Shown: positions 1 to 64,000 of the stretch, one piece after another
Layout of the letters: each line of letters starts with the position of its first letter
How positions within the stretch are numbered: the stretch's first letter is position 1
NCBI GenBank assembly: GCA_025201805.1
Contig: MU619258.1
Span: 62,001-126,000, forward strand
DNA from: Parasitella parasitica NRRL 2501
Lineage: Eukaryota; Fungi; Mucoromycota
Length of the DNA: 64,000 bases
Reading direction: 5' to 3'
Translations under genes and position numbers: made by a program
Notes under the pieces: generated by a model
Told to the model about the DNA's origin: nothing
Database searches by the model: none
Seen by the model: the letters and a program-made list of their open reading frames with translations, nothing else

Positions 1-88
1 TCTCGTTTTTATTTCCTATTCTTTCCATCTTTTTTGGTTTTTTTTTTTTTTTTTTTTTGCTGAATCCAACTAGACCAAATTATACAAA

Positions 89-1464
89 ATGTCTCTGGAA
101 CTTGATAATTTAGACAAGAAAACTAATGATTTCCAAGAAGGACCCATTACATTTGAAGCTTATAGCGGTAAATTGAATACACAGACCAAAAAGATGTTGC
201 AGATATTAATTGTTACCATGTAGAGGCAGATGTAGATTTTTCCGATGAAGGACTGGTGGACATTGACAGAAGCCACGCAGGCTCATCATTTCTCGCATAT
301 TTTAATGTGGTTTGCGTGGTAGCAGGCACTGGTACTCTTGGGCTTCCTTACGCTCTTCGTTTAGGTGGTTGGATTGGCATTTTCATCCTAGTTTTGGCAT
401 GGACCATGTCAGTTTATACCGGTATTCTGCTCATCAGATGCCTGTATGCGAATGGTAAGCGTCGCCTGTCTACCTACAAGGAAATAGCTACCACATGTTT
501 TGGTATCATCGGCGGCTGGATCACTTTTTTCTTCAATGCTTGGATTCTTTTGGGCGCTCCTATTCTATATATCGTTCTTTCTGGCGCAAATTTGAATGAA
601 CTTTGCAAAGGCACTGCTGGCGAGATCGGCACTTTGCCTTGGAGCATCATTTCTTGTGTTATTGTTGCTGTTCCTTTCATCCTTGTAAAGTCAATGAAGG
701 AAGTAGCTTGGATGAGTGCGCTGGGCGCTGTTGCCACTCTCGTCGTTGTTATCATATGCTTGGTTGTCGAATGCATTGATAGGAAGACTTTAGGCGATGT
801 ACATCATGATGCAGTCATTTGGCCTCAGTTTCCTATTGCTTTGAGCACCATCTCCTTCTCATTTGGTGGCAACGTTGTTTATCCTCACGTCGAGGCATCG
901 ATGAAGAGGCCTAAAGATTGGCCAAAGGTGGTTGCTGCTGGCTTGAGCACCTGCGCTGTCTTGTATTTCCTTTCTGCTGTCCCGGGTTATCTAGTTTATG
1001 GCGACACTGTCAAATCTCCTGTCTATGAATCCATCAGCGATGGTGTCCCCAAAATCATTGCCATTGTTGTCATGACTTTCCACGTGCTTACAGCCACTCC
1101 TATTTTGCTTACTTCGTTTGCTTTAGATGTGGAGGAAATGCTCAATGTTACAGTTGAACGTTTTGGTAGACTCAAGGAGTTTTTGATTCGTGCTTCTCTT
1201 CGAATTGTAACAGTCGTTTTTGTGGGTGTCATTGGCGCTGTTATTCCTCACTTTGATGACTTGATGTCCTTGATCGGTTCGTTTGCAAACTGTGGTTTGA
1301 TTTTTATCTTTCCCATCGTATTTTATTTCAGGCTTACGGGATTTAGAAACAAGCCAATTTATGAAATCGCTTGGTGCTGCCTCACTATTTTAATGGGTCT
1401 CGTTGGTCTCATTTTTGGTACCATTTCATCCATTGAAAATCTTATTGCTGATTTCAAGAGCTAA
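89..1464 (+). CDS. Amino-acid transporter, Aa_trans/AVT (AAAP) family; 2 exons (89-167, 224-1464)
   Basis: N-terminal motif NVVCVVAGTGTLGLPYAL..GGW and SFSFGGNVVYPHVEASMKRP; about 11 hydrophobic segments. ATG 89 joins the long ORF in frame via a GT-AG intron at 168-223. Confidence 0.9.
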
Positions 1465-2211
1465 TCAAGTCATACCTTATTCAATCTGTAAATAACATTG
1501 TACGCTGTACATAGAATATCACTTCATCATTTTCTTGATATATAAAAACACATGCAATACACCAAAATTCACTTTGATTTATTTGCAGTTGGATGCTTCT
1601 AATCGAGATGTGATACTTGCGCATACTTTTTATGTTTATACCAACGAAAAAAAAGCTAATAAACAAGTACACATTGTTATACAAAAACAAAAGTTGGCTA
1701 TAGACCACGGCCTGTTTCGATATTGGTATATCAATTATAAATTTGAAAGCTGCTTTTCTATTTTGTGCAACTTGTAAATCATTATCCCGATCAAGAAAAA
1801 GGGTTTAGACTTGTCTGCTGTTTTCCGAAGATTTCGTGCCGTTTGAGCATGCATATGACACACTCAATAGTAAGCTTACAACCTTGGCATACAAGTGTAT
1901 ACATTTGAATATTTTCTGCCCATCTTGTATGACATATAAGCAGTAAGGTCTAACGTATGTCTTGGTTTTGCTTGATATGCTTCTCTTATTTATGGTGGCT
2001 TCTCAATTTTAGTCGATAGTGTCACAAATTAAAGGGAACAATTAGTAGAAATTATTTTTGAATGTTGATATACAAAATTCTTCCGTAAGACATCGAAAAA
2101 TGTACTCTATAATTGCTTGGTTAATTATCTATAATAACTATAATACCCTGCATAATAGAACATTCGTCTATGTTTATTGAAATGGATACGGAATATCATG
2201 CTAACTTAGTG

Positions 2212-3109
2212 TTAAGGGTTGAAAGGGCACTTTCCAGAAGCAGCGGCTTGTTCAGAATTGGCAAAATCACCCTTTTTATTTTTTGACATTTGCCTCATCA
2301 TGTCTTGAGGGTCGTAAAAGGTCTCGAGTTGTTCAATCTCAAACTTTTCGTTGACCTTGGCAACGGTGACGCCGTAGATCTTGACAACTTCGTTGGTAGC
2401 ATGTGCCTCTAACTTTTGACCATTTCCCACCTTAACGGATAAGTCTCCAGTCATAGTGCCCCAATGAGCCCATTTGAAGGCGACTACAGGGGGCCCACTG
2501 TAGACTTGAATAACTTCCCAGGAAAATGTTCGAAGAGCTCTTTTGAAAAGCTTGTGAGATTCACTGAAATCCATCTCGCTGGCTTTGTAGAGCTCTGTGT
2601 CACCGATAAGAGCATTGTATGTGCCCAGCTATTGCTCTTCCATTAACACAACGTTCCTCACTTTAAAGTACAACAATATACCTTGAGCATCTCTTCGGCA
2701 TTGTTCCATTCCTTTCCGTTCACTGAGAAGCGATACTTGGAAGCATCAATAGTACGAATTTGATCAGCACGGAGTTTATATGACATTTCCTTTTCCCAAT
2801 TCTACAATTGTGCATGTGGAATCAGTGAAATGTTGCACAAATTTGAGATGACCTGGGTATAAACAACTTACTTTGACAAGGTTTGAGACAAGCCATTCAA
2901 GGGATCCTTCGGCGTGAGTGCAAGACTTTTCTAAACATGGAAAAGCATGAGCATATCATCCATGCAGGCATATGTTACTGCCATATACCTAATTCATATG
3001 CTGCGTTGACTTTGTTGTAGTCAGGGATACGATTATAGCGCCATTCATGGTCCTTGTCATTGAGGACAGCGTTAGGATTGGTCATGAAATCAGGGAGATC
3101 GCCAGCCAT
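2212..3109 (-). CDS. Pathogen-related protein (plant PRP-like, SnoaL/NTF2-like fold); multi-exon
   Basis: Spliced translation MAGDLPDFMTNPNAVLND..EWRYNRIPDYNKVN ... WLVSNLVK|NWEKEMSYK ... F.ESHKLFKRALRTFSWEVIQVYSGPPVVAFKWAHWG, which fits this family as I recall it. Confidence 0.8.
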
Positions 3110-3902
3110 TGTGTCAAAGGAAAAATGTAGGAAAAAGAAACAAAGAATCTCATGCCTTTACAGATCTCAACTTTTTATAATCGATATTTTTACGATAACC
3201 GCTTATATTTACTTGCAGAATTCAGGTCAGCCCACCCCCCACTCCAATCTTCTGTTTTCAATGTACCACAATACAAATGTCTTATAAATACCATACAACA
3301 GAAGGATGCAGCATTAAAAGACATTAATAATAAGGTAAATTGCCAAAAGTTTATAAAAACCAACTTCTGACAAGTTTGAATAAATCCTAGACAATATATT
3401 GGATGCTTTTAAATGTTTGTAGATAATTTTTGCAGAATATAAACGATTCTCGCTACTAATAACTTTGAGCTGCTTTTTTTGATTCCATTTGAGTAAAAAT
3501 TATCAAAGAAACAAAGGTTTCATCTCTTGTGATGATAACTAGATTTTGATAGTCAACCGCTTGCTTCCTCGACATATGAGGAAATGTATAATTCAAACTA
3601 CATAAAGCAAGCGGCGTATATAAAGAACACTGTGAATGTATTTAGTATACAGGTTTCATACATTGACATTGTACATCTTCACAAAATGCAAGAGCAATAA
3701 TGAATAAATGCCCTTTTTGTATCATAGATTTGGCATTTTATATTATTGATATTTATTTACAATACAATTTTTGTTTTATTTCCCTCATATGTAGGTGAGT
3801 GAGTAAGTGAGTTTGTTACGTTTGTATGAGTATAATGTACATCCAACAAGGATGAAAAAATAGCATCCAGTCATTCAATTTTCGGCTACCATAAGTATCA
3901 AT

Positions 3903-4346
3903 TTATATAGCTTTATCAGTAGCCTTGTATGTGTAATCCCAACCCTGTGTAGATGGTGTTTCTGTGGGGATCTTTGCTTGCTTGGGATATGTAATGTGTC
4001 GGCTTTTGACAAGAGCACCCTTATATAATCTCTCGCTGGTCTTTTCTAATTCTGTCATGGCTGCATTCATGACTCTAAATTGACGTTCAAGAGAACGTTC
4101 TCTTTGCTCTCTGCTACGCATTTTGTGAAGTTTCCAAGCACGTTCGATAGTTTCATGTTGTTCTAATGCTTCGCCTTCTAATTGAATCGGCTGTTCTCTA
4201 CGTGCAGGTTCAAATAATACACGTCGAATAACTTCAAGACGAGTATCACCTCCAGGAGCAGCTGATCCAGAGGTTGACGATAATCTGCTTTGTAAAAGTG
4301 AATAGGTGGCCCTCCTAGCGTTGTTCGAGCTGCGTACAATATTCAT
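3903..4346 (-). CDS. MRPL28: Mitochondrial large ribosomal subunit protein mL40 (yeast MRPL28-like)
   Basis: HETIERAWKL...LERQFRVMNAAMTELEK...YP....IPTETP...W motif. Arg/Ser-rich presequence begins at ATG 4346; the ORF-track extension upstream runs through a poly-T tract. Confidence 0.85.
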   Translation of the reverse strand: MNIVRSSNNARRATYSLLQSRLSSTSGSAAPGGDTRLEVIRRVLFEPARREQPIQLEGEALEQHETIERAWKLHKMRSREQRERSLERQFRVMNAAMTELEKTSERLYKGALVKSRHITYPKQAKIPTETPSTQGWDYTYKATDKAI

Positions 4347-4662
4347 AATAAGTTTTTCAATGAAAAAAAAAAAAAAGGCAGGATACCCCAAGTCAAAAGG
4401 GTCAAAACCATTATCCCCTTGGATTGTAAGCCCTGGTCTCCGCTTAACTGACATAAGCCACTGTCATTATTTACTTTCTGTTCGATAGTGCATTCCATCA
4501 TCTGTCAAATCAATGTGGTTGCCATGACAAAAAAAGTTATACTTGTGCATAAGTCATCATCTCCTTGCTATATTGCTTTATTATATTTAAAGGTATATTA
4601 CACTAATCTAACAATAACATTCAAAAAAGCATAAGGCTATATATATATATATATTATATATT

Positions 4663-5638
4663 TCATCTTGTATCAGCATTTGTGGTGTTTTGACCTCCAG
4701 AGTTCGATTGAAATACTCCTACTGATGTACTCTCTTCCGTATTATTTATGTAATCTGGAGGAGGTCGAGAAGGTTCAAGCTCATTATGCTCATATGCAGG
4801 CGGTAATGAATGTGGAGATGCCTGTATTCGAAGAGATATATAATTTGATCTGTTACCAGGAGCTTGTTGCATTTCAGGACCGATATCAAGGACGATATCC
4901 GTCATAGATGTATGATAAGCAGGCAGGATTTCCCCATCTTGAGCAAGTTCGTTTTCAGTATCAATTTGAATTATATCGATGATAAAATTTATATGATATC
5001 TTGATAATGGTGGTCTCAAATGCAATGAATTAGCTGTGTCACCGTCTCTTAATCGTCTAAGGCCCCATTTTACTTGTCTGGTGACATCTAACGAATTTAA
5101 TTCTTTCAGGCAACTTTGCAATGATTCATAATACTATTCATTGAAACAAAAAAAACAAAAAAATTGCTGATTAAACTTCTAGATTTAAGATATGCAAAGA
5201 TTTGTAATTTCACCTTTGTCAACCTCGAGTAGTATGTATTTCTTCTTCTGGTTGTTATAACGCCAATCATGATTGGCATGACTAAAATTATCAACGGATA
5301 CCACATGGATATATTTGCTGCTCGAGCAACGACAGAGAAAGCAGCAGCTATGACTACCAATAGGATAGCAGCAAGAAAAAGGTATGTATCAGTCCAAACA
5401 TGCGGATATTCCTTATAGACATGTTCATCAATTGTTTTTAATCTAGTGAGAAACACATCCTCAGGCATCTAAAAATATCAGGCCGAATTAATATACAAAC
5501 AAAGAGAAATAAAGCTGTGTATTTTTTTTTTTTTTTTTTTACATATTCTACTAGTTGAGCATATTGGCTATGATTGATATGATACAATTTTGATCTGTTC
5601 CAGCGTCGAATTAATAGCGGGAATGAGGCCAATGTCAT
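4663..5638 (-). CDS. Uncharacterised two-TM membrane protein with C-terminal PY motifs; 3 exons
   Basis: Three adjacent minus-strand ORF pieces separated by GT-AG introns; two hydrophobic helices; LPAY, PPAY and PPDY in the tail. Confidence 0.65.
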
Positions 5639-5910
5639 TGTATACCGTCTTATCTTGAGAAATATATTTATCAAAGAAGAAAAGCGAGAGTGGGAGAGAA
5701 ATATACACGCACAAGATACACAAAAGTGCAAAAACAAGTTACTTTATTAGTACAAGTGTGGGTATACATTGATTGTGTTAACAAAAAAACTCGGATATTT
5801 TATCACTATGTAAACACTATATAGTAACTGAATCTGCCTCCATGTTTGTTTACAGCTCCTTTCTCTCATTTAGCCCATTAATAAGCCCTTTCCTATCGTT
5901 TCAATTGATC

Positions 5911-6441
5911 ATGGCACTTCCTGAACTTGACTATAACAATTCAAAAACAATTCGATTCTCGTTGGCTTCCTGTGTAACTGACGATAGTGTGGATTCGACC
6001 GCCTTGGCAACACCACTGGATCAATCTCCTCCTCCTCCTCCTTCAAACACGTTTTCAATCATCAACATTGTTAATGACGACCCTTTGCCAAATTTAAACA
6101 GCTATCCAGCAATTGCATCAACCTACATGTCCAGACGTCGTCGTGCTCAAACTTCCCCTAGACCAGTTCCAACATCTATTTTTCAACCGATGCCTCCTCA
6201 GCAGCCTACCATGGTCCATACGCCAACACGTCAGGCTGATAGCAATGACTCTGGATCAAAAATAAGCAAATTTTGGCCAAAAATTAAAAGAATTATCATG
6301 TCTAACAACAATAACACAGAAGAATTACTGGAATCTATGCATCTCGACATCACAAAATCAGAGTCTTCCAAAAAATCATCAATACAAACTAGCAGACGTT
6401 GGCTCAGTAGAAACAAATCAAGAGTTGGCCCACAACGATAA
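5911..6441 (+). CDS. Hypothetical low-complexity Pro/Ser-rich protein
   Basis: Uninterrupted ORF of about 176 codons with coding-like composition in AT-rich flanks; no recognised domain. Confidence 0.55.
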   Translation: MALPELDYNNSKTIRFSLASCVTDDSVDSTALATPLDQSPPPPPSNTFSIINIVNDDPLPNLNSYPAIASTYMSRRRRAQTSPRPVPTSIFQPMPPQQPTMVHTPTRQADSNDSGSKISKFWPKIKRIIMSNNNNTEELLESMHLDITKSESSKKSSIQTSRRWLSRNKSRVGPQR

Positions 6442-7797
6442 ACATACCAAAGACGCGCACACCTACACACATGTAAAAATCATTTTAATTATATCTAATA
6501 AATAATACATGGTCATAAAACATTCTTCTTGTAATTTTCTTTTAGAGTTTTTATGATTATATAATAAAGGGTTTGTGGATCTTGAGGACGGGAACGCGTA
6601 AGAAACGACATTGTTACGGTATCTTACGAACTTAATGTCCGCTTGAACATTTCCGATTATTGTTCACAATCTGAAGATCCATAACAAAGCAACTCTCCGA
6701 GTGAAATCAATAAAATCCTTACTTTTCCCAAATTGTGGTTAAAAACATTAATAATTTCATGCCATTTATATTAATGAAATGCTACAAAAGTATTTCTTCC
6801 AAATATTTATTACATTTTTATTAGTTTGGTTTGGTTTGCGTGGGTGTGTATTCATTAATTTTTTTCGATTTAAAAGCTTTGTTTTGTCGTAAAACACAAC
6901 ATTCACTTGAGTTTTCCAAGCCACTTGGTAGAGAAATTTTTGTGCGGATCATGCGACTGATGAGCATGCTTCCAAATGTGTGCGTTCGTGACATTATACT
7001 TGATTATAATTTCATTTTAATATATACGAACTAGAAGTTGACATATTGTATGAATAGAAAGCTTTGATATTTGAAGTTGTAAAACAGCGATCAATGTAAA
7101 GGTGATATTCATCTAGTCTAGGAACTGTAAAACTATGAGATGAAAGCTGAAGAGGGTACACGCTTATTACTGCTTTCTGTATCTTGGTGCTTTGATCATG
7201 AAGCCAAATTCTTTAAAGAATATTTGTGCAAATACAAGTTGAATTAAAATCTGATCTCTTAATAACCTCAAAAGCCAATATTCGTCTTTCCACAATTTTC
7301 TTTAAAACGAGCAAAACCAAAGAATTGTCTGATCAGAAACTTGTAAATCATGCAATTGTCGACCAAGGATTCCAGAAGAAAAGACGTGCAAGATGGTATC
7401 ATTAATAAATCTATTGCAGCGTACAGTGCTGGTCAGTGTGCAATGTTTATAATGACATGTGATTTTGGTACACACAAAAAAGAAACATTCCTTCTTGATA
7501 CGTGTAAATCGGCTTGCAATTTACCTATAAATGTGTTTGTATATATTTACTTGACCGGGTCATAGCTTGGTGTGATGATACAATTGAAACTAAATGGATT
7601 AAATGTTTGTTGTTGCATTTGTTTAAATGTATCAGCTTCCCATAAGTAATTTGCAATGTGCATAAATGGTGTACAAGATAGCAAGTCATTCTCTTCGCAT
7701 CGATTTCTGGTTTCTCTCCTATAATTAAGGCCTGTTTGTTATTCTCCTCTAAATCCATCTTTTCCCCTTCTTCTTCTTCTCTTACATTAACAAAAAA

Positions 7798-9575
7798 ATG
7801 AGCAAAAGATCGTCTAGTAAGTATAGTGCGCATGTATACATGGCCGAGGGCTTGCTTAATTTAAGTGTGCGGTAAACGTGATAGTCAACAAAACCATCAC
7901 TACAGAGGGCAAGCAGCCGTCGTCTCTGTTTAGAACAAACGAGGAATCCGTAAGTGTCGTTGGCCATCAAGGTGTTGGTCTAATGTCAACTCACAACACA
8001 TACAGAGTATCCAAAAACATGCCAAATTCTGGGACAAGACCAACAAGGGTTACATTTCTCCACTTGACACTATATCTGGTATGTTGTTGAACACAAATTA
8101 GCTTTAATTAAAACATGACACACACGCTAAAGTCTTGATTAAGGTTTCATGACACTCGGCTACAGCGTTTTGTTTAGTATTGCTCTGGGTGCCTTTGTCG
8201 GTGTCTTTTTGTCGCTTTCAACTCAAACTGGATGGTTTCCAGATCCGTTATGCCGCTCGAGTGTTAGGAATTTAATTCGGTCCAAGCAGCAAACTCAAAG
8301 CAATTGCGGTGCATTTGATGATGATGGCATCTTCAACCCTGAGAAATTCGAGATTTTATTTAGCAAATACGCCAAATCAGACAAGTCCGGTGAAACAATC
8401 ACTATTCCCGAGCTGATGAAGATGACCCAAGAACAAGAAAAATTAGGCAAAAATGTCAAAGCATGGTTCGTGTTACTTTGCTATTTATATCCCTATATGC
8501 ACACGCACATGTTAGCTCATTTTGTTTATATTTCTTATTATGTATGTAGGGCAACAAGCGTGGTAGAGTTATGCGCAGCTTATTTCTTTATTGGACATCG
8601 TGGTAGTATCAGCAAAGACGACGTTCGTTCAGCGTACGATGTGAGTGAGCCATATATAGTGTGTGGGTCCCTGAATATCTTTTAACAACACACCTCTTTA
8701 GGGCTCCTTATTTTATCGACTCAAGGACAATCACAAATTGATGATTCAGGACAAGAAGCAAGCACTCAGTTTGAAAGGGTCTTACCTTTCAAAGCCTTCT
8801 GGCCCTCTGAGTGTTAAGGCACTCGAACACAAGATGCGAGTATTGTTCAGCTCATTGCAGTCGAATTCTTCCATTGCTGCCGAATACGGTGTCCATGATT
8901 GGGTGTCCTATATTCAAGAGAGGACCACCTCAATCAAGGAACATGCTCTTCCACGTGCTTTGAGACGCCCAACTTCCATCATTAATGGCGTAACTACACC
9001 CAAGTCCTCCGTGTACCGATCTAGCAAGCAACATGATGACCCTTCAAAGCTGTTTCCCGATGGCCTAACAGGGGTTGCCAAGGCAACATCTGAAGCTGCT
9101 ATTATGGGCACCGAGTTCTTGAGCTCACTTTTACGTCATGGAACAGATCCATCAGATAGTAAAGAAAAAGGCATGCATGGCATCTTTGGTGACGATAGTG
9201 GCGACATTCAGATTGAGCATCATGAACCTATTCTTTTTGGCAACGATATGACAACTGAAGCCAGCCAGCAAGAGCCTACTCCAAAGAGTTCTGTATCCTC
9301 AGAGTCCTCTTCGTCTAAGAACAAGGAATCTCTGATGAATGGATTTTTGAAGAGTAACGATGCCAATTCTCACGAATGGCTTGCTGCGGGCTTGACTGGC
9401 GTCCAACAGCAACAGCAGCTGCAACAAGCAGAGCCTGAAAACATTAAAAAGACATCCAACATTCCTGTTGAGCAGCCGCAAGAGCCTAAACAAACAACAC
9501 AAGACCAGCAAAAACAACAACAACAACAACAGCAACAGCAACAGCAACAGCACCAGCAGCAGCAACAACAACAGC

Positions 9576-9606
<31 letters not shown>

Positions 9607-9757
9607 TGAGAAAATTCCAAAAGCAACCCTTACGCCTCCACCCGAGGAAAAGATACGCACAATGGATGATAAGAGCAGCGGTATCAAAATAGCTGCAGCC
9701 CCTCCAGCAACCACAAACAGCAATAAAAAGGTAAAGAAAACTAAAAAGACCAAGTAG
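7798..9757 (+). CDS. Caleosin-domain protein with long disordered polyQ C-terminal tail; about 6 exons
   Basis: Spliced: SIQKHAKFWDKTNKGYISPLDTISGFMTLGY (His + EF-hand-like), hydrophobic helix, TGWFPDPL (proline knot), GAFDDDGIFNPEKFEILFSKYA, ISKDDVRSAYDGSLFY. Exact 3' end uncertain. Confidence 0.8.
9513..9605 (+). repeat. (CAA/CAG)n coding trinucleotide repeat (polyQ)
   Basis: About 30 Gln codons with one His interruption, seen directly. Confidence 0.95.
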
Positions 9758-9936
9758 GGACAAGTTTCACCTACCAGTAGTAGTGATTCTTATAACTATC
9801 CAGAAAAGACATCTTCTAACACTAACGATTTACCTTGGGCCACAGCTGGCCAAGTAGTAGTTTGCAAGATATCTGTCTTTCTGGCTTTATATACATTTAC
9901 ATGGTTTTTATTTCTGCTCAATAATAAACACGCTCT

Positions 9937-12900
9937 TTACTTTTTATTACGGCGATGTTGTAGGAAATGAGGGAAAAACTATTAAGAACGGTGAATCCTA
10001 TTAGTCAATGTAAACAAACAAGCATGCAAGTGGTTATACCTTTTTTTTGGTTGTAGATGGTGTGTCCGCAAAGAAGGCATTCTTTTCGTCCTTTCCGCCC
10101 TTGTTCATCTGCTGCAGGGTGGGAGGCAACGAAGATTTGCTACTATTCATCAAATGATTTCGTCTGCGTCCTGGCGTACCTATTTGGCCTAATTTCTCAA
10201 CCATCTTCCCAAAGAAGCGAGCGGGGCGTGCTGACGATAAGCTTAATGAACTTGCTGAGGGTTGCAACAGTCCGGCTGTTTTTGCTGTAGATGACGATGA
10301 TGCTGATAATGATGGTGTGGAATTGAAAGTGCTACTTTTTAGTTGTTGCTGTTGTTGCTGCAGATGGTGGTGGTGGTTGTGGTGGTGATGTTGCTCGCTG
10401 TCATAAACACTGGATTTGGCCGAATTGATGGACGAATTACGCTGTGCCAGTCTAAAAATTATCGAATCTGTGTTGCCATTGAGTCTATTTTGGCTTAACG
10501 AGGGTCTGCGGCTGCTGTTTCCGCTCGGACAGCTTTCACTAAATGTCGTCGAGGGTGAATAAAAGATAGGTGATACCGTAGTGGCGTCCTGGCTGGCTTC
10601 TTTTTCGGTAGGCTTCGTTAATGAGATGATGGAGGACGGATAAAGATTTGCGTTCGAAAAGGGCTTTCTATGTTTAGACGACCCATTTCTTGACATGCTG
10701 TTGGCTCGTGCTGTTAAAATAGGCGTTGTGCATACATCGTCAAACTTGGTGTCCACTGACTTGCATCGAGTGTGGTATTGATTGAATTTCCTCTGCGTCC
10801 ACTTCTCAGAGACAACGCTGTTGGTAAAGAACTCGCGCAGATCGCTTATACTGGACTGCGACTGTAGGCCAGGAGATGTCGCCCCTAGGACAGTGCCATT
10901 GGATGCGTTGGTTAGGTCCAGCATAGGGAACTCCTGCGTGCTGAACACTGGATGGGATGCGCGATTATCGGATTTTGAAGGCTTGTTGAAGATGGCAGAC
11001 TGAGAGAAACTTGTCGATCCGTTGGGGATAGGAAAGTGCACAGGAATATCCATCGTGGATGATACTTCAATTGCCCTGTCTTGTGTTAGCTTTGGCTGGG
11101 CGTATTGATCAAAACTAGACACAAATAGCTGCTCCAGCAGGTACTCATTTGAATCAAAACTGTTTGAGTAAAGCTCTTTTGACTCTTTGATAGCTGTCGA
11201 CAGAGCATCCATCCAAATCTGCTTTTCCATTTCGCATATAGCGCTCAACTCCAAAGAGTGCTCGTCATTGTATAATGACCATGAATAAGTCATTGAGCCT
11301 AATGCATTTTCCGTTAAAAATTTGTGTTGGACCCTGCTCATCTTTAACATCTCACCTTCTACGGTAGGCTTGTTCTCAATGTCAAATTTTCGTAGCGGGA
11401 ACCAGTATCTGGGCTCATACTGCTTGTGCTTTTTCGCCTTTGCCATGATCATGTAATGGTTGAATAAAGCGCATCCGATTCTCTTTGCCTTGCTATCGCC
11501 TTTACAACGCACTTCCAGAGTGCCAATCAGTGTGCAAATACCCAATGTGCTAAACCATCGTTTGGGGAGACACCAGTCAGAGTCGAGCCTTGATAGAAAG
11601 AGTGCCGTCTTACGCTTGGCTTCCATTTTCGACTTTTCGTTGTTGATTTTAGTCGCGATGCTGTGGATCGTATTTTGAGCTTCAGACAGTATCTGGTACT
11701 CTTCAGAATCTTTTTGCGTTGCCTTGGTGATGCTTTGCAACAGCAATCTATACCTAAATATTCTTTGAAAAGGCTATATAAAATTAAGAAATGATCAGTA
11801 TAATATACGATTAGTGTGAATGTCAACTTACAATGATCAAGTAGTCATCAAACTTGAGTCGACTAAACCCAAATGACACACGATGAAATGTATGCAGGCG
11901 CTCAATCAGATTTGTAAACTCGACGTTTGTTTGCAATAGTTCGTTGTAAACAGAAACGGCATGATCTTGACGCACACAATAGTCGAGGTAGATGTCGAAT
12001 TTTGGAGCCCAAGCGACAAAACAGGAAGCAATGTTCTTTAGGTTGCCCTTGTAGAATATGCCGTTCTTTTCTTCTTCCTCGTCTCCGTGCGCTTCAATCA
12101 ATGCCTCGGTGAACTTTTCTTGAAACCCTAATATTTCCATAGAATTTCGTACCAAAATATCGCTTTCTTCAGCAGTAATGCACGGTGCTTCTTTGATGAT
12201 GGCCAAAAAATGCTATATCCGTATCAGGTCAGTCAGTATATTCAAGATATAGGCGATGTACAACATAAACTTACAGTGCAGAGAATACCAAGATCGCGGC
12301 TGTAAGTTTCTTCAGTTTCCATCAGCTCCTTCACAGCATTTAATCTCTTTATAGACCGTCTTTGCTCCAAAGACCTGATTTCGTTTTTTTTGGTAGTCTC
12401 CTGCTGGTGCGTCAAATCAACCATGCTCATATTGTGAGGTAGCTTGTTCGACTCTATGCTTTGTTGATCATCAGCACTCATGAAAAGTTCATCAGTACTC
12501 TCCATTTCTTCTTCCATCGTAATGAATCGGTTCTGCTGGTTGTCATAGGAGTGGTTGTTTGAAATGGCCGTGTTTGTCAAGTCAACGCCATACGGTTCCT
12601 TTTGCTCTGAATTTGGTAGTTGTGCTGTTGAGTGGTCGGAAATTATTTTGTGATCATAATGTGTAGCGTTTTTCTTCAGAGCCGAATGCGAAGTTGGCGA
12701 CGGTGGAGGCGGAGGCCCCTCATTAGAAGCAACTGCTTGCAGTGGCTGATGAGACGATATTGAATCATTAGAGGTTGTAACAGCAGTGACAGCAGCAGTG
12801 GCAGTTTTCTTTGGGTGGCGAGAGACAGAAGCAGCGCTAGTGGATACTACCAACTTTGTGTTTTTGATTGACTTTCTCGATATAGACTCGCCTGGTGCTA

Positions 12901-13510
12901 CTGTCGAAGAGTAGTATTCTGACATGGCTAGGTCGGGAACACTATGACGCTTGCTCTTTATTTTTGCTACTGCTACAGCTGGTGAATCTTCGCCTTCTGT
13001 TGAGGTGACTGAAGAAGGAGATCGAAGCAGATCTGATACAGGATTTCTTTCAGCTGGAACAATGGCAGAGGAGCCAGGTGTGTCTGATGTATGTGTGTCA
13101 ATAGAAACTGCTTTGCTTATCAGTGTCAATTCGCCGGTAGATTGTCGAAATTGATGATGGTGTCCTCCATCTTCAAAAAGTGAGGATGTCTCGGAATTTA
13201 AATCACTGGAATCAGATATGTAGTCTCTGTACATGATTCCAGAATTTAATTTATGACTTAAGGCTGCATTGGATAATACATTAGCTGCAATCGCAGCTTG
13301 TTTGTCAATGTCCTCGTTGGATGCTCGTAGAGGTTCGGGTAACGTGAGAGCAGTAACGTTGGATTTATGGTGATGATAAATTGTTGCTGCCCTACTTCCT
13401 TCATCTTCTGATGATGAGGAATCTGGAGAAAAATTTAAATTGTTGTTGTTGTTGTTGCTTTCAGAAGCCAAATACTCGGTCGGTTTACTGAGGAGAGCAG
13501 CATCTGTCAT
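9937..13510 (-). CDS. Rho guanine nucleotide exchange factor (DH-PH); 4 exons
   Basis: RLNAVKELMETEETYSRDL (DH start), FDIYLDYC, LKFDDYLI|IPFQRIFRY.LLLQSITKAT, ATKINNEK, then a PH-like region (CALFNHYMIMAK...EKQIWMDAL). A short last exon to 9937 is inferred; the alternative stop is at 10034. Confidence 0.88.
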
Positions 13511-15031
13511 GCTTTCAAAAATTTGGTATCTCTACTGTGAAAAAAGTGAAAGAGAGAGAGGAAATTTCCCTAAACTCAAATTGAAAAGGATATTTTAACA
13601 ATTACCACACCATTTAGTGTGCCCCCTCCCCCTTTTTTTCATTTATAAAATGCTCCGGATACGAAACTAAACCATAAATCAATAGCAACTAATATTTGTT
13701 AACTGTCTAGCATAGGCAGTATCGGTAGTATTTTCGCTATGGATTTTCTCTATCAGTTACTTTACATTTAAGTATGCTCAGTAGATGCTAAATATAAACG
13801 AATGCGAGAGTATATGCGGTGACCTAGCATCACCTACAGAAGCACAATGAAGTTTTGTATATTAAGGTTATTCGAACAAAATTGTTTGTTTGTTTTTAAA
13901 CCGTTGAGATTTTAATGACTTTTATGCAGGATACGCTAATGTCATTTTGTCTGCTCGCAATGCAAAATCAATTGAGGTGATCAGTTGGCCTATGCCTCTT
14001 GTGCACAACACTAGAAAACGATCAACATATTACTGGTATCATATCCACTACTTAAACGCAGTTGTGCCCTTTAATTGTACCATGTTTAACATGCAAAGTC
14101 GCAAGATTCAGCAAACTTTTCACACATTATGAACCGTCTCAAATCATTATATATCCTCATCCAAAAGTGAAAAATATCGTTTGGGGCTTTTTTCGTCGAG
14201 GAACGACCTCGAAGCACATAACAAGATAAAAGAAAAATAAAGGGATAATTTTCCTTAGTAATGTAAAGCACTGATATTTGAAAAATTATATCGATATTAT
14301 CGACTTTCAGACAAAAAGCGCTTTTTTAGTCATAGAATATCAACTCCCAACTTTTCTATTATAATATTTTCTTAATACGCATGAAATGATGGAGCAAAGA
14401 AATCTGTATATGTCATGTTTTTTTTTGTGTTTTCCAAAAAAAAAAAGTGAAAAATTAAATACCACTTAAGGCATATTAAAACTGAGGGTTTCAAGGTGTT
14501 CATGTTGGTATTCTCCAGTACGCATCTATCTGGCGTCAATAAATAAAAATAAAACATCAAAACTTTCTACTGGCACTTTAATCATCAATATTCTTGTCTT
14601 TTGATCAATACTTGCTAAATGCAGAGTTTATTTTCGAATAAGAGTGAATTTTTCAACGGAATGTTGCCAAGCTGCCTGGATGAACGGGCGCAAATAGCAA
14701 AATGGTACAAAAAGCAACGCTCAGAAGGAAAAACCATATGATATGAGACAAAATGACAAAAGTATTACTGCTTTTCACAGCGATATAATCTGTTTACCTA
14801 GATGTGTGTATGGATGATAATAATCAAATGTTTTAACATTGAGTATGTTCGCCATGGAAACAGGCAATGTGTTTACACGGCGGTTCAATCATCATGACAT
14901 TTGATGACGCAGAATAAAGAAGAGCAGAAGTTGTTTGATAAATTCTGGGGTTAAAGATTAATACAGGACAGTATACTCTTGTCTTTTTTCCTACTTCCTT
15001 TTCACCACTCTTTTAATACAAACAACATTCA

Positions 15032-15467
15032 ATGATTCAACCTGGAGTATTTGGAGTTGCCGAGTACGCTATTACTACAGCATCTGCCTCTTCAGCTGAT
15101 GCTGCCAGAACCCGTGCTCTGAGTCTTTACAGAAGGTGGCAAAAATCTGTAAGTGTACATGATAATTTCGTTTGGCATTTTACCCCATATACTTAATATT
15201 TTATAGGTTCCTGATATGATGAAGCTTCACGAAATCAATATGCCAACCTCAGCTATTCGTGCTAAAATTCGTGAAGAGTTTGAAAGACATCGCAATGTTG
15301 AAAAGCTCGAAGTCCGTGACATTCTTTACGCTAAAGGACAAATGGAATATCAAGAAGTTATGAATGTCTGGAAGCAAAACAACCACATTATGAATTATTT
15401 TGCAAAGGAAGAAGCACCACCCAAGCCATCAACTTTTTTGGACAAATTCTATGAAGGCAGATTTTAG
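15032..15467 (+). CDS. NDUFA6: NADH:ubiquinone oxidoreductase subunit B14/NB4M (LYR protein); 2 exons
   Basis: RTRALSLYRRWQKS|VPDMM...IRAKIREEFERHR...KGQMEYQEVMNVWKQ..HIMNYF...FLDKFYEGR. Confidence 0.93.
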
Positions 15468-15723
15468 ATAACCCCCAATACAGCAATACAATACATTAAA
15501 AACAGTTCAAAAATTAATGTTGCAATCTTTGTAAGAATTTGCAAATGAAGAAGGGAAAAATAACATGGAGATGAGAACAAAATTGTTTATTACTACTATT
15601 AAAATTAGGCTGTAAGAGTGTGGGTTATAAGTCTACTATCAAGGAGAAAGGATAGAGGTGCAATTAAGGTCTGCTGTATATATACTTTTTGGTTATATGG
15701 TGGAAAAAGGGGAAATGTATCAA

Positions 15724-16702
15724 TTAGTTGAGAGCAATCATGTCCCAGCCAGCAGTAATCCTATTCAGTCCATGCAACTGCAACAGACTGTTTCTCAATT
15801 CCTCCCGAGATAGATAACTTTTGGGACATTCGGTGCTTTGGATCGTTAGTCGCCTCATCCATGGGAATAGAGATACGTCCTGCAGAAGCGATCTGAATAG
15901 AGCGATACATTCTCTGTCCAGTGTAATACGGAGCTCAACCAAGGCAGGGAACATTTTTTTAAGCTGTCTCCAAGTGTTGTAATGTTGACCATGTTCACTT
16001 AGTGCCACGTGTAAATAACTCGTCTGAGAAAATATCAGGACATTGTCGGCTAGTAAGAGTGCTGAAGGAAACGAGGGTAGTTCTAGTCTTGTTAGCGTAG
16101 ACTGTGATTCAGATAATGTTTTTGATATGAATTGTTGTAATAGTGGTGACATGTGGTGTTGCGACGTATTAGATGCTGAGGCCATGATGTAGCCGTCATC
16201 TGCTGGATCACGAATGGATAGTTCCTGTAGCTTTGTTTGAGGGTATTTTCCCAAGGTGTGGTACAGTTTGTAATGATGCTTGCTGGGCATAAGCAAATTA
16301 ATGCCCTTGAGTGTATTTCTTCTTTGCTGATTTCTGAGAATGCTCAAAACAACAGCGATGGCGGGCTCGCCATCGACATTTGCTTGGAGTATATTAGTGA
16401 TGAGATGCTTGGTATGGATCCCATTCTTTTGCAGTGGTCTATACATGTAGTGCTTGGATGATGTACCAAACACTTTATCGGATGGCTCTAGTAAAGTTAC
16501 TGTCTGAGTCCAGTTGAATCTGTCGGCAACGAGCAATGAAAAATGCTTGCATGTCCTGTGTGCATTTAGCAAAACATATAATCGGGGATATTTTGCACAT
16601 TTAGACTTACTGAGAGATTGGTGCCAAGTCAAGATGATTTACTCTTTTTATTTGATCAAGAATCAATAGCTGCAATTCGAAAGGTAGTTGCGTTAATGAC
16701 AT
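15724..16702 (-). CDS. F-box protein with LRR-like C-terminus; 2 exons
   Basis: Exon 1 MSLTQLPFELQLLILDQI....LAPIS, then a GTAAGT...CACAG intron, then TCKHF...W. Repeated LxxLxL segments (LQELSI, LTRLEL, LVELRI, MRRLTI). Confidence 0.75.
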
Positions 16703-17138
16703 TTTAAAAAGTATTGTAGATTATCAAAAGGAAAGAACAAGGAAGTTGTATTTGAAATAATGGAGTATCTAAAGAATGAGAGAAGCATTTATGTCATATA
16801 TAATTTATCTGTTTTTTGAGGAAGTGGGGGGGGGGCAATGTCTAATTGAGGGAATCATGACTACAATCAGTAGTCCTGTAATGAACACTTGACAATAATG
16901 AAAATGACCCACACTGCCTTATCATTTTATTACACTCCACAATTATTGCTGAAATAATTGTGCACATGACAGCACCCTTAAGCTCGCATGAACCAAACCA
17001 GTCTAAATAAACCTTCAAACTAAACAATGAGACAACTTGCTTGTACACAATGACCACATGTTGCATACAACGAAAGGGCAACTCGTGTTACCTTTCCTCC
17101 TTTTTCCAATTACCTTTTATAGACACATTGCTCATATA

Positions 17139-17448
17139 CAGTGCTTCCACTTTCAATGATACCGAATTTTTGAAAAAATTACGCACTTGTGTGAGGTTCT
17201 AGTTCGCAGAAAAAGGAGGCTAGTTTGGTCAATGTTCGAGAATAATTTGACCACCTTTCACGAATAAATTGACCAATTTCTGGTCAAATCGACTACAAAG
17301 ACTCATTATTTAAGCATTTAGGAAAATGATGTACGGAATGCTGAATGAAATCCTGCAAATATTCAATAGGAACATCTTCGCTTCCTTCAATAACCCTTGA
17401 GGTGAGATTTTCCACATCCTTCAACTTACTTTTTCTGATTCTATCCTT
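17139..17448 (-). mobile_element. 3' end of a Tc1/mariner (IS630-Tc1) DNA transposon: last 51 codons of transposase plus terminal repeat
   Basis: 17448-17293 (-) translates KDRIRKSKLKDVENLTSRVIEGSEDVPIEYLQDFIQHSVHHFPKCLNNESL*, homologous to the fragment at 32446-32613. The terminus TA|CAGTGCTTCCA at 17137-17149 is shared with 31037-31049. Confidence 0.8.
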
Positions 17449-18170
17449 TCCAGATGCTATTTACGGCATCGTCATAGATCTGGTCAAGACGCTCCACATA
17501 GTAGGGGATATCCCTTTCGGTACGCAAAAGATTAAACAAAGACTCGACGAACTTTGATTGTACATAGCCCATCCCTATGGTAAGATGCGTATCCAATTGC
17601 AATGACTCCTCAGATACCTGGTTGCCATGATCGGCATTATTGACAGCAGAGATACTGGGTATGAAATAAGCATGCATAGGATTCTCTTGCTTGTACATAA
17701 ACTTGAGTAACTTATAAAATGGTGCAATGCATTTCTTGGCATATTTGAATTCAACATTCAGGCACAGTGCTGTAAAATAGGTACTTTCTCCTTCAATTAC
17801 TAATACAGTACTTGTCCAAATCCAATCCATGGTTCAGAAAAACGCATAGATAGGATTTGAAGGCGCCCCGTTTTCATGAGATAAGCAAAAGAAGCAGAAG
17901 CAGGCAGATTCAACGCTTTACCAGCATACTCTACTTGAACTGTATCAATCTGTTCAGGTGTGTTTACATATGTGTCGGCATTGCTGCTGCTGCTCAAAGA
18001 AGGTCCATTCAAGAGATCCTCATACAAGTAAGACTTGTTTATCAACAATATTAGCATGATCAAGAAAGTTTTGGCCTAGATAGCCACAACATTGAATGAT
18101 CCTGGAGTTCAAACAGACAATCAAAAATACCTCAAGTATCATCTCAAGAAGAGATAGTCGTCCATCATGT
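17449..18170 (-). pseudogene. Frameshifted gene fragment abutting the Tc1 3' end
   Basis: Overlapping ORFs 17800-18063 and 17441-17830 in different frames with protein-like composition; family not recognised. Confidence 0.35.
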
Positions 18171-21100
18171 TTTGCTAGAATGTGCACTAAATGAATTGCT
18201 AAATTTCGTATAATGCAATAATTATTGCAATGAATTTTTCCAAAACTTTTATTAAGAGTGAATCCATAAACTACCTAACCTGCTGCTACCAAAAACAGAG
18301 ATTTCCATACTAACAACTTATCATGCGAACCAGAATCCTTTTGCAAACAAGCCCCTGTCAATAACACTATTTTTTTTTTTTATAATTTGACAAGATACAA
18401 TAGTGTACTTTTATATGGCTGCTCCTAATTGAAAAATATACGTCATTAGTAGCAATAGAAGCTGTGTAATATAAATTGTATACAGAAGTTCAAGCATTGC
18501 AAATTAAAAGACTTTTATCGAAATTTGATGTTAAAAATAATCAACAAAATTGTTTGAACATACACTGTTTTATTACTACAATTTCCAATAAGATAATATA
18601 TAAAAAAAAAAAAGCACAATGGATCATACATGATCTTTCAAGACCAAAGAGGGAGCAAAGCCTGTTGCACACAATTTAGGCAAAGCGCAATCAAATCACA
18701 TGAAACTTTTACTCCAAATGCATCTTGTAATGTATGGCAAGTACATCTGTAAGATATTGAAATGCAGCTGAAAGACTACAAGATAAACTCCATGGCTGTC
18801 TAAAAGGATATAGATACGAGAAAATGTGTATTCATTATGTTGATAATGACGTTCGTCGTACTTTTTTTATTGTTTTTTTATTTTTTTTTCGAAACGTTGG
18901 CATATATCGGCATATGTAGCATGTCTATAGGTTTGCACATATTGTATAAATCTGTAGTAAATAATTTATCTGTAGCTAGTTTAATGGATACAAGTATATG
19001 TTTTGTAGCGCGTATCTGGAAACTGGGAATACGCATCTGAAGCATAGATCTTTATATATGGCATAAGCTCGTAACATATACTAAACCAAGTAAATATCTA
19101 AAGCTCGTGTCGAGATATTAGTATAAGTCTATAGCGTCGTCCATCCTAATGGTGCCATCTTTAACCTTTATCTTATATAATATAAATCTGTATTGCACAT
19201 CTTATCATCTGTGCGCAAATGTAGTCTATATCAATTTAAGGTAACTGGATGAATCTAGAAGTGGAATGCAGATCATCATAGTGAATGTATTTCACAGATA
19301 AGGCTAATTTACAATGACAATCTACTTTACAGGGTACGATGTACTGTAAGGTTATACAACAAGGGCTACACGTCTTTGATCTGACAGTGCCTTAACCTGT
19401 ACCCTGGTGCTCAGATCTGTTAATTACAGGAATAATCTTCTTGATTCGAAACAGATCATTTATTCTCCAGTTTACACAAGCGTATCACATCGCATCATTG
19501 GACAATATTCAATCTTCAATTGAAGTACATTGCCATGATCTCCTGTCTATAATTATGGCAAATCAGCCAGGAACGTAGATTTTAGCGAACTTCAGTGTGT
19601 TCTTGTCAGAAAAAGAGACAAAAACAATGTTTAGCAATCTCGAACCCAAAAAAATTAATGCAAATTAATGCACTGGACAAAAGGCACCTTTTGATTACAC
19701 ATTTGCATAGTTTAGAGCAAGTTTTTTGTACTTTTTAAAACGATATCAGATGAAGGTAGCGCTTTTTCAGACTTTCTTCGGAAAAGTATTTTTCAAAATC
19801 GGAGCGTGAGATCGTCAGGTCAAGTGAAGACATGCAAGTACTACCATTAAAAAGCCAAGAAAACACTATTTGAACAAACTAGGTTAAAATTGTTTTCTCT
19901 TGAACTGGGTAAGTTATGGCCTTTCAAAGCTAATGCTTTCTTCAGAAAAACACCATTTTTCTTTAACGGCGGAGATTAAACGCATCCAAAATCGGGAAAA
20001 AAAACATTCTTTCAAAAACTCTATTTGGATAATTCGAAAACAAAATTACTCTTTTGAGGCAAGATATCATCTACTGATACTATGCATACCACGGCTGTCA
20101 GTCTATGATAATAGCTGTATTTTTGGGCGCTCTACACGATGGTATAATTTCATAATCCCTATATGCTTATGGAAATAATTCTGCTGAGAAAACCTCGAAA
20201 ACAAATTAAGAGAAAAAAGTCAACATTTTGCTAAATCAGAGCGCATTTTCAGTCTTTCAGACCAAAGAACGGTCTTTTACGATCATTTTCCTCCAATATA
20301 AGCTATAGTAAAAAGTTGCATTTTTGAGGTCTAAATTGAGGATAATGCGTAATCAATGATTTTAGATGTGTGGATACAAGGAAAAAATCGAGAAAATTCA
20401 TCATTTTGCATCGAAAAAAAAATCATGCTCAAATTGCACCAAAATTATATATAATATAGTTTTTCCCCTATGGATACTATTTCTGATGTTTTCAGGGCAC
20501 TTTTGATTATGAAAATCAATCAAAAAATGGCACCCGAAGCTAAAGTTCTTGCTTTTAAGCTTTGTGGCACGTTGGTGATTGTTCAGTTTCAGCTATCCGA
20601 AGTACATGTCGATAGTATATAGTGTTGATAAAGAATTTTTATTGTATTGAAAAATGGGATAAAGAACACAAGTAATCATTCATTTGAAAGACATATAGAT
20701 CCTGCACATTGGCTGTTTGATTAAAAATAAGGTAACCAGAGCATTGCAATTTCGCATATCATTATAAAATTTTTGCTATTCTTAGGCTTTTCTAATCTAA
20801 AAATGGGATTGTATTTAATCGCTTCTCTCAGGAACTTCCCAGAAATAAAAGTTTGTTATCATAAATCCTAATGTTTATATTATCACAAACAACATGGCAT
20901 TTATCAGTTACTTAAACTTTTTTTTAGAACTATAAAAGGACTATATTGATTTATTATTGTGCCATCAATAAAGCATAGTGGTGATTTTTCTTTACTTTCT
21001 ATGATAGCTTCAGTATGATAAAGTAAGGTCATTTTCAAGTTTCATTTATAGGAACAGAAGCCTATATGATATTACAGTGGATAGAGCATTTCAAATCAAA

Positions 21101-22576
21101 TGCGCCTTTTCAGTTGTTTAAGCTGTTTCAATTCTTCGTGCTGCACCAAAGCCAGCCTACTAAACACCCTAGTAGACTCCATGTCTAGCGGCGTTTTGCG
21201 AAAAGACCATCATCTTCTAGAAGCTACCGGCTTTGGCACAAACACAGGCATAGCATACTGCACAAAAATGAGCGTACTAAACGTAAAGTTTAACATCAAT
21301 CTAGACCTCCTGCTCGGTATGAAGCTCCTGTCAATGGCCACAGAGCCTAAACGAATACACTCATTTTTAACAGTTTGCTTAGGATCACAATCTAAAAATT
21401 AAACATATTGGTTCAATCGCTGAATGCTTTGATAATATTTAGTTAATAAACCCTTACTCTATCTTTTTTTACTTCATCCAATAGATGAAGTTCCTTTTGC
21501 TTCAACAAACATTTAAAGATATTCTAAAATAATCAATGTGAAGCTGCTGCGCTCTTTACAACAGAGTCTATTGTAAATGACGCGTAGAAACAGCACTTTG
21601 TATATGTTCCGATGGAACTGCACCTTTCTTTTGTTATTTCTCTTCTTGTAAGCACTTTTGTCAAGTTCCTACAAAAGAACAAAATTAGTCAATAATTGCC
21701 GTGGAGGCAAGCTTCAATGACAATCAATACCCACTTTGTAGATATCATCCAAAGCTGCTTTATTTGTCTTTATAAAACTTGCTTATGTTGAGCAATGAAC
21801 TGGTTCACTTCTTTCGTCACTGTGGTATCAAATGAAATAAAATTACTTCTTGGAAAATCCCCAATCTTTATTTTACAGCACGTGATTTTTTCTCCGTCCG
21901 TAATGGAACGACTCTTTCAATGACTGAATTCTACATGGATTTAGATGTACAACAAGGGCTCCACGTATAATTTCAATGCCATTTACTTGTAAATAAGGTA
22001 TATTAATTTAAATAAAAGCAAATGCATCCAATATCAAAATGACGCCGCGCGCAGACAATTTGTTCGGCTAATATACCGATAAATAATAATAATGAAATCA
22101 GTAACAACTATCAAACATCACATGAAATCAGCCTCAATCAAATCCCGTCGTGCCATCGATGTAGGTTTGCAACCATGGTAATTCAATACAAGATGCATCT
22201 TTTAATAAACAGCTCGAGTTACTACATGTATTGGGATGCATGCCATCAAACCAAAAACGAACTTAAACTGACAGAATACCATGCTGTGTGTAAAATGATT
22301 CATAGATTTATAAGCAATGTGCAGAGAAATAATGCAGATGATGAAAGTGAGCGTTAGTGGCATGTTGGACAGAGCGATGATTTTTTCCATCTTGATTTCT
22401 TACCAATTGTATATTTGTTAAATCGTGCGAATTTTGTCACTGATCCTCCAATCAACTATTGTAGATGTCTCGTCACGGATCTCGGGTCATCTAAACAATA
22501 CATCAGAATTCTATCAAAAACGTCCATAATTCTTTTTCTTTCTTGAATCATTCGCTTTTTCTATTTGCTTCATATA

Positions 22577-23572
22577 ATGTCACATTATGCAGACGAAAAA
22601 AATGCGCCCCGTGTAGCTACGCCTGTAGAGAACGATGGCATGAGCTGGCCCAGTAAGTTAATTACCCTCGTTATATAAAAGGAAATACAAGTGAGTATTA
22701 ATGGCCAAGGACAAACAACAGGCTTGGGGGCAAGACAGCGTCGTGATGAGACGCCGGAGCAGAGAGAGGAAAGAGAAAAGAAACTAGCAGAGGCAGTAAA
22801 GACCATTTTGACATGCATTGGGGAGGACCCCGAAAGAGAAGGGCTGGTAAAGACTCCGGATCGTTATGCTAAAGCTTTGATGTTTTTCACTCAAGGATAC
22901 GAAAGGAACATTCATGGTAAATTGAAGCTTGCTTCTGTTCAGTACGGTAGTCTAACACTGCAGAGTAGAGGTGATTAATGATGCTGTATTCGAAGAAGGT
23001 AATGTATCGAAAAAGGAGGGGGTGTCGATATAATTTGGATTAACTTGCGATACGGGGGTAGATCATGACGAGATGGTCCTTGTAAAAGACGTTGACATCT
23101 TTTCTTTATGCGAACATCATATGGTCCCCTTTATGGGAAAGATTAGTATTGCGTACATTCCCAACCGTCGAGTAGTTGGCCTTAGTAAACTTGCTCGCAT
23201 TGCGGAAATGTTTGCTAGAAGGTTGCAAGTCCAGGAACGTATGACCAAGCAGATTGCAACAAGTTTGATGGAAATCCTTCAACCCCAAGGTGTCGCTGTT
23301 GTTATGGAATGCTCGCATCTGTGCATGTGCTCCAGGTAAGCGGCTTGGTGAGAAATGTTTGGCTGTGGACTGATCCCAATTTCCCACCCTTGTTTAATAA
23401 TTCATTAGAGGCGTACAGGTAACACAAAGAACCTTTTTCTGTAAATGCTGCAAAAACTAATATTTGTTGTGCCTAGAAACCTGGTAGTTCCACCATCACC
23501 AGTTGCATGCTGGGTGTATTTAGAAGTAGCCCAAGAACTAGAGAAGAGTTCCTCAACTTGATTAGACGATAG
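22577..23572 (+). CDS. FOL2: GTP cyclohydrolase I; 6 exons including a 10-nt and a 30-nt exon
   Basis: [82 protein letters not shown]. Confidence 0.97.
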
Positions 23573-23833
23573 AGAGAAGACAAAGAGACACATGATAGAT
23601 TAAATATACACATACATACAGCACGCTATATAATCACCCACGGCAACAACTATATACATCCACAGCCCATCACATAAAAAAATACAAATAAAAATAAAAA
23701 TAAAAATAAAAATAAAAGTGAAAAAGTTTGAATCAAAACGACGCAAAGTAATACTATTATTGGGTAGAAAGGTATATGTATATAGAGGATAAGTTATATA
23801 GAAGATTAGATGTTACATAAATAAGAGAGGTTA

Positions 23834-26071
23834 TCAAGATAGTTTTCCCGAAATCAGTGCTGATTTACATAATTGCAAAGCCTTCATATAGTCGCAATGA
23901 GCTTCTTGTACATAAGGCAGCAAACGAGATCTTTCAATATGGGGCAGCACACGACAAAGGTCATCTAGAACAATTTTATCTTGGGAGTAAGTAGACTCAT
24001 TACCGCTATCAATCTATATGTACATGGTAAGGATAGGTTTGGATATTTATTGACTAAATACATGCGTACCTTTTCGAGGGATCGAATGGACAAGTTTTTG
24101 TTGCTATTACTGCTGTAAGGTCGCATCGAAGTTTTCCTGCCTATAGACGAGAATATACGGCCAGGTCTACTCTTTATTGGTTTTGTAGAGACTTGAGGCC
24201 CTCCATTCGCTGATTCTGAAGAAGATACGCTGCTGTTATCTCTGAGCTACATAATGTGTAAATAAATGATCAGAGTTTGATGATGCTTTACCAGACAAAG
24301 AACTTACTTCAGATGATGACAATGATGGTGGGATGGTCGTCGTCATTGTAGCATTTTGAAGGGGACGACTAGGAGTATCAATGTGTTCGTATGGAACCTT
24401 ATTTGGCAGTGTTGTGGTATTAGCAGAAAATTGTTTGTTTGGTAAAAGCGTATGAGTAGCGGATAGGATATCAGTAATGTGTTGATCGTTTTGCTGCTGT
24501 TGCACAAGAGGCATAGGCGAACTGATCATCTCGATTGATTTCGCACTGCGAGCAGACAGGTTTTCCGAGGACGCAGAATAGATCAACTGTTCGTCACCAG
24601 CCACCTTGTTCTTTCTGGATGCAAGAGGGTGCAGTAGCGATCTCTTGAACGTTGGTCTTCTTCCAACAGTTGCAGGCTGGACCAGTTTACAGTTTTCTCT
24701 TGTAGGTGCCGCCCGAGACTTCTTTATCCAAGCTCGCATGCCGCTGTCGGCGTGAATGCAATGCTGGAACGCAACGCTGTAGGCTTGCATTCTCTCTTTC
24801 TCGCCTTGCATCTTCATGGTGTGATAGAGTGTCAGTGGATTATGTCGAGGCCCGTTTCGATAGCTCAGAGTCAAGCATTCAGATAAACGCTTGGGCAGCT
24901 GTTCATCTTGTTTGACGGGCTGTTGCTTTTGAAGCAGCGTCTGTGTCTTCAATTCCTTTGTACGCTGTTCTAATAAATCGGATAAACCTTCGTTTTCGTT
25001 GCCTGTCTTCTCTTCAAAGATTGTCTGAAACGTAACAAGAGAAGTCAAAAGATCATCACCAGTGCCCTCGTCTTTCCACGAAATCTGGTAGTTGTCGTGT
25101 GCTGTTTTTTCCAACAGTTCGCTTGTGCTAGATGATCTCTTTCTGGATGCGACCTCCTTTTTTTGCTGCTCGACTGATTCCTCTTGCTCAAAACGATAGA
25201 TACTATCCTGTTGAGCGTAGGCTGGCCTAGGCATATGTTTTTCATATGATTTTAATGTGGGAGTTTTTCTAAGTGTACTTGATCGTTTTAGTTTTTGGGT
25301 TTGTGGCTGCTGCTGCTGTTGTTGGGGTGATATAGGAGGCGATGATGTGGGCGATTGCACTGCTAATACTGGCGCTGTAACTGATATCATTGTGGTATTA
25401 TTAATAGTGGCAGGGGGAGGAGAAGTAGAGAAAGAAGAGGAGGATTTTGCTTCGGTTGGTCGGTTTGAAAGGTGATTTACATTTTCAATTTTTTTTAAAG
25501 GCGTGAAAGCGTCAGGAGAGGCTTTGCTTGATTTCATTACTGCTGTTGTAGCTGTTGTAGTTCTGCTGACACCGGCCCGTCGTCTTTGCCGTTGACACTT
25601 GTAGCAAACACATGTTTGACTGCCTGTACAAGAAGTCGAAGAGCTACGAGCTGCAGTCTGCGAAGGAGATGATAGAATGGATTGCAGGTATGAATCACTG
25701 TTGTTTGTTGCGGTTGTACTAAAAATACATTGTACATTAATACGAATTTAACCATGTACTACATTGTATCTCTATGCGTTTACCTTGTTGTGTAGCTCGC
25801 AGTAGGGATACTATCTACTTGGATTTTGGCTGATTCATTATTCTCTACTGCTGACTGAAGGTCTGCTAATGAAAAGAAAATACGGATCAGTCATGTGCAC
25901 AATGTTACAAATCAATGCCATGTTTTACAGTCGACTTTCTCTTCATAATGAAACTTTCTAACCCAATCTACGTATACGCAAATACATTTTCATATTAGCC
26001 TGGCATCTACCTGTGTACTCTAAATAGTGCATACCTTGAGTGGATGCATCTGATTTCATAGCGGTTGTCAT
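23834..26071 (-). CDS. Uncharacterised Ser/Gln-rich protein with possible C-terminal CUE/UBA-like helical domain; multi-exon
   Basis: 433-aa ORF plus small upstream exons and a last exon DKIVLDDLCRVLPHIERSRLLPYVQEAHCDYMKALQLC. The 5' exon structure is approximate. Confidence 0.6.
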
Positions 26072-26226
26072 TTATTTACAAGCAGAAAAGGAACGAAAGA
26101 AAATAAAAATGTCGATAGGAGGAAAGAAAAAGCGTTTTTATTACTGGAAACGTATGGTTTTTATAGATACCCATAGCGCAACACAGGTTATATCAAGTCA
26201 AGTGGTGACACAGACATGCTTTTGTA

Positions 26227-27822
26227 TCACTCTGCTTTACCCTTTTTAAAGTAAGCGACCGCTTTGTTGTAAAGATCATCATCCTCAAGCACATCAGCAG
26301 CTGTCATGGCAAGACAGCGTGCTGCGCGGATAGTCTTTTTGTGCGCTTCTTCTGTAGCAGCAGCAGCTGCAAACTCAATTGTATGGTTTGCTGCTTCAGT
26401 GCCGATATCAAATCTAGCAATCAGGGTCATTAGAATACATGTGTATATAGTGCACCAGCCCTCTCTCTCTCTTTACCCAGCATGGATACCAGGCACAACG
26501 TAGGTAATGTTGCCCATGTCAGTGCTGCCAGTGACAACAGACTCCTCTTCCTGGCGGCTATGGAACACAACACCTTCTGCTTTCATATGGTCTTTGTACG
26601 TCTCGGCCAAAACTTCGTTTGTGAAAACGTCTAATAAACAATCAAATCAATTAATAGTTCGTGTCAATAAAACATCTCCTTTTTGAATATAAATACCATC
26701 AATCTGACCCCAAGGTGCCCATGTTATCTTCATTGTACAACCAGTAGCAAGTGCAGCAGCCTTGAAACAGTTTTCCACTTTTACTTTGAGCTCGGATAGC
26801 TGATCACGAGTGACAGAACGGGTATAAAAGTAAGCAGAAGCATAACCGGGGATCACATTAGGCTACAGCAGCATGAAATGTCTCAGAGAGGTTACGTGAA
26901 AGCAATCCAGACACATGTACTTACAGATTTACCGCCCTCAGTAATGATACCATGAACCCTTTAGAATGTATATATTTATATATAAATATCAGATGCTATG
27001 CAAACCCCTTCCTCTCCCTTTATGTCCGTTCCTATATTACCTGTTACTTGTCAGCGTTTGCTGTCTCAACATGGCTACATTGTCAAAACCTTGCATTAAA
27101 GCATCAAGAGCATTGACACCTTCCCAGGGAGTAGCACCCGCATGCGCTTGTCTTCCAAAGAACTCGACAGAAAAAGAGTTTAGTGCCAAACATTGCACAT
27201 AAAGACCATTGTCAGGGCCAGGATGCAACATCATTGAAAAATCAACTAGACGCTCCACGGTGCCAGAATTGACAAAATTACACTTGCCACTAGTAGATTC
27301 TTCAGCAGGCGTACCAAACAGATACACAGAGCCACAAATCAAACCTTCTTGCAATAGCTTTTTGATGGCCAAGGCACAGGCAACGCCTGAAATGGCAATA
27401 AGGTTATGACCACAAGCATGGCCAACACTGGCATTTAACAACAGCGTTAATTAAGGTGCATCTTGCAAGGTTGAAAAGATAGTATGTATATTTACCCTGG
27501 CAAGGCATCGTATTCACTACAAAACCCAATACGGCGGCCTGGTTTCTCATTTGAATATTCTGCAATAAACGCGGTATCAAGACCAACAACGCCACGACTT
27601 AATTCGAATCCGTTACTTTCGAGATAATCTGTCAAAAGATGAAATGCTTTGTATTCCTTGTTACCCTGTTCTGGGTTGTCATGAATCTATTTTATTGTCT
27701 GTTTAGCATCACTTTGCATATTTGTTTATATATTGTCATACCTTTAAACTAATGTCTCGAAGTTCTTGGTTATGATTGTTGATTGTGTCATTAATCACTC
27801 GGATAATTTCTTTGGAAGCCAT
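26227..27822 (-). CDS. PM20D2: Peptidase M20 family amidohydrolase (PM20D2/ACY1L2-like); about 8 exons
   Basis: IHDNPE, GFCSEYDALP|VGHACGHNLIA, FGTPAEE, GRQAHAGATPWEGVNALDA, GSTDMGNITYVVPGIH, ANHTIEF. Confidence 0.92.
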
Positions 27823-28338
27823 TGCAAAACTAAACGAAAAGGAACAAAAGAAGCGACATGATTTATCTTCAAGTATTTTATAGGTGGGAAATTGGATGAC
27901 TACACAGCATTCAAATAAAGTGTAATTTTTTAATCCAAGAAAAGAAAATTCAGTTGGTCACTTCAAAAGAGCCTCTCCTCATCGAACTTCCTTTATTGTT
28001 TTGTATTAGGGATATTACGATAATTTTATACGAATTTCCAATTACAAAGTATTGCAGGGAAAGTTGACGAGATTGTAAACTCTGAAATCTTGATGGTCGT
28101 TTCTTCTATCATATCATAATGCGTGGAACAAGTAGAGACCGGTGGAACAAAATGTAAAATTAAGATTTTTTAATGATCAAGTGCAAATCATACTGTGATC
28201 TAGTGTCCAATGGTACAAAAATCAATAAATAAAAAAAAGAGGGGGTTTTAAGGCATGTCATTATGTATAGTGCTACACGTAAATTTTGTTTATTATTTTA
28301 AAGAATGTTGTAAAGAGATTTACGGGTATCAACTCGGA

Positions 28339-29327
28339 TCAAAGATTTATTTTCTTTTCTTCACCATGCTGCTTCAGAGGCATTCATAAGTAAAGAAGGA
28401 TATACCTACTTTTCCGAGATTAGTTATTTTTCTTGAAATAAATTTAGCTTCCCGTACCTCTTTCTTGTTTGACAGGCTAGTCGTCGAACGATGATTTTCA
28501 AGCTGATGGTATTTTAAACCTAGAGAATCGTCATCGCTGCTATTGCTACTAACACTGTTACCACCGTCATTTTGGTTTTCTGCCATGCTTGAGGTTGGAG
28601 CGATCAAATTGGGCGGACTGTAGCCGTCTAAAATGTGATACATTTCGACATGCTGATTCTTTCCAAATAGTACAAGACGCTCCTTCTTTTCCTCTTCTTC
28701 TTCGCCTCGATCTGATGCTTTTGAATCTGGTTTTTGAATGACATGGCGATAGAGCAAAAGAGCCCCCTTTGAGTGAGGGCTCTGTGCCCAGTATAAAATC
28801 AATAATTTATAAAAATTATACTTCTTTCTTGAAAACATGAAAAGATCCGAAGCCATCCAGTGATCCAGCACTAAACCATCATGATAAGTGGGGGGTGGTA
28901 AGGAATCCTAGATGATACTGTTTATACCTTGAAAAGAACCAAATATTATCCAGTAGGTCAACCAAGACTTGAGTTTTTCGTCTTGCCCATTTAACTGACT
29001 TTTTACCAATTGCCAACAGCAATAGGCTGGATATACAACACCCAGTAAATTCAAGGTGAGCTTTGTTTTTCGATAGTACGTGCGGTAAACACCATAGCCG
29101 ACACCCCCACTGACAGCAGAGAATAAAAAAGTGGGATATACACCTTTTCTTACCAGAAACTGATATAGTCTCGACCGACTGTATACTTCTTCTAACGACT
29201 TGATGTGATCAACCAATGCACTTGTAATCGGTCTAGTAATGAACGAGATGTTGATAGGAGCACTCGCGTCAATTGCAGCTGTGCACTTTTCAATAACCTT
29301 TGAAGTTTTGTCGTGTTTGAAAGACAT
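28339..29327 (-). CDS. REEP/Yop1 (TB2/DP1/HVA22) family ER-shaping protein
   Basis: NLLGVVYPAY...LKSWLTYWIIFGSFQ|VLDHW...FYKLLILYW...KGALLLYRHVI. The last short exon is inferred. Confidence 0.8.
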
Positions 29328-29385
29328 TGTAAGAAATAACGATGATGGGAAGAGGAGAAAACCAGAAATTTTAATTAAATCAATT

Positions 29386-30531
29386 TCATATTTTGGCATG
29401 TGACAGTATCATTGGGCTCATTTGTATGTTTCCAGATTGCGTATTGAACATATCAATTCCACTCATTATCATCATTGCAATTTTGTCTTTATCGCCCATT
29501 AAGCTCATCATTTCGACATGATAAGATAAAACATAGCCGGCAGACACCAGTGTCATAATAGTAGCTGTATACACCACAAATACAGATACTGCCTGTTTAG
29601 CCAGTAGTATCATTGCTTCGAAAGGGCGTAAATTCAGCTGCAATCGCTTCACATAGACTGGGTTCAGCGCTTGACTCAATACGTCGATATCTCTGTATGA
29701 TAATAGCAAAGCATCGCCTAGTAGTTGCCTCGAATGAAGTCGAAATTCTAAATAGCTGACAAAATTACTGTAATTTATCTCGGATATATACAGATTGAAA
29801 TCCATGTCTTGTAAGATCCGCCTTTCCAAAGAGTTGATTTCTTGGTTGGAGTATGTGAAATGTGTCCATTCTGACCAGTCAGAGTTTAGCCAAGTCGCAT
29901 CAGCCCTATACTTGTAGTTGACTATTTAGATGTGCGTAGCAATGCTATAAAAAAAAAGCAAATCTTACATGTATTTATCTGCTACAACAATACTAGCAAG
30001 AAACAGGTCCTTAGGATGCCATTGCATCTTTTTGGTGGGCTGCTGAAAGCATTGATCGATGTACCAAAGACTACAGATTAATGAGGAGCAAGAGATCTGC
30101 GCTTTGGAGAGTGTTTTGCGGATAAAGTTTACATTTTCTCGATAGCGTTGACTTTGAGCTAAAGTAGTCGTCATAAACAGTAAATCACTTGTAGCCCCAG
30201 TCATTACACTGGCAATGAAAGAAGCGGCCAAATCTACACAAATCATGAATATCGAATAGCCTTTTGTCAATAATCGAAACGTTCAGTTACCAATCATATC
30301 GTAGGGAATAGGAAGATAGTTCCCGTGTAAACCTTGACTTTGGATCATGCCAAGCCATTGTCGAAAGGCTGCAACCTGCCCATAAACCTACAGAGGACGC
30401 AAATCAACAAAAAACGTTTGAATCTTTTTAGAAAATAATTTTACTGATTGATCTGATAAAAACTTGGATCTATCTCTTTCGGATTGTTCTTTTCGTTGTA
30501 ATGAACGTCTTCTCGAGTTCTTTTTTGCCAT
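29386..30531 (-). CDS. Pho80/Pcl-type cyclin with C-terminal TM helix (CNPPD1-like); about 4 exons
   Basis: ISCSSLICSLWYID...LFLASIVVADKYM|ADATWLNSDWSEW....EINSLERRILQDMDFNLYIS; hydrophobic tail AVSVFVVYTATIMTLVSAGYVL. Confidence 0.82.
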
Positions 30532-31038
30532 TCTGATAAGTATAATGAAAAAAGAGGCAAGCAAAAACGGATTAGAGGCACTCCGCTTAATGCTTTATAC
30601 TGATACCGAATATACAGCGCGGCTTGTATATTTTGTCCGCTTCAAAAAAAAAACCAAAAAAAAAACAAGGCTATTTGTTATGAAATGGATAAATTCTACC
30701 TTGTCTTTTTACTGCTGCAGATCCTCTTCAAGTGTCAACAATTCTACCAGTAAAAGCATGCGTAATAATCATGTAAGCTGTCAAGATTGAAAAAAAACCT
30801 GACATATTTTTTTTTGTTGATTTGGATGGAGGCTGATTAGTATAATTTTTTGTAGGATTGAAATCGATTCAAAGTACCAAGTGGGATGGCGTTGGCTTCC
30901 GGGCTGGATCTGATAAGCTGGTTTGGACGATCATGATATTTTTCTGGACGATTTCGCCTAACCAATTTAGATGAATATGATTATTTTGTAGACAAGTGTG
31001 TTTCTTTTTTAGACGAATGTGAGTTTACTCTCAAACTA

Positions 31039-31288
31039 CAGTGCTTCCAGCGTCAATTGGTCACCCCTTAAAACATTTTACAGACAGGCTATACCGTACT
31101 TAGTGATAAACAAACAGCAATCAAATTGGTTCTCTATTTAAACATTTATCAAATTGCTTCACAGAATGTTGAATGCAGTTTTGAAGCTGCTGAAGGGGAA
31201 CTTCTTCACAAGACTCGACTATTCTACTAGTCAGGGTTTCTGTGTCCTTAAGTGAATGGCGTTTAACTTTGGACTTAACAATATACCA
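31039..31288 (-). mobile_element. Tc1/mariner 3' end (transposase C-terminus + TIR), left-arm copy
   Basis: Mirror copy of 32446-32695; starts TA|CAGTGCTTCCAGCGTCAATTGGTCACCCC. Confidence 0.8.
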
Positions 31289-32445
31289 CCCCAACAGCGC
31301 GTTTTTCGATCACAGTAGGGCTATTTCTCGCAGTAGGATGCCTTGAAATTGTTTTGATAGAAAGGTTGCATTCATTTTTCATAAATTCTGCGACTCAGGT
31401 TTCCGTGTCTATCTCCATGTCCATTTTTTCAACCGCTGGTTCTCGTTACCTTTTCCTACGTACTAAATACGATAACCATAACAAGGGAACAAGCTATATG
31501 CATGTTATATTGTGTACCTTTTAACGACGAAAACGTCAAAAAATTTGTACCAACTATTGATGCACTGAAGAGTTTGGAGATCTGCTACAAGGAGGATCCC
31601 ATGGAGCCAATGCTAATTTCTTTAAAAAGTCTTGAAGCTCACACTGTCAAATATCGTAAATATCCTACCACCCAAAGCTTAGAAGAAAAGTAACAAGGTT
31701 TAACTTTTCTAGTCGAAGTCTTGACATTTAAGTCGTACTGCGGTATATTCTTTTGATCGGAGAGTCTGTTAGGATTACTTTTGCTGACTTAACCATTTTC
31801 CAAGGCTGCTGACATTTTGTTTGTTAAAAAGACAGTATTTCCTTCATTTCTACTTGTTTGCAGTTATACACCTCTTTGTTGAATGGGTCGGCAGGCAAAA
31901 ATACAATATTAAGATAATTGGCTACTTGTGCTTTAGAGACTATAAAAATATTTTAAATGTTACTGGATCATAGAGTGGAAAAGGTATAGTCTTGATTATG
32001 TACCTAAATACATTTGATTTTTATTCACACCTGTACTATCTTCAATATGTGATTCTTTTTGCTTGACTGAATATCTTTTGTATAGGAAAGGGTAGGCATT
32101 TATTTTGTAAATGCTGATCACTATTGGCTCCATGGGATCCTCCTTGTAGCAGATCTCCAAACTCTTCAGTGCATCAATAGTTGGTACAAATTTTTTGACG
32201 TTTTCGTCGTTAAAAGGTACACAATATAACATGCATATAGCTTGTTCCCTTGTTATGGTTATCGTATTTAGTACGTAGGAAAAGGTAACGAGAACCAGCG
32301 GTTGAAAAAATGGACATGGAGATAGACACGGAAACCTGAGTCGCAGAATTTATGAAAAATGAATGCAACCTTTCTATCAAAACAATTTCAAGGCATCCTA
32401 CTGCGAGAAATAGCCCTACTGTGATCGAAAAACGCGCTGTTGGGG

Positions 32446-32695
32446 TGGTATATTGTTAAGTCCAAAGTTAAACGCCATTCACTTAAGGACACAGAAACCC
32501 TGACTAGTAGAATAGTCGAGTCTTGTGAAGAAGTTCCCCTTCAGCAGCTTCAAAACTGCATTCAACATTCTGTGAAGCAATTTGATAAATGTTTAAATAG
32601 AGAACCAATTTGATTGCTGTTTGTTTATCACTAAGTACGGTATAGCCTGTCTGTAAAATGTTTTAAGGGGTGACCAATTGACGCTGGAAGCACTG
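32446..32695 (+). mobile_element. Tc1/mariner 3' end (transposase C-terminus + TIR), right-arm copy
   Basis: 32446-32613 translates WYIVKSKVKRHSLKDTETLTSRIVESCEEVPLQQLQNCIQHSVKQFDKCLNREPI*, matching the segment after the catalytic Glu of Mucorales DDE transposases as I recall them. Ends CACTG|TA, the canonical Tc1 terminus plus TA target. Confidence 0.82.
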
Positions 32696-32886
32696 TAGTT
32701 TGAGAGTAAACTCACATTCGTCTAAAAAAGAAACACACTTGTCTACAAAATAATCATATTCATCTAAATTGGTTAGGCGAAATCATCCAGAAAAATATCA
32801 TGATCGTCCAAAATTAATTTTTATTTGTCTAATTTTTTTGAGAATTTGTCTCAACTCCAAGTTAAAATACTGTATCTAGATACGAA

Positions 32887-33423
32887 ACCAACCTCTCTCG
32901 TGCTCACGTTACTGACTGTCTGCAGATACATCGCCGACTTCAATTGCCTGAATCTATCCAAGACCCTCTTTCTTTCCTGCTTAACTTACTGCCACTAAAA
33001 AAGCCCACAAATGCTCAATACTGCGCTTCCTGGGCAGTCCGTTGGCCTGCAATCTGCTTGATCCTATTCGAATTAGATCATATTTTCCACAATGAAGACG
33101 TTCCTCCGGCTCCTCCTCATATCGGTACTAGTTTCGTAGAATGGTTGCATAGGTAAAAGCTGCTAGTGTTTCTGACCTGTTTCTGGATTTTTTCTTTTTA
33201 TTTCTGCTCTTTTGTACTCTTTCATTTCAACTTATATTTGTTTCAATTTATAATTTCTTACCTCTTCCATACTTTTTTCGTTTTCCCTCTTGACTCTTCA
33301 GAGGGTTTTTTCTTTCCTTCCACTTGGCGAACTGGTCCGGGCAATGCAGTTATTCCAACTATTGTGCTCACTATGACCATTTTTATTTTCCTTTTTTTAT
33401 TTAATAAAATTTCTCATTTAACC
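32887..33423 (+). mobile_element. 5'-truncated non-LTR retrotransposon (LINE): ORF C-terminus + 3' UTR, flanked by a 15-bp target-site duplication
   Basis: GTATCTAGATACGAA occurs at 32872-32886 and 33424-33438. The open frame ...HVTDCLQIHRRLQLPESIQDPLSFLLNLLPLKKP...WAVRWPAICLILFELDHIFH...EWLHR* resembles Mucorales RT-ORF C-termini. T-rich UTR with AATAAA. Confidence 0.85.
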
Positions 33424-33865
33424 GTATCTAGATACGAAGCTCTATTTTGAGTTGGTATTCTACGTTTTATTCGACGAACACATGTTACAGTCAAATTACC
33501 TACTATTCCTTCTGAGCTCAAAGATTTCTTCGACCGAAAAGACTCGCTCTTCATTTGGACGAAATTTCTAATCGATAGCATCAATAATGTATAGCCTCCA
33601 ATTATAAAAGAAGGTTATTTCACCACAACTTTTAGATTTACAATTAATATTTAATATTTCTACCGTATCCGAATGTCAAAAAAAGAATTTTTTTTGCTGT
33701 ATACAATTTCTTCAGCCAGCTTTACTGATAGAACTAGCTATATATAAAAAGAACTTTATTGATTCCTTTGTCTTTTTTCAACATTGAATTTTTAATACTA
33801 ACATATATTACTAGTTTTTATATTGTATACACATAGAATCAATGATAGTAAAGGACACTATACAA

Positions 33866-36753
33866 TTAACGCATGCGTCTCAAGTGCTTTACCGAGTTTT
33901 TGGAGTAATCGTGAGCATCTTCGGAATTTTCAAATGATCGTTTACGACGTAAAGGGGAGGTTTGCACTCTCTCGCTATCAGTTGAATGCTCTTGAGAAGA
34001 CTCTGGCGATGGCGATCTTGATGGTTTTGCTAATGCAGGCGCAGAGGTAATATTGATGCTGCTGCGGGTATACTCTGTAACAGAAAAAATGTTTGGTGTC
34101 AAAGATGAGGGTGAGATTTGAGCCGAATCTGAGCCTTGTGCAGAATCGGTTCGAGGGTTTTCATGCTGCTTGGTATATTTCAAGTGTTTTGAGGAATTAT
34201 AGCATTGATCGTTTTCAGAGTGATCGAATGATCGTTTGCGATGTGAAGATAAGTTATGCATTTCCTCGCTGTCAAGTAAATATTCGCGAGGAGATTGTGG
34301 TGATGGTAATGGTGATGGTGATGGTGATGGTGATGGTGATGAGGTTGCTGATGCATTATATGAGCATAAAATTACAGGCTCTGTAGCATTGTTTACGTTG
34401 CTGCGGGTATCTTTTGCGGTTGAAGGGCCTTGCTCGCCAGCTGGCAGTGACATTTGAGCTTGATTTGAGGCTCGTGGTTGAAGGTAGCGAGCTCTTTCGT
34501 TAATGACTCTGGTTTCAAGAACTTGCTCTTTCACGGTTTCAATAGTATCGCGCTTAGGTCGAGGTCTTTCGAGTGGTAAAGGTTTTTGTCGTTGACTCAT
34601 GCGAATTGTTGGAGATGGATTAGGGATTCTCCATTGGGGGCTATTACAAGATGATGAGGATTCTCCAGATCTTTTTTGATTTTTTGAGAGTTCTCTAGAC
34701 TTGGGACCAAGGCCTCTACAAAGGGGGGCATTATTTTTATCGTTAGGATTGATATCAAGGTGATTGGTAAAAGATGACGATGTTGTTCTGTGTTCTGGGT
34801 CTTTAAGACTTGAGTTGCTGCTTGGTAAAACACGCAATCCACTGCATTGAAATGGTACCGCTGCCAGTTTTTGTTCACTATTACTGTCTGTAGAAGCCTC
34901 CAAAATGGTATTTGCAGCAACTTTTTGAAGAGGATTGAATATAGGAGAAGCAGTGGGTACTCTGATAGCTCTTTGCTGCGACGATTCAGTGAATTTTCGA
35001 GTTCTGTCCAAGTCTTTAGAAAAATTTGTGGGTATTGTTGAGGTAGAAGCAGCAGGTATTCTGATAGTACTTTGCTGTGATGATTCAGTAGGTTTTTGTA
35101 CAGTATTCTTGTCTGTAGAAACGTTTGTGGCAACTTTCGGAACAGACCTGACGTTTTTAACTCTTTGCTGCAATGACTCACCAAGGCTTTGTTCTTTATG
35201 CTTGTCAGCGGAGACCTTTGATACGATATTTGCAGCAGTCGTGGGAATACGATTAACGATGCGAGAAGCTGTTGGTGATCTTTTGACCCTTCTTTGTTGT
35301 GATGAAATTTCTCCCAATGGTTCTGCATTCTGTGTTTTGCTAGGTGCTTTCGATAATAGTGGCGATTTCGTCAATACTGGTGATTTTGGTGATTTTGGTG
35401 ATTTTGGTAATCTTAGCAACTTTGATTCAGGAGACTCGGGGAGTGGCTGTATATACCTTATAAATCAGATTGTGGGGGGCATAAAAGATAATTTTAAAAA
35501 AGTAACTTACAGAAATATTTTCCTTTACAGTGTCAACAAAAGCAATAAATTCTTCTGTAATAGCTTCCTTTAAAGGCTTATTTTTTGGTTTCGACTTGGG
35601 AATAGCTTTGTTGACACAGAAGATAGTAGAGTCTTGTACAGTAGGAATTTTGCCCAGCTTCAACATGTCTTGACGGGAGCAGTTGCTTGGAAGAGGGTTT
35701 GAACGGATGTAATTCATTTCGTCAATGTCAAAGACCCATCGGTGAAGGAAACCAAGGTTAGCAAGGTGAAAGTTCTCGTTGTAATCACCGGGAAAGTCTT
35801 TTTTAAGCTTGCGTCTCAAAACCATTAAATTATGAGCAGTAGATTTGTTGTCTTTGTACTGTTTGAGTATGGTTTCCAAACACACTCCTTTGAGCGATGC
35901 CAAGTAATCACAACCAGATAAAATGCAGATATGGCGGAAAGTCTCGACATCATAGCCTTTAAAGGGGCTTGCATCGTTATGTAAGACTTGATCCAAAGAG
36001 ATCTCCACTGCATTGCCGTGTCGATTAATCTTGTAGATACATTTTTTGCACCCAAAAGCCAAAAGTTCAGAGTTTTCAGTGACAACTGCATCTGCCTTTC
36101 CTGTTTTAACAAAGTGTGCAAGCTGTGCATCTGCCTCGTTTGGTGCTACAATGCATTTGACCTTCTTGGCGACTAGTTTCTGCAAAGAAAGGGTCATGTC
36201 TTTTGCTACTTGCCGAAATTAGTCAACTTACTTTGATAATGGCTTTAATAATGCCATCAGTAATGGTTACAGCTTGTTGAAAGAATTTCTCGGCTTCGGC
36301 GAATTTTCCTTGCTTGTAAAGTGCATGGCCTTTTTTCAAAGTATCATTTTGACGGCTGGGAATTAAAAAAAAAAATTAGTTACAATGTTCAGGTGTAGCA
36401 TACAATGCTGCTTACTGGCGACGTTTATCACTGATAGCTTTTCCAAGTGGAAGAGGCAAACCATCAAACACGACAATGGGAGTGATACCATGATATATAA
36501 ACAAGTCAATATAGCGCATGAAATGTGTGATATACCTATATTGTGAAGGATTCAGTATTAGTGTAAAAAAGAAATCAGTTGTCGGATCTTACGAGTCTGT
36601 AGGCCTTTTTAATGCAAGGTTTGTCGCAGCACCAAAACCTCTACGGTGAAGAATACCATGGCCATCGATGGCAACCGTTTTACTCTTGTAGCTTGAAATA
36701 TTTATTTCTTTTTGAACTGGACGAAGAGATTCTAACAATCCTTTTATTCCCAT
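33866..36753 (-). CDS. EXO1: Divergent Exonuclease 1 (XPG/Rad2 family) homologue with substituted catalytic residues and a long disordered tail; 5 exons, about 890 aa
   Basis: MGIKGLL..LRPVQ...KTVAIDGHGILHR; PIVVFDG; FFQQAVTIT; IVAPNEADAQLA; VVTENSELLAFG; CILSGCDYLASLKG. Introns splice in frame (e.g. ATTTCT|gtaagt...tatacag|CCACTC). Confidence 0.85.
34297..34341 (-). repeat. (TCACCA)n hexamer repeat encoding SPSPSP
   Basis: About 7 copies of TGGTGA on the + strand inside the Exo1-like tail. Confidence 0.9.
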
Positions 36754-38868
36754 GATGAAGAATTGGTTTCAGTTAGTTGATATAGCTTGCAAAAAGAAAA
36801 TCATCAACTGGAGTGTAACAAAAAGGATATGGTATTCCAGCGCGTTTATCTGGACGAGTGACGTCAAACGAGGTTTGCCTTAAACTGATCATATTGCGCT
36901 GTGAAGAGTGGGGAAATACATTCACTCTACTGCTGATTCTAGTCTGTTATCCTAGTATCATGCTGCGTTCCATCGAATGATTAAAACTTCCTACTTGGCG
37001 ATGCTGCATCAATCATTTCAAACTAAAAGAGGCACATCTTACAGAATTTTCTCTCCTGCAGGTGCATAAAATGTCTAGAACCTATTTTTGAAAATTTAAA
37101 TCATTTTTGAGGCATAATGTAATTTTTTCAAATTTGAAATAATGTGTCTTTATTCATTTTACCTTATGGACTCTCATGAAAAGTTGCTGTAAATCAATCA
37201 CCTATTCTTGTTGGATATGTGCTAGGTAAAAGAACAACAAACTGCGGCGTCATTTTAAGCACTCGATTCGACTAAAAATGGTATAATTTCGATAAATATC
37301 GTTCAAATCAAGTGCAAAATTGGTGGCGGTAATGCAGAGCTCACCTGGCAATCTATTTTATAATGTCTCCACAACGATGTATTTGGTGCACAGAGAACAA
37401 CTAGCGAAAATTGGGTATAGACAATCATTTAGATACGTAAGAATACATTTTCTTGCAAAATATAAACTACAGTATTGAAACATTGGACATTTCAGAAGTT
37501 TCGTCAAATTTATGTAATATACAATGTGCTGCATGCTAAATCCATTTCATGATGATCTTTCAGGGCAAAGTTTGTATGGTATATAGCCACAGAAATGTAT
37601 GATGGCATAATATATATATTTATGTGGATATATAGCAACAGTCCGGATTATTGTTTGCGTTTGCCTATAATCGAGAATTCGACATCATTAATTTTAAAAG
37701 GGAAATTTGTCTATTTCAATATATAAAAAGAATCTATAATGCCCATGAACATTTAATCTGCTGCTTTTCTATGGCATTTTTCAACCAGAGATAAATGGAA
37801 TTGCACAACATCGAATTATAGTGGTATGCCCAAGTATGTTACTCTGGCATTGCTCTAGTTTTAAATATCCTGGTATTCTGAATTGACGAATAATGACCAG
37901 AGAGCTCTAGACATTTTTAGCAAAGACTTTGCAATGTAAGGCTCGTAAGAAGCAAAAAGTTTTGGATACAGTGGAGTGTAAGCAGGAATCTGCCCTTCTC
38001 CACATGCGTAGCAATGAAAATGCTTGAAATACATGGTTATTTTTGGTTTCATTAGCTGGCTAAAGACAAAGACAGATATAAATCTATACCCATATTGAGA
38101 AAAGATCGAGATTCCATCATCATCAAAGAGATACGCTAAACGTTTCTTTGCAAATAAAAATGTTTTTTTCATGTGCTCATGAATACGATAACAAACGATC
38201 TCCTTGATTTCTCCTTAATACCACTATTTAGTATATTGTTAAAATTGGTTTTGCTACTCTCGGGATCCCCTCCGTTCATCAAACATGATGATCAATCTTG
38301 CTATATTTTTCTAATACTCCATGTGTCTACTACAGAAAGTTACATGATGAAAGCAAAAAACTGCATACATATCTTGTTGATAGTTACGGATTTATGTTTG
38401 TATATATTTTTACAACATTATTCATATGCTACATATGCTACAGATGTTCTTTACGAAAGCTTGAACACAAATAAAGCATATTTATTCATAAGGTTTCGTC
38501 CAACGATTTTGGCTTGAATTGTACGACACCAACAGCTGCGAAAAACGCCTCAAGTTGTACACAATAATTATAACTGGTACCTTTGAAAGTACAGCATGCA
38601 TATTTGCAGCGGTATAACAGTACCAAGAAAGCTCTTTCAACAGTACTGATTTTCATTCTTGTCAGGCTTCAAGGTCGATCAATCCATGGTGAATGATGAA
38701 GTTTCATTATCAGGATATCCATATGAAAGCACCTTAAACGTTACAACATTAAAAATATCCCGAGACCCTTTTTTTCGAGGAAATGCATTATATGAAACTG
38801 CAGTTGTCTTTACATATGCAAGAAGTTTTGTACAGTACATTTATACGCGTCTTGGACCACCCTAATGA

Positions 38869-38871
<3 letters not shown>

Positions 38872-38901
<30 letters not shown>
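38872..38901. repeat. (AT)n microsatellite
   Basis: About 15 AT units seen directly. Confidence 0.95.
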
Positions 38902-38904
<3 letters not shown>

Positions 38905-39424
38905 CGTGTCTATAGAACGGATACCAGTGCTTCGTTTCAAAAACATTAGAATGTCAAAGTTTCCCATGTATCAGCTTTACAGGATAGGAATCAAAGCTGG
39001 TGAAAGGGAGACCTTGCTCATAAAAGTCTAGTCCTTTCCCCTTGATTTTACTCACGGGCCTGCTTGAAATAGATTCTTTTACTGTTTATTTTGGTTGGCT
39101 TTTCACAGTTTGCATAAGTATTTATATGTTTGATTTATGACACTCACCGAATCTACTCAAGAAAAATGAGCAATAATAACCTCAAATCAGACAATTCCAC
39201 TTATCGGCGTAAGTTTATAAATGGCAAGTAACTGTAGCAATCTTTGCTTGTTGTCAAAAATACAAACAAGTTTCAAGATAAATAACTATTTGTGATACCA
39301 TTGTAGTACAAACACAGTGTTCCCAATGCATAAAAGTTCGAACGCCCATTTCGCCGTTATATAAATTGCTTAGAAACGTATCCCCTTTTATTTTCACATT
39401 TTGCTCATTTTTCAAATCATCTTT

Positions 39425-39479
39425 NNNNNNNNNNNNNNNNNNNNNNNNNNNNNNNNNNNNNNNNNNNNNNNNNNNNNNN
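39425..39479. other. Assembly gap (N run)
   Basis: 55 Ns just upstream of the giant gene. Confidence 1.
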
Positions 39480-39614
39480 TTAAAAAAAAATATCTATCAA
39501 AAGTTTCTGTATTTTTGCATTTTCTTGTTTTTAAACACACAAACACTACTTGTATCAAAAAAAAAAAAAATATCTCTTTTTAACCCTTTAATTTTGATTT
39601 GAAAAAAAAAAAAA

Positions 39615-42600
39615 ATGACATCTTTTCCAAAAGGTTGGTTTTTCATAAAAAACCAAAACAATGGATACGTTTTATCTATTGAAAAATCCACTGCTGGTGA
39701 ATCCATCGTGATTGCAACTATGAAAAGCAAAGATTTTGATTCTCAACTTTGGCAACACGGCGAGGATGATCGTCTCCACAACAAAAAGACTGGGTTTGTC
39801 CTTGACATCCGCAAAGGTAAGTTTAACAACGGCGCTTCAACTACTTTGTTTTACCCCTGGATCTGCCTGTGCTAATGTTTCACCTGTCAAAATGAACTAG
39901 GCCAAGCTAAAGCTGGGTCCGATGTTGTGCAGCAAAACGAATCCGACTCTTCTGAATGCCAGAAATTTGGCGTCTCATCTGATGGTCATATTTATCTGAA
40001 GAAGGATCAAAAGTTGGTTCTGGGCATCAAGGAGTCATTCTTTACTCGTCGTGAAGGTCAACATGTCCATCTTCAAAGTCTTGATAAGAATGTTAAGGAT
40101 AGCAAGGAACAGCGTTGGGATTTCTTTTCGCCCTCTCAGAAGCGCTCTGTTTCCGTCAATAACCCTATAGACAGCTTGAAGCGTACTATAAGCGGTGCCT
40201 CTCTTGGTAGTTTCAGTAGCTCGTCTACCAATACTCATGGTAAAGTGCAAGATAAACTGCACAGTTCCAACGCGTATTAATATTTGAAAGTAGATGATGA
40301 TGGCTGTCTAGACGACTCGCAACACAATCAACTGAGTAACTTCCCTGACACTGAATTCTTTATCAAGTCTGACGCCACTGGCTATTTTGTTGGCGTTGAT
40401 GCTGCTGCTGTGAATAGTCCAGGTGCTCGTCTTTCACTTGAGCCTCTTCGTAAAAACAACTATGAGAGCCAGCTCTGGCATTACGACGTTATTACTGGTC
40501 GTTTGATCAATAAAAATTCTGGCTTCACCCTAAGTGCCGAAGAGATCTCTGACGAATCTCTTGTATGTCAATCTTCAAGCACCAGCGAGAAAGATTTGCC
40601 TGGTCAGTCTTGGAATCTCTCCGGCTCTGGTGAAATCAAATTGAAGCATGAACAGCACAGCTTTGTTCTTGGCTACAAGAAGGATAGCTGGTTTGGGTTG
40701 AATCGCGAAGGTTCTCCTGTTTTACTTCAAAAGCAGACCGACGGAAAAACTCACTCCCACCAGCGTTTTGTTGTTGTTTTGCCTGTTTTCAAAAAGAAGA
40801 CGACCGAGATTGTCAATGTTACTGAACAACAAGGCGTCTTTCCTGAAGGCTACTTTTTCATCAAGAATCAAAAGCACGGCCTTGTCATCTCTGTGCTTGA
40901 AACTGACAAATTGGCTGCTGAAATCATTGCCTCCAACCTGGACACTCGCAACTTTAACCGTCAATTATGGAAGTTCAATGACGGCTTCCTCATAAACAAG
41001 GCATCCAACCTTGTCTTGGATGTCCGTGGAGGTAAATGCCACTATATAGACGCATTGGCAAGTGTTATATTGACACCTACTATTTTGTACAGGCTGCATT
41101 GAAAAGGGCTCTGAGCTTTGCCAATACAAGCAAAAGCAGGAAGGGTTTGAGAACCAACAATGGGGGCTTACTGTTGAGGGTTTCATCCACGCCAAAACTC
41201 ACAAGAACATGGTTCTGGCTATTTCCAACAGAAAGGACACTGATTCCAACGTCTTTTTGACAGATAAAAAGACGCCCGATCATGAAGAGCAGAGATGGAA
41301 CTTTGTACTGCCTGTGTTCAAGCAGAAGTCTAGTAAGTAGGAGCTGCACTAGTAGTATGTATAGCAACTCAACACATCCCACTCTAGCCACTACCACCGA
41401 GACTACCGTGAAGAAATCTGTCAGCTATCACCACTATGCGCAATACCCTAGCGGCTGGTTCTTTATCCGTTCCTTCGTTGGAGGCTCTTCTACCGATGCC
41501 CCTCTTGTTTTGACTGCAGAAAGCAACTCGTCTCACGTTGTTCTTTCCAAGATCAGCAAGCAGGATTGGCAATATCAGCTCTGGATGTACTGGAATGGCG
41601 TTTTGATCAACTTTGCTACTCAATTAGCCATCGATGTAGTCAATGACAGTAAGTTCTGCACCCCTTCCCTCATTCCCCTACCAAATGCCTTCTATAACAT
41701 TTAACACATTTTGCCAACTTGTATAGATATCAACGCTGGTTCTGCTATTAGCCAGGAAGTCCGCAAAGCTGGTGATGTTGGCCAAAGGTGGAGTTTAACA
41801 GTCGATGGCTATCTTGTTCATGGATCGAATCCTTCCTTGACACTTGTTCCCCAGGTTGCCGAAGAGAACACGTACAAGCTCTGCCTCGCAGACCATGCTT
41901 CATCTTCTCAGCAAGACAACCGCTGGGGTCTTTTGTCTCCTGAAGTCAAGATTGAGAACAACATGCAAGTTCTCGTTCGCTGGAGTGTAACTCTTTTGTC
42001 TGAATGGAAAAAATCCACTGAGCAGACGATCCAAAAAGTTGTTCATCGCATTGCTGACTGGCCGCAAGATACCTTCTTTATTAGCGCCCAGGATGGTTTA
42101 GCATTGGCGCCCGAGAAATCGGAAGCCTTTTCTTTCTTGGTTGTCAAAAAACTGGAACTTGGACAAAGCGAACACTTTAAATGGACTTTCCGCAATGGTT
42201 ATGTTGTGCATGTTGCCACAGGCCTAGTTTTGCATGCTTCAGGTAAATTCTGCACATTTTTATAGATTCAATGTTTATTGACATTTGCTTCCCTTATAGA
42301 TGACCTTGTTGGTGGCAGTCAGCTTCAAATTCGCGAAGAGCTCTTGGCCGACTCCAAAACCATTGACCAACGCCAGAAATGGGTCATCAAGACGGATGGT
42401 TCTATCGTCTCTGATCTCAAGACTAACCTTGGTTTTGCATTGATCCAACAAGCCAACCAGTATATGGTTCAACTTGCTTACACAAGCAACACAAGTGAAC
42501 ATTACAGCTGGGGCTTTGTCCGAGGACACTATGAGAACAGATACAGCCAGGTTTACAAGAAGGAAGTTAGCGTTGTAACTCGTACTGAACGTATTTTGTT

Positions 42601-45600
42601 GACTGTACGCACTCAGTGGGGTAAGTAGAGAAGGGATGCCCTGTACTTTATAAACGTTGTTGCTCACCATTTGCTGTATCCATAGCTGCATCCAACGCAA
42701 ACACCAAGTTGGTATCTCACTCTTACGGTGTCTTCCCCGAGAATTGGTTCTACATTCGCTCCAAGGAAGACAAGACGCTTGTTTTGACTGCTCCTAGCCG
42801 TAAAGAGGGTGCCAAGCTGACACTCTCCAAGCTCGATTTCAAGGTTTTCCGCCGTCAGTTATGGCATACGCAGGACAATGGCTGCCTTGTCAACTTGGAT
42901 TCTGATCTCGTCATTGACGTTGCAGGAGGAGCCTTTAATGTGGGCAGTGATATTATCCAGTGGCACGAGAAATACCTGCGCAGACACCGCAAGAATCAAC
43001 TCTGGGGTCTCTCTGTAGATGGGCATCTGCATCCCAAGTCTCGTCCTGGACTGGTTCTCGGAGCCAAGGGAAACAAGGCCTTTGATGGCGTTCAAATCCA
43101 ATTGCACGCCCGTGGTGCGTTGGATCTTAACTATCAACAATGGACATTCGCCACTCCAATCTTTGGCAGAACTATTTCTGGTGTAAAGGGAGTATCCGCT
43201 GCTGGCGTGTTGGAGCAGAACGATGATTCTGTCTTTATTGACAGCGTTGACGAAGCTTCATTTGAGACATCCACCACGGATCGCTACGAGCGCAAGACCA
43301 AGCTGACGGTTGTCCGTCGCTGGGGTCTGTTCCCGGAAGGAGGCTTCTTTATTCGTGCTGGCTATGGTGATGAGCATCTTGCACTCACTGTTGAAAAGAG
43401 ATCTCGCACTGGCGAAGATGGCGGTGTCGAGCATGAAGTGACATTGAGGCCCATCAATTTTAAAGAGTATCAGTGGCATTTCTGGGCTTATCAAGAGGGC
43501 CATCTTATCAATCTTCAGACCGGCTTTGCTTTAGATGCTCGCACCACCAAGGGTCTTTTGGTTGAGGATGGTCTTCGCAACCCACTTTTTGTCCGCGAAA
43601 AATCCATGTCGGAAACGCAGTTCTGGTCTCTCACTGCTGAGGGCGAGATTTTCTTGCGCTCTGACCAACACCTTGTCGTTGGTGTTTCCAACTCTCGCCG
43701 AGTATCTGTCTCTGGCGCTCAAGTAGGTGCTCGTGAACTGCGTGTACGCAAGTTCTTGAACGACCAGGGTCAACAAGAGACTTCCATCAAATCTGAAAAG
43801 TGGTTGAGATGGCTGTTCTCCAAACCCGTCTACCGCAAGACTACTACTTCTACGACAACCAGCACTACAACAACTTTGGTCACTGCAGAGTCTGCAAGCT
43901 CTACCGCCGCTGCGGGCGAAATTGTTGAAGGCTTTGAGGACCAAAAGCTAAGTGTCAAACAAAAGGAGGAATCTGCTGATGATTACACCACCGATGACGA
44001 CAGCGACAGCGACAGCAATGATTCTGACAGTGACAACGAAGTGGAGACAAGCAAAAAGCTTAATCTCATTGGCAACTTGGGCATCGCTACTGCAGGTGCT
44101 ACCATCTTGGCTGGAGCTGGTGGCATGATCACTGATGTGATTACCTCTGCCCCCCAAAGCATTTCGCCTGCCGTCGTGGGAAAGAAAATGAAGCAGGGAT
44201 CAGGCATCAAGCAATCTTTGGCTAAAAAGACATCTTACAAGTCTCTCAGGAACGAGCGCAAGGATTCCTTCCACGCCAGTGCTGATTATGTGCCCACTGG
44301 TTTTGAAAAGGTTGTTCGCTACAAGACACATCAGCAGCCCAACTTTCCAACTGCCGGTTACTTTATGATCAAGAGTCATCTCCATGGCTACGTATTTGAC
44401 ATTGCCAACGGTGAGGCCAAGGATGGTGCCTTTGTAGTGCTTTCCCCCATCAGATCAGTCGACTTTGCAAGCCAATTGTGGTCTTACAAAGATGGCCGTG
44501 TGTTCAATCTCAAGGGCCATAACCTTGTTTTGGACGCCTCTATGACTGATACCATTACAGCCGGCGAGAGACTGGTTATCTCGGTTCAGAAATCGTCTTT
44601 GGGATTGTCTGATCAATACTGGGAATTTGGCACTGAGGGCGGCTTGATTTGCTTAAAGTCTAAGCGCAATTTGGTGCTTGGTGTCAAGGAGCTCAACCGC
44701 GTTACAGATCAAAATGCGTCGGTCGATGTCTATCTTCAAGAAGAAAAGTCCCATCTCAAGAGCAACTTTGGTCGTCCTGAGCAACGTTGGGAAATCAAGG
44801 TTCCTGCTTTGATTCCTGTTGAGCAAACTACAAACACCACGTCTGAATCCAAATATACCATTATTGAGGGCGGTAAGATCAGTGCCATCTCCAGCTCGGT
44901 GTCTGCTATCATTGCATTCAAATGGTTAAAGGAAACCTTCCACCACAAGGTTACTGCCAACAACCAATGGCCCACCTCTCAAAACTGGTTCTTTATTCGT
45001 ATCGGTAATGAAAATGCCTTTTTGTCTTCCGGAAGCGCTGACTCTAGCGAGGTCAAATTTGTTTCTCTTGGTCAAAACGAGGATCACAAGCAATTCTTGT
45101 GGGTGTATGTCAATGGGTACTTGGTAAATTACAAGTACATGTTACGCCTTGTCTATGACAAGCAATGTAAGTGTGTTTTAGGGTGTAAAAATAGAAGGCG
45201 TATAAGTTAACCTATCCTAATTAGCCAACAAGCTTTTGCTTTCCAATGATACTAAAACTCTTGATCAAGCTTTCTGTGTCTCCAGCCAAGGCAACTTGTC
45301 TGTGAAGATCCAGTCTGAATCCACCTTCTTTACTGTTGCTTCTGCACACTCGGAGCACCATTCGTACGAACTTGTATCTTCGACTGTTGAAAACACGACT
45401 GAAGCTGAGCACTCGCTTCAATTGCACGTTCCTGTATTCTCTGACGTTGAGGTTGAAAAGGAATCCAAGATTGCTCTTTCTACAGTAACGTCTTGGATCG
45501 AGTCTTCTCGTAAGAACTCTTCCACTACCACCACCTCTACCACCACAACTACTACTACCAAGGTATCTCAGTTCTATGGTGTATTCCCTGCTGGCACCTG

Positions 45601-48600
45601 GTTCTTCATCAAGGCTCAATCCAAGGAGGGAGACAGCCTTGTCCTTGCTGTCAAGGACTCTTCTTCCAAATCTGGAGCATCCTTGATTTTAAAGAAGTTG
45701 AACTTTAAGGACTACCGTAGTCAATTGTGGACTTTCCGCAACGGTCTGCTAATCAACTATGGTAGCAAGCTTGTGATTGATGTGAATGGCGAGATTAACG
45801 AGTTCTCCAAATTGATTCAATCTGCTGAGGCAGGTGTTAGCACTCAAAAATGGTCTCTTACTTGCGATGGTTATATTCAATTGGACAGTTACTCTCAATA
45901 TACATTCGGCTATACTCAAGCTGACAAGATTGCTGAGGGCATCGAGGTCGCTCTTGTTGCAGCCAAGTCGTATGAGGAGTCATCCACTACCCAATCCATC
46001 GCTTGGAGATTCTCTGTGCCAGTCTTTGGCAAAACAGCAGCCTCTGCTGCATCCACCGCCATCACTACAACCACCACCACTACCACAATTACGACGACTA
46101 TCTCGTCTATCGAGAGAATTACTGCTTGTATTGAGCAAGGTGCTCTTATTGAGAGTGTCGAGGAAGCTGATATCAAGGTTGAGGACATTTCTGTAAAAAA
46201 GAACAATGCTGTCAACAATGCAACTTCTTCCGCAACCGCCGCTGTTGTCAAGGAAAAGCATCATGGATTCCAAGATGTCCTTACTAGTGTTGGTATTGCA
46301 GTTACTGCTGGTGTTGTAGCCGTTGGCGCTGTTGAAGGAGCCTCCAAGATTGCTGAAAAGATCTCTGAGCACAAAGAAGAGAAAAAGACTGAGCAAAAGA
46401 AGGCCGAATCTGCCTCTTCCGCTACTGCTGTCGTCAAGCAAGATCAAAAGCAAGAAGCTTCCTCCACCACCGCATCTGCTGTTACTGATAAAAACAAGGC
46501 CACTGAAACCATTGTTGTTCGTCGCTCTCAGCGTACATCGATTCAAATTATTGAGGAATCTCGTGTCATCATTCGTGCTTGGAAGATTGTCTTTAGCCAG
46601 CGTGTTCATCATTGCAAGACAAAGGAAGAGCTCGTCCAGACTATTGAGGAATCTCGCGAAGAGTTGTACAGACGCTTGGACGAACATCTGCGTGTGCATG
46701 CTTCCGTAGACCATCTGATTTCTGGTTCTGTTCCTGAATGGCATGTCTCTATTCAACAGGTCAAGGAACTGTACAGAGCTCGTGTTTTTGACAGATTCTT
46801 GGATCGTTTGAGCCACAAAGAGATTGCTGACGTTTCCAGTCTTGATTTTGACTCTGTCCTGTCATCTGCTACTCAGGAGGTCGAGAATCATTACAGTCTT
46901 GTCATTGAAAACCAAACCAAGGTCCTTTCCGAGTCAAGCAACTCCACTGTCCAAAAGACCCAACATTGCCAAGATGTATCCATCCAAGAAAATGTTCTTG
47001 TTACTATTGATACCATCAAGGTCACTGTTCGTTATTGGTTTATCGGCTTGTACGAAACTATTTCCGCTGCTAGAAACAAGGGCTCTTCTGAAGAGGAAAT
47101 CAAGGTTATCATTGAAAATTCTCGCAAGGAACTTTCCAATGAGCTGGCCAGTATCAAGACTTCTGCTACAAGTCATATCGAGAACTCTTCTTCCACTCTT
47201 TTGACTTCCAAGCAGACATCAATCAGCAACACCATCCAAACAGCCATATCTCAAACAGAGAGCATTGTAAACACTCAAATCAGCACTGTCTGTTCTGAGA
47301 AAAAGTACCTTCATACCGAGGAACATTGGTTGGATGTCACTCGTGTCACCGAAGAAACTCTTTCTGGTCAATTAAAGGTGTATCAAACTGCCATCACTCA
47401 GGAGATCTCAGAGGTTCAAAAGACTGAGATTGACAAGTCGGATCAGGCTGAAATTTCTGTTGTTTTGGATGAAAAAATGGTCGCTGTTGCTCAACAGACG
47501 GTTGCCAACAAGCTCACTGAAACCCAAATCAAGCTCTCCAGCTGGTACACTGAAGTTACGCAACAAATTTCTTGGCTTTTGGAAGAAAGCAAGACGTCTT
47601 CTTCTACTACTACTACTACGTCGTCTGAAGAGATTGTCAAGCAGGACGCACTGGCTATTGTTGACGCTGCTCAAGTCGAGATCAATACTCGTATCGAGGA
47701 GACCAAGCTTGTCGTTCGTGCTTACTATGCTCATTTGACCTACTTGAGCTGGGCTGAGCGCCGTCGCATTGAGTACGCTTTGGACAACATCAAGGCATCT
47801 CTGACTGCTAGCATCACTCAGTTCAAAAAGTCAATTGACAAGAGTCAGGTAACCAAGGAGGACATCGTTCGCTACTCTAGCTATTCGTTCGGTGCCACGG
47901 CTTCTCGCATTGTTATGACTGACTTGCAAACCATCGTTGTCAAGGTTACCAATGTCAAGGAAACCACAACTGTTGTGAATAAGTCTGATGAAATTCAAGC
48001 CGAAAAAACCAAGGTTGCTCTTGCTGAAACTGTCATCAAGGACAAGGTCACTGAAGTTACCAAGACGACTGCTGAACAGGTTGAGGTTGCCAAGTCAAGC
48101 AAAGACGAGGTTGCCAAGAAGACCGAATCTTCCAAGGTTGATCAAGTCAAGAAGGCTGAGAAAGTCAATATTGATCAGCAAACCAAGATTGTCGACAAGG
48201 TTGAATCTGAAGTGGAGCAAACCAAGGTCAGCAAGGTTGATAACAAGCAGGCTTCAAGCAGCGTCGCTGTTGTTGATAGCCAAAAATCATCTGAAAGTGG
48301 TCATGGTAAAGCGGCTGTTGTTTCAACTGCTGTTATTGGAGCTGCTGCCGCTGCTATAGCTGGTGCTGCCATTATGCATCATCATGAAGCAAAGGCTGAA
48401 TCTAAGACTGATGTTGCTGCCAAGGTACCTGTTGCTACCGCTCCTGTCATTGAGCAGCCAGCCAAGGATACTGTTGTTGTTGGTGGTGGTAACAAGTCTG
48501 AAGTAATTCATGTCGACAACCAAACCTCAGCTTCATCAACTACTGCTACCTCAGCTGTGACCAAGCAAGAAAAATCTGAGACTCTTATTGTTGTTTATGA

Positions 48601-51600
48601 TCAAGTGCAAGTCATTGTTCAAGAATGGATTACCACATTGAATAAGCGTGTGTATGAATGTGCTCAAAAGAAGACGAGCACTACTCAACAAGAGATTGAT
48701 ACTATCGTTTATGAATCGCAACAGCAGCTTATCCTGGAAATTGAAAAGGCCAAGCGCAACACAACAGCTGTAATCGGCACATCTCAAACGTCCTTCCACG
48801 ACACTCTGTCTTGGGTTAGAAGCACTGTCTGGAAACAAGCTGTTGAAGTCAAACACATTGGTTATGAAATTGCTTCATCTACTGAAACCAGCACTACTCA
48901 TTTCGAAGAGAAGCTGGAGACATTGAAACAGACTACCTTGCAAAAGGTAGATGTAGAGATTCAAAAATCAAAGAAATCTGCTTCTGTTATTCATGTCGTT
49001 GGCCATGAACACGCTGCCGTCATTGCTGCTGGTAAGAAGTTTGAAGGTGTCGACTACTCCAAGTCATCTTGTGGTGGGTCTATCGAGAAGACAAAGGTTA
49101 CTGTCGGTATCCTCATCGAAGATACTCGTGTCACTGTCCAGCGACTTTTGAGAGACCTCACCTTCTCCATCACTGAACGCCGTAAGCAGGGTGGCGAGAA
49201 CGTGCAAGCTGACATTGATGTCATTGTCAAGACGCATCGCGAGGAGATTAGTGCTTACATTCTCAAATCCAAGACTGAATTTGAGCAAAGAATCACTTGT
49301 GTTCACCAATCTGCAAGCACTACTGCTTCTACCGCCGCCGACACCACCACCACCACGGCTACTGAAGCATCATCTTCTAGTGTTGATGTCGAAATAACCA
49401 ACGAGACCATCAAGAAGGTGCACTCAACCTTGGAGCAAATCCAAGAGAGTGTTTTTGTTCAAGTAACCAAAGTGGAGCAAGTGACTACATCGACAACTAT
49501 TACATCTGAAGTAGAGTATGATGAAAAGTTGACTACCATCACCCACGAAGCTTGCCAAAAGCTGGATGCTACATTGGCTGTGTCAGAGACGGTTATTGGC
49601 CATCATATTGAGGTGATTGCTGAATCGTCAGCTACCAAGCAGCAACAATCGTCAAGCAGCACTACTGACAAGACCGAGACAAAGGAGTCTAACAGTGTTT
49701 CTTTGGGTGTCGAGTATGGCCTTCTTGTTGTTTCTGAAACAACCAAGAAAGTGTCTAGTCAAATCTCTGCTCTGATCGAACAAGTACACCACCGTATTAC
49801 TGTAGGATCAGAGTCTCTTGAAACCGATATTCATGGCTACGCAACCAATTCTGACAAGGAACTGGATCTCATCTTTGAGGAGGCCAAGTCAAAGATTTCT
49901 TATGAGCTGTCCATGGTTGCATCGCACGAAAAGGTAGAAGAGGAGCATTTTATTGAATACCTTGAATCTATCCGTACATCGGCAAAGACGCGTATCAGTC
50001 AAATCCAAACTGTGGCCACTGATCACAAGGAGGAATCCAAGACTGTGTCCGAGAAGCTTCTTCAAATTGCAGAGGAATCTCGTCATGAGGTTACTGCTCA
50101 TTACGAATCTGTCAAGCAATCTGTAACCAAAAAGACTGAAAAAGCATCTCAAGTCGTGCATGGATCAGTTGGTCATGAAAGCTCTGCTGCTACTCAAGTT
50201 GTTGTGTCTCATACTGAGGAGCAAAAGAAACAACAAGAGCAAAAGAAGCAAGAGGAGCACAAGTCTTCTACTGATCTCGCCAAAAAGGTGCTCGTTGGTT
50301 CTGCCGCTGTTGCTGCAGGCACCGCCATTGCTGTTGAGGTAGCCAAGAAGCTGAACGAGCACAAGGAAAAGACGGAAAAGATTGAGCACACCGAGAAAGA
50401 AACCGCTGTTGTAGTGGAAGACGTCAAGGTTCAATTCAACAAGTGGATCTCTACACTCACTGAAACTGTCGTTACTCAGTCCAAGCAATCGCAAGTCTCA
50501 ACTGAGGAGATCTCCATTACCATTGAGAAATCCAAGGCCGAGTTCCTCGAGGTCATCAAGAAGGCAAAGTCCAGCCAAGTGATTACCGAAAAGCACCAAC
50601 ATGAGGTCTTGACTTGGATAGAAGAAACCGCTGTTGCTCAAGCATCTCGTATTCAAGAGATTGCTGTGCACTCATCCACCTCTTCTGCCATTGATATTGA
50701 ATCAAAGCTTCAAGTCATCAAGATCTCCACCAGTCAAGAAGTTGACATTGCTTTGGAAAAGTGCAAGAGCACCAAGTCTGCCGTGTCTGGGTATGTTGGT
50801 GTCACTGTCGAGCAGTTGAAGCAGAAGGAGGCTGCCCTGTTGGATATTCGCAGCGAGCTCGTAATTGTCGTTCAAGATGCCCGATCATCTTTGGTCACCT
50901 TCTTTGAAAAGTTTAGTAAATCCGTCGTCTCTCGTCTTGAGCAAGGCGGTGATAACATTGAGAAGGACCTTGCCATCTTGATTGCCAACACTCGCAAGGA
51001 GCTGTCGGTTTACGTCGAGAGTGTCAAGTCAACTGCTACCAAGCGATTGTCTGCTCTGGAAACCAAATCCTCCACTACTGTCATCTCCACTGCCGCTCTT
51101 TCCGGCATTGCTACTGCTGAAATCATTGCCGTCCTAAAGTCTAGTGAACAGCTGCTCGAGCAAAAGATTAACCGCGTGCATTCTAGTGTTTGGTACTTGG
51201 AGAAGAACCAGGACGTGACCAAGATTGTGGAGACCATCACCTCGATTCAGACTGAAACTACTGTCGAGATTACTGAAAAGGTGGAGAGCTCTCATTATGG
51301 ATTTGTCACTGCTATCAATGATCACCACAAATCAGGCCATGTCTCTACTGATGTCAGCAAGCACACGACCACTCAAACAGAGCAGCACGAAGCTGCACTC
51401 AAGACATCACTGTCTGTTCAGGAAGTCAAGATCACTATTCGCGAGTGGCTGCGTACTCTTGCTGAAAAGGTCTCTGTTTGTTCTCAAAAGGGCGGCTCTT
51501 CCGAAGAGATTGACGTTATTATCAAGAAAGAAAATGAAATCATTTTCGAATATCTTGATCAATCTGTCACCAAGATAACTGAATCTGTAAAGGCTGAGGA

Positions 51601-54600
51601 GAGCATCAAGTATCTCCACACCACTGTGCAGCAAGTCAAATCTACCATTACAAAGACCAGCGCTGAAATCATGGTTATTGGTGTTGAAGCTGCTACTTCT
51701 ACGTCTCACTCTTACGGTGGTTTTGACAAGATGACTTCGGTCATCACTCAGCACGAGCATCAGATTAGTGAAGCTCTTGTTGTATACGAGTCCAATGTTT
51801 CAAAGCAAACAGTCGAAAGCACCAAACAACAACAACAAAGCACATCCAACAACACCGCCGCTGTTGTCACCAAGAAGGATACCTATACCGTCGTAGCTGT
51901 CGAGTATATCCTGACCACTGTCAATACGTGGATGGAAGAGCTTATGGTTGAAGTTTCTGAATGTGCCAAGGTCGAGCACAATGTTCAAATTGCTACCAAG
52001 ATGATCAACAGCATCGTTGCGGAATACAGAGAGTATATTAACACTGAATTCTCAATGATATCTGAAAGGGTTCAAAGCTCCAAGGCTGATGCTACTGCCA
52101 AGCAAGAGTTGATCAACATTCTTGAATGGACTCGTGGTGTCATTCTCCAAAGCTCTACTCAAGTCCAAGCTATTGGCATCAACTGTGCTAGCTCTTTCAG
52201 TGCTACTGGCGGTATTGAGCAGATGAAGCCTCTTGTCAATGCTTCTTGGGACCAAGTCAAACTGACCGTTGGTCGCTGCAACAAGACGATCAAGATTGGC
52301 GTTGAGCGTTCTTCTGCACACTCTGAAAAGAAGAAAGTGGTAAGTGTTGTTTACATTCTACATGTATGTCGTCGTTGATGACTAACAACTTTTTTTTGCT
52401 CTTTGCAGAAATCTGAATGTCAAAAGCAGGAGATCAAGAAGAAGGCTGAATGCATTGCTGCCGAAAAGAAGAAGAAGGAAGAAGCTTGTGCAAAGAAGAA
52501 CAGTAAGGCCAAGCGCACTGATTCTGGTTCTGATTCTTCGGAAACTGATTCTGGCTCTGATACCGAGGACGATTGTGACAAGAACAAGAACAAGAACAAG
52601 AAGAAGGAAAAGAAGGAGAAGAGCAAGTCCAAGGCAGACTGTAGTAAAAAGGCCAAAAAGTCGACTACAGGCAAGAAATCACAAAAGTCTCCTGATTCTG
52701 ACAGCAGCGACAGTTCTGCATCTGACAGCGACGATAGCGCCAACAAGAAGGGCAAGAAATCCTCCCTTGACAAAAAGAAGATTGCCGTTGGCATTATTGC
52801 TGGCGGTGCTACTGCTGGTGCCATCATCAAAGCAAAGCACGATGATTCAGAATCTGACTCTGACTCTGACTCTGACTCTCACTCTGACTCTGACTCTGAT
52901 AGCAGCAAAAAGGCTACCACTGTCATTGACAAGAAAAAGCTTACCACCGGTGAATCTACCCTGGATGTCACTGTCATTGTCCGCGAATGGTACGAAAAAC
53001 TCATAGTTGAGGTGTCTTCTCGTTCCAAGAAGGGCGGATCCAGTGCCAGTGCTGATATTGAAGTCATTGTTCAAAAGGCTACCAAGAGCATCTCTGAAAC
53101 CCTTCGCATCATCAGCGCCAATGCGCACAAGTCTGTTAGCGACAAGACCACTGTAACACAGTACCAAGCTTCCATTGAGTGGGCCAAGAATCTCGTCATT
53201 CAAAGCACCTACACCATCAAGGCTATTGGTATCAACACTGCTGCTTCGGCCTCGTCCAAGACTGGTGGCATTGAGCAAATGCGCCCCATTGCTGTCTCTA
53301 TTCAGGAGCAAGTCAACGTTGAAATACGTCGTTATAAGCTTGTCGTTCAAAAGACTGAGGAGGTTCAAAAGAAGGAAAACACTGCAGTCTCTGTTATCGA
53401 GCACAAGGAAAACAGCGAAAAGATATGCACGGGTCGCCAGTCTGCTGTCAATCGCAAGGATTACTGTGAGAAGCTCGAAAAGCACGTCTCTGAGGTTGTC
53501 GCTGAATCCAAGGTTGTCATTGTGTCCTGGTTTGCACAGCTTATTCGTGAGGTATCTATTCGTGTCCATCAAGGCGGCTCCAACATTGACCAAGATGTTG
53601 CTGCATTGATTGAGAAATCCAAGCTTGAGCTTACAAGCACTATTGAGCGTACCAAGAACAAATTCACTGCTTCAATCGAAGTCTATGAAAAGGACAAGAC
53701 CTTTGCATTGGTCGAATATCACATTCAGGAGAGCCTCAAGACTGTTCAAGCTACTGTTGATTCCAAGATTGTGCAGGTTCAAGAGATTGTCACCAAGCAT
53801 CATTCTGAATCTGAGGTTACTGAGAAGCTTTCTGTTGTTCTGGAATCTTCCAAGCTCAACATCACTGAAACTCTGGAGGCTACCCATACTCAATCTGTCA
53901 CTGTGATCAAGCAGGAAACAACGCAAACGGAATCCACTGTCAAGATTATCGACACTGTTGATACTGTCAAGACAGCCGTGGCTCACTGGCACGCCAAGCT
54001 GACAGAGGAGATTTATGCTATCAGCATTGACACCACAATCACAAACAAGGAACAGAAGATTTCTACGTTAATTGAAGAAGCTACTGTGGAAATTCAACGT
54101 GTTACTGTAGAGGCCAAGTCAAAGGTAACCCAAGATTGCAGTTCTGTCAAGAAAATCAGCAAGACCAAGGAGCAGGAGCTTTTGGCCACTATTGACTATG
54201 TGCATGAGACCTTCTCTACTGATGTCCAAAAGATTCAGCAAGTGAGTGTCGAGGCCGTCAACAAGTCTGAGACCACCAACATCAAGGAAACCATCTCTGC
54301 TGCCATCCATGCCTCCCATGAAAAGATTGACACTGCTTTGACTCGCACCACTGCCACTGTCATTGGTGTTGCTACTGCGGCCATTGGTGCTCATGCTGTT
54401 AGCAAGCAAGAAAAGAAGCAGGAAGGAAGCAAATCTTCCCATGCTGGGCTTTCTGTGGATGTCGACGAAAATGTCACTGTAATTTCAAAATGGTTTGAGC
54501 TGTTTACCAAGAGAGTGTCTGGATCTGTGCTCCACGGTGAAGGTGATGTGGTTCAGAACGTCACTGCTGTTACAGAGCATGCGGAACAAGAAATCACCGA

Positions 54601-57600
54601 GATCATTTCCACTGCTCGCAACGACTTTGTCAAGCGCTTAACGCTTCAAAACTTGGATCAAGAGTCTTACAACTATGCTTGCAAGCACTATGAGGAAAGC
54701 CTCGAGTCTGTCCGTGTCTCTATTGTTACTGAAATTGTCGAGGTCAAGAAGGTTGCAATCCATGCCCACACTAGTGGCAATGTGCACGAGTTGGAAACCA
54801 AATTGACCAAGCTGACTGAAACTTCCAATGAGCGCATCAAGGTTGTTATGGGCTCTTCTGTAGTCATTAGCCACAAGGATCAGTCTGGCAGCGCAAGCTC
54901 CTCGTCTGGCAAGAAGGCTGAAGCTGTTGTCCAGATCGAAGTCAAGGATTCTGACGTTGTTGTTGGTAAGCAAGATATTGACTTTGGCCGTAAGGAATCA
55001 AGCGTTACTGTTACTCATGAACAAGAAAAGACCAAGAAGTCTGAAAAGGGTATGTGCAAACTAGCACAAACACTGTCTCATGACACTGAAATACTAACTT
55101 TTTTTTTTGACATGTAGCTGAAGAAAAGAAAAAGGACTCCAACATTGACAAGATTGTAGCTGGAACGTTAGCCATCGGTGCTGCTGCAGGTGCTGCCGTT
55201 CTGATTCATAAAAAGAACGAAAAGGAGGAGGCTGCTGCTGCTGAAAAGCTCAAGAAGCAGCAGGAAACCCATGCCGTTCAAAACCTTAGATATGACTCTG
55301 GCATCGCCACGATTGAAAGCGTCAACATCTCCATCTCTACTTGGTTTACTTGTTTAATCCAAAAGGTGTCTTCTGCTTCCAGAGCCGGCGCCTCGTCCAA
55401 GAAGATTACGACAATTGTTGAAGAGTCAAGAACTGAGCTCACCCAAATCATTGAACACGCCAAGGTAACTGGTTCCAAGTACTGTGCATCTGCCAGCGAT
55501 GAGCAACAACTCGTCAGCAAGATTGAATGGGCTTCGTCCGTTGCCCACAACCAAGCTGTTCAAATTCAACAAATTGGCATCAACGCATCCGGTGGCAAGG
55601 CTGACATGACCGGCCAAATGCAAGCCTTGGCTACTGCATCTTATCATCAAATTGAGGTTACTCTTGAGCAGCTCAAGACGTCTGTTACCTTCCATCAAAA
55701 GATAAACAAGATCAACAATACCAAGACACATACTACTACTGGTTCCAGTGAAAAGGCCTCTGCTGTCGAGAAGCCTGTTTGTGGAAAGATGGAAACATCT
55801 GTGGACAAGACCAAGGTTGCCTACACTGTCATTCAAGAGACCCGCACTACCACGATGGCCTTGTTTGTATCTCTTTCTGAGCGTATTGTCACTCGCATTC
55901 GCCAAGGTGGATCCAACGTTCAAGAGGACGTCAACAAGATGATTGCATCGAGTGAGCAAGAGATATCCAAGATCTTTGCCCAGGCCAAGTCGACCTCTTC
56001 GACCTCGTCGTCGTCATCGTCGTCTTCATCCAAGATTGACAAGAAGACTCGCATTGAAATCGAGGAAGCTCTTGCGTCTGTCCACAAGACTGTGCAAGAA
56101 GAAATCACTCAAGTCAAGGTTGTTACTACCGAGGTTGTTTCCTCCGAGACTACCGACACTAAGATTGCTGTTGACAAGGTGCTGCAAGTGAGCAAGGCTT
56201 CGCAGAGCAAGATTGAAACTACTTTTACAAGTGTTTCTGAAGGCATTGCTGCAAGTCGTAAGTCCTACAAAGCAGCAGCTGATCGTATTTTTGTGCTAAT
56301 CTCTATTTTTTTTTTCATCTAGTTATCATCGTTTCCCAAACTGCTCAACAAGCAACCGAGACTGTCCAAGGCTGGTTCTCTGATCTCAAGAACAAGATTG
56401 ATAAGCTTCTCGAGGCCAGCGACTGCTCTGAAGAGGAAACTCAGCAAAAGATCAACGTAATTGTTGCCGAAGCTGAAGCAGAGATGAAGACAAAGATCGA
56501 GAAGCTTCAGCAAACGACCACTACAACTACGACATCTACCAAAAAGACCTCTTCTACCACTCAAGTTACAACTGACCACCATCTCGACATCTTCTTTGGT
56601 AACATCAAGTCCTCTGTCCAGAGTCAATTGGATGTTGTCAAGACCGCTGTCCAAGACACTAGCAAGACTGACAAGTCCAAGATTATGTCTGCTATTGAAA
56701 CCAGCGAGAACAAGTTGAAGCAGGAGGTCGAAAACCACTACCAAGCTGTTGAAAGCATCACTACGGTCGAGCACATTACTGGCTCAAAGCAGCAAGTTGC
56801 TACTCAAGTAGAAGGGCAAGATCGCCATGACTCTTACAAGGACACCATTGTTAAAACTGCTGTTGGATCTGCTGCAGTCGCCGCAGCTGCTGCTATCGCC
56901 ATTGATTACCACAAAAAGAGCCAACAGGCTGAAACGACTGCGGTTCAAGTAGTCAAACAGTCTTCTATTCAGGACGTTCAAGTACAAATTGATACCTGGT
57001 TTACTAGCCTGTCTCAAAAGATCACTGCATGCACCAAGAAGGGAGGTAGCAATGTATCTGTCCAAGTTGAAAACATTGTCAAGGAGGCCCAAGCTGAACT
57101 TGAGGTTACTATCAACGAGGCCAAATCTCAACACACCACTACCGAGACTTATACTTCCGAGTCCAGCCGCACGTTCACCAGTACTCTTGAATGGATCAAG
57201 GTCACTGCCTATAGTCAATCTTCCCAGATCACCCAGATCGTCAGCCAAAGCTCTTCAAGCTCCATTGATTTGACCACACAGATCGAGAACCATGTGTCTG
57301 CTACCAAGCAACAGGTTGATTCTGCACTGGAGGTCCATTACAAGAAGGCTACAAGCACTGTTGTCGCTATTGATCAATCAAAGAAAACACAGATTGTTGG
57401 CCAAAAGAAACAAGACACTGCGGTCGAAAACGTTGTGCAAGTTGTCAAGGAGTCTCGCCAGCAAACTCAAAAGCGTTTCAGCCTCGAAACCACTGTGATT
57501 GTTCAGGAAAGCAAGACTCACATCACCAACTGGCTTGTTCTTTTGTTGGAAAATGTAACCAGCATCATTCATGGAAACTCTGAAACCATTCGCAAGGACA

Positions 57601-58838
57601 TCTTTGCTAGACTCGATGTGGCCGAAAAGGACTTGGATGTCTTTATCAAGCAAACCAAGGACAAGTTCTTGCTCACCAGCAAGACTTCTGCCACTAGCCA
57701 TGTTGAGACAGAAACGCAAACCCTGATCGTCAACTCTGTGAAGCAGACCTTGGATTGCATTGACAGTATCAAAGCTACACTCCTTGTTCAGATCGCTGTT
57801 CTTCGCGAGGTCATCAACCGCATTGAAGTTGAAGACATCGATGTCATTACCACGAGACTTGAAGCAGTTATCACCCGCACGCAAAAGCGTGTTCATCACA
57901 CTCTTGAAATTGGCGTTGATCTGGCCATCTCCTCTGCCTTTGAAGGAAAGGTTGTCACCTGGTCTGAAACCTGTCATGTCCCTGCATCATTCAAGGATGT
58001 TCGCGTGATTGCATTTGATGTACTGGGCACAGTTGCAAACTTCCGCAAGAACCTTCATCAAGTCTGGAAGCAGATCATTACTCCCAAGAACGACGTTGTT
58101 CTCTCTGGATTAGACTTTAACGTCTTTGTCCGGGAATGGTACGGCGCTTACATTGAAATCAAGAGAGAAAACTTTGTCAAGCAGCGCCCTGTTTCTGACG
58201 ATATTACTCTTCACGAGTCGCTTGTTCATAGTCTGAAGCGCTATTACCTCAAGGATTCTCTTTCCGAAGCAGAAGCGGAGCAATTGTGTGCTGCCTGGAG
58301 AAGTATTGGCGTATACGACGATGCTTCCATCGGAATCCGTCGCCTCAAGAACCAAGCCAGTGCCAAGTACGCTACTATCGCCATCTCTGATACTTTGTCT
58401 ACTCGTTCCTTGATCGACCTGGCTCAAAGCAATTGTCTCTGCTGGCATGGTCAGTTTACTGCGGAAATGTTTGCATCTCAAACCGCTTCTGGTGCTACTG
58501 CATCTCAGTCTGTCATCAAGGGCACTATCGAATTGCTTGGCCTCGAACGTGCTAGTCAATTGGCTGTTGTTTCATCAAGCACTGAACTCGTAGCTGCTGC
58601 AAAGAAGGAAGGCTGCCATACTGTCTTGGTTGAGCGCGAGGAATGTTATGCTAGCTCTGCTCAAAAGGAAGCTGTGTCTGTTACTGACGTCGATATCAAG
58701 GTCGATGGCTTGGATGTCTTTGGAGAGAGTGTTCAATCTTTCTTGGAGCATGAATCTATGGTTCAAGTCTGGAATGAAAAGGGCGCTCCCTCTGCTCCCC
58801 GTGTCCTTGTTCAACAATTGAAAGGATCTTTTGATTAA
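39615..58838 (+). CDS. Giant protein (about 6,170 aa), probable Gellin: 10 ricin-B-like beta-trefoils + about 19 helical repeats + degenerate HAD-like domain. Exons: 39615-39816, 39901-40239, 40294-41031, 41093-41332, 41388-41648, 41727-42242, 42300-42620, 42686-45166, 45225-52339, 52409-55049, 55118-56257, 56323-58838
   Basis: All 11 introns are GT-AG with matching phases; exon sum is 18510 nt = 6170 codons. Ten units start with (F/W/Y)P.x.(W/Y/F)FFI(K/R) and contain QLW/QxW motifs. No signal peptide. Ten beta-trefoil domains in a very large Mucoromycota protein is the described Gellin architecture; A versus B is not resolved. Confidence 0.85.
52853..52900 (+). repeat. (TCTGAC)n hexamer repeat encoding SDSDSD in a Lys/Ser/Asp-rich linker
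   Basis: About 8 copies seen directly. Confidence 0.9.
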
Positions 58839-59471
58839 ATGACTTTTATCATTTTTGCTTTTACAGAAAGGCTCTTGAACTCTATAGCCCATACTTTTAA
58901 CAGTATTTTATCAATAAAGAATATGAATTATTCAACTAAAAATCTAGAGTATACGAACTAAACTACGCATATAGGACTAGCAAACACTTTTTATTGATAA
59001 TATGAATACATGAGCAAGCGTTGCTATTATTTCAGCCAAAAATTTGATTACTTTTGTGATTTATGCTTCTCTCAGTGGAAATAAAGTATGTATCAGAAAA
59101 GCCCTGTTTGTGGCGGTATAAAACATGGCTTGCAAGTCTGTCCGTCTCCATACCTATAATTTTGTTTTTAACAATAAAAACACAACAATCATTGTAGATT
59201 ACAACCACCAATCGCTATATTTACACTACTTGATACGATCATGCAAACATGCTTCTCTGCCTACTCTACTTACTGATTGATTCGGTGGACATACTATTCG
59301 AGACACTTTTAATACGGAGAAATTGTGTCATAACGCCCCGATTTGAATGCATGGGAAAAAACTAAAAAAAAAACCACAAATGTTTGGCACATTAAGCATG
59401 ATACTCATTTTTTAAAAAAATTTTTGTCATTTAATATTGTAAAGAGATTTTTGATTTCGAATATACACTGA

Positions 59472-60009
59472 TTATTTAGTAGCATCCAAATTGACTTCAG
59501 GATTGAAGAAGAGTGAATTCTTACCCCAGAAGAAATCCTATGTTGCAATGTTTTGAGTGATGCGATCATATTATCACTTTTAGATTTCAAAATGTCTTCT
59601 TACCCTTGCTCTGAAGTTGATGTATGGATATTTGACCCATTCCCTGGGATGGTGTTTTGTATGCTCAAGATGCTTCTCGTACAAGCTGTACGCATTGTAA
59701 CCAGCACCGATGAGTCTATGTGTAACAATACATGTCAACCTAAATTAGACATCAAGGCCAAACAAAAAACTTACGCAGGAATACAGACAAAAAGCGAAAT
59801 CTTTTTCCAAGTCTCGGCCGATTCTAAAGAATAAAAATATCGCTTAAATTGATTCTTTGTGTGTACATGTGAGTTTTACCAGCAGCATGAATTTTGACAG
59901 CTTCTCTTTCAGCTTCAAATTCTGTCTTGACCAATTGTGATTGATAGCGAACGCCTAGTCTCTTAAAGTTGCGAGATTGATTGACGGCAGCAGTTCGAAG
60001 GAGAGACAT
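59472..60009 (-). CDS. COX13: Cytochrome c oxidase subunit 6A (yeast Cox13); 4 exons
   Basis: FEAEREAVKIHAA|ESAETWKKISLFVCIP|ALIGAGYNAYSLYEKHLEH...YPYINFRAR|DFFWGKNSLFFNPEVN. Confidence 0.93.
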
Positions 60010-60283
60010 TCTTTTTTTTGTTTTTTGTTTTTGTTTTCTAATTTTCTATTGCAATTGAAATGGAAAGAAACCGAGTGGCATGCCTCGCAGGATTCAAGAT
60101 GCTTTTATACGATTCTTGCCCCACATTCAAACGGTAGGGTGGGTGACGTCGAGATGAGATTGATGATCCGCGACCTGTTGGTATAGCACTTTTATAAGCG
60201 AGGGGTTGGGTATTTTTCTCTTCTTCTTTTTGCAATTTGACTTTAAACCCCCCTCTCTTCATTTCTCGAGAATATAAACCATC

Positions 60284-60703
60284 ATGTCAGGTAGAGTATT
60301 CAACATTGAAAAGCACCACCTTAAAGAGTCATGCATTGCAAGATTTACTCACAAACAGCTACATTAGAAAAAGCTTCTCAACAAGACATGGCAAAATCTC
60401 GCATTCCATTTGAATACCGTGATTATTGCGCAAACCTTTTGATCCCCCTTAACAAGTGCAGAGGCGAAACATTTTACCTTCCCTGGAAGTGCGAGAACGA
60501 ACGTCATGTATATGAAAAATGCCAATATGATGAGTATGCATTTATTACCTTTTTTTTTTATTTCAACAATATGAGCCAAGTTTAACTTTTTTTTNNNNNN
60601 NNNNNNNNNNNNNNNNNNNNNNNNNNNNNNNNNNNNNNNTTTTCAATGTAGCTTCAAGCGTCGTATGAAGGAACAGCAAGCAAAGGCAGAAGAAGAGGAA
60701 TAA
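60284..60703 (+). CDS. NDUFB7: NADH:ubiquinone oxidoreductase subunit B18/NB8M; 3 exons (first coding exon 7 nt)
   Basis: ASQQDMAKSRIPFEYRDYCANLLIPLNKCR..FYLPWKCENERHVYEKCQYD|DFKRRM; twin CX9C. Confidence 0.93.
60595..60639. other. Assembly gap (N run) inside the NDUFB7 intron
   Basis: 45 Ns. Confidence 1.
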
Positions 60704-60829
60704 AATATATATAAAATCCTGAATACTATAATAAAAAGAATATACACACACACGCTTATTACAATCAACATACAATCGGCAGAGTTAGAAAATACAACGT
60801 TTAGAGAGAATTAGAGCAAGATGAATTTA

Positions 60830-63800
60830 TTAATCCAAAAGATCAAGAGAAGGTAATGGTTGGGGAGGCGCTATAGGGTTTTGAGTGACAACGCCATTGG
60901 GAGTAGCAGCAGCAGCAGCAGCAGGAACGTATATATGATTCATCAACGCTTCGAGGTAGTTCTCTGCAAAAGACGACATGTAAAATTCATGTTCAGAGCT
61001 ATGTGCAGACACAAAATTGTGAGCCAGTTCATGACAGATGGTCATGAACCAGTATATCAGAGCATCTTTTCTTTTACTTGCTTGTTGACTCTTTTCGGTA
61101 GTATCATGCAGAGCTAGATAATATCGCAGATTCATAAACAAGCTACCGCTAGAATTAAAGGCAATGGCGGGACCCTCGCTATCATAGAATATTTGGATGC
61201 TTGCCAGTTTGAGTCCAAAAACTTGCGCCAGCTCGGTGAGAATGCTATTGAATCGTGCCATGGCTTGGCCATATTGCTCCAGCACATCGTCTGGTTGAAT
61301 GCTACGATGCACAAAGAACTCCATGCCCATGACATTGCCTACATAGCTCAAATCTTGACACGAGGTAGAATCACAGTAGGTAGACGACTCATTGACTTGG
61401 TTGATCCGAGGCGGCGAAAAGACGTCTTTCCCAGCGTATGGTTTACATGAGTGAATAGCTCGCTTGAGGTTCTGTTGGATGTTGGCCGTATAGTTGGGAG
61501 TGATTGTTGCATCAGATCTAGGGAGTTTTGGCTTGTTTACAAGGCTTGCATCATTGATTTGCTTTGAAACATCATTAGGCACAGATGGCGAGGATGTCAA
61601 AGAAGAAGGCGGATGAGAGGGTGGTGTTTTCCAAGCCCCCAATATCTTGTTCATGAATCCGGAAGATCTCCCGCTTCTGGCTTGTTGACGCTGCTGCTCG
61701 GCTGCTAATTCAATCTGCTTTTTGAGTTCTTCCTCTTCAGAAAAAACCGCTTTTTCAACCTCTTTTCCTGGTTGTTTGGTCTTGGGATAATCTTCGTGCA
61801 GGAGCTTTGTAATCACATTTTGTACATGATTGCTGTGTTGCTGAGAAAGCAACTGTCGAATGTAAGCTGTCTGACAATCGCCAAACACTTCTTTGACTTG
61901 GCTCGTATAGGAATCAAGATCTTTGGTAGAGATGGGCTTTGGCATGTCGTGCGGAGGAGATGGATTTGCAGTGGATTTGTTGCTGTCATAGTTGGATCCA
62001 GAGGGCGGCTGAGGAAGAGGAGGAGAAGGTGTCTTGTCTATCTGCTTTTTAATGTTCAATATTCGATCAACAGGGACGCCTTTGCGACGCAAATTGTACA
62101 AGGTGGTAGTCAAATAGCGCTCCACCACAATGGCATCGTTGAAACGAACGCGAGCAAAGATCAAGGCGCACAAAGAGTTGGCAACGTCATAGAAATCAAT
62201 GTCGTTTGAGTCGGATATGTAGATTTGAAAGTTGGTTCGATCAGCACAAGAGGTAGTGGGCTGGACGTTCTTTTCGTTGGTATATTTAAACGTGCGATTG
62301 ATCTTCAAATCTTTGACTTGAATAACCTTGAGATGCTGCATTACATACTTTTCATCATGCAATAGTTCCTTCCTTCTTCGATGATCGTCGTTCATCATTT
62401 GATATATAATGATCGGCGTACGCTCAAAGATCATGTCTGTGATTTTCTTGGTTGTCTTGGAAACGCCAATATTAGTAGCGTAAGAGTAGGCTTCCCTTAC
62501 TTGGCTGCCGTACACTGTTAGTGATTGTGATCAAGAAATACTATACGAATCTCTTACCTTTGGAGCGTTCTACTGCCTAGACTTGCGTAAAATTCTTCCA
62601 GCATAGGTTCCAAAGGTGCTGACAACGGACTAAAGATTTGCTGAGCCATGGTATCATTGTTAATAAAGATATCTGCAGCCTTGGCGAGTCTGTATTGTAC
62701 AAATTCATCTTCGGCGGCCTCGTCTGTTTCTTTTTCTTTTTCTTCTTCTCCATTATTGTCCTGCTTTTCCTTGCGCTGTCGTTGCTCTGTCAAGGTCGTC
62801 CGTTTGATGCCGACCAAAAAAGGCTTCGTTTTCATGTCACTCAACAATTGTCTGTTTGATTTGATTGAAGAAAATTGGCATGCAATTTGACGCAATGCTT
62901 CGAGGTAGCGTTCTCCCCCGCTGCTCAAGTCCCAGAAACGCTGTGGATCCTTGACGATCATAGCAGCTAATTCCACTGTAGTGGGCTCATCCTTGACACC
63001 GCAAGAACGCAAAAATGAATTAGATCGAGAGCCAAAACTGACATAAACAAACAAATCCTTGTAAAAGCTCGTTGAGCCTTCTGACTCAAAGTAAACCTGT
63101 GCAGGCTGGTACAATTTGACAGATTCATTCTTTTCAACTGGAATAAAGGCAAGTTGTCGTAGTGTTTGCCATTGAGCATGAGAAAATTCGCCCATCCGAC
63201 TTGCCATGTACTCGAACACTTTACGCGCCTTTTCATGGCCTACTTGCAGCTTTTCTACAAAGGCGGCAACTAGTTGATCGGCAGTAGGGTTTTCTCGAAC
63301 ACAAAGCCTGTCTCGAACGTTGATCAAGTCTGAATGGAGCACCTGAAATCCTAACAACTGTACGTCAGGATTAGAAAAACAATCCTTGGGAGCTGCATAG
63401 GTTTTGCCGTCTGCACAGGGCAAGAATTTGATCTGAATGGTATTGACATTGTAGGAATCCTTGTAATCCTGATACTTTTCAATGAGGTAGGACAAGGCGC
63501 GCCTTTGGATGGCTACTCTTTCAGGCGTTGTCTTGGAATCAGGAGCCGCGAGCAATAGCAAGGATGCCAACGGTGGCGTTGTATTCAGGCCAAGTTTTCC
63601 TAGAAATTTAGCCTCATCACTGGCTGGCTTCCAGCGAGGCATGGCTGTCCAGTATATTGTTGGCAGCTTCAAATCACGGATGATATCTGTAGGTGCAAAT
63701 AGATCTCCTGCGCGATACCGTTTGTATATCTTTTTGGTTTGTTTCTCCATGGTAGGTTTGCCATCAGAGTGCATGCTGATCTCCTTGAGACGTGGCTCCT

Positions 63801-64000
63801 CGCCTTCTTTTGTAAAGATGGCCGTCTCTCTCAATCTCTTTAATTCAATGTCGCTCAACGTTGCTTGCACAGAGGTAAGGTATTTCACCAATTCTATATG
63901 AGACCAGCTCCCATCAGAGATCAATCTATCAAACACCATTTGCAATTCCACATGCTACATGGTACAGCTAGTTAGCCAACAGAAAAAAAAAAAACGCAAC
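60830..64000 (-). CDS. 3' part of a large DUF3684 / sacsin-like protein with CUE-like domain and C-terminal HExxH motif (5' end outside the window)
   Basis: WSHIELVKYLTSVQ..L...EL.RLRETAIF; NLRRKGVPVDRIL; IFYDSEGPAIAFNSSGSLFMNLRYY; YWFMTICHELAHNFVSAHSSEHEFY. Two long ORFs joined by a short intron. Confidence 0.75.

What the first reader, a model, noticed from the sequence alone, without database searches (positions are those of the whole stretch)
39615..58838. A single 19-kb gene encodes a ~6,170-aa ten-beta-trefoil giant, probably a Gellin wound-sealing protein
Seen: a dozen separate ORF-track pieces splice in phase into one CDS with no signal peptide. Ten beta-trefoil units begin near 39620, 40340, 40840, 41445, 42060, 42730, 43330, 44345, 44970 and 45580. 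Established (from recall): aseptate Mucoromycota lack Woronin bodies and plug hyphal wounds by protoplasmic gelation using Gellins, which carry ten related beta-trefoil domains. Inference: this gene is a Gellin orthologue. The family is therefore probably described, but automated annotation would likely split it or call it a CBM13 lectin.
Basis: partly seen in the sequence, partly recalled or inferred. Interest (0 to 1): 0.85.

Follow-up and report, generated by a model that had tools for sequence, protein, structure and literature searches.

The report
Giant Gellin-family wound-sealing gene, paralogue B

Summary
The plus strand at 39615-58838 carries one gene of 12 exons and 11 short GT..AG introns, encoding 6,169 aa. 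My model is identical over its full length to the public entry [quoted passage not shown]. A single 18,441-nt intron-less contig from a public run is spliced exactly at introns 1-8. After them come 17 copies of a ~125-aa four-helix repeat, punctuated by Ala/Gly-rich hydrophobic segments, and a haloacid-dehalogenase-like C-terminal domain. The same architecture recurs in giant proteins across Mucorales. Domain 1 matches PDB 6LCI "mdaA-1", a Mucor domain that I recall as the Gellin domain structure of Nguyen et al. 2021 but could not verify. The match is only about 55% identical. A second gene in this genome, on contig C56, is 93-97% identical to 6LCI. A tree shows two old paralogue clades, and the window gene belongs to the clade without the solved domain, probably Gellin B. 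The public annotation here did not split the gene; it simply left it unnamed. The wound-gelation function is inferred by homology. The finding is correct but describes a known family, so interest is low to moderate.

The parts
39615..58838 (+). Whole CDS: 12 exons, 6,169 codons plus stop. Exons: 39615-39816, 39901-40239, 40294-41031, 41093-41332, 41388-41648, 41727-42242, 42300-42620, 42686-45166, 45225-52339, 52409-55049, 55118-56257, 56323-58838
   Evidence: 100% identical to P0134
39817..45224 (+). Span holding introns 1-8: 39817-39900, 40240-40293, 41032-41092, 41333-41387, 41649-41726, 42243-42299, 42621-42685, 45167-45224. All are phase 1. Five of them (1, 3, 5, 6, 8) sit at the same position of a trefoil unit (GD1, 3, 4, 5, 9).
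   Evidence: All eight are skipped in one spliced contig; phases and flanking residues
52340..56322 (+). Span holding introns 9-11: 52340-52408 (phase 0), 55050-55117 (phase 1), 56258-56322 (phase 1)
39758..45400 (+). Part of the locus seen directly in the 18,441-nt spliced contig of run X1. The contig begins at 39758 after adapter letters. By its length it runs on to about 58889.
   Evidence: tables 5, 7 and 8
39615..40193 (+). Trefoil unit GD1 (aa 1-165; spans intron 1)
   Evidence: PDB 6LCI E 6e-19 and 1.6e-23
40335..40838 (+). GD2 (aa 195-362)
40833..41425 (+). GD3 (aa 361-519; spans introns 3 and 4)
41435..41992 (+). GD4 (aa 523-682; spans intron 5)
42053..42610 (+). GD5 (aa 703-869; spans intron 6)
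   Evidence: leave-one-out E 3e-12
42724..43212 (+). GD6 (aa 886-1048)
43321..43881 (+). GD7 (aa 1085-1271)
43882..44337 (+). GD7-GD8 linker: Thr/Ser run, acidic Asp/Ser run and the first Ala/Gly-rich hydrophobic segment (aa 1333-1351 = 44065-44121). The paralogue has the same segment at the same place.
44338..44850 (+). GD8 (aa 1424-1594)
44962..45490 (+). GD9 (aa 1632-1788; spans intron 8; the most divergent unit)
   Evidence: leave-one-out E 1.4e-8
45575..46078 (+). GD10 (aa 1817-1984)
47018..57911 (+). Rod: 17 clear copies of a ~125-aa repeat (aa 2298-5861). One copy is modelled as an up-down four-helix bundle.
   Evidence: AlphaFold2 pLDDT 94, pTM 0.86; only generic four-helix matches in PDB
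46277..56903 (+). Span holding further Ala/Gly-rich hydrophobic segments of about 19-24 aa, at 46277-46333, 48317-48373, 50279-50344, 52778-52834, 55153-55209 and 56847-56903
   Evidence: similar positions in orthologues and segments of the same kind in the A-clade paralogue
52409..52915 (+). Lys/Ser/Asp-rich low-complexity stretch (aa ~4072-4240)
57969..58835 (+). C-terminal haloacid-dehalogenase-like (HAD) domain, aa 5881-6169. The nucleophile motif FDVLGT is kept. Several other catalytic positions differ from those of cis-epoxysuccinate hydrolase.
   Evidence: PDB 8WBP E 9e-12 and (S)-2-haloacid dehalogenase 8WBR E 2.5e-4; weak Pfam PF00702; conserved in relatives and in the C56 paralogue

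Best explanation
The locus is a single, transcribed, 12-exon gene of Parasitella parasitica (Mucorales). It encodes a 6,169-aa cytoplasmic protein of the Gellin family, in the paralogue clade ('B') that is sister to the clade holding Mucor MdaA, the protein of PDB 6LCI.

Shown here: the gene model, its splicing, the ten-trefoil array, and the rod, hydrophobic-segment and HAD-like architecture with its conservation across Mucorales.

Inferred by homology with the published Gellin mechanism: the protein sits in the protoplasm, possibly held on endomembranes by its Ala/Gly-rich hydrophobic segments. When a hypha is torn, the outflow shear unfolds the weakly stable trefoil domains. Exposed sticky surfaces then aggregate the giant molecules and trap organelles, which gels the protoplasm and stops the bleeding.
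For: One gene:
- The spliced model is 100% identical to public protein P0134.
- One 18,441-nt contig lacks introns 1-8.

Ten related trefoils:
- Pfam Ricin_B_lectin scores above its gathering threshold in exons 3 and 8.
- The profile and leave-one-out tests find ten units.
- Every unit has a one-to-one best match with the same-numbered unit of the C56 paralogue and of Hesseltinella.

Family:
- Among 1.84 billion representative proteins, the strong colinear hits are giant Mucorales proteins of 3,700-6,400 aa.
- Nearly all relatives have 10 units, then rod repeats, then a HAD-like end.

Link to the characterised protein:
- Domain 1 aligns with PDB 6LCI mdaA-1.
- 6LCI is aa 1-196 of a Mucor protein about 97% identical to Mucor ambiguus P0153.

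Paralogy:
- The C56 gene is 93-97% identical to 6LCI.
- The tree has two clades, each with 100% SH-aLRT support and each roughly following the species tree.

Published function:
- Gellins unfold and aggregate under shear, and trapping of organelles gels the cytoplasm (PMC10873517).
- Gellins occur in Mucorales and were not found in Glomeromycotina (PMC12712441).

No signal peptide.
Against: - The primary paper (Nguyen et al. 2021, Curr Biol 31:271) could not be read. That 6LCI/mdaA is a Gellin, that Gellins have ten domains, and the A/B naming all rest on recall.
- No functional data exist for this protein or this species.
- The window gene is only about 55% identical to the solved domain and is the paralogue, so its role could differ.
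- Run X1 is only guessed to be RNA. The missing introns argue for RNA, but the 3' third of the transcript was not inspected.
Confidence: 0.82

Rival explanations
1. It is a Gellin-family paralogue that has taken on another main role, for example a constitutive membrane-anchored cytoplasmic scaffold or organelle tether. Wound gelation would then be carried mainly by the MdaA-type gene on contig C56.
For: The duplication is old and both copies are kept in many genera. The central regions of the two paralogues have diverged strongly: the rod-repeat profile built from the window protein finds almost nothing in clade A. The conserved hydrophobic segments and the four-helix rod would suit a tether.
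Against: Both paralogues keep the same ten units one-to-one, the same linker hydrophobic segment and the same HAD-like end. By my recall, the published phenotype involved loss of Gellin function generally.
Confidence: 0.12
2. It is a giant carbohydrate-binding (CBM13 / ricin-B) lectin, as some automatic annotations say, acting on glycans at the wall or on a host or partner. Parasitella is a mycoparasite of other Mucorales.
For: There are Pfam Ricin_B_lectin and RicinB_lectin_2 hits. Relatives are labelled 'carbohydrate-binding module family 13 protein'. QxW motifs are kept in the units.
Against: There is no signal peptide. The family is present with the same architecture in non-parasitic Mucorales. 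The closest solved structure is the Mucor mdaA-1 domain and not a lectin: E 1e-17 to 1e-23 against 1e-4 or worse for plant lectins.
Confidence: 0.04
3. The locus holds several adjacent genes that a model has joined wrongly.
For: The 19-kb size is unusual. Relatives are often annotated in pieces.
Against: There is one uninterrupted spliced reading frame and one 18.4-kb spliced contig. Full-length colinear orthologues of 5,800-6,400 aa exist in many genera.
Confidence: 0.02

Closest known systems
Gellin proteins of Mucorales (Nguyen et al. 2021, Curr Biol 31:271), represented here by Mucor MdaA domain 1, PDB 6LCI
   Same: Giant cytoplasmic protein. Ten related beta-trefoil domains at the N-terminus. 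Mucorales origin. Domain 1 is homologous and colinear with the solved domain.
   Different: It belongs to the sister paralogue clade, about 55% identical in domain 1 against 93-97% for the C56 gene. Nothing is known of its own function.
Ricin-B lectin / CBM13 beta-trefoil domains (Pfam PF00652, PF14200)
   Same: Same fold family, with three QxW-type subrepeats per unit.
   Different: There are ten units in one cytoplasmic chain, no signal peptide, and a characteristic FPxGWFFIK start to each unit. Sugar binding has not been shown.
HAD-superfamily 2-haloacid dehalogenase / cis-epoxysuccinate hydrolase (PDB 8WBP, 8WBR)
   Same: The C-terminal 290 aa align over the whole enzyme, and the nucleophile motif FDVxGT is kept.
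   Different: It is fused to the end of a 5,900-aa structural protein. In the alignment, positions matching the enzyme's Asn, Lys and His...Asp are replaced, so activity is doubtful.
Chains of helical bundles in force-bearing or lipid-binding proteins (vinculin tail, FAT domain, apolipoprotein E N-terminal domain)
   Same: The rod repeat is modelled with high confidence as an up-down four-helix bundle of similar size.
   Different: There is no significant structural or sequence match (best Foldseek E 0.24). The resemblance is in topology only.
Woronin body / Hex1 plugging in Pezizomycotina
   Same: Same physiological task: stopping loss of cytoplasm after hyphal wounding (PMC10873517, PMC10023807).
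   Different: It is an unrelated protein with a different mechanism: an organelle plugs a septal pore, whereas Gellins gel the bulk protoplasm of aseptate hyphae.

Membership tests
Gellin family | Ten related beta-trefoil (Gellin) domains in one chain | tested here: met
   Exactly 10 units in aa 1-1985. The same count is found in nearly all Mucorales relatives. The units correspond one-to-one across paralogues.
Gellin family | Sequence homology to a characterised Gellin domain | tested here: met
   PDB 6LCI mdaA-1 matches exon 1 at E 6e-19, exon 2 at 1.6e-23 and exon 8 at 3.8e-17. That 6LCI is the Gellin domain of the 2021 paper is my recall, not a tool result.
Gellin family | Occurs in Mucoromycota (Mucorales) | tested here: met
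   The protein is identical to a Parasitella parasitica entry. All strong colinear hits are from Mucorales.
Gellin family | Cytoplasmic, with no secretion signal | tested here: met
   There is no hydrophobic N-terminus; the chain starts directly with the trefoil motif. This was a hydropathy test only.
Gellin family | Orthology to the MdaA-type (solved-domain) Gellin | tested here: not met
   The window gene lies in the sister clade. The MdaA orthologue is G000:C56, about 51060-71800.
Gellin family | Low-force unfolding of the domains, aggregation under flow, and bleeding phenotype on loss | not testable with these tools
   These need single-molecule mechanics and genetics.
Ricin-B lectin / CBM13 | Match to the Pfam profile above its gathering score | tested here: met
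   PF00652 scores 62.7 bits in exon 8 and 31.4 in exon 3 (cutoff 29). PF14200 scores 38.4 and 33.6 bits (cutoff 25.6).
Ricin-B lectin / CBM13 | Carbohydrate binding | not tested
   No assay was possible. Binding residues were not analysed.
HAD superfamily (2-haloacid dehalogenase-like) | Homology across the whole domain with the nucleophile Asp motif | tested here: met
   8WBP at E 9e-12 over aa 18-261 of the 300-aa query, with FDVLGT aligned to FDVQGT.
HAD superfamily (2-haloacid dehalogenase-like) | Full set of catalytic residues | tested here: inconclusive
   Several aligned positions differ. The single-sequence AlphaFold model was poor, pLDDT 46.

The most novel reading that the evidence does not exclude
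Two readings go beyond the known Gellin picture and are not excluded.

(1) The 70% of the protein behind the trefoils may be a conserved second working part: about 17 four-helix bundles in series, periodic Ala/Gly-rich membrane-seeking segments, and a degenerate HAD domain. The segments could anchor the molecule on organelles, and the bundles could open under force. That would explain how organelles are trapped in the gel.

(2) Gellin-type trefoil arrays are not confined to Mucoromycota. Giant proteins with 7-10 such units occur in the rhizomycelial chytrids Nowakowskiella and Cladochytrium. Gelation-type wound sealing may therefore be older, or may track aseptate filamentous growth.
Probability: 0.3. 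Interest if true: 0.55.

Novelty: new member of a known kind. Interest (0 to 1): 0.3.

Why it matters
It gives an unnamed 6,169-aa "hypothetical protein" of Parasitella a family assignment and a testable function. It shows that this genome, like most Mucorales, keeps two ancient Gellin paralogues. It also documents the full architecture: ten positionally fixed trefoils, a four-helix rod, hydrophobic segments and a HAD-like end. That architecture could guide experiments on how a protein gel seals aseptate hyphae. It does not open a new question, because the family and its role were published in 2021.

Tried and rejected
- Reading the primary Gellin paper failed. The DOI and the PubMed id are not held. 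Searches for Gellin, Gellin A/B, mdaA and 6LCI gave only two short review passages.
- The AlphaFold model of the C-terminal 470 aa from a single sequence was too poor to use (pLDDT 46), so it was not sent to a fold search.
- The Foldseek search of the rod-repeat model gave no significant match (best E 0.24).
- I considered that only clade-B Gellins carry the Ala/Gly-rich hydrophobic segments, because two clade-A models lack them. I rejected this: the Parasitella, Mucor and Rhizopus clade-A proteins have them too.
- I looked for positional orthology between the chytrid or Mortierella trefoil arrays and GD1-GD10. None is visible.
- The search of earlier findings by words found nothing.
- The joined 6,169-aa translation was never sent to a database search tool. 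Searches were made exon by exon by reference, or with public protein ids. The joined form was built only inside local scripts, for length, composition, local profiles and comparison with fetched proteins.
- Read laying was given 5,901 letters.
Full report
**Gene model**

On the + strand between 39603 and 58835, long open-frame pieces follow each other in changing frames. Each boundary carries a short intron with a GTAAGT-like donor and a YAG acceptor.

Joining them gives 12 exons, 11 introns of 54-84 nt and an 18,510-nt CDS of 6,169 codons plus a stop. The ATG at 39615 lies 12 nt after an in-frame stop. G+C rises from 0.33 to about 0.45 exactly across the locus.

I built the model before seeing any annotation. 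It then proved 100% identical over all 6,169 residues to the NCBI entry [quoted passage not shown] (P0134). So the window comes from Parasitella parasitica, a mucoralean mycoparasite, and the public annotation already has this gene as one unnamed protein.

**Transcript**

One public run holds the stretch. Laid on 39500-45400, it gives a single 18,441-nt contig:

- It starts at 39758, just after sequencing-adapter letters.
- It matches without a single difference.
- It skips exactly introns 1-8 (84, 54, 61, 55, 78, 57, 65 and 58 nt, all GT..AG).

An intron-less contig must derive from RNA. Its length fits a transcript ending about 51 nt past the stop codon if introns 9-11 are also removed. They are supported by the identical public model and by ungapped or nearly ungapped orthologue alignments across the junctions.

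**Ten trefoils**

- Pfam gives Ricin_B_lectin and RicinB_lectin_2 in exons 1-4, 6 and 8, above the curated cutoff in exons 3 and 8.
- The translation shows ten units, each opening with a motif like FPxGWFFIK and each carrying three QxW-like motifs.
- A profile of the ten finds ten copies and no eleventh.
- In a leave-one-out test, each unit is recovered by the other nine at E from 1e-8 to 1e-37.
- The N-terminus has no signal-peptide-like hydrophobic stretch.
- All eight introns in the trefoil region are phase 1. Five of them (introns 1, 3, 5, 6 and 8) interrupt GD1, GD3, GD4, GD5 and GD9 at the same place, right after the "VLDVxxG" strand. This is a footprint of tandem duplication of an intron-bearing unit.

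**The rest of the protein**

Pfam finds nothing convincing in exons 9-12.

- Rod: local iterative profiles find 17 clear copies of a ~125-aa repeat between aa 2298 and 5861. With the 17 copies as its alignment, AlphaFold2 models one copy as an up-down four-helix bundle (pLDDT 94, pTM 0.86). Foldseek finds only generic four-helix bundles (apolipoprotein E, vinculin tail, FAT domain; best E 0.24).
- Hydrophobic segments: seven or eight Ala/Gly-rich segments of about 20 aa punctuate the chain. The first lies in the GD7-GD8 linker.
- C-terminus: the last 290 aa are homologous to 2-haloacid-dehalogenase-type HAD enzymes. The hits are cis-epoxysuccinate hydrolase 8WBP at E 9e-12 and (S)-2-haloacid dehalogenase at 2.5e-4. 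The nucleophile motif is kept, but several other aligned catalytic positions are changed.

These three points agree with earlier first-reader notes on the same window.

**Relatives**

Exon 8 (826 aa) was searched against 1.84 billion representative proteins. It gave 127 hits, of which 22 had E below 1e-30. The top hits are colinear giants of up to 6,419 aa, and all of them come from Mucorales.

Two further searches with full-length relatives listed about 45 named proteins. Their labels are "hypothetical", "Ricin B lectin domain-containing" or "carbohydrate-binding module family 13 protein". Many are partial.

Nearly all Mucorales members have 10 units in the first ~1,900-2,000 aa, then 13-29 rod repeats and a HAD-like end.

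**Link to the characterised protein, and paralogy**

The only strong PDB match is 6LCI "mdaA-1". It aligns colinearly with exon 1 (chain residues 11-77, E 6e-19) and exon 2 (chain residues 81-182, E 1.6e-23), at about 55% identity. This also confirms the position of intron 1. 6LCI corresponds to aa 1-196 of a protein about 97% identical to a Mucor ambiguus entry.

The window's own genome (32.8 Mb) holds a second such gene on contig C56, at about 51060-71800:

- It is colinear through all ten units and the HAD-like end.
- Its domain 1 is 93-97% identical to 6LCI.
- It is annotated as a partial 2,920-aa protein (P0155) and is interrupted by three runs of N.

A maximum-likelihood tree of the first 1,300 aa of 43 proteins shows two clades, each with 100% SH-aLRT support:

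- Clade A holds the C56 gene, Mucor ambiguus, Mucor bainieri and Rhizopus delemar RO3G_10607.
- Clade B holds the window gene, RO3G_13835, Gilbertella, Choanephora and Mucor mucedo.
- Both copies are present in Parasitella, Rhizopus, Gilbertella, Choanephora, Pilobolus and Sporodiniella.
- Mortierellomycotina proteins form the outgroup.

Each of the ten units finds its same-numbered partner in the paralogue and in the early-branching Hesseltinella. So the ten-unit array was fixed before the duplication.

**What it is, and how sure**

The held reviews say that shear from the outflow unfolds Gellin proteins, which aggregate and trap organelles so that the cytoplasm gels (PMC10873517). They also say that Gellins occur in Mucorales and were not found in Glomeromycotina (PMC12712441).

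Three points are my recall of Nguyen et al. 2021, which is not held here:

- that Gellins "contain ten related beta-trefoil Gellin domains";
- that 6LCI is the Gellin domain structure;
- that there are Gellins A and B.

With that caveat, the window gene is a Gellin-family member, most likely the Gellin B-type paralogue, and its wound-gelation role is inferred by homology. Rival readings (a diverged role for this paralogue, a lectin, or several genes) are given with their odds in the report sections.

**Novelty**

The family is known, and the gene is already in the databases, though unnamed. Three points may or may not already be in the paper:

- the A/B clade structure;
- the intron-phase pattern;
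- the four-helix rod, with the conserved hydrophobic segments and HAD-like end in both paralogues.

One side observation could matter. GD-type arrays also occur in giant proteins of the rhizomycelial chytrids Nowakowskiella (10 units in 1,950 aa) and Cladochytrium (at least 7 units in a 4,921-aa protein), but without visible unit-by-unit orthology.

The joined protein was not sent to any search tool; database searches were made exon by exon by reference. Read laying received 5,901 letters.

Noticed in passing
G000:C56:51060-71800 (loci L007, L009, L008): This is a second giant Gellin-type gene in the same genome and the true orthologue of Mucor MdaA (PDB 6LCI). It is annotated only as a partial 2,920-aa protein (P0155). 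Three runs of N (61460-63083, 65117-67801, 68888-70342) break its repetitive middle. Most clade-A models in other genomes are likewise 'partial'.
   Followed up: partly
Proteins P0018 (Nowakowskiella sp. JEL0078, partial, 2,073 aa) and P0027 (Cladochytrium replicatum, 4,921 aa): Polycentric, rhizomycelial chytrids encode giant proteins with 10 and at least 7 Gellin-type trefoil units starting at residue 1. In Cladochytrium these are followed by about 3,300 aa of Val/Glu/Thr-rich sequence. There is no HAD-like end, and the units show no one-to-one orthology to GD1-GD10. The family may not be confined to Mucoromycota.
   Followed up: partly
Proteins P0001 (RCI07331.1, 'Rhizopus stolonifer') and P0128 (Gilbertella persicaria): The 'R. 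stolonifer' clade-B protein is 98% identical to the Gilbertella one and sits beside it in the tree. The R. stolonifer clade-A protein groups with Rhizopus and Sporodiniella as expected. The 25.6-kb R. stolonifer contig therefore looks like a contaminant or a mislabelled sequence.
   Followed up: no
window 39817-45224: All eight introns of the trefoil region are phase 1. Five of them sit at the homologous position of GD1, GD3, GD4, GD5 and GD9, which suggests the array grew by duplication of an intron-containing unit.
   Followed up: yes
Proteins P0134 and P0135 (both labelled Parasitella parasitica): The two public Parasitella entries for this gene are only about 88% identical over 4,100 aa. 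This is a large difference for two strains of one species.
   Followed up: no
window 36200-39614: About 3.4 kb of AT-rich sequence (G+C 0.33-0.36) without long ORFs separates the gene from the nearest upstream long ORFs, which lie on the minus strand at 33866-36197.
   Followed up: no

Follow-up and report, generated by a model that had tools for sequence, protein, structure and literature searches.

The talin rod, the α-catenin M region and vinculin are built from tandem up-and-down four-helix bundles of ~120–160 aa within long cytoplasmic proteins, and these bundles open at piconewton forces, exposing cryptic sites. The apolipoprotein E (ApoE) N-terminal bundle and apolipophorin III open upon lipid contact. 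Gellin reportedly undergoes shear-induced gelation, and its loss of function is reported to lead to uncontrolled protoplasmic bleeding; we take ten related β-trefoil (Gll) domains in one giant protein to be its hallmark, and these trefoils are said to be the elements that unfold under shear. According to the passages on Gellin in PMC10873517, PMC12712441 and PMC10023807, which cite Nguyen et al. 2021 (Curr Biol 31:271), this Mucorales protein gels protoplasm at wounds. In these texts no other wound-gelation protein of aseptate fungi has been described at the molecular level, and Gellin has been put forward as a template for biomaterials that respond to flow; shear unfolding and organelle trapping are reported in PMC10873517. 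Trefoils, shear unfolding and organelle trapping are the only features given in these passages, and a helical repeat is not mentioned in them.

In the window, the whole 64,000-nucleotide stretch of Parasitella parasitica DNA that was analyzed, one giant gene encodes a protein of ~6,000 aa with ten β-trefoils in front, and the C-terminal 60% of this protein is a helical rod at 46547–57917 on the + strand, spread over four exons. A jackhmmer search from one trefoil gave 12 matches at 39603–45961, which merge across introns into 10 domains.

39603–45961, + strand: ten β-trefoil (ricin-B-like) domains, same gene, upstream of the rod (Pfam Ricin_B_lectin; jackhmmer)
45167–45224, + strand: intron (splice-site and reading-frame scan)
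52340–52408, + strand: intron within the rod, GTAAGT...CAG, 69 nt (same scan)
55050–55117, + strand: intron (same scan)
56258–56322, + strand: intron (same scan)

Judged by its architecture (ten trefoils, Mucorales-only matches), the giant protein is probably Gellin; no database record carries that name, so the case for orthology to the published sequences is an architectural one. The protein resembles Gellin in its giant size, its occurrence in Mucorales and its ten related β-trefoils, the helical repeat forming the C-terminal part of the same architecture, and it differs from the accounts of Gellin cited above in the helical repeat described here.

On the evidence of its sequence, the rod is a tandem array of 19 copies of a ~130-aa domain that has no name. 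All searches were run exon by exon. Between 46547 and 57749, an iterated HMM search of exon translations detected the ~73-aa N-terminal half of the unit 20 times at significant scores (E 1e-9 to 1e-24). In leave-one-out tests with 200 shuffles for each copy, 18 of the 20 scored 18.8–60 bits against shuffle maxima of 6.3–13.7, far above the shuffles. The two marginal copies are those at 47516 and 53720: the first is the N-terminal half of unit 3, which on its own scores 9.0 bits against a shuffle maximum of 12 (the entire unit gives E 9e-25 with a profile that includes unit 3 itself), and the other corresponds to the second half of unit 12. All four helices are alignable across 19 full units with cores of 119–158 aa. 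The initial annotation, which had placed ~19 copies of 120–150 aa at 46530–57930, was therefore right as to extent, number and size.

46547–46906, + strand: unit 1, divergent; retained by the contig-56 paralogue, whose unit C56:57716 has it as best match (HMM, alignment)
47003–47386, + strand: unit 2, kept in the paralogue (48.8 bits against a shuffle maximum of 9.3)
47516–47920, + strand: unit 3, divergent; kept in the paralogue
48593–48973, + strand: unit 4, A-type, after hydrophobic segment 2 (leave-one-out, alignment)
49112–49585, + strand: unit 5, B-type, with a Gly-Gly turn; helices 2 and 3 are separated by a long Ser/Thr insert
49727–50116, + strand: unit 6, B-type (leave-one-out, alignment)
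50411–50767, + strand: unit 7, A-type, after hydrophobic segment 3 (four helices in a three-unit AlphaFold2 model)
50867–51298, + strand: unit 8, B-type, elongated bundle (alignment, three-unit model)
51413–51790, + strand: unit 9, A-like (alignment, three-unit model)
51896–52285, + strand: unit 10, A-type, ending just upstream of the intron at 52340–52408
52961–53338, + strand: unit 11, A-type, after hydrophobic segment 4 (single-unit AlphaFold2 model)
53495–53887, + strand: unit 12, B-type; the first-half profile picks up its second half as well
53954–54352, + strand: unit 13 (leave-one-out, alignment)
54461–54862, + strand: unit 14, B-type, after hydrophobic segment 5
55309–55677, + strand: unit 15, A-type, after hydrophobic segment 6
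55828–56238, + strand: unit 16, B-type, ending just upstream of the intron at 56258–56322
56340–56753, + strand: unit 17 (leave-one-out, alignment)
56964–57344, + strand: unit 18, A-type, after hydrophobic segment 7
57498–57917, + strand: unit 19, the last, with the HAD-like end downstream; retained by the paralogue

The consensus of the units (V.V.I..W...L...V, a Gly-Gly turn and I..I) is the first motif that the annotation had described. The motif that it had seen in the second half of several units (L/I-x-W ... Q..QI..IG-IN) is present in units 4, 7, 10, 11, 15 and 18 as read from the alignment; a regular expression for the same motif gave no match. The linkers between bundles (22–52 aa) are enriched in Thr, Ser, Glu and Lys, as had been proposed, and also in Val and Gln. 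To see whether the unit might be a duplicated helical hairpin, its first and second halves were compared in hhalign; they aligned in register, but at a probability of 13.7%. Weak matches to the first-half profile occur ~75 aa downstream of many units.

Seven Gly/Ala-rich hydrophobic segments, each only 15–22 residues long, punctuate the chain, so that its bundles come in groups of one to four.

46277–46333, + strand: Gly/Ala-rich hydrophobic segment 1
48311–48376, + strand: Gly/Ala-rich hydrophobic segment 2
50288–50335, + strand: Gly/Ala-rich hydrophobic segment 3 (82% identity to orthologues, the highest conservation in the modelled stretch)
52781–52828, + strand: Gly/Ala-rich hydrophobic segment 4
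54353–54400, + strand: Gly/Ala-rich hydrophobic segment 5
55153–55206, + strand: Gly/Ala-rich hydrophobic segment 6
56859–56903, + strand: Gly/Ala-rich hydrophobic segment 7

An A-type and then a B-type unit follow five of the seven segments. The array grew by duplication of blocks, each consisting of a Gly/Ala-rich hydrophobic segment and two or three bundles.

Each unit is predicted to be an up-and-down four-helix bundle, strung on flexible linkers like beads on a string. AlphaFold2 modelled unit 11 as a four-helix bundle with high confidence (pLDDT 95, pTM 0.87), its four long helices lying within residues 3–24, 29–53, 62–95 and 104–123, with a short helical stretch at 55–58. When units 7, 8 and 9 were modelled jointly, each again formed four helices, with pLDDT of ~80–95 by 10-residue block; the linkers had pLDDT of 24–43 and the overall pTM was 0.54. 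These models bear out the tandem four-helix bundles that had been proposed. The array could in principle be no domain repeat at all but a plain coiled coil, disorder or an artefact of composition, given its Ser/Thr/Glu/Lys-rich sequence and the fact that the profile also matches, by composition only, a 25-aa coiled-coil-like repeat in an unclassified protist (P0065, rejected as a relative). This explanation is hardly credible in view of the leave-one-out scores, the four helices of 20–45 residues per unit with turns conserved at fixed positions and pLDDT of up to 95, and the orthology of the units across genera.

Structure comparison placed the bundles near familiar folds. Designed four-helix bundles matched the unit models with Z-scores of 14–15.6, the best being unit 8 (model residues 193–359; Z 15.6, rmsd 2.9 Å, 163 residues). 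Talin rod, α-catenin M region and vinculin structures aligned over 111–118 residues at Z 9–11; the VIA Z-scores were 10.8 for talin 8vdo, 10.8 for α-N-catenin 5xfl, 10.3 for talin R11R12 and 9.6 for the vinculin head. Foldseek returned nothing from the PDB with E < 0.2. The analogy to talin-rod or apolipoprotein bundles drawn in the initial annotation thus holds insofar as both are among the nearest solved folds; the Z-scores are of the size that helical bundles generally give with one another, so they do not establish kinship with talin. The rod shares with talin, α-catenin and vinculin its tandem four-helix bundles of similar length in a long cytoplasmic protein, and differs from them in lacking sequence similarity, in its long, disordered linkers and Gly/Ala hydrophobic segments, and in bundle cores that are Val/Ile/Thr-rich and Leu-poor.

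Pfam searches with every exon and with the 19 units one by one gave no family that reached threshold, in agreement with the earlier view that the repeat corresponds to no named domain. The talin, vinculin and catenin families were absent at E ≤ 1 among the 19 units and at E ≤ 0.1 among the exons. Spectrin repeats, three-helix units of ~106 aa with helices continuous between units, were rejected because each unit here has four helices, the linkers are low-confidence and non-helical, and Pfam Spectrin matched neither units nor exons. MACPF and other leads from the ESM Atlas had low recognition and were not credible. The commonest sub-threshold family was Apolipoprotein (PF01442), found in three of 19 units (best E 4.6e-4), and the best PDB sequence matches of the repeat profile were ApoE N-terminal domains (E 0.002–0.01), with helix 1-turn-helix 2 in register. 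Such weak but recurrent similarity, together with the ApoE bundles among the fold matches and the hydrophobic segments interspersed in the rod, raises the possibility that the units are closed, soluble amphipathic-helix bundles that open on a lipid surface, so that the rod, without any force, directly covers organelle membranes or lipid droplets or forms bridges between them. We regard this as rather unlikely. The matches fall far below family thresholds (at most 24.6 bits for PF01442, in orthologue P0014, against a gathering score of 90 bits; per-domain E-value of 1.7 for ApoE), and the Foldseek TM-score to ApoE is ~0.3. Exchangeable apolipoproteins, which share the amphipathic four-helix bundle, have proline-punctuated 11/22-residue repeats; the intracellular, tandem, fungal units lack this periodicity, contain almost no proline and repeat instead with the 119–158-aa four-helix unit. 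Moreover, a paralogue carries a non-helical-looking repeat in place of the middle bundles.

A search of 1.84 billion representative proteins with the repeat profile gave 68 clusters. Thirty of these were looked up; 11 were unnamed metagenomic fragments, and the 19 with an organism name were from Mucorales except for the protist artefact. Within these 30 clusters, all named true matches thus come from Mucorales, consistent with the restriction to Mucoromycota that is expected of Gellin. P0076, considered as an outside relative, had no match of unit length. Orthologues at NCBI are 4,805–6,419 aa long and contain 7–20 units, mostly 15–20. In Gilbertella, Apophysomyces, Radiomyces and Spinellus, every unit has a single counterpart and the order is the same; an orthologous unit mostly scores 2–5 times higher than the best paralogous one, the collinearity across four genera indicating that the array is ancient and fixed. 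In the paralogue on contig 56, the hydrophobic segments and units 1–3 and 19 are kept, and the middle consists of a different, Val/Gly/Ser/Thr-rich repeat. This exchange suggests that the middle of the array serves as spacer or bulk and not as a specific binding site. The unit types with their super-repeat, the one-to-one orthologues across Mucorales families and the paralogue with its swapped middle had not been part of the initial annotation.

With the trefoils said to be the shear-unfolding elements, the rod may be passive: inert, soluble beads that set length, spacing or solubility, or hide the hydrophobic segments, neither unfolding nor binding. The exchanged central bundles of the paralogue are compatible with such a role, as are the unit numbers of Cunninghamella and Hesseltinella, which differ and show no one-to-one orthology, and the finding that, apart from the Trp, the Gly-Gly turn and the core pattern, the units showed no conserved surface motif. 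However, each of the 19 units is recognizable as itself in four or more further genera (Choanephoraceae, Mucoraceae, Radiomycetaceae, Phycomycetaceae), and between close orthologues units of the modelled stretch are 72–74% identical, compared with 52–69% for linkers, a constraint above that which mere filler would need. A wholly passive rod therefore appears improbable.

We infer that the rod functions as a flow-extensible, membrane-anchored spacer. A fuller version, to which we assign roughly an even chance, is that it is a long, extensible, multivalent tether whose bundles open under wound tension and join the trefoils in the gel. The initial annotation had proposed that the bundles could unfold under shear and act as a force sensor or cross-linker. 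In the fuller version, the hydrophobic segments, as putative membrane binders, would grip organelle membranes. The string of bundles would add contour length and drag, such that outflow from a wound would put the molecule under tension, as in von Willebrand factor. The resemblance is by analogy only: the great length of von Willebrand factor, a flow-activated clotting polymer, lets flow tension open its domains and start a plug, but it is extracellular, multimeric through disulfide bonds and built of unrelated domains. Under tension, weakly packed bundles with Val/Ile/Thr cores would open as those of talin or α-catenin do, lengthening the molecule more than tenfold and exposing β-prone sequence; opened strands and trefoils might then form a joint sheet-like gel in which organelles are caught. 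Weak packing is not obvious from the AlphaFold2 models, whose high confidence speaks against it and for bundles that are well packed.

The 2,506 unit residues are 31% Val, Ile and Thr combined, with 5.9% Leu and 0.12% Pro, a composition unusual for helices, and their crude β propensity equals that of the all-β trefoils. Such Val/Ile/Thr-rich, Leu-poor and Pro-free helices led us to consider a bolder but doubtful possibility, in which the bundles are metamorphic, kinetically trapped helices that wound flow pulls open and that re-assemble as cross-β sheets. If this were true, the rod and not the trefoils alone would give most of the gel mass, the hydrophobic segments would staple organelles into it, and the protein would be a natural flow-triggered α-to-β switch material.

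Whichever way the rod acts, the exact domain boundaries can be used to design constructs for expression and truncation and for studies of lipid binding and of behaviour under force (force spectroscopy), the profile for annotating the family, and the paralogue with its different middle repeat as a natural comparison. A distinct, well-defined domain family for which Pfam has no model makes up about 60% of the protein, whereas the accounts cited above explain Gellin through its trefoils alone. What those accounts lack is a rod of 19 predicted four-helix bundles, arranged with hydrophobic segments in a super-repeat, in which each unit holds its place across families of Mucorales.

A reading-frame and splice-site scan revealed long open stretches separated by short GT...AG introns on the + strand at ~39.6-58.8 kb of the window. 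Four of these introns, three in the rod and the first upstream of it, are:

45167-45224, + strand, GT...AG intron
52340-52408, + strand, GT...AG intron
55050-55117, + strand, GT...AG intron
56258-56322, + strand, GT...AG intron

All searches were run separately on each exon translation, with the exons unspliced. The closest proteins belong to Mucor, Rhizopus, and Gilbertella, and a word-based search with the largest exon recovered 15 close orthologues (56-85% identity). Because the NCBI models of the orthologues are each one protein of 4,805-6,419 aa, the exons were assigned to one giant gene. Ten β-trefoils, called ricin-B-like by Pfam, were located by jackhmmer at 39603-45961. Gellin is reportedly defined by ten related trefoils within a giant, Mucoromycota-specific protein, an architecture that the window gene shares. 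The C-terminal domain (57990-58835), which gives a weak Pfam HAD hydrolase match (E 0.085; 13.7 bits vs a cut-off of 26.4), is also kept in a paralogue on contig 56.

A repeat HMM was built from ten motif matches and then iterated against the translated exons. At convergence it detected 20 significant copies of a ~73-aa core, all lying between 46547 and 57749. In a leave-one-out control employing 200 shuffles that kept the residues of each copy, 18 of the 20 scored 18.8-60 bits, as compared with shuffle maxima of 6.3-13.7 bits; the copies at 47516 and 53720, the latter being the second half of unit 12, were marginal. When each core was aligned through to the next, a whole unit could be aligned in 19 copies and is ordered helix, Gly-Gly turn, helix, variable-length Ser/Thr-rich loop, helix, turn, helix, with hydrophobic columns spaced 3-4 residues apart in an amphipathic-helix pattern. 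The array described in the initial annotation, about 19 copies of a ~120-150 aa unit, is thus confirmed, with unit cores measuring 119-158 aa.

The fold was predicted with AlphaFold2. Unit 11 (52961-53338), modeled from an alignment of only the 18 paralogous units, gave pLDDT 95 and pTM 0.87, with helices at residues 3-24, 29-53, 62-95, and 104-123 and a short one at 55-58. A second model, covering hydrophobic segment 3 and units 7-9 (50267-51790) and based on 12 orthologues, contains four helices in each unit (pLDDT about 80-95), whereas one inter-unit linker drops to pLDDT 24-43 and the overall pTM is 0.54. Segment 3 (pLDDT 44-63) is modeled as a helix running into helix 1 of unit 7. Since confidence is high within the bundles but low for how they are placed relative to one another, the rod is predicted to be beads on a string rather than rigid. 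Foldseek returned no PDB match at E < 0.2. An exhaustive structural aligner matched designed four-helix bundles at Z 14-15.6, and talin rod domains, the α-N-catenin force-sensing region, vinculin, chemoreceptor four-helix sensor domains, and others at Z 9-11. Because Z values below about 13 are common among helical bundles, the predicted fold is a generic up-and-down four-helix bundle. The models therefore support the proposed tandem four-helix bundles and the structural interpretation of the rod; the suggested likeness to talin extends to this fold, but the comparison gives no evidence of kinship.

No Pfam model reached threshold on any exon or any of the 19 units, in agreement with the earlier statement that the repeat has no named domain. 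The apolipoprotein family PF01442 appeared sub-threshold in 3/19 units (best E 4.6e-4) and in the orthologue P0014 (24.6 bits vs a cut-off of 90). The best PDB sequence matches of the repeat profile were ApoE N-terminal domains, aligned in register across helix 1, the turn, and helix 2 (E 0.002-0.01 overall, 1.7 per domain). This signal was treated as a likeness of amphipathic design, without membership. Apolipoprotein-like lipid binding, for which no force would be needed, is a rival reading compatible with the data.

Because no family scan had assigned the repeat and the case depends on a lack of relatives, 1.84 billion representative proteins were searched with a profile of the 19 trimmed units. 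This recovered just 68 clusters at E <= 0.001. Thirty of these were looked up, and 18 of the 19 with an organism name are from Mucorales (Rhizopus, Gilbertella, Apophysomyces, Radiomyces, Spinellus, Cunninghamella, Hesseltinella, Backusella, Phycomyces, and Pilobolus). The remaining match, a protist protein, is an artefact of a 25-aa coiled-coil-like repeat. Full-length orthologues contain 15-20 near-complete units (7 in Hesseltinella). Two close orthologues, P0010 and P0002, carry doubtful NCBI labels, one Paenibacillus sp. (metagenome-assembled genome) and the other, 79% identical, Rhizopus arrhizus; over exon 3, identity to Rhizopus stolonifer is about 73%. Contaminating fungal sequence or mislabelled contigs probably account for both records. 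The helical repeat goes unmentioned in the Gellin texts consulted, which are secondary to Nguyen et al. 2021; that paper may describe the region.

All 19 units have a collinear reciprocal-best partner in Gilbertella, as do nearly all in Apophysomyces, Radiomyces, and Spinellus, and a unit typically scores 2-5x higher against its orthologue than against any other unit. This one-to-one pattern, which Cunninghamella and Hesseltinella lack, indicates that the array was complete before Parasitella and these four genera split and was kept unit by unit without homogenisation. Within the protein, units 4, 7, 9, 10, 11, 15, and 18 form an A-type, all except unit 9 having the second-half motif L/I-x-W...Q..QI..IG-IN; units 5, 6, 8, 12, 14, and 16 form a B-type, and most of these have the Gly-Gly turn. 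The rod contains seven Gly/Ala-rich hydrophobic segments, and an eighth lies outside it:

44065-44130, Gly/Ala-rich hydrophobic segment outside the rod
46277-46333, hydrophobic segment 1
48311-48376, hydrophobic segment 2
50288-50335, hydrophobic segment 3
52781-52828, hydrophobic segment 4
54353-54400, hydrophobic segment 5
55153-55206, hydrophobic segment 6
56859-56903, hydrophobic segment 7

Five of the seven are followed 35-95 residues downstream by an A-type unit and then by a B-type unit, which indicates that the array grew by duplication of blocks comprising a hydrophobic segment and two or three bundles. The rod segments stand at the front of these blocks. Most of the eight are followed by His/Lys, and their sequence is reminiscent of glycine-zipper or prion-like AGAAAAGA stretches. 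Among close orthologues, identity measured for one segment's stretch was highest in the segment (82%), followed by units (72-74%) and linkers (52-69%). The longest rod spacer without a bundle (52409-52960, between units 10 and 11) encodes ~180 low-complexity residues, Lys/Glu/Cys-rich and highly charged, then Ser/Asp-rich with SDSDSD runs.

The paralogue, another giant Gellin-like gene of this genome (G000:C56:51756-71899, loci L011-L015), contains trefoils, counterparts of units 1, 2, 3, and 19, a similar HAD-like end, and at least four similar Gly/Ala hydrophobic segments. Units 1-3 and 19, being common to both paralogues, are probably ancestral. The middle of the paralogue is a different repeat (about 40-60 aa, Val/Gly/Ser/Thr/Asp-rich, several stretches reading N); the central fifteen bundles were thus either expanded in the window gene or replaced in the paralogue. 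The differing middle points to a role as bulk or spacer more than to specific binding, and a passive spacer is compatible with the data; unit-by-unit conservation argues against mere filler.

The units are 31% Val+Ile+Thr and 23.5% Ser+Thr, with Leu at only 5.9% and three prolines in all 2,506 residues. Crude Chou-Fasman propensities give equal mean β propensity for units (1.04) and trefoils (1.03) and a helix propensity of 1.06 for units. By analogy with talin and α-catenin, we infer a membrane-anchored chain of bundles opened by tension. The hydrophobic segments would anchor the chain at several points on organelle membranes. Folded, nineteen bundles of ~5 nm plus linkers would span on the order of 100-200 nm; unfolded, ~3,700 residues would exceed 1 micrometre. 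By virtue of this length, wound outflow could place the chain under tension, whereupon the bundles would open and the exposed β-prone strands would enter the gel. In sequence, the repeat defines a new family restricted to Mucorales; its fold is a common one, and the protein that holds it is known. It merits a Pfam entry and bench work but is not a new kind of system.
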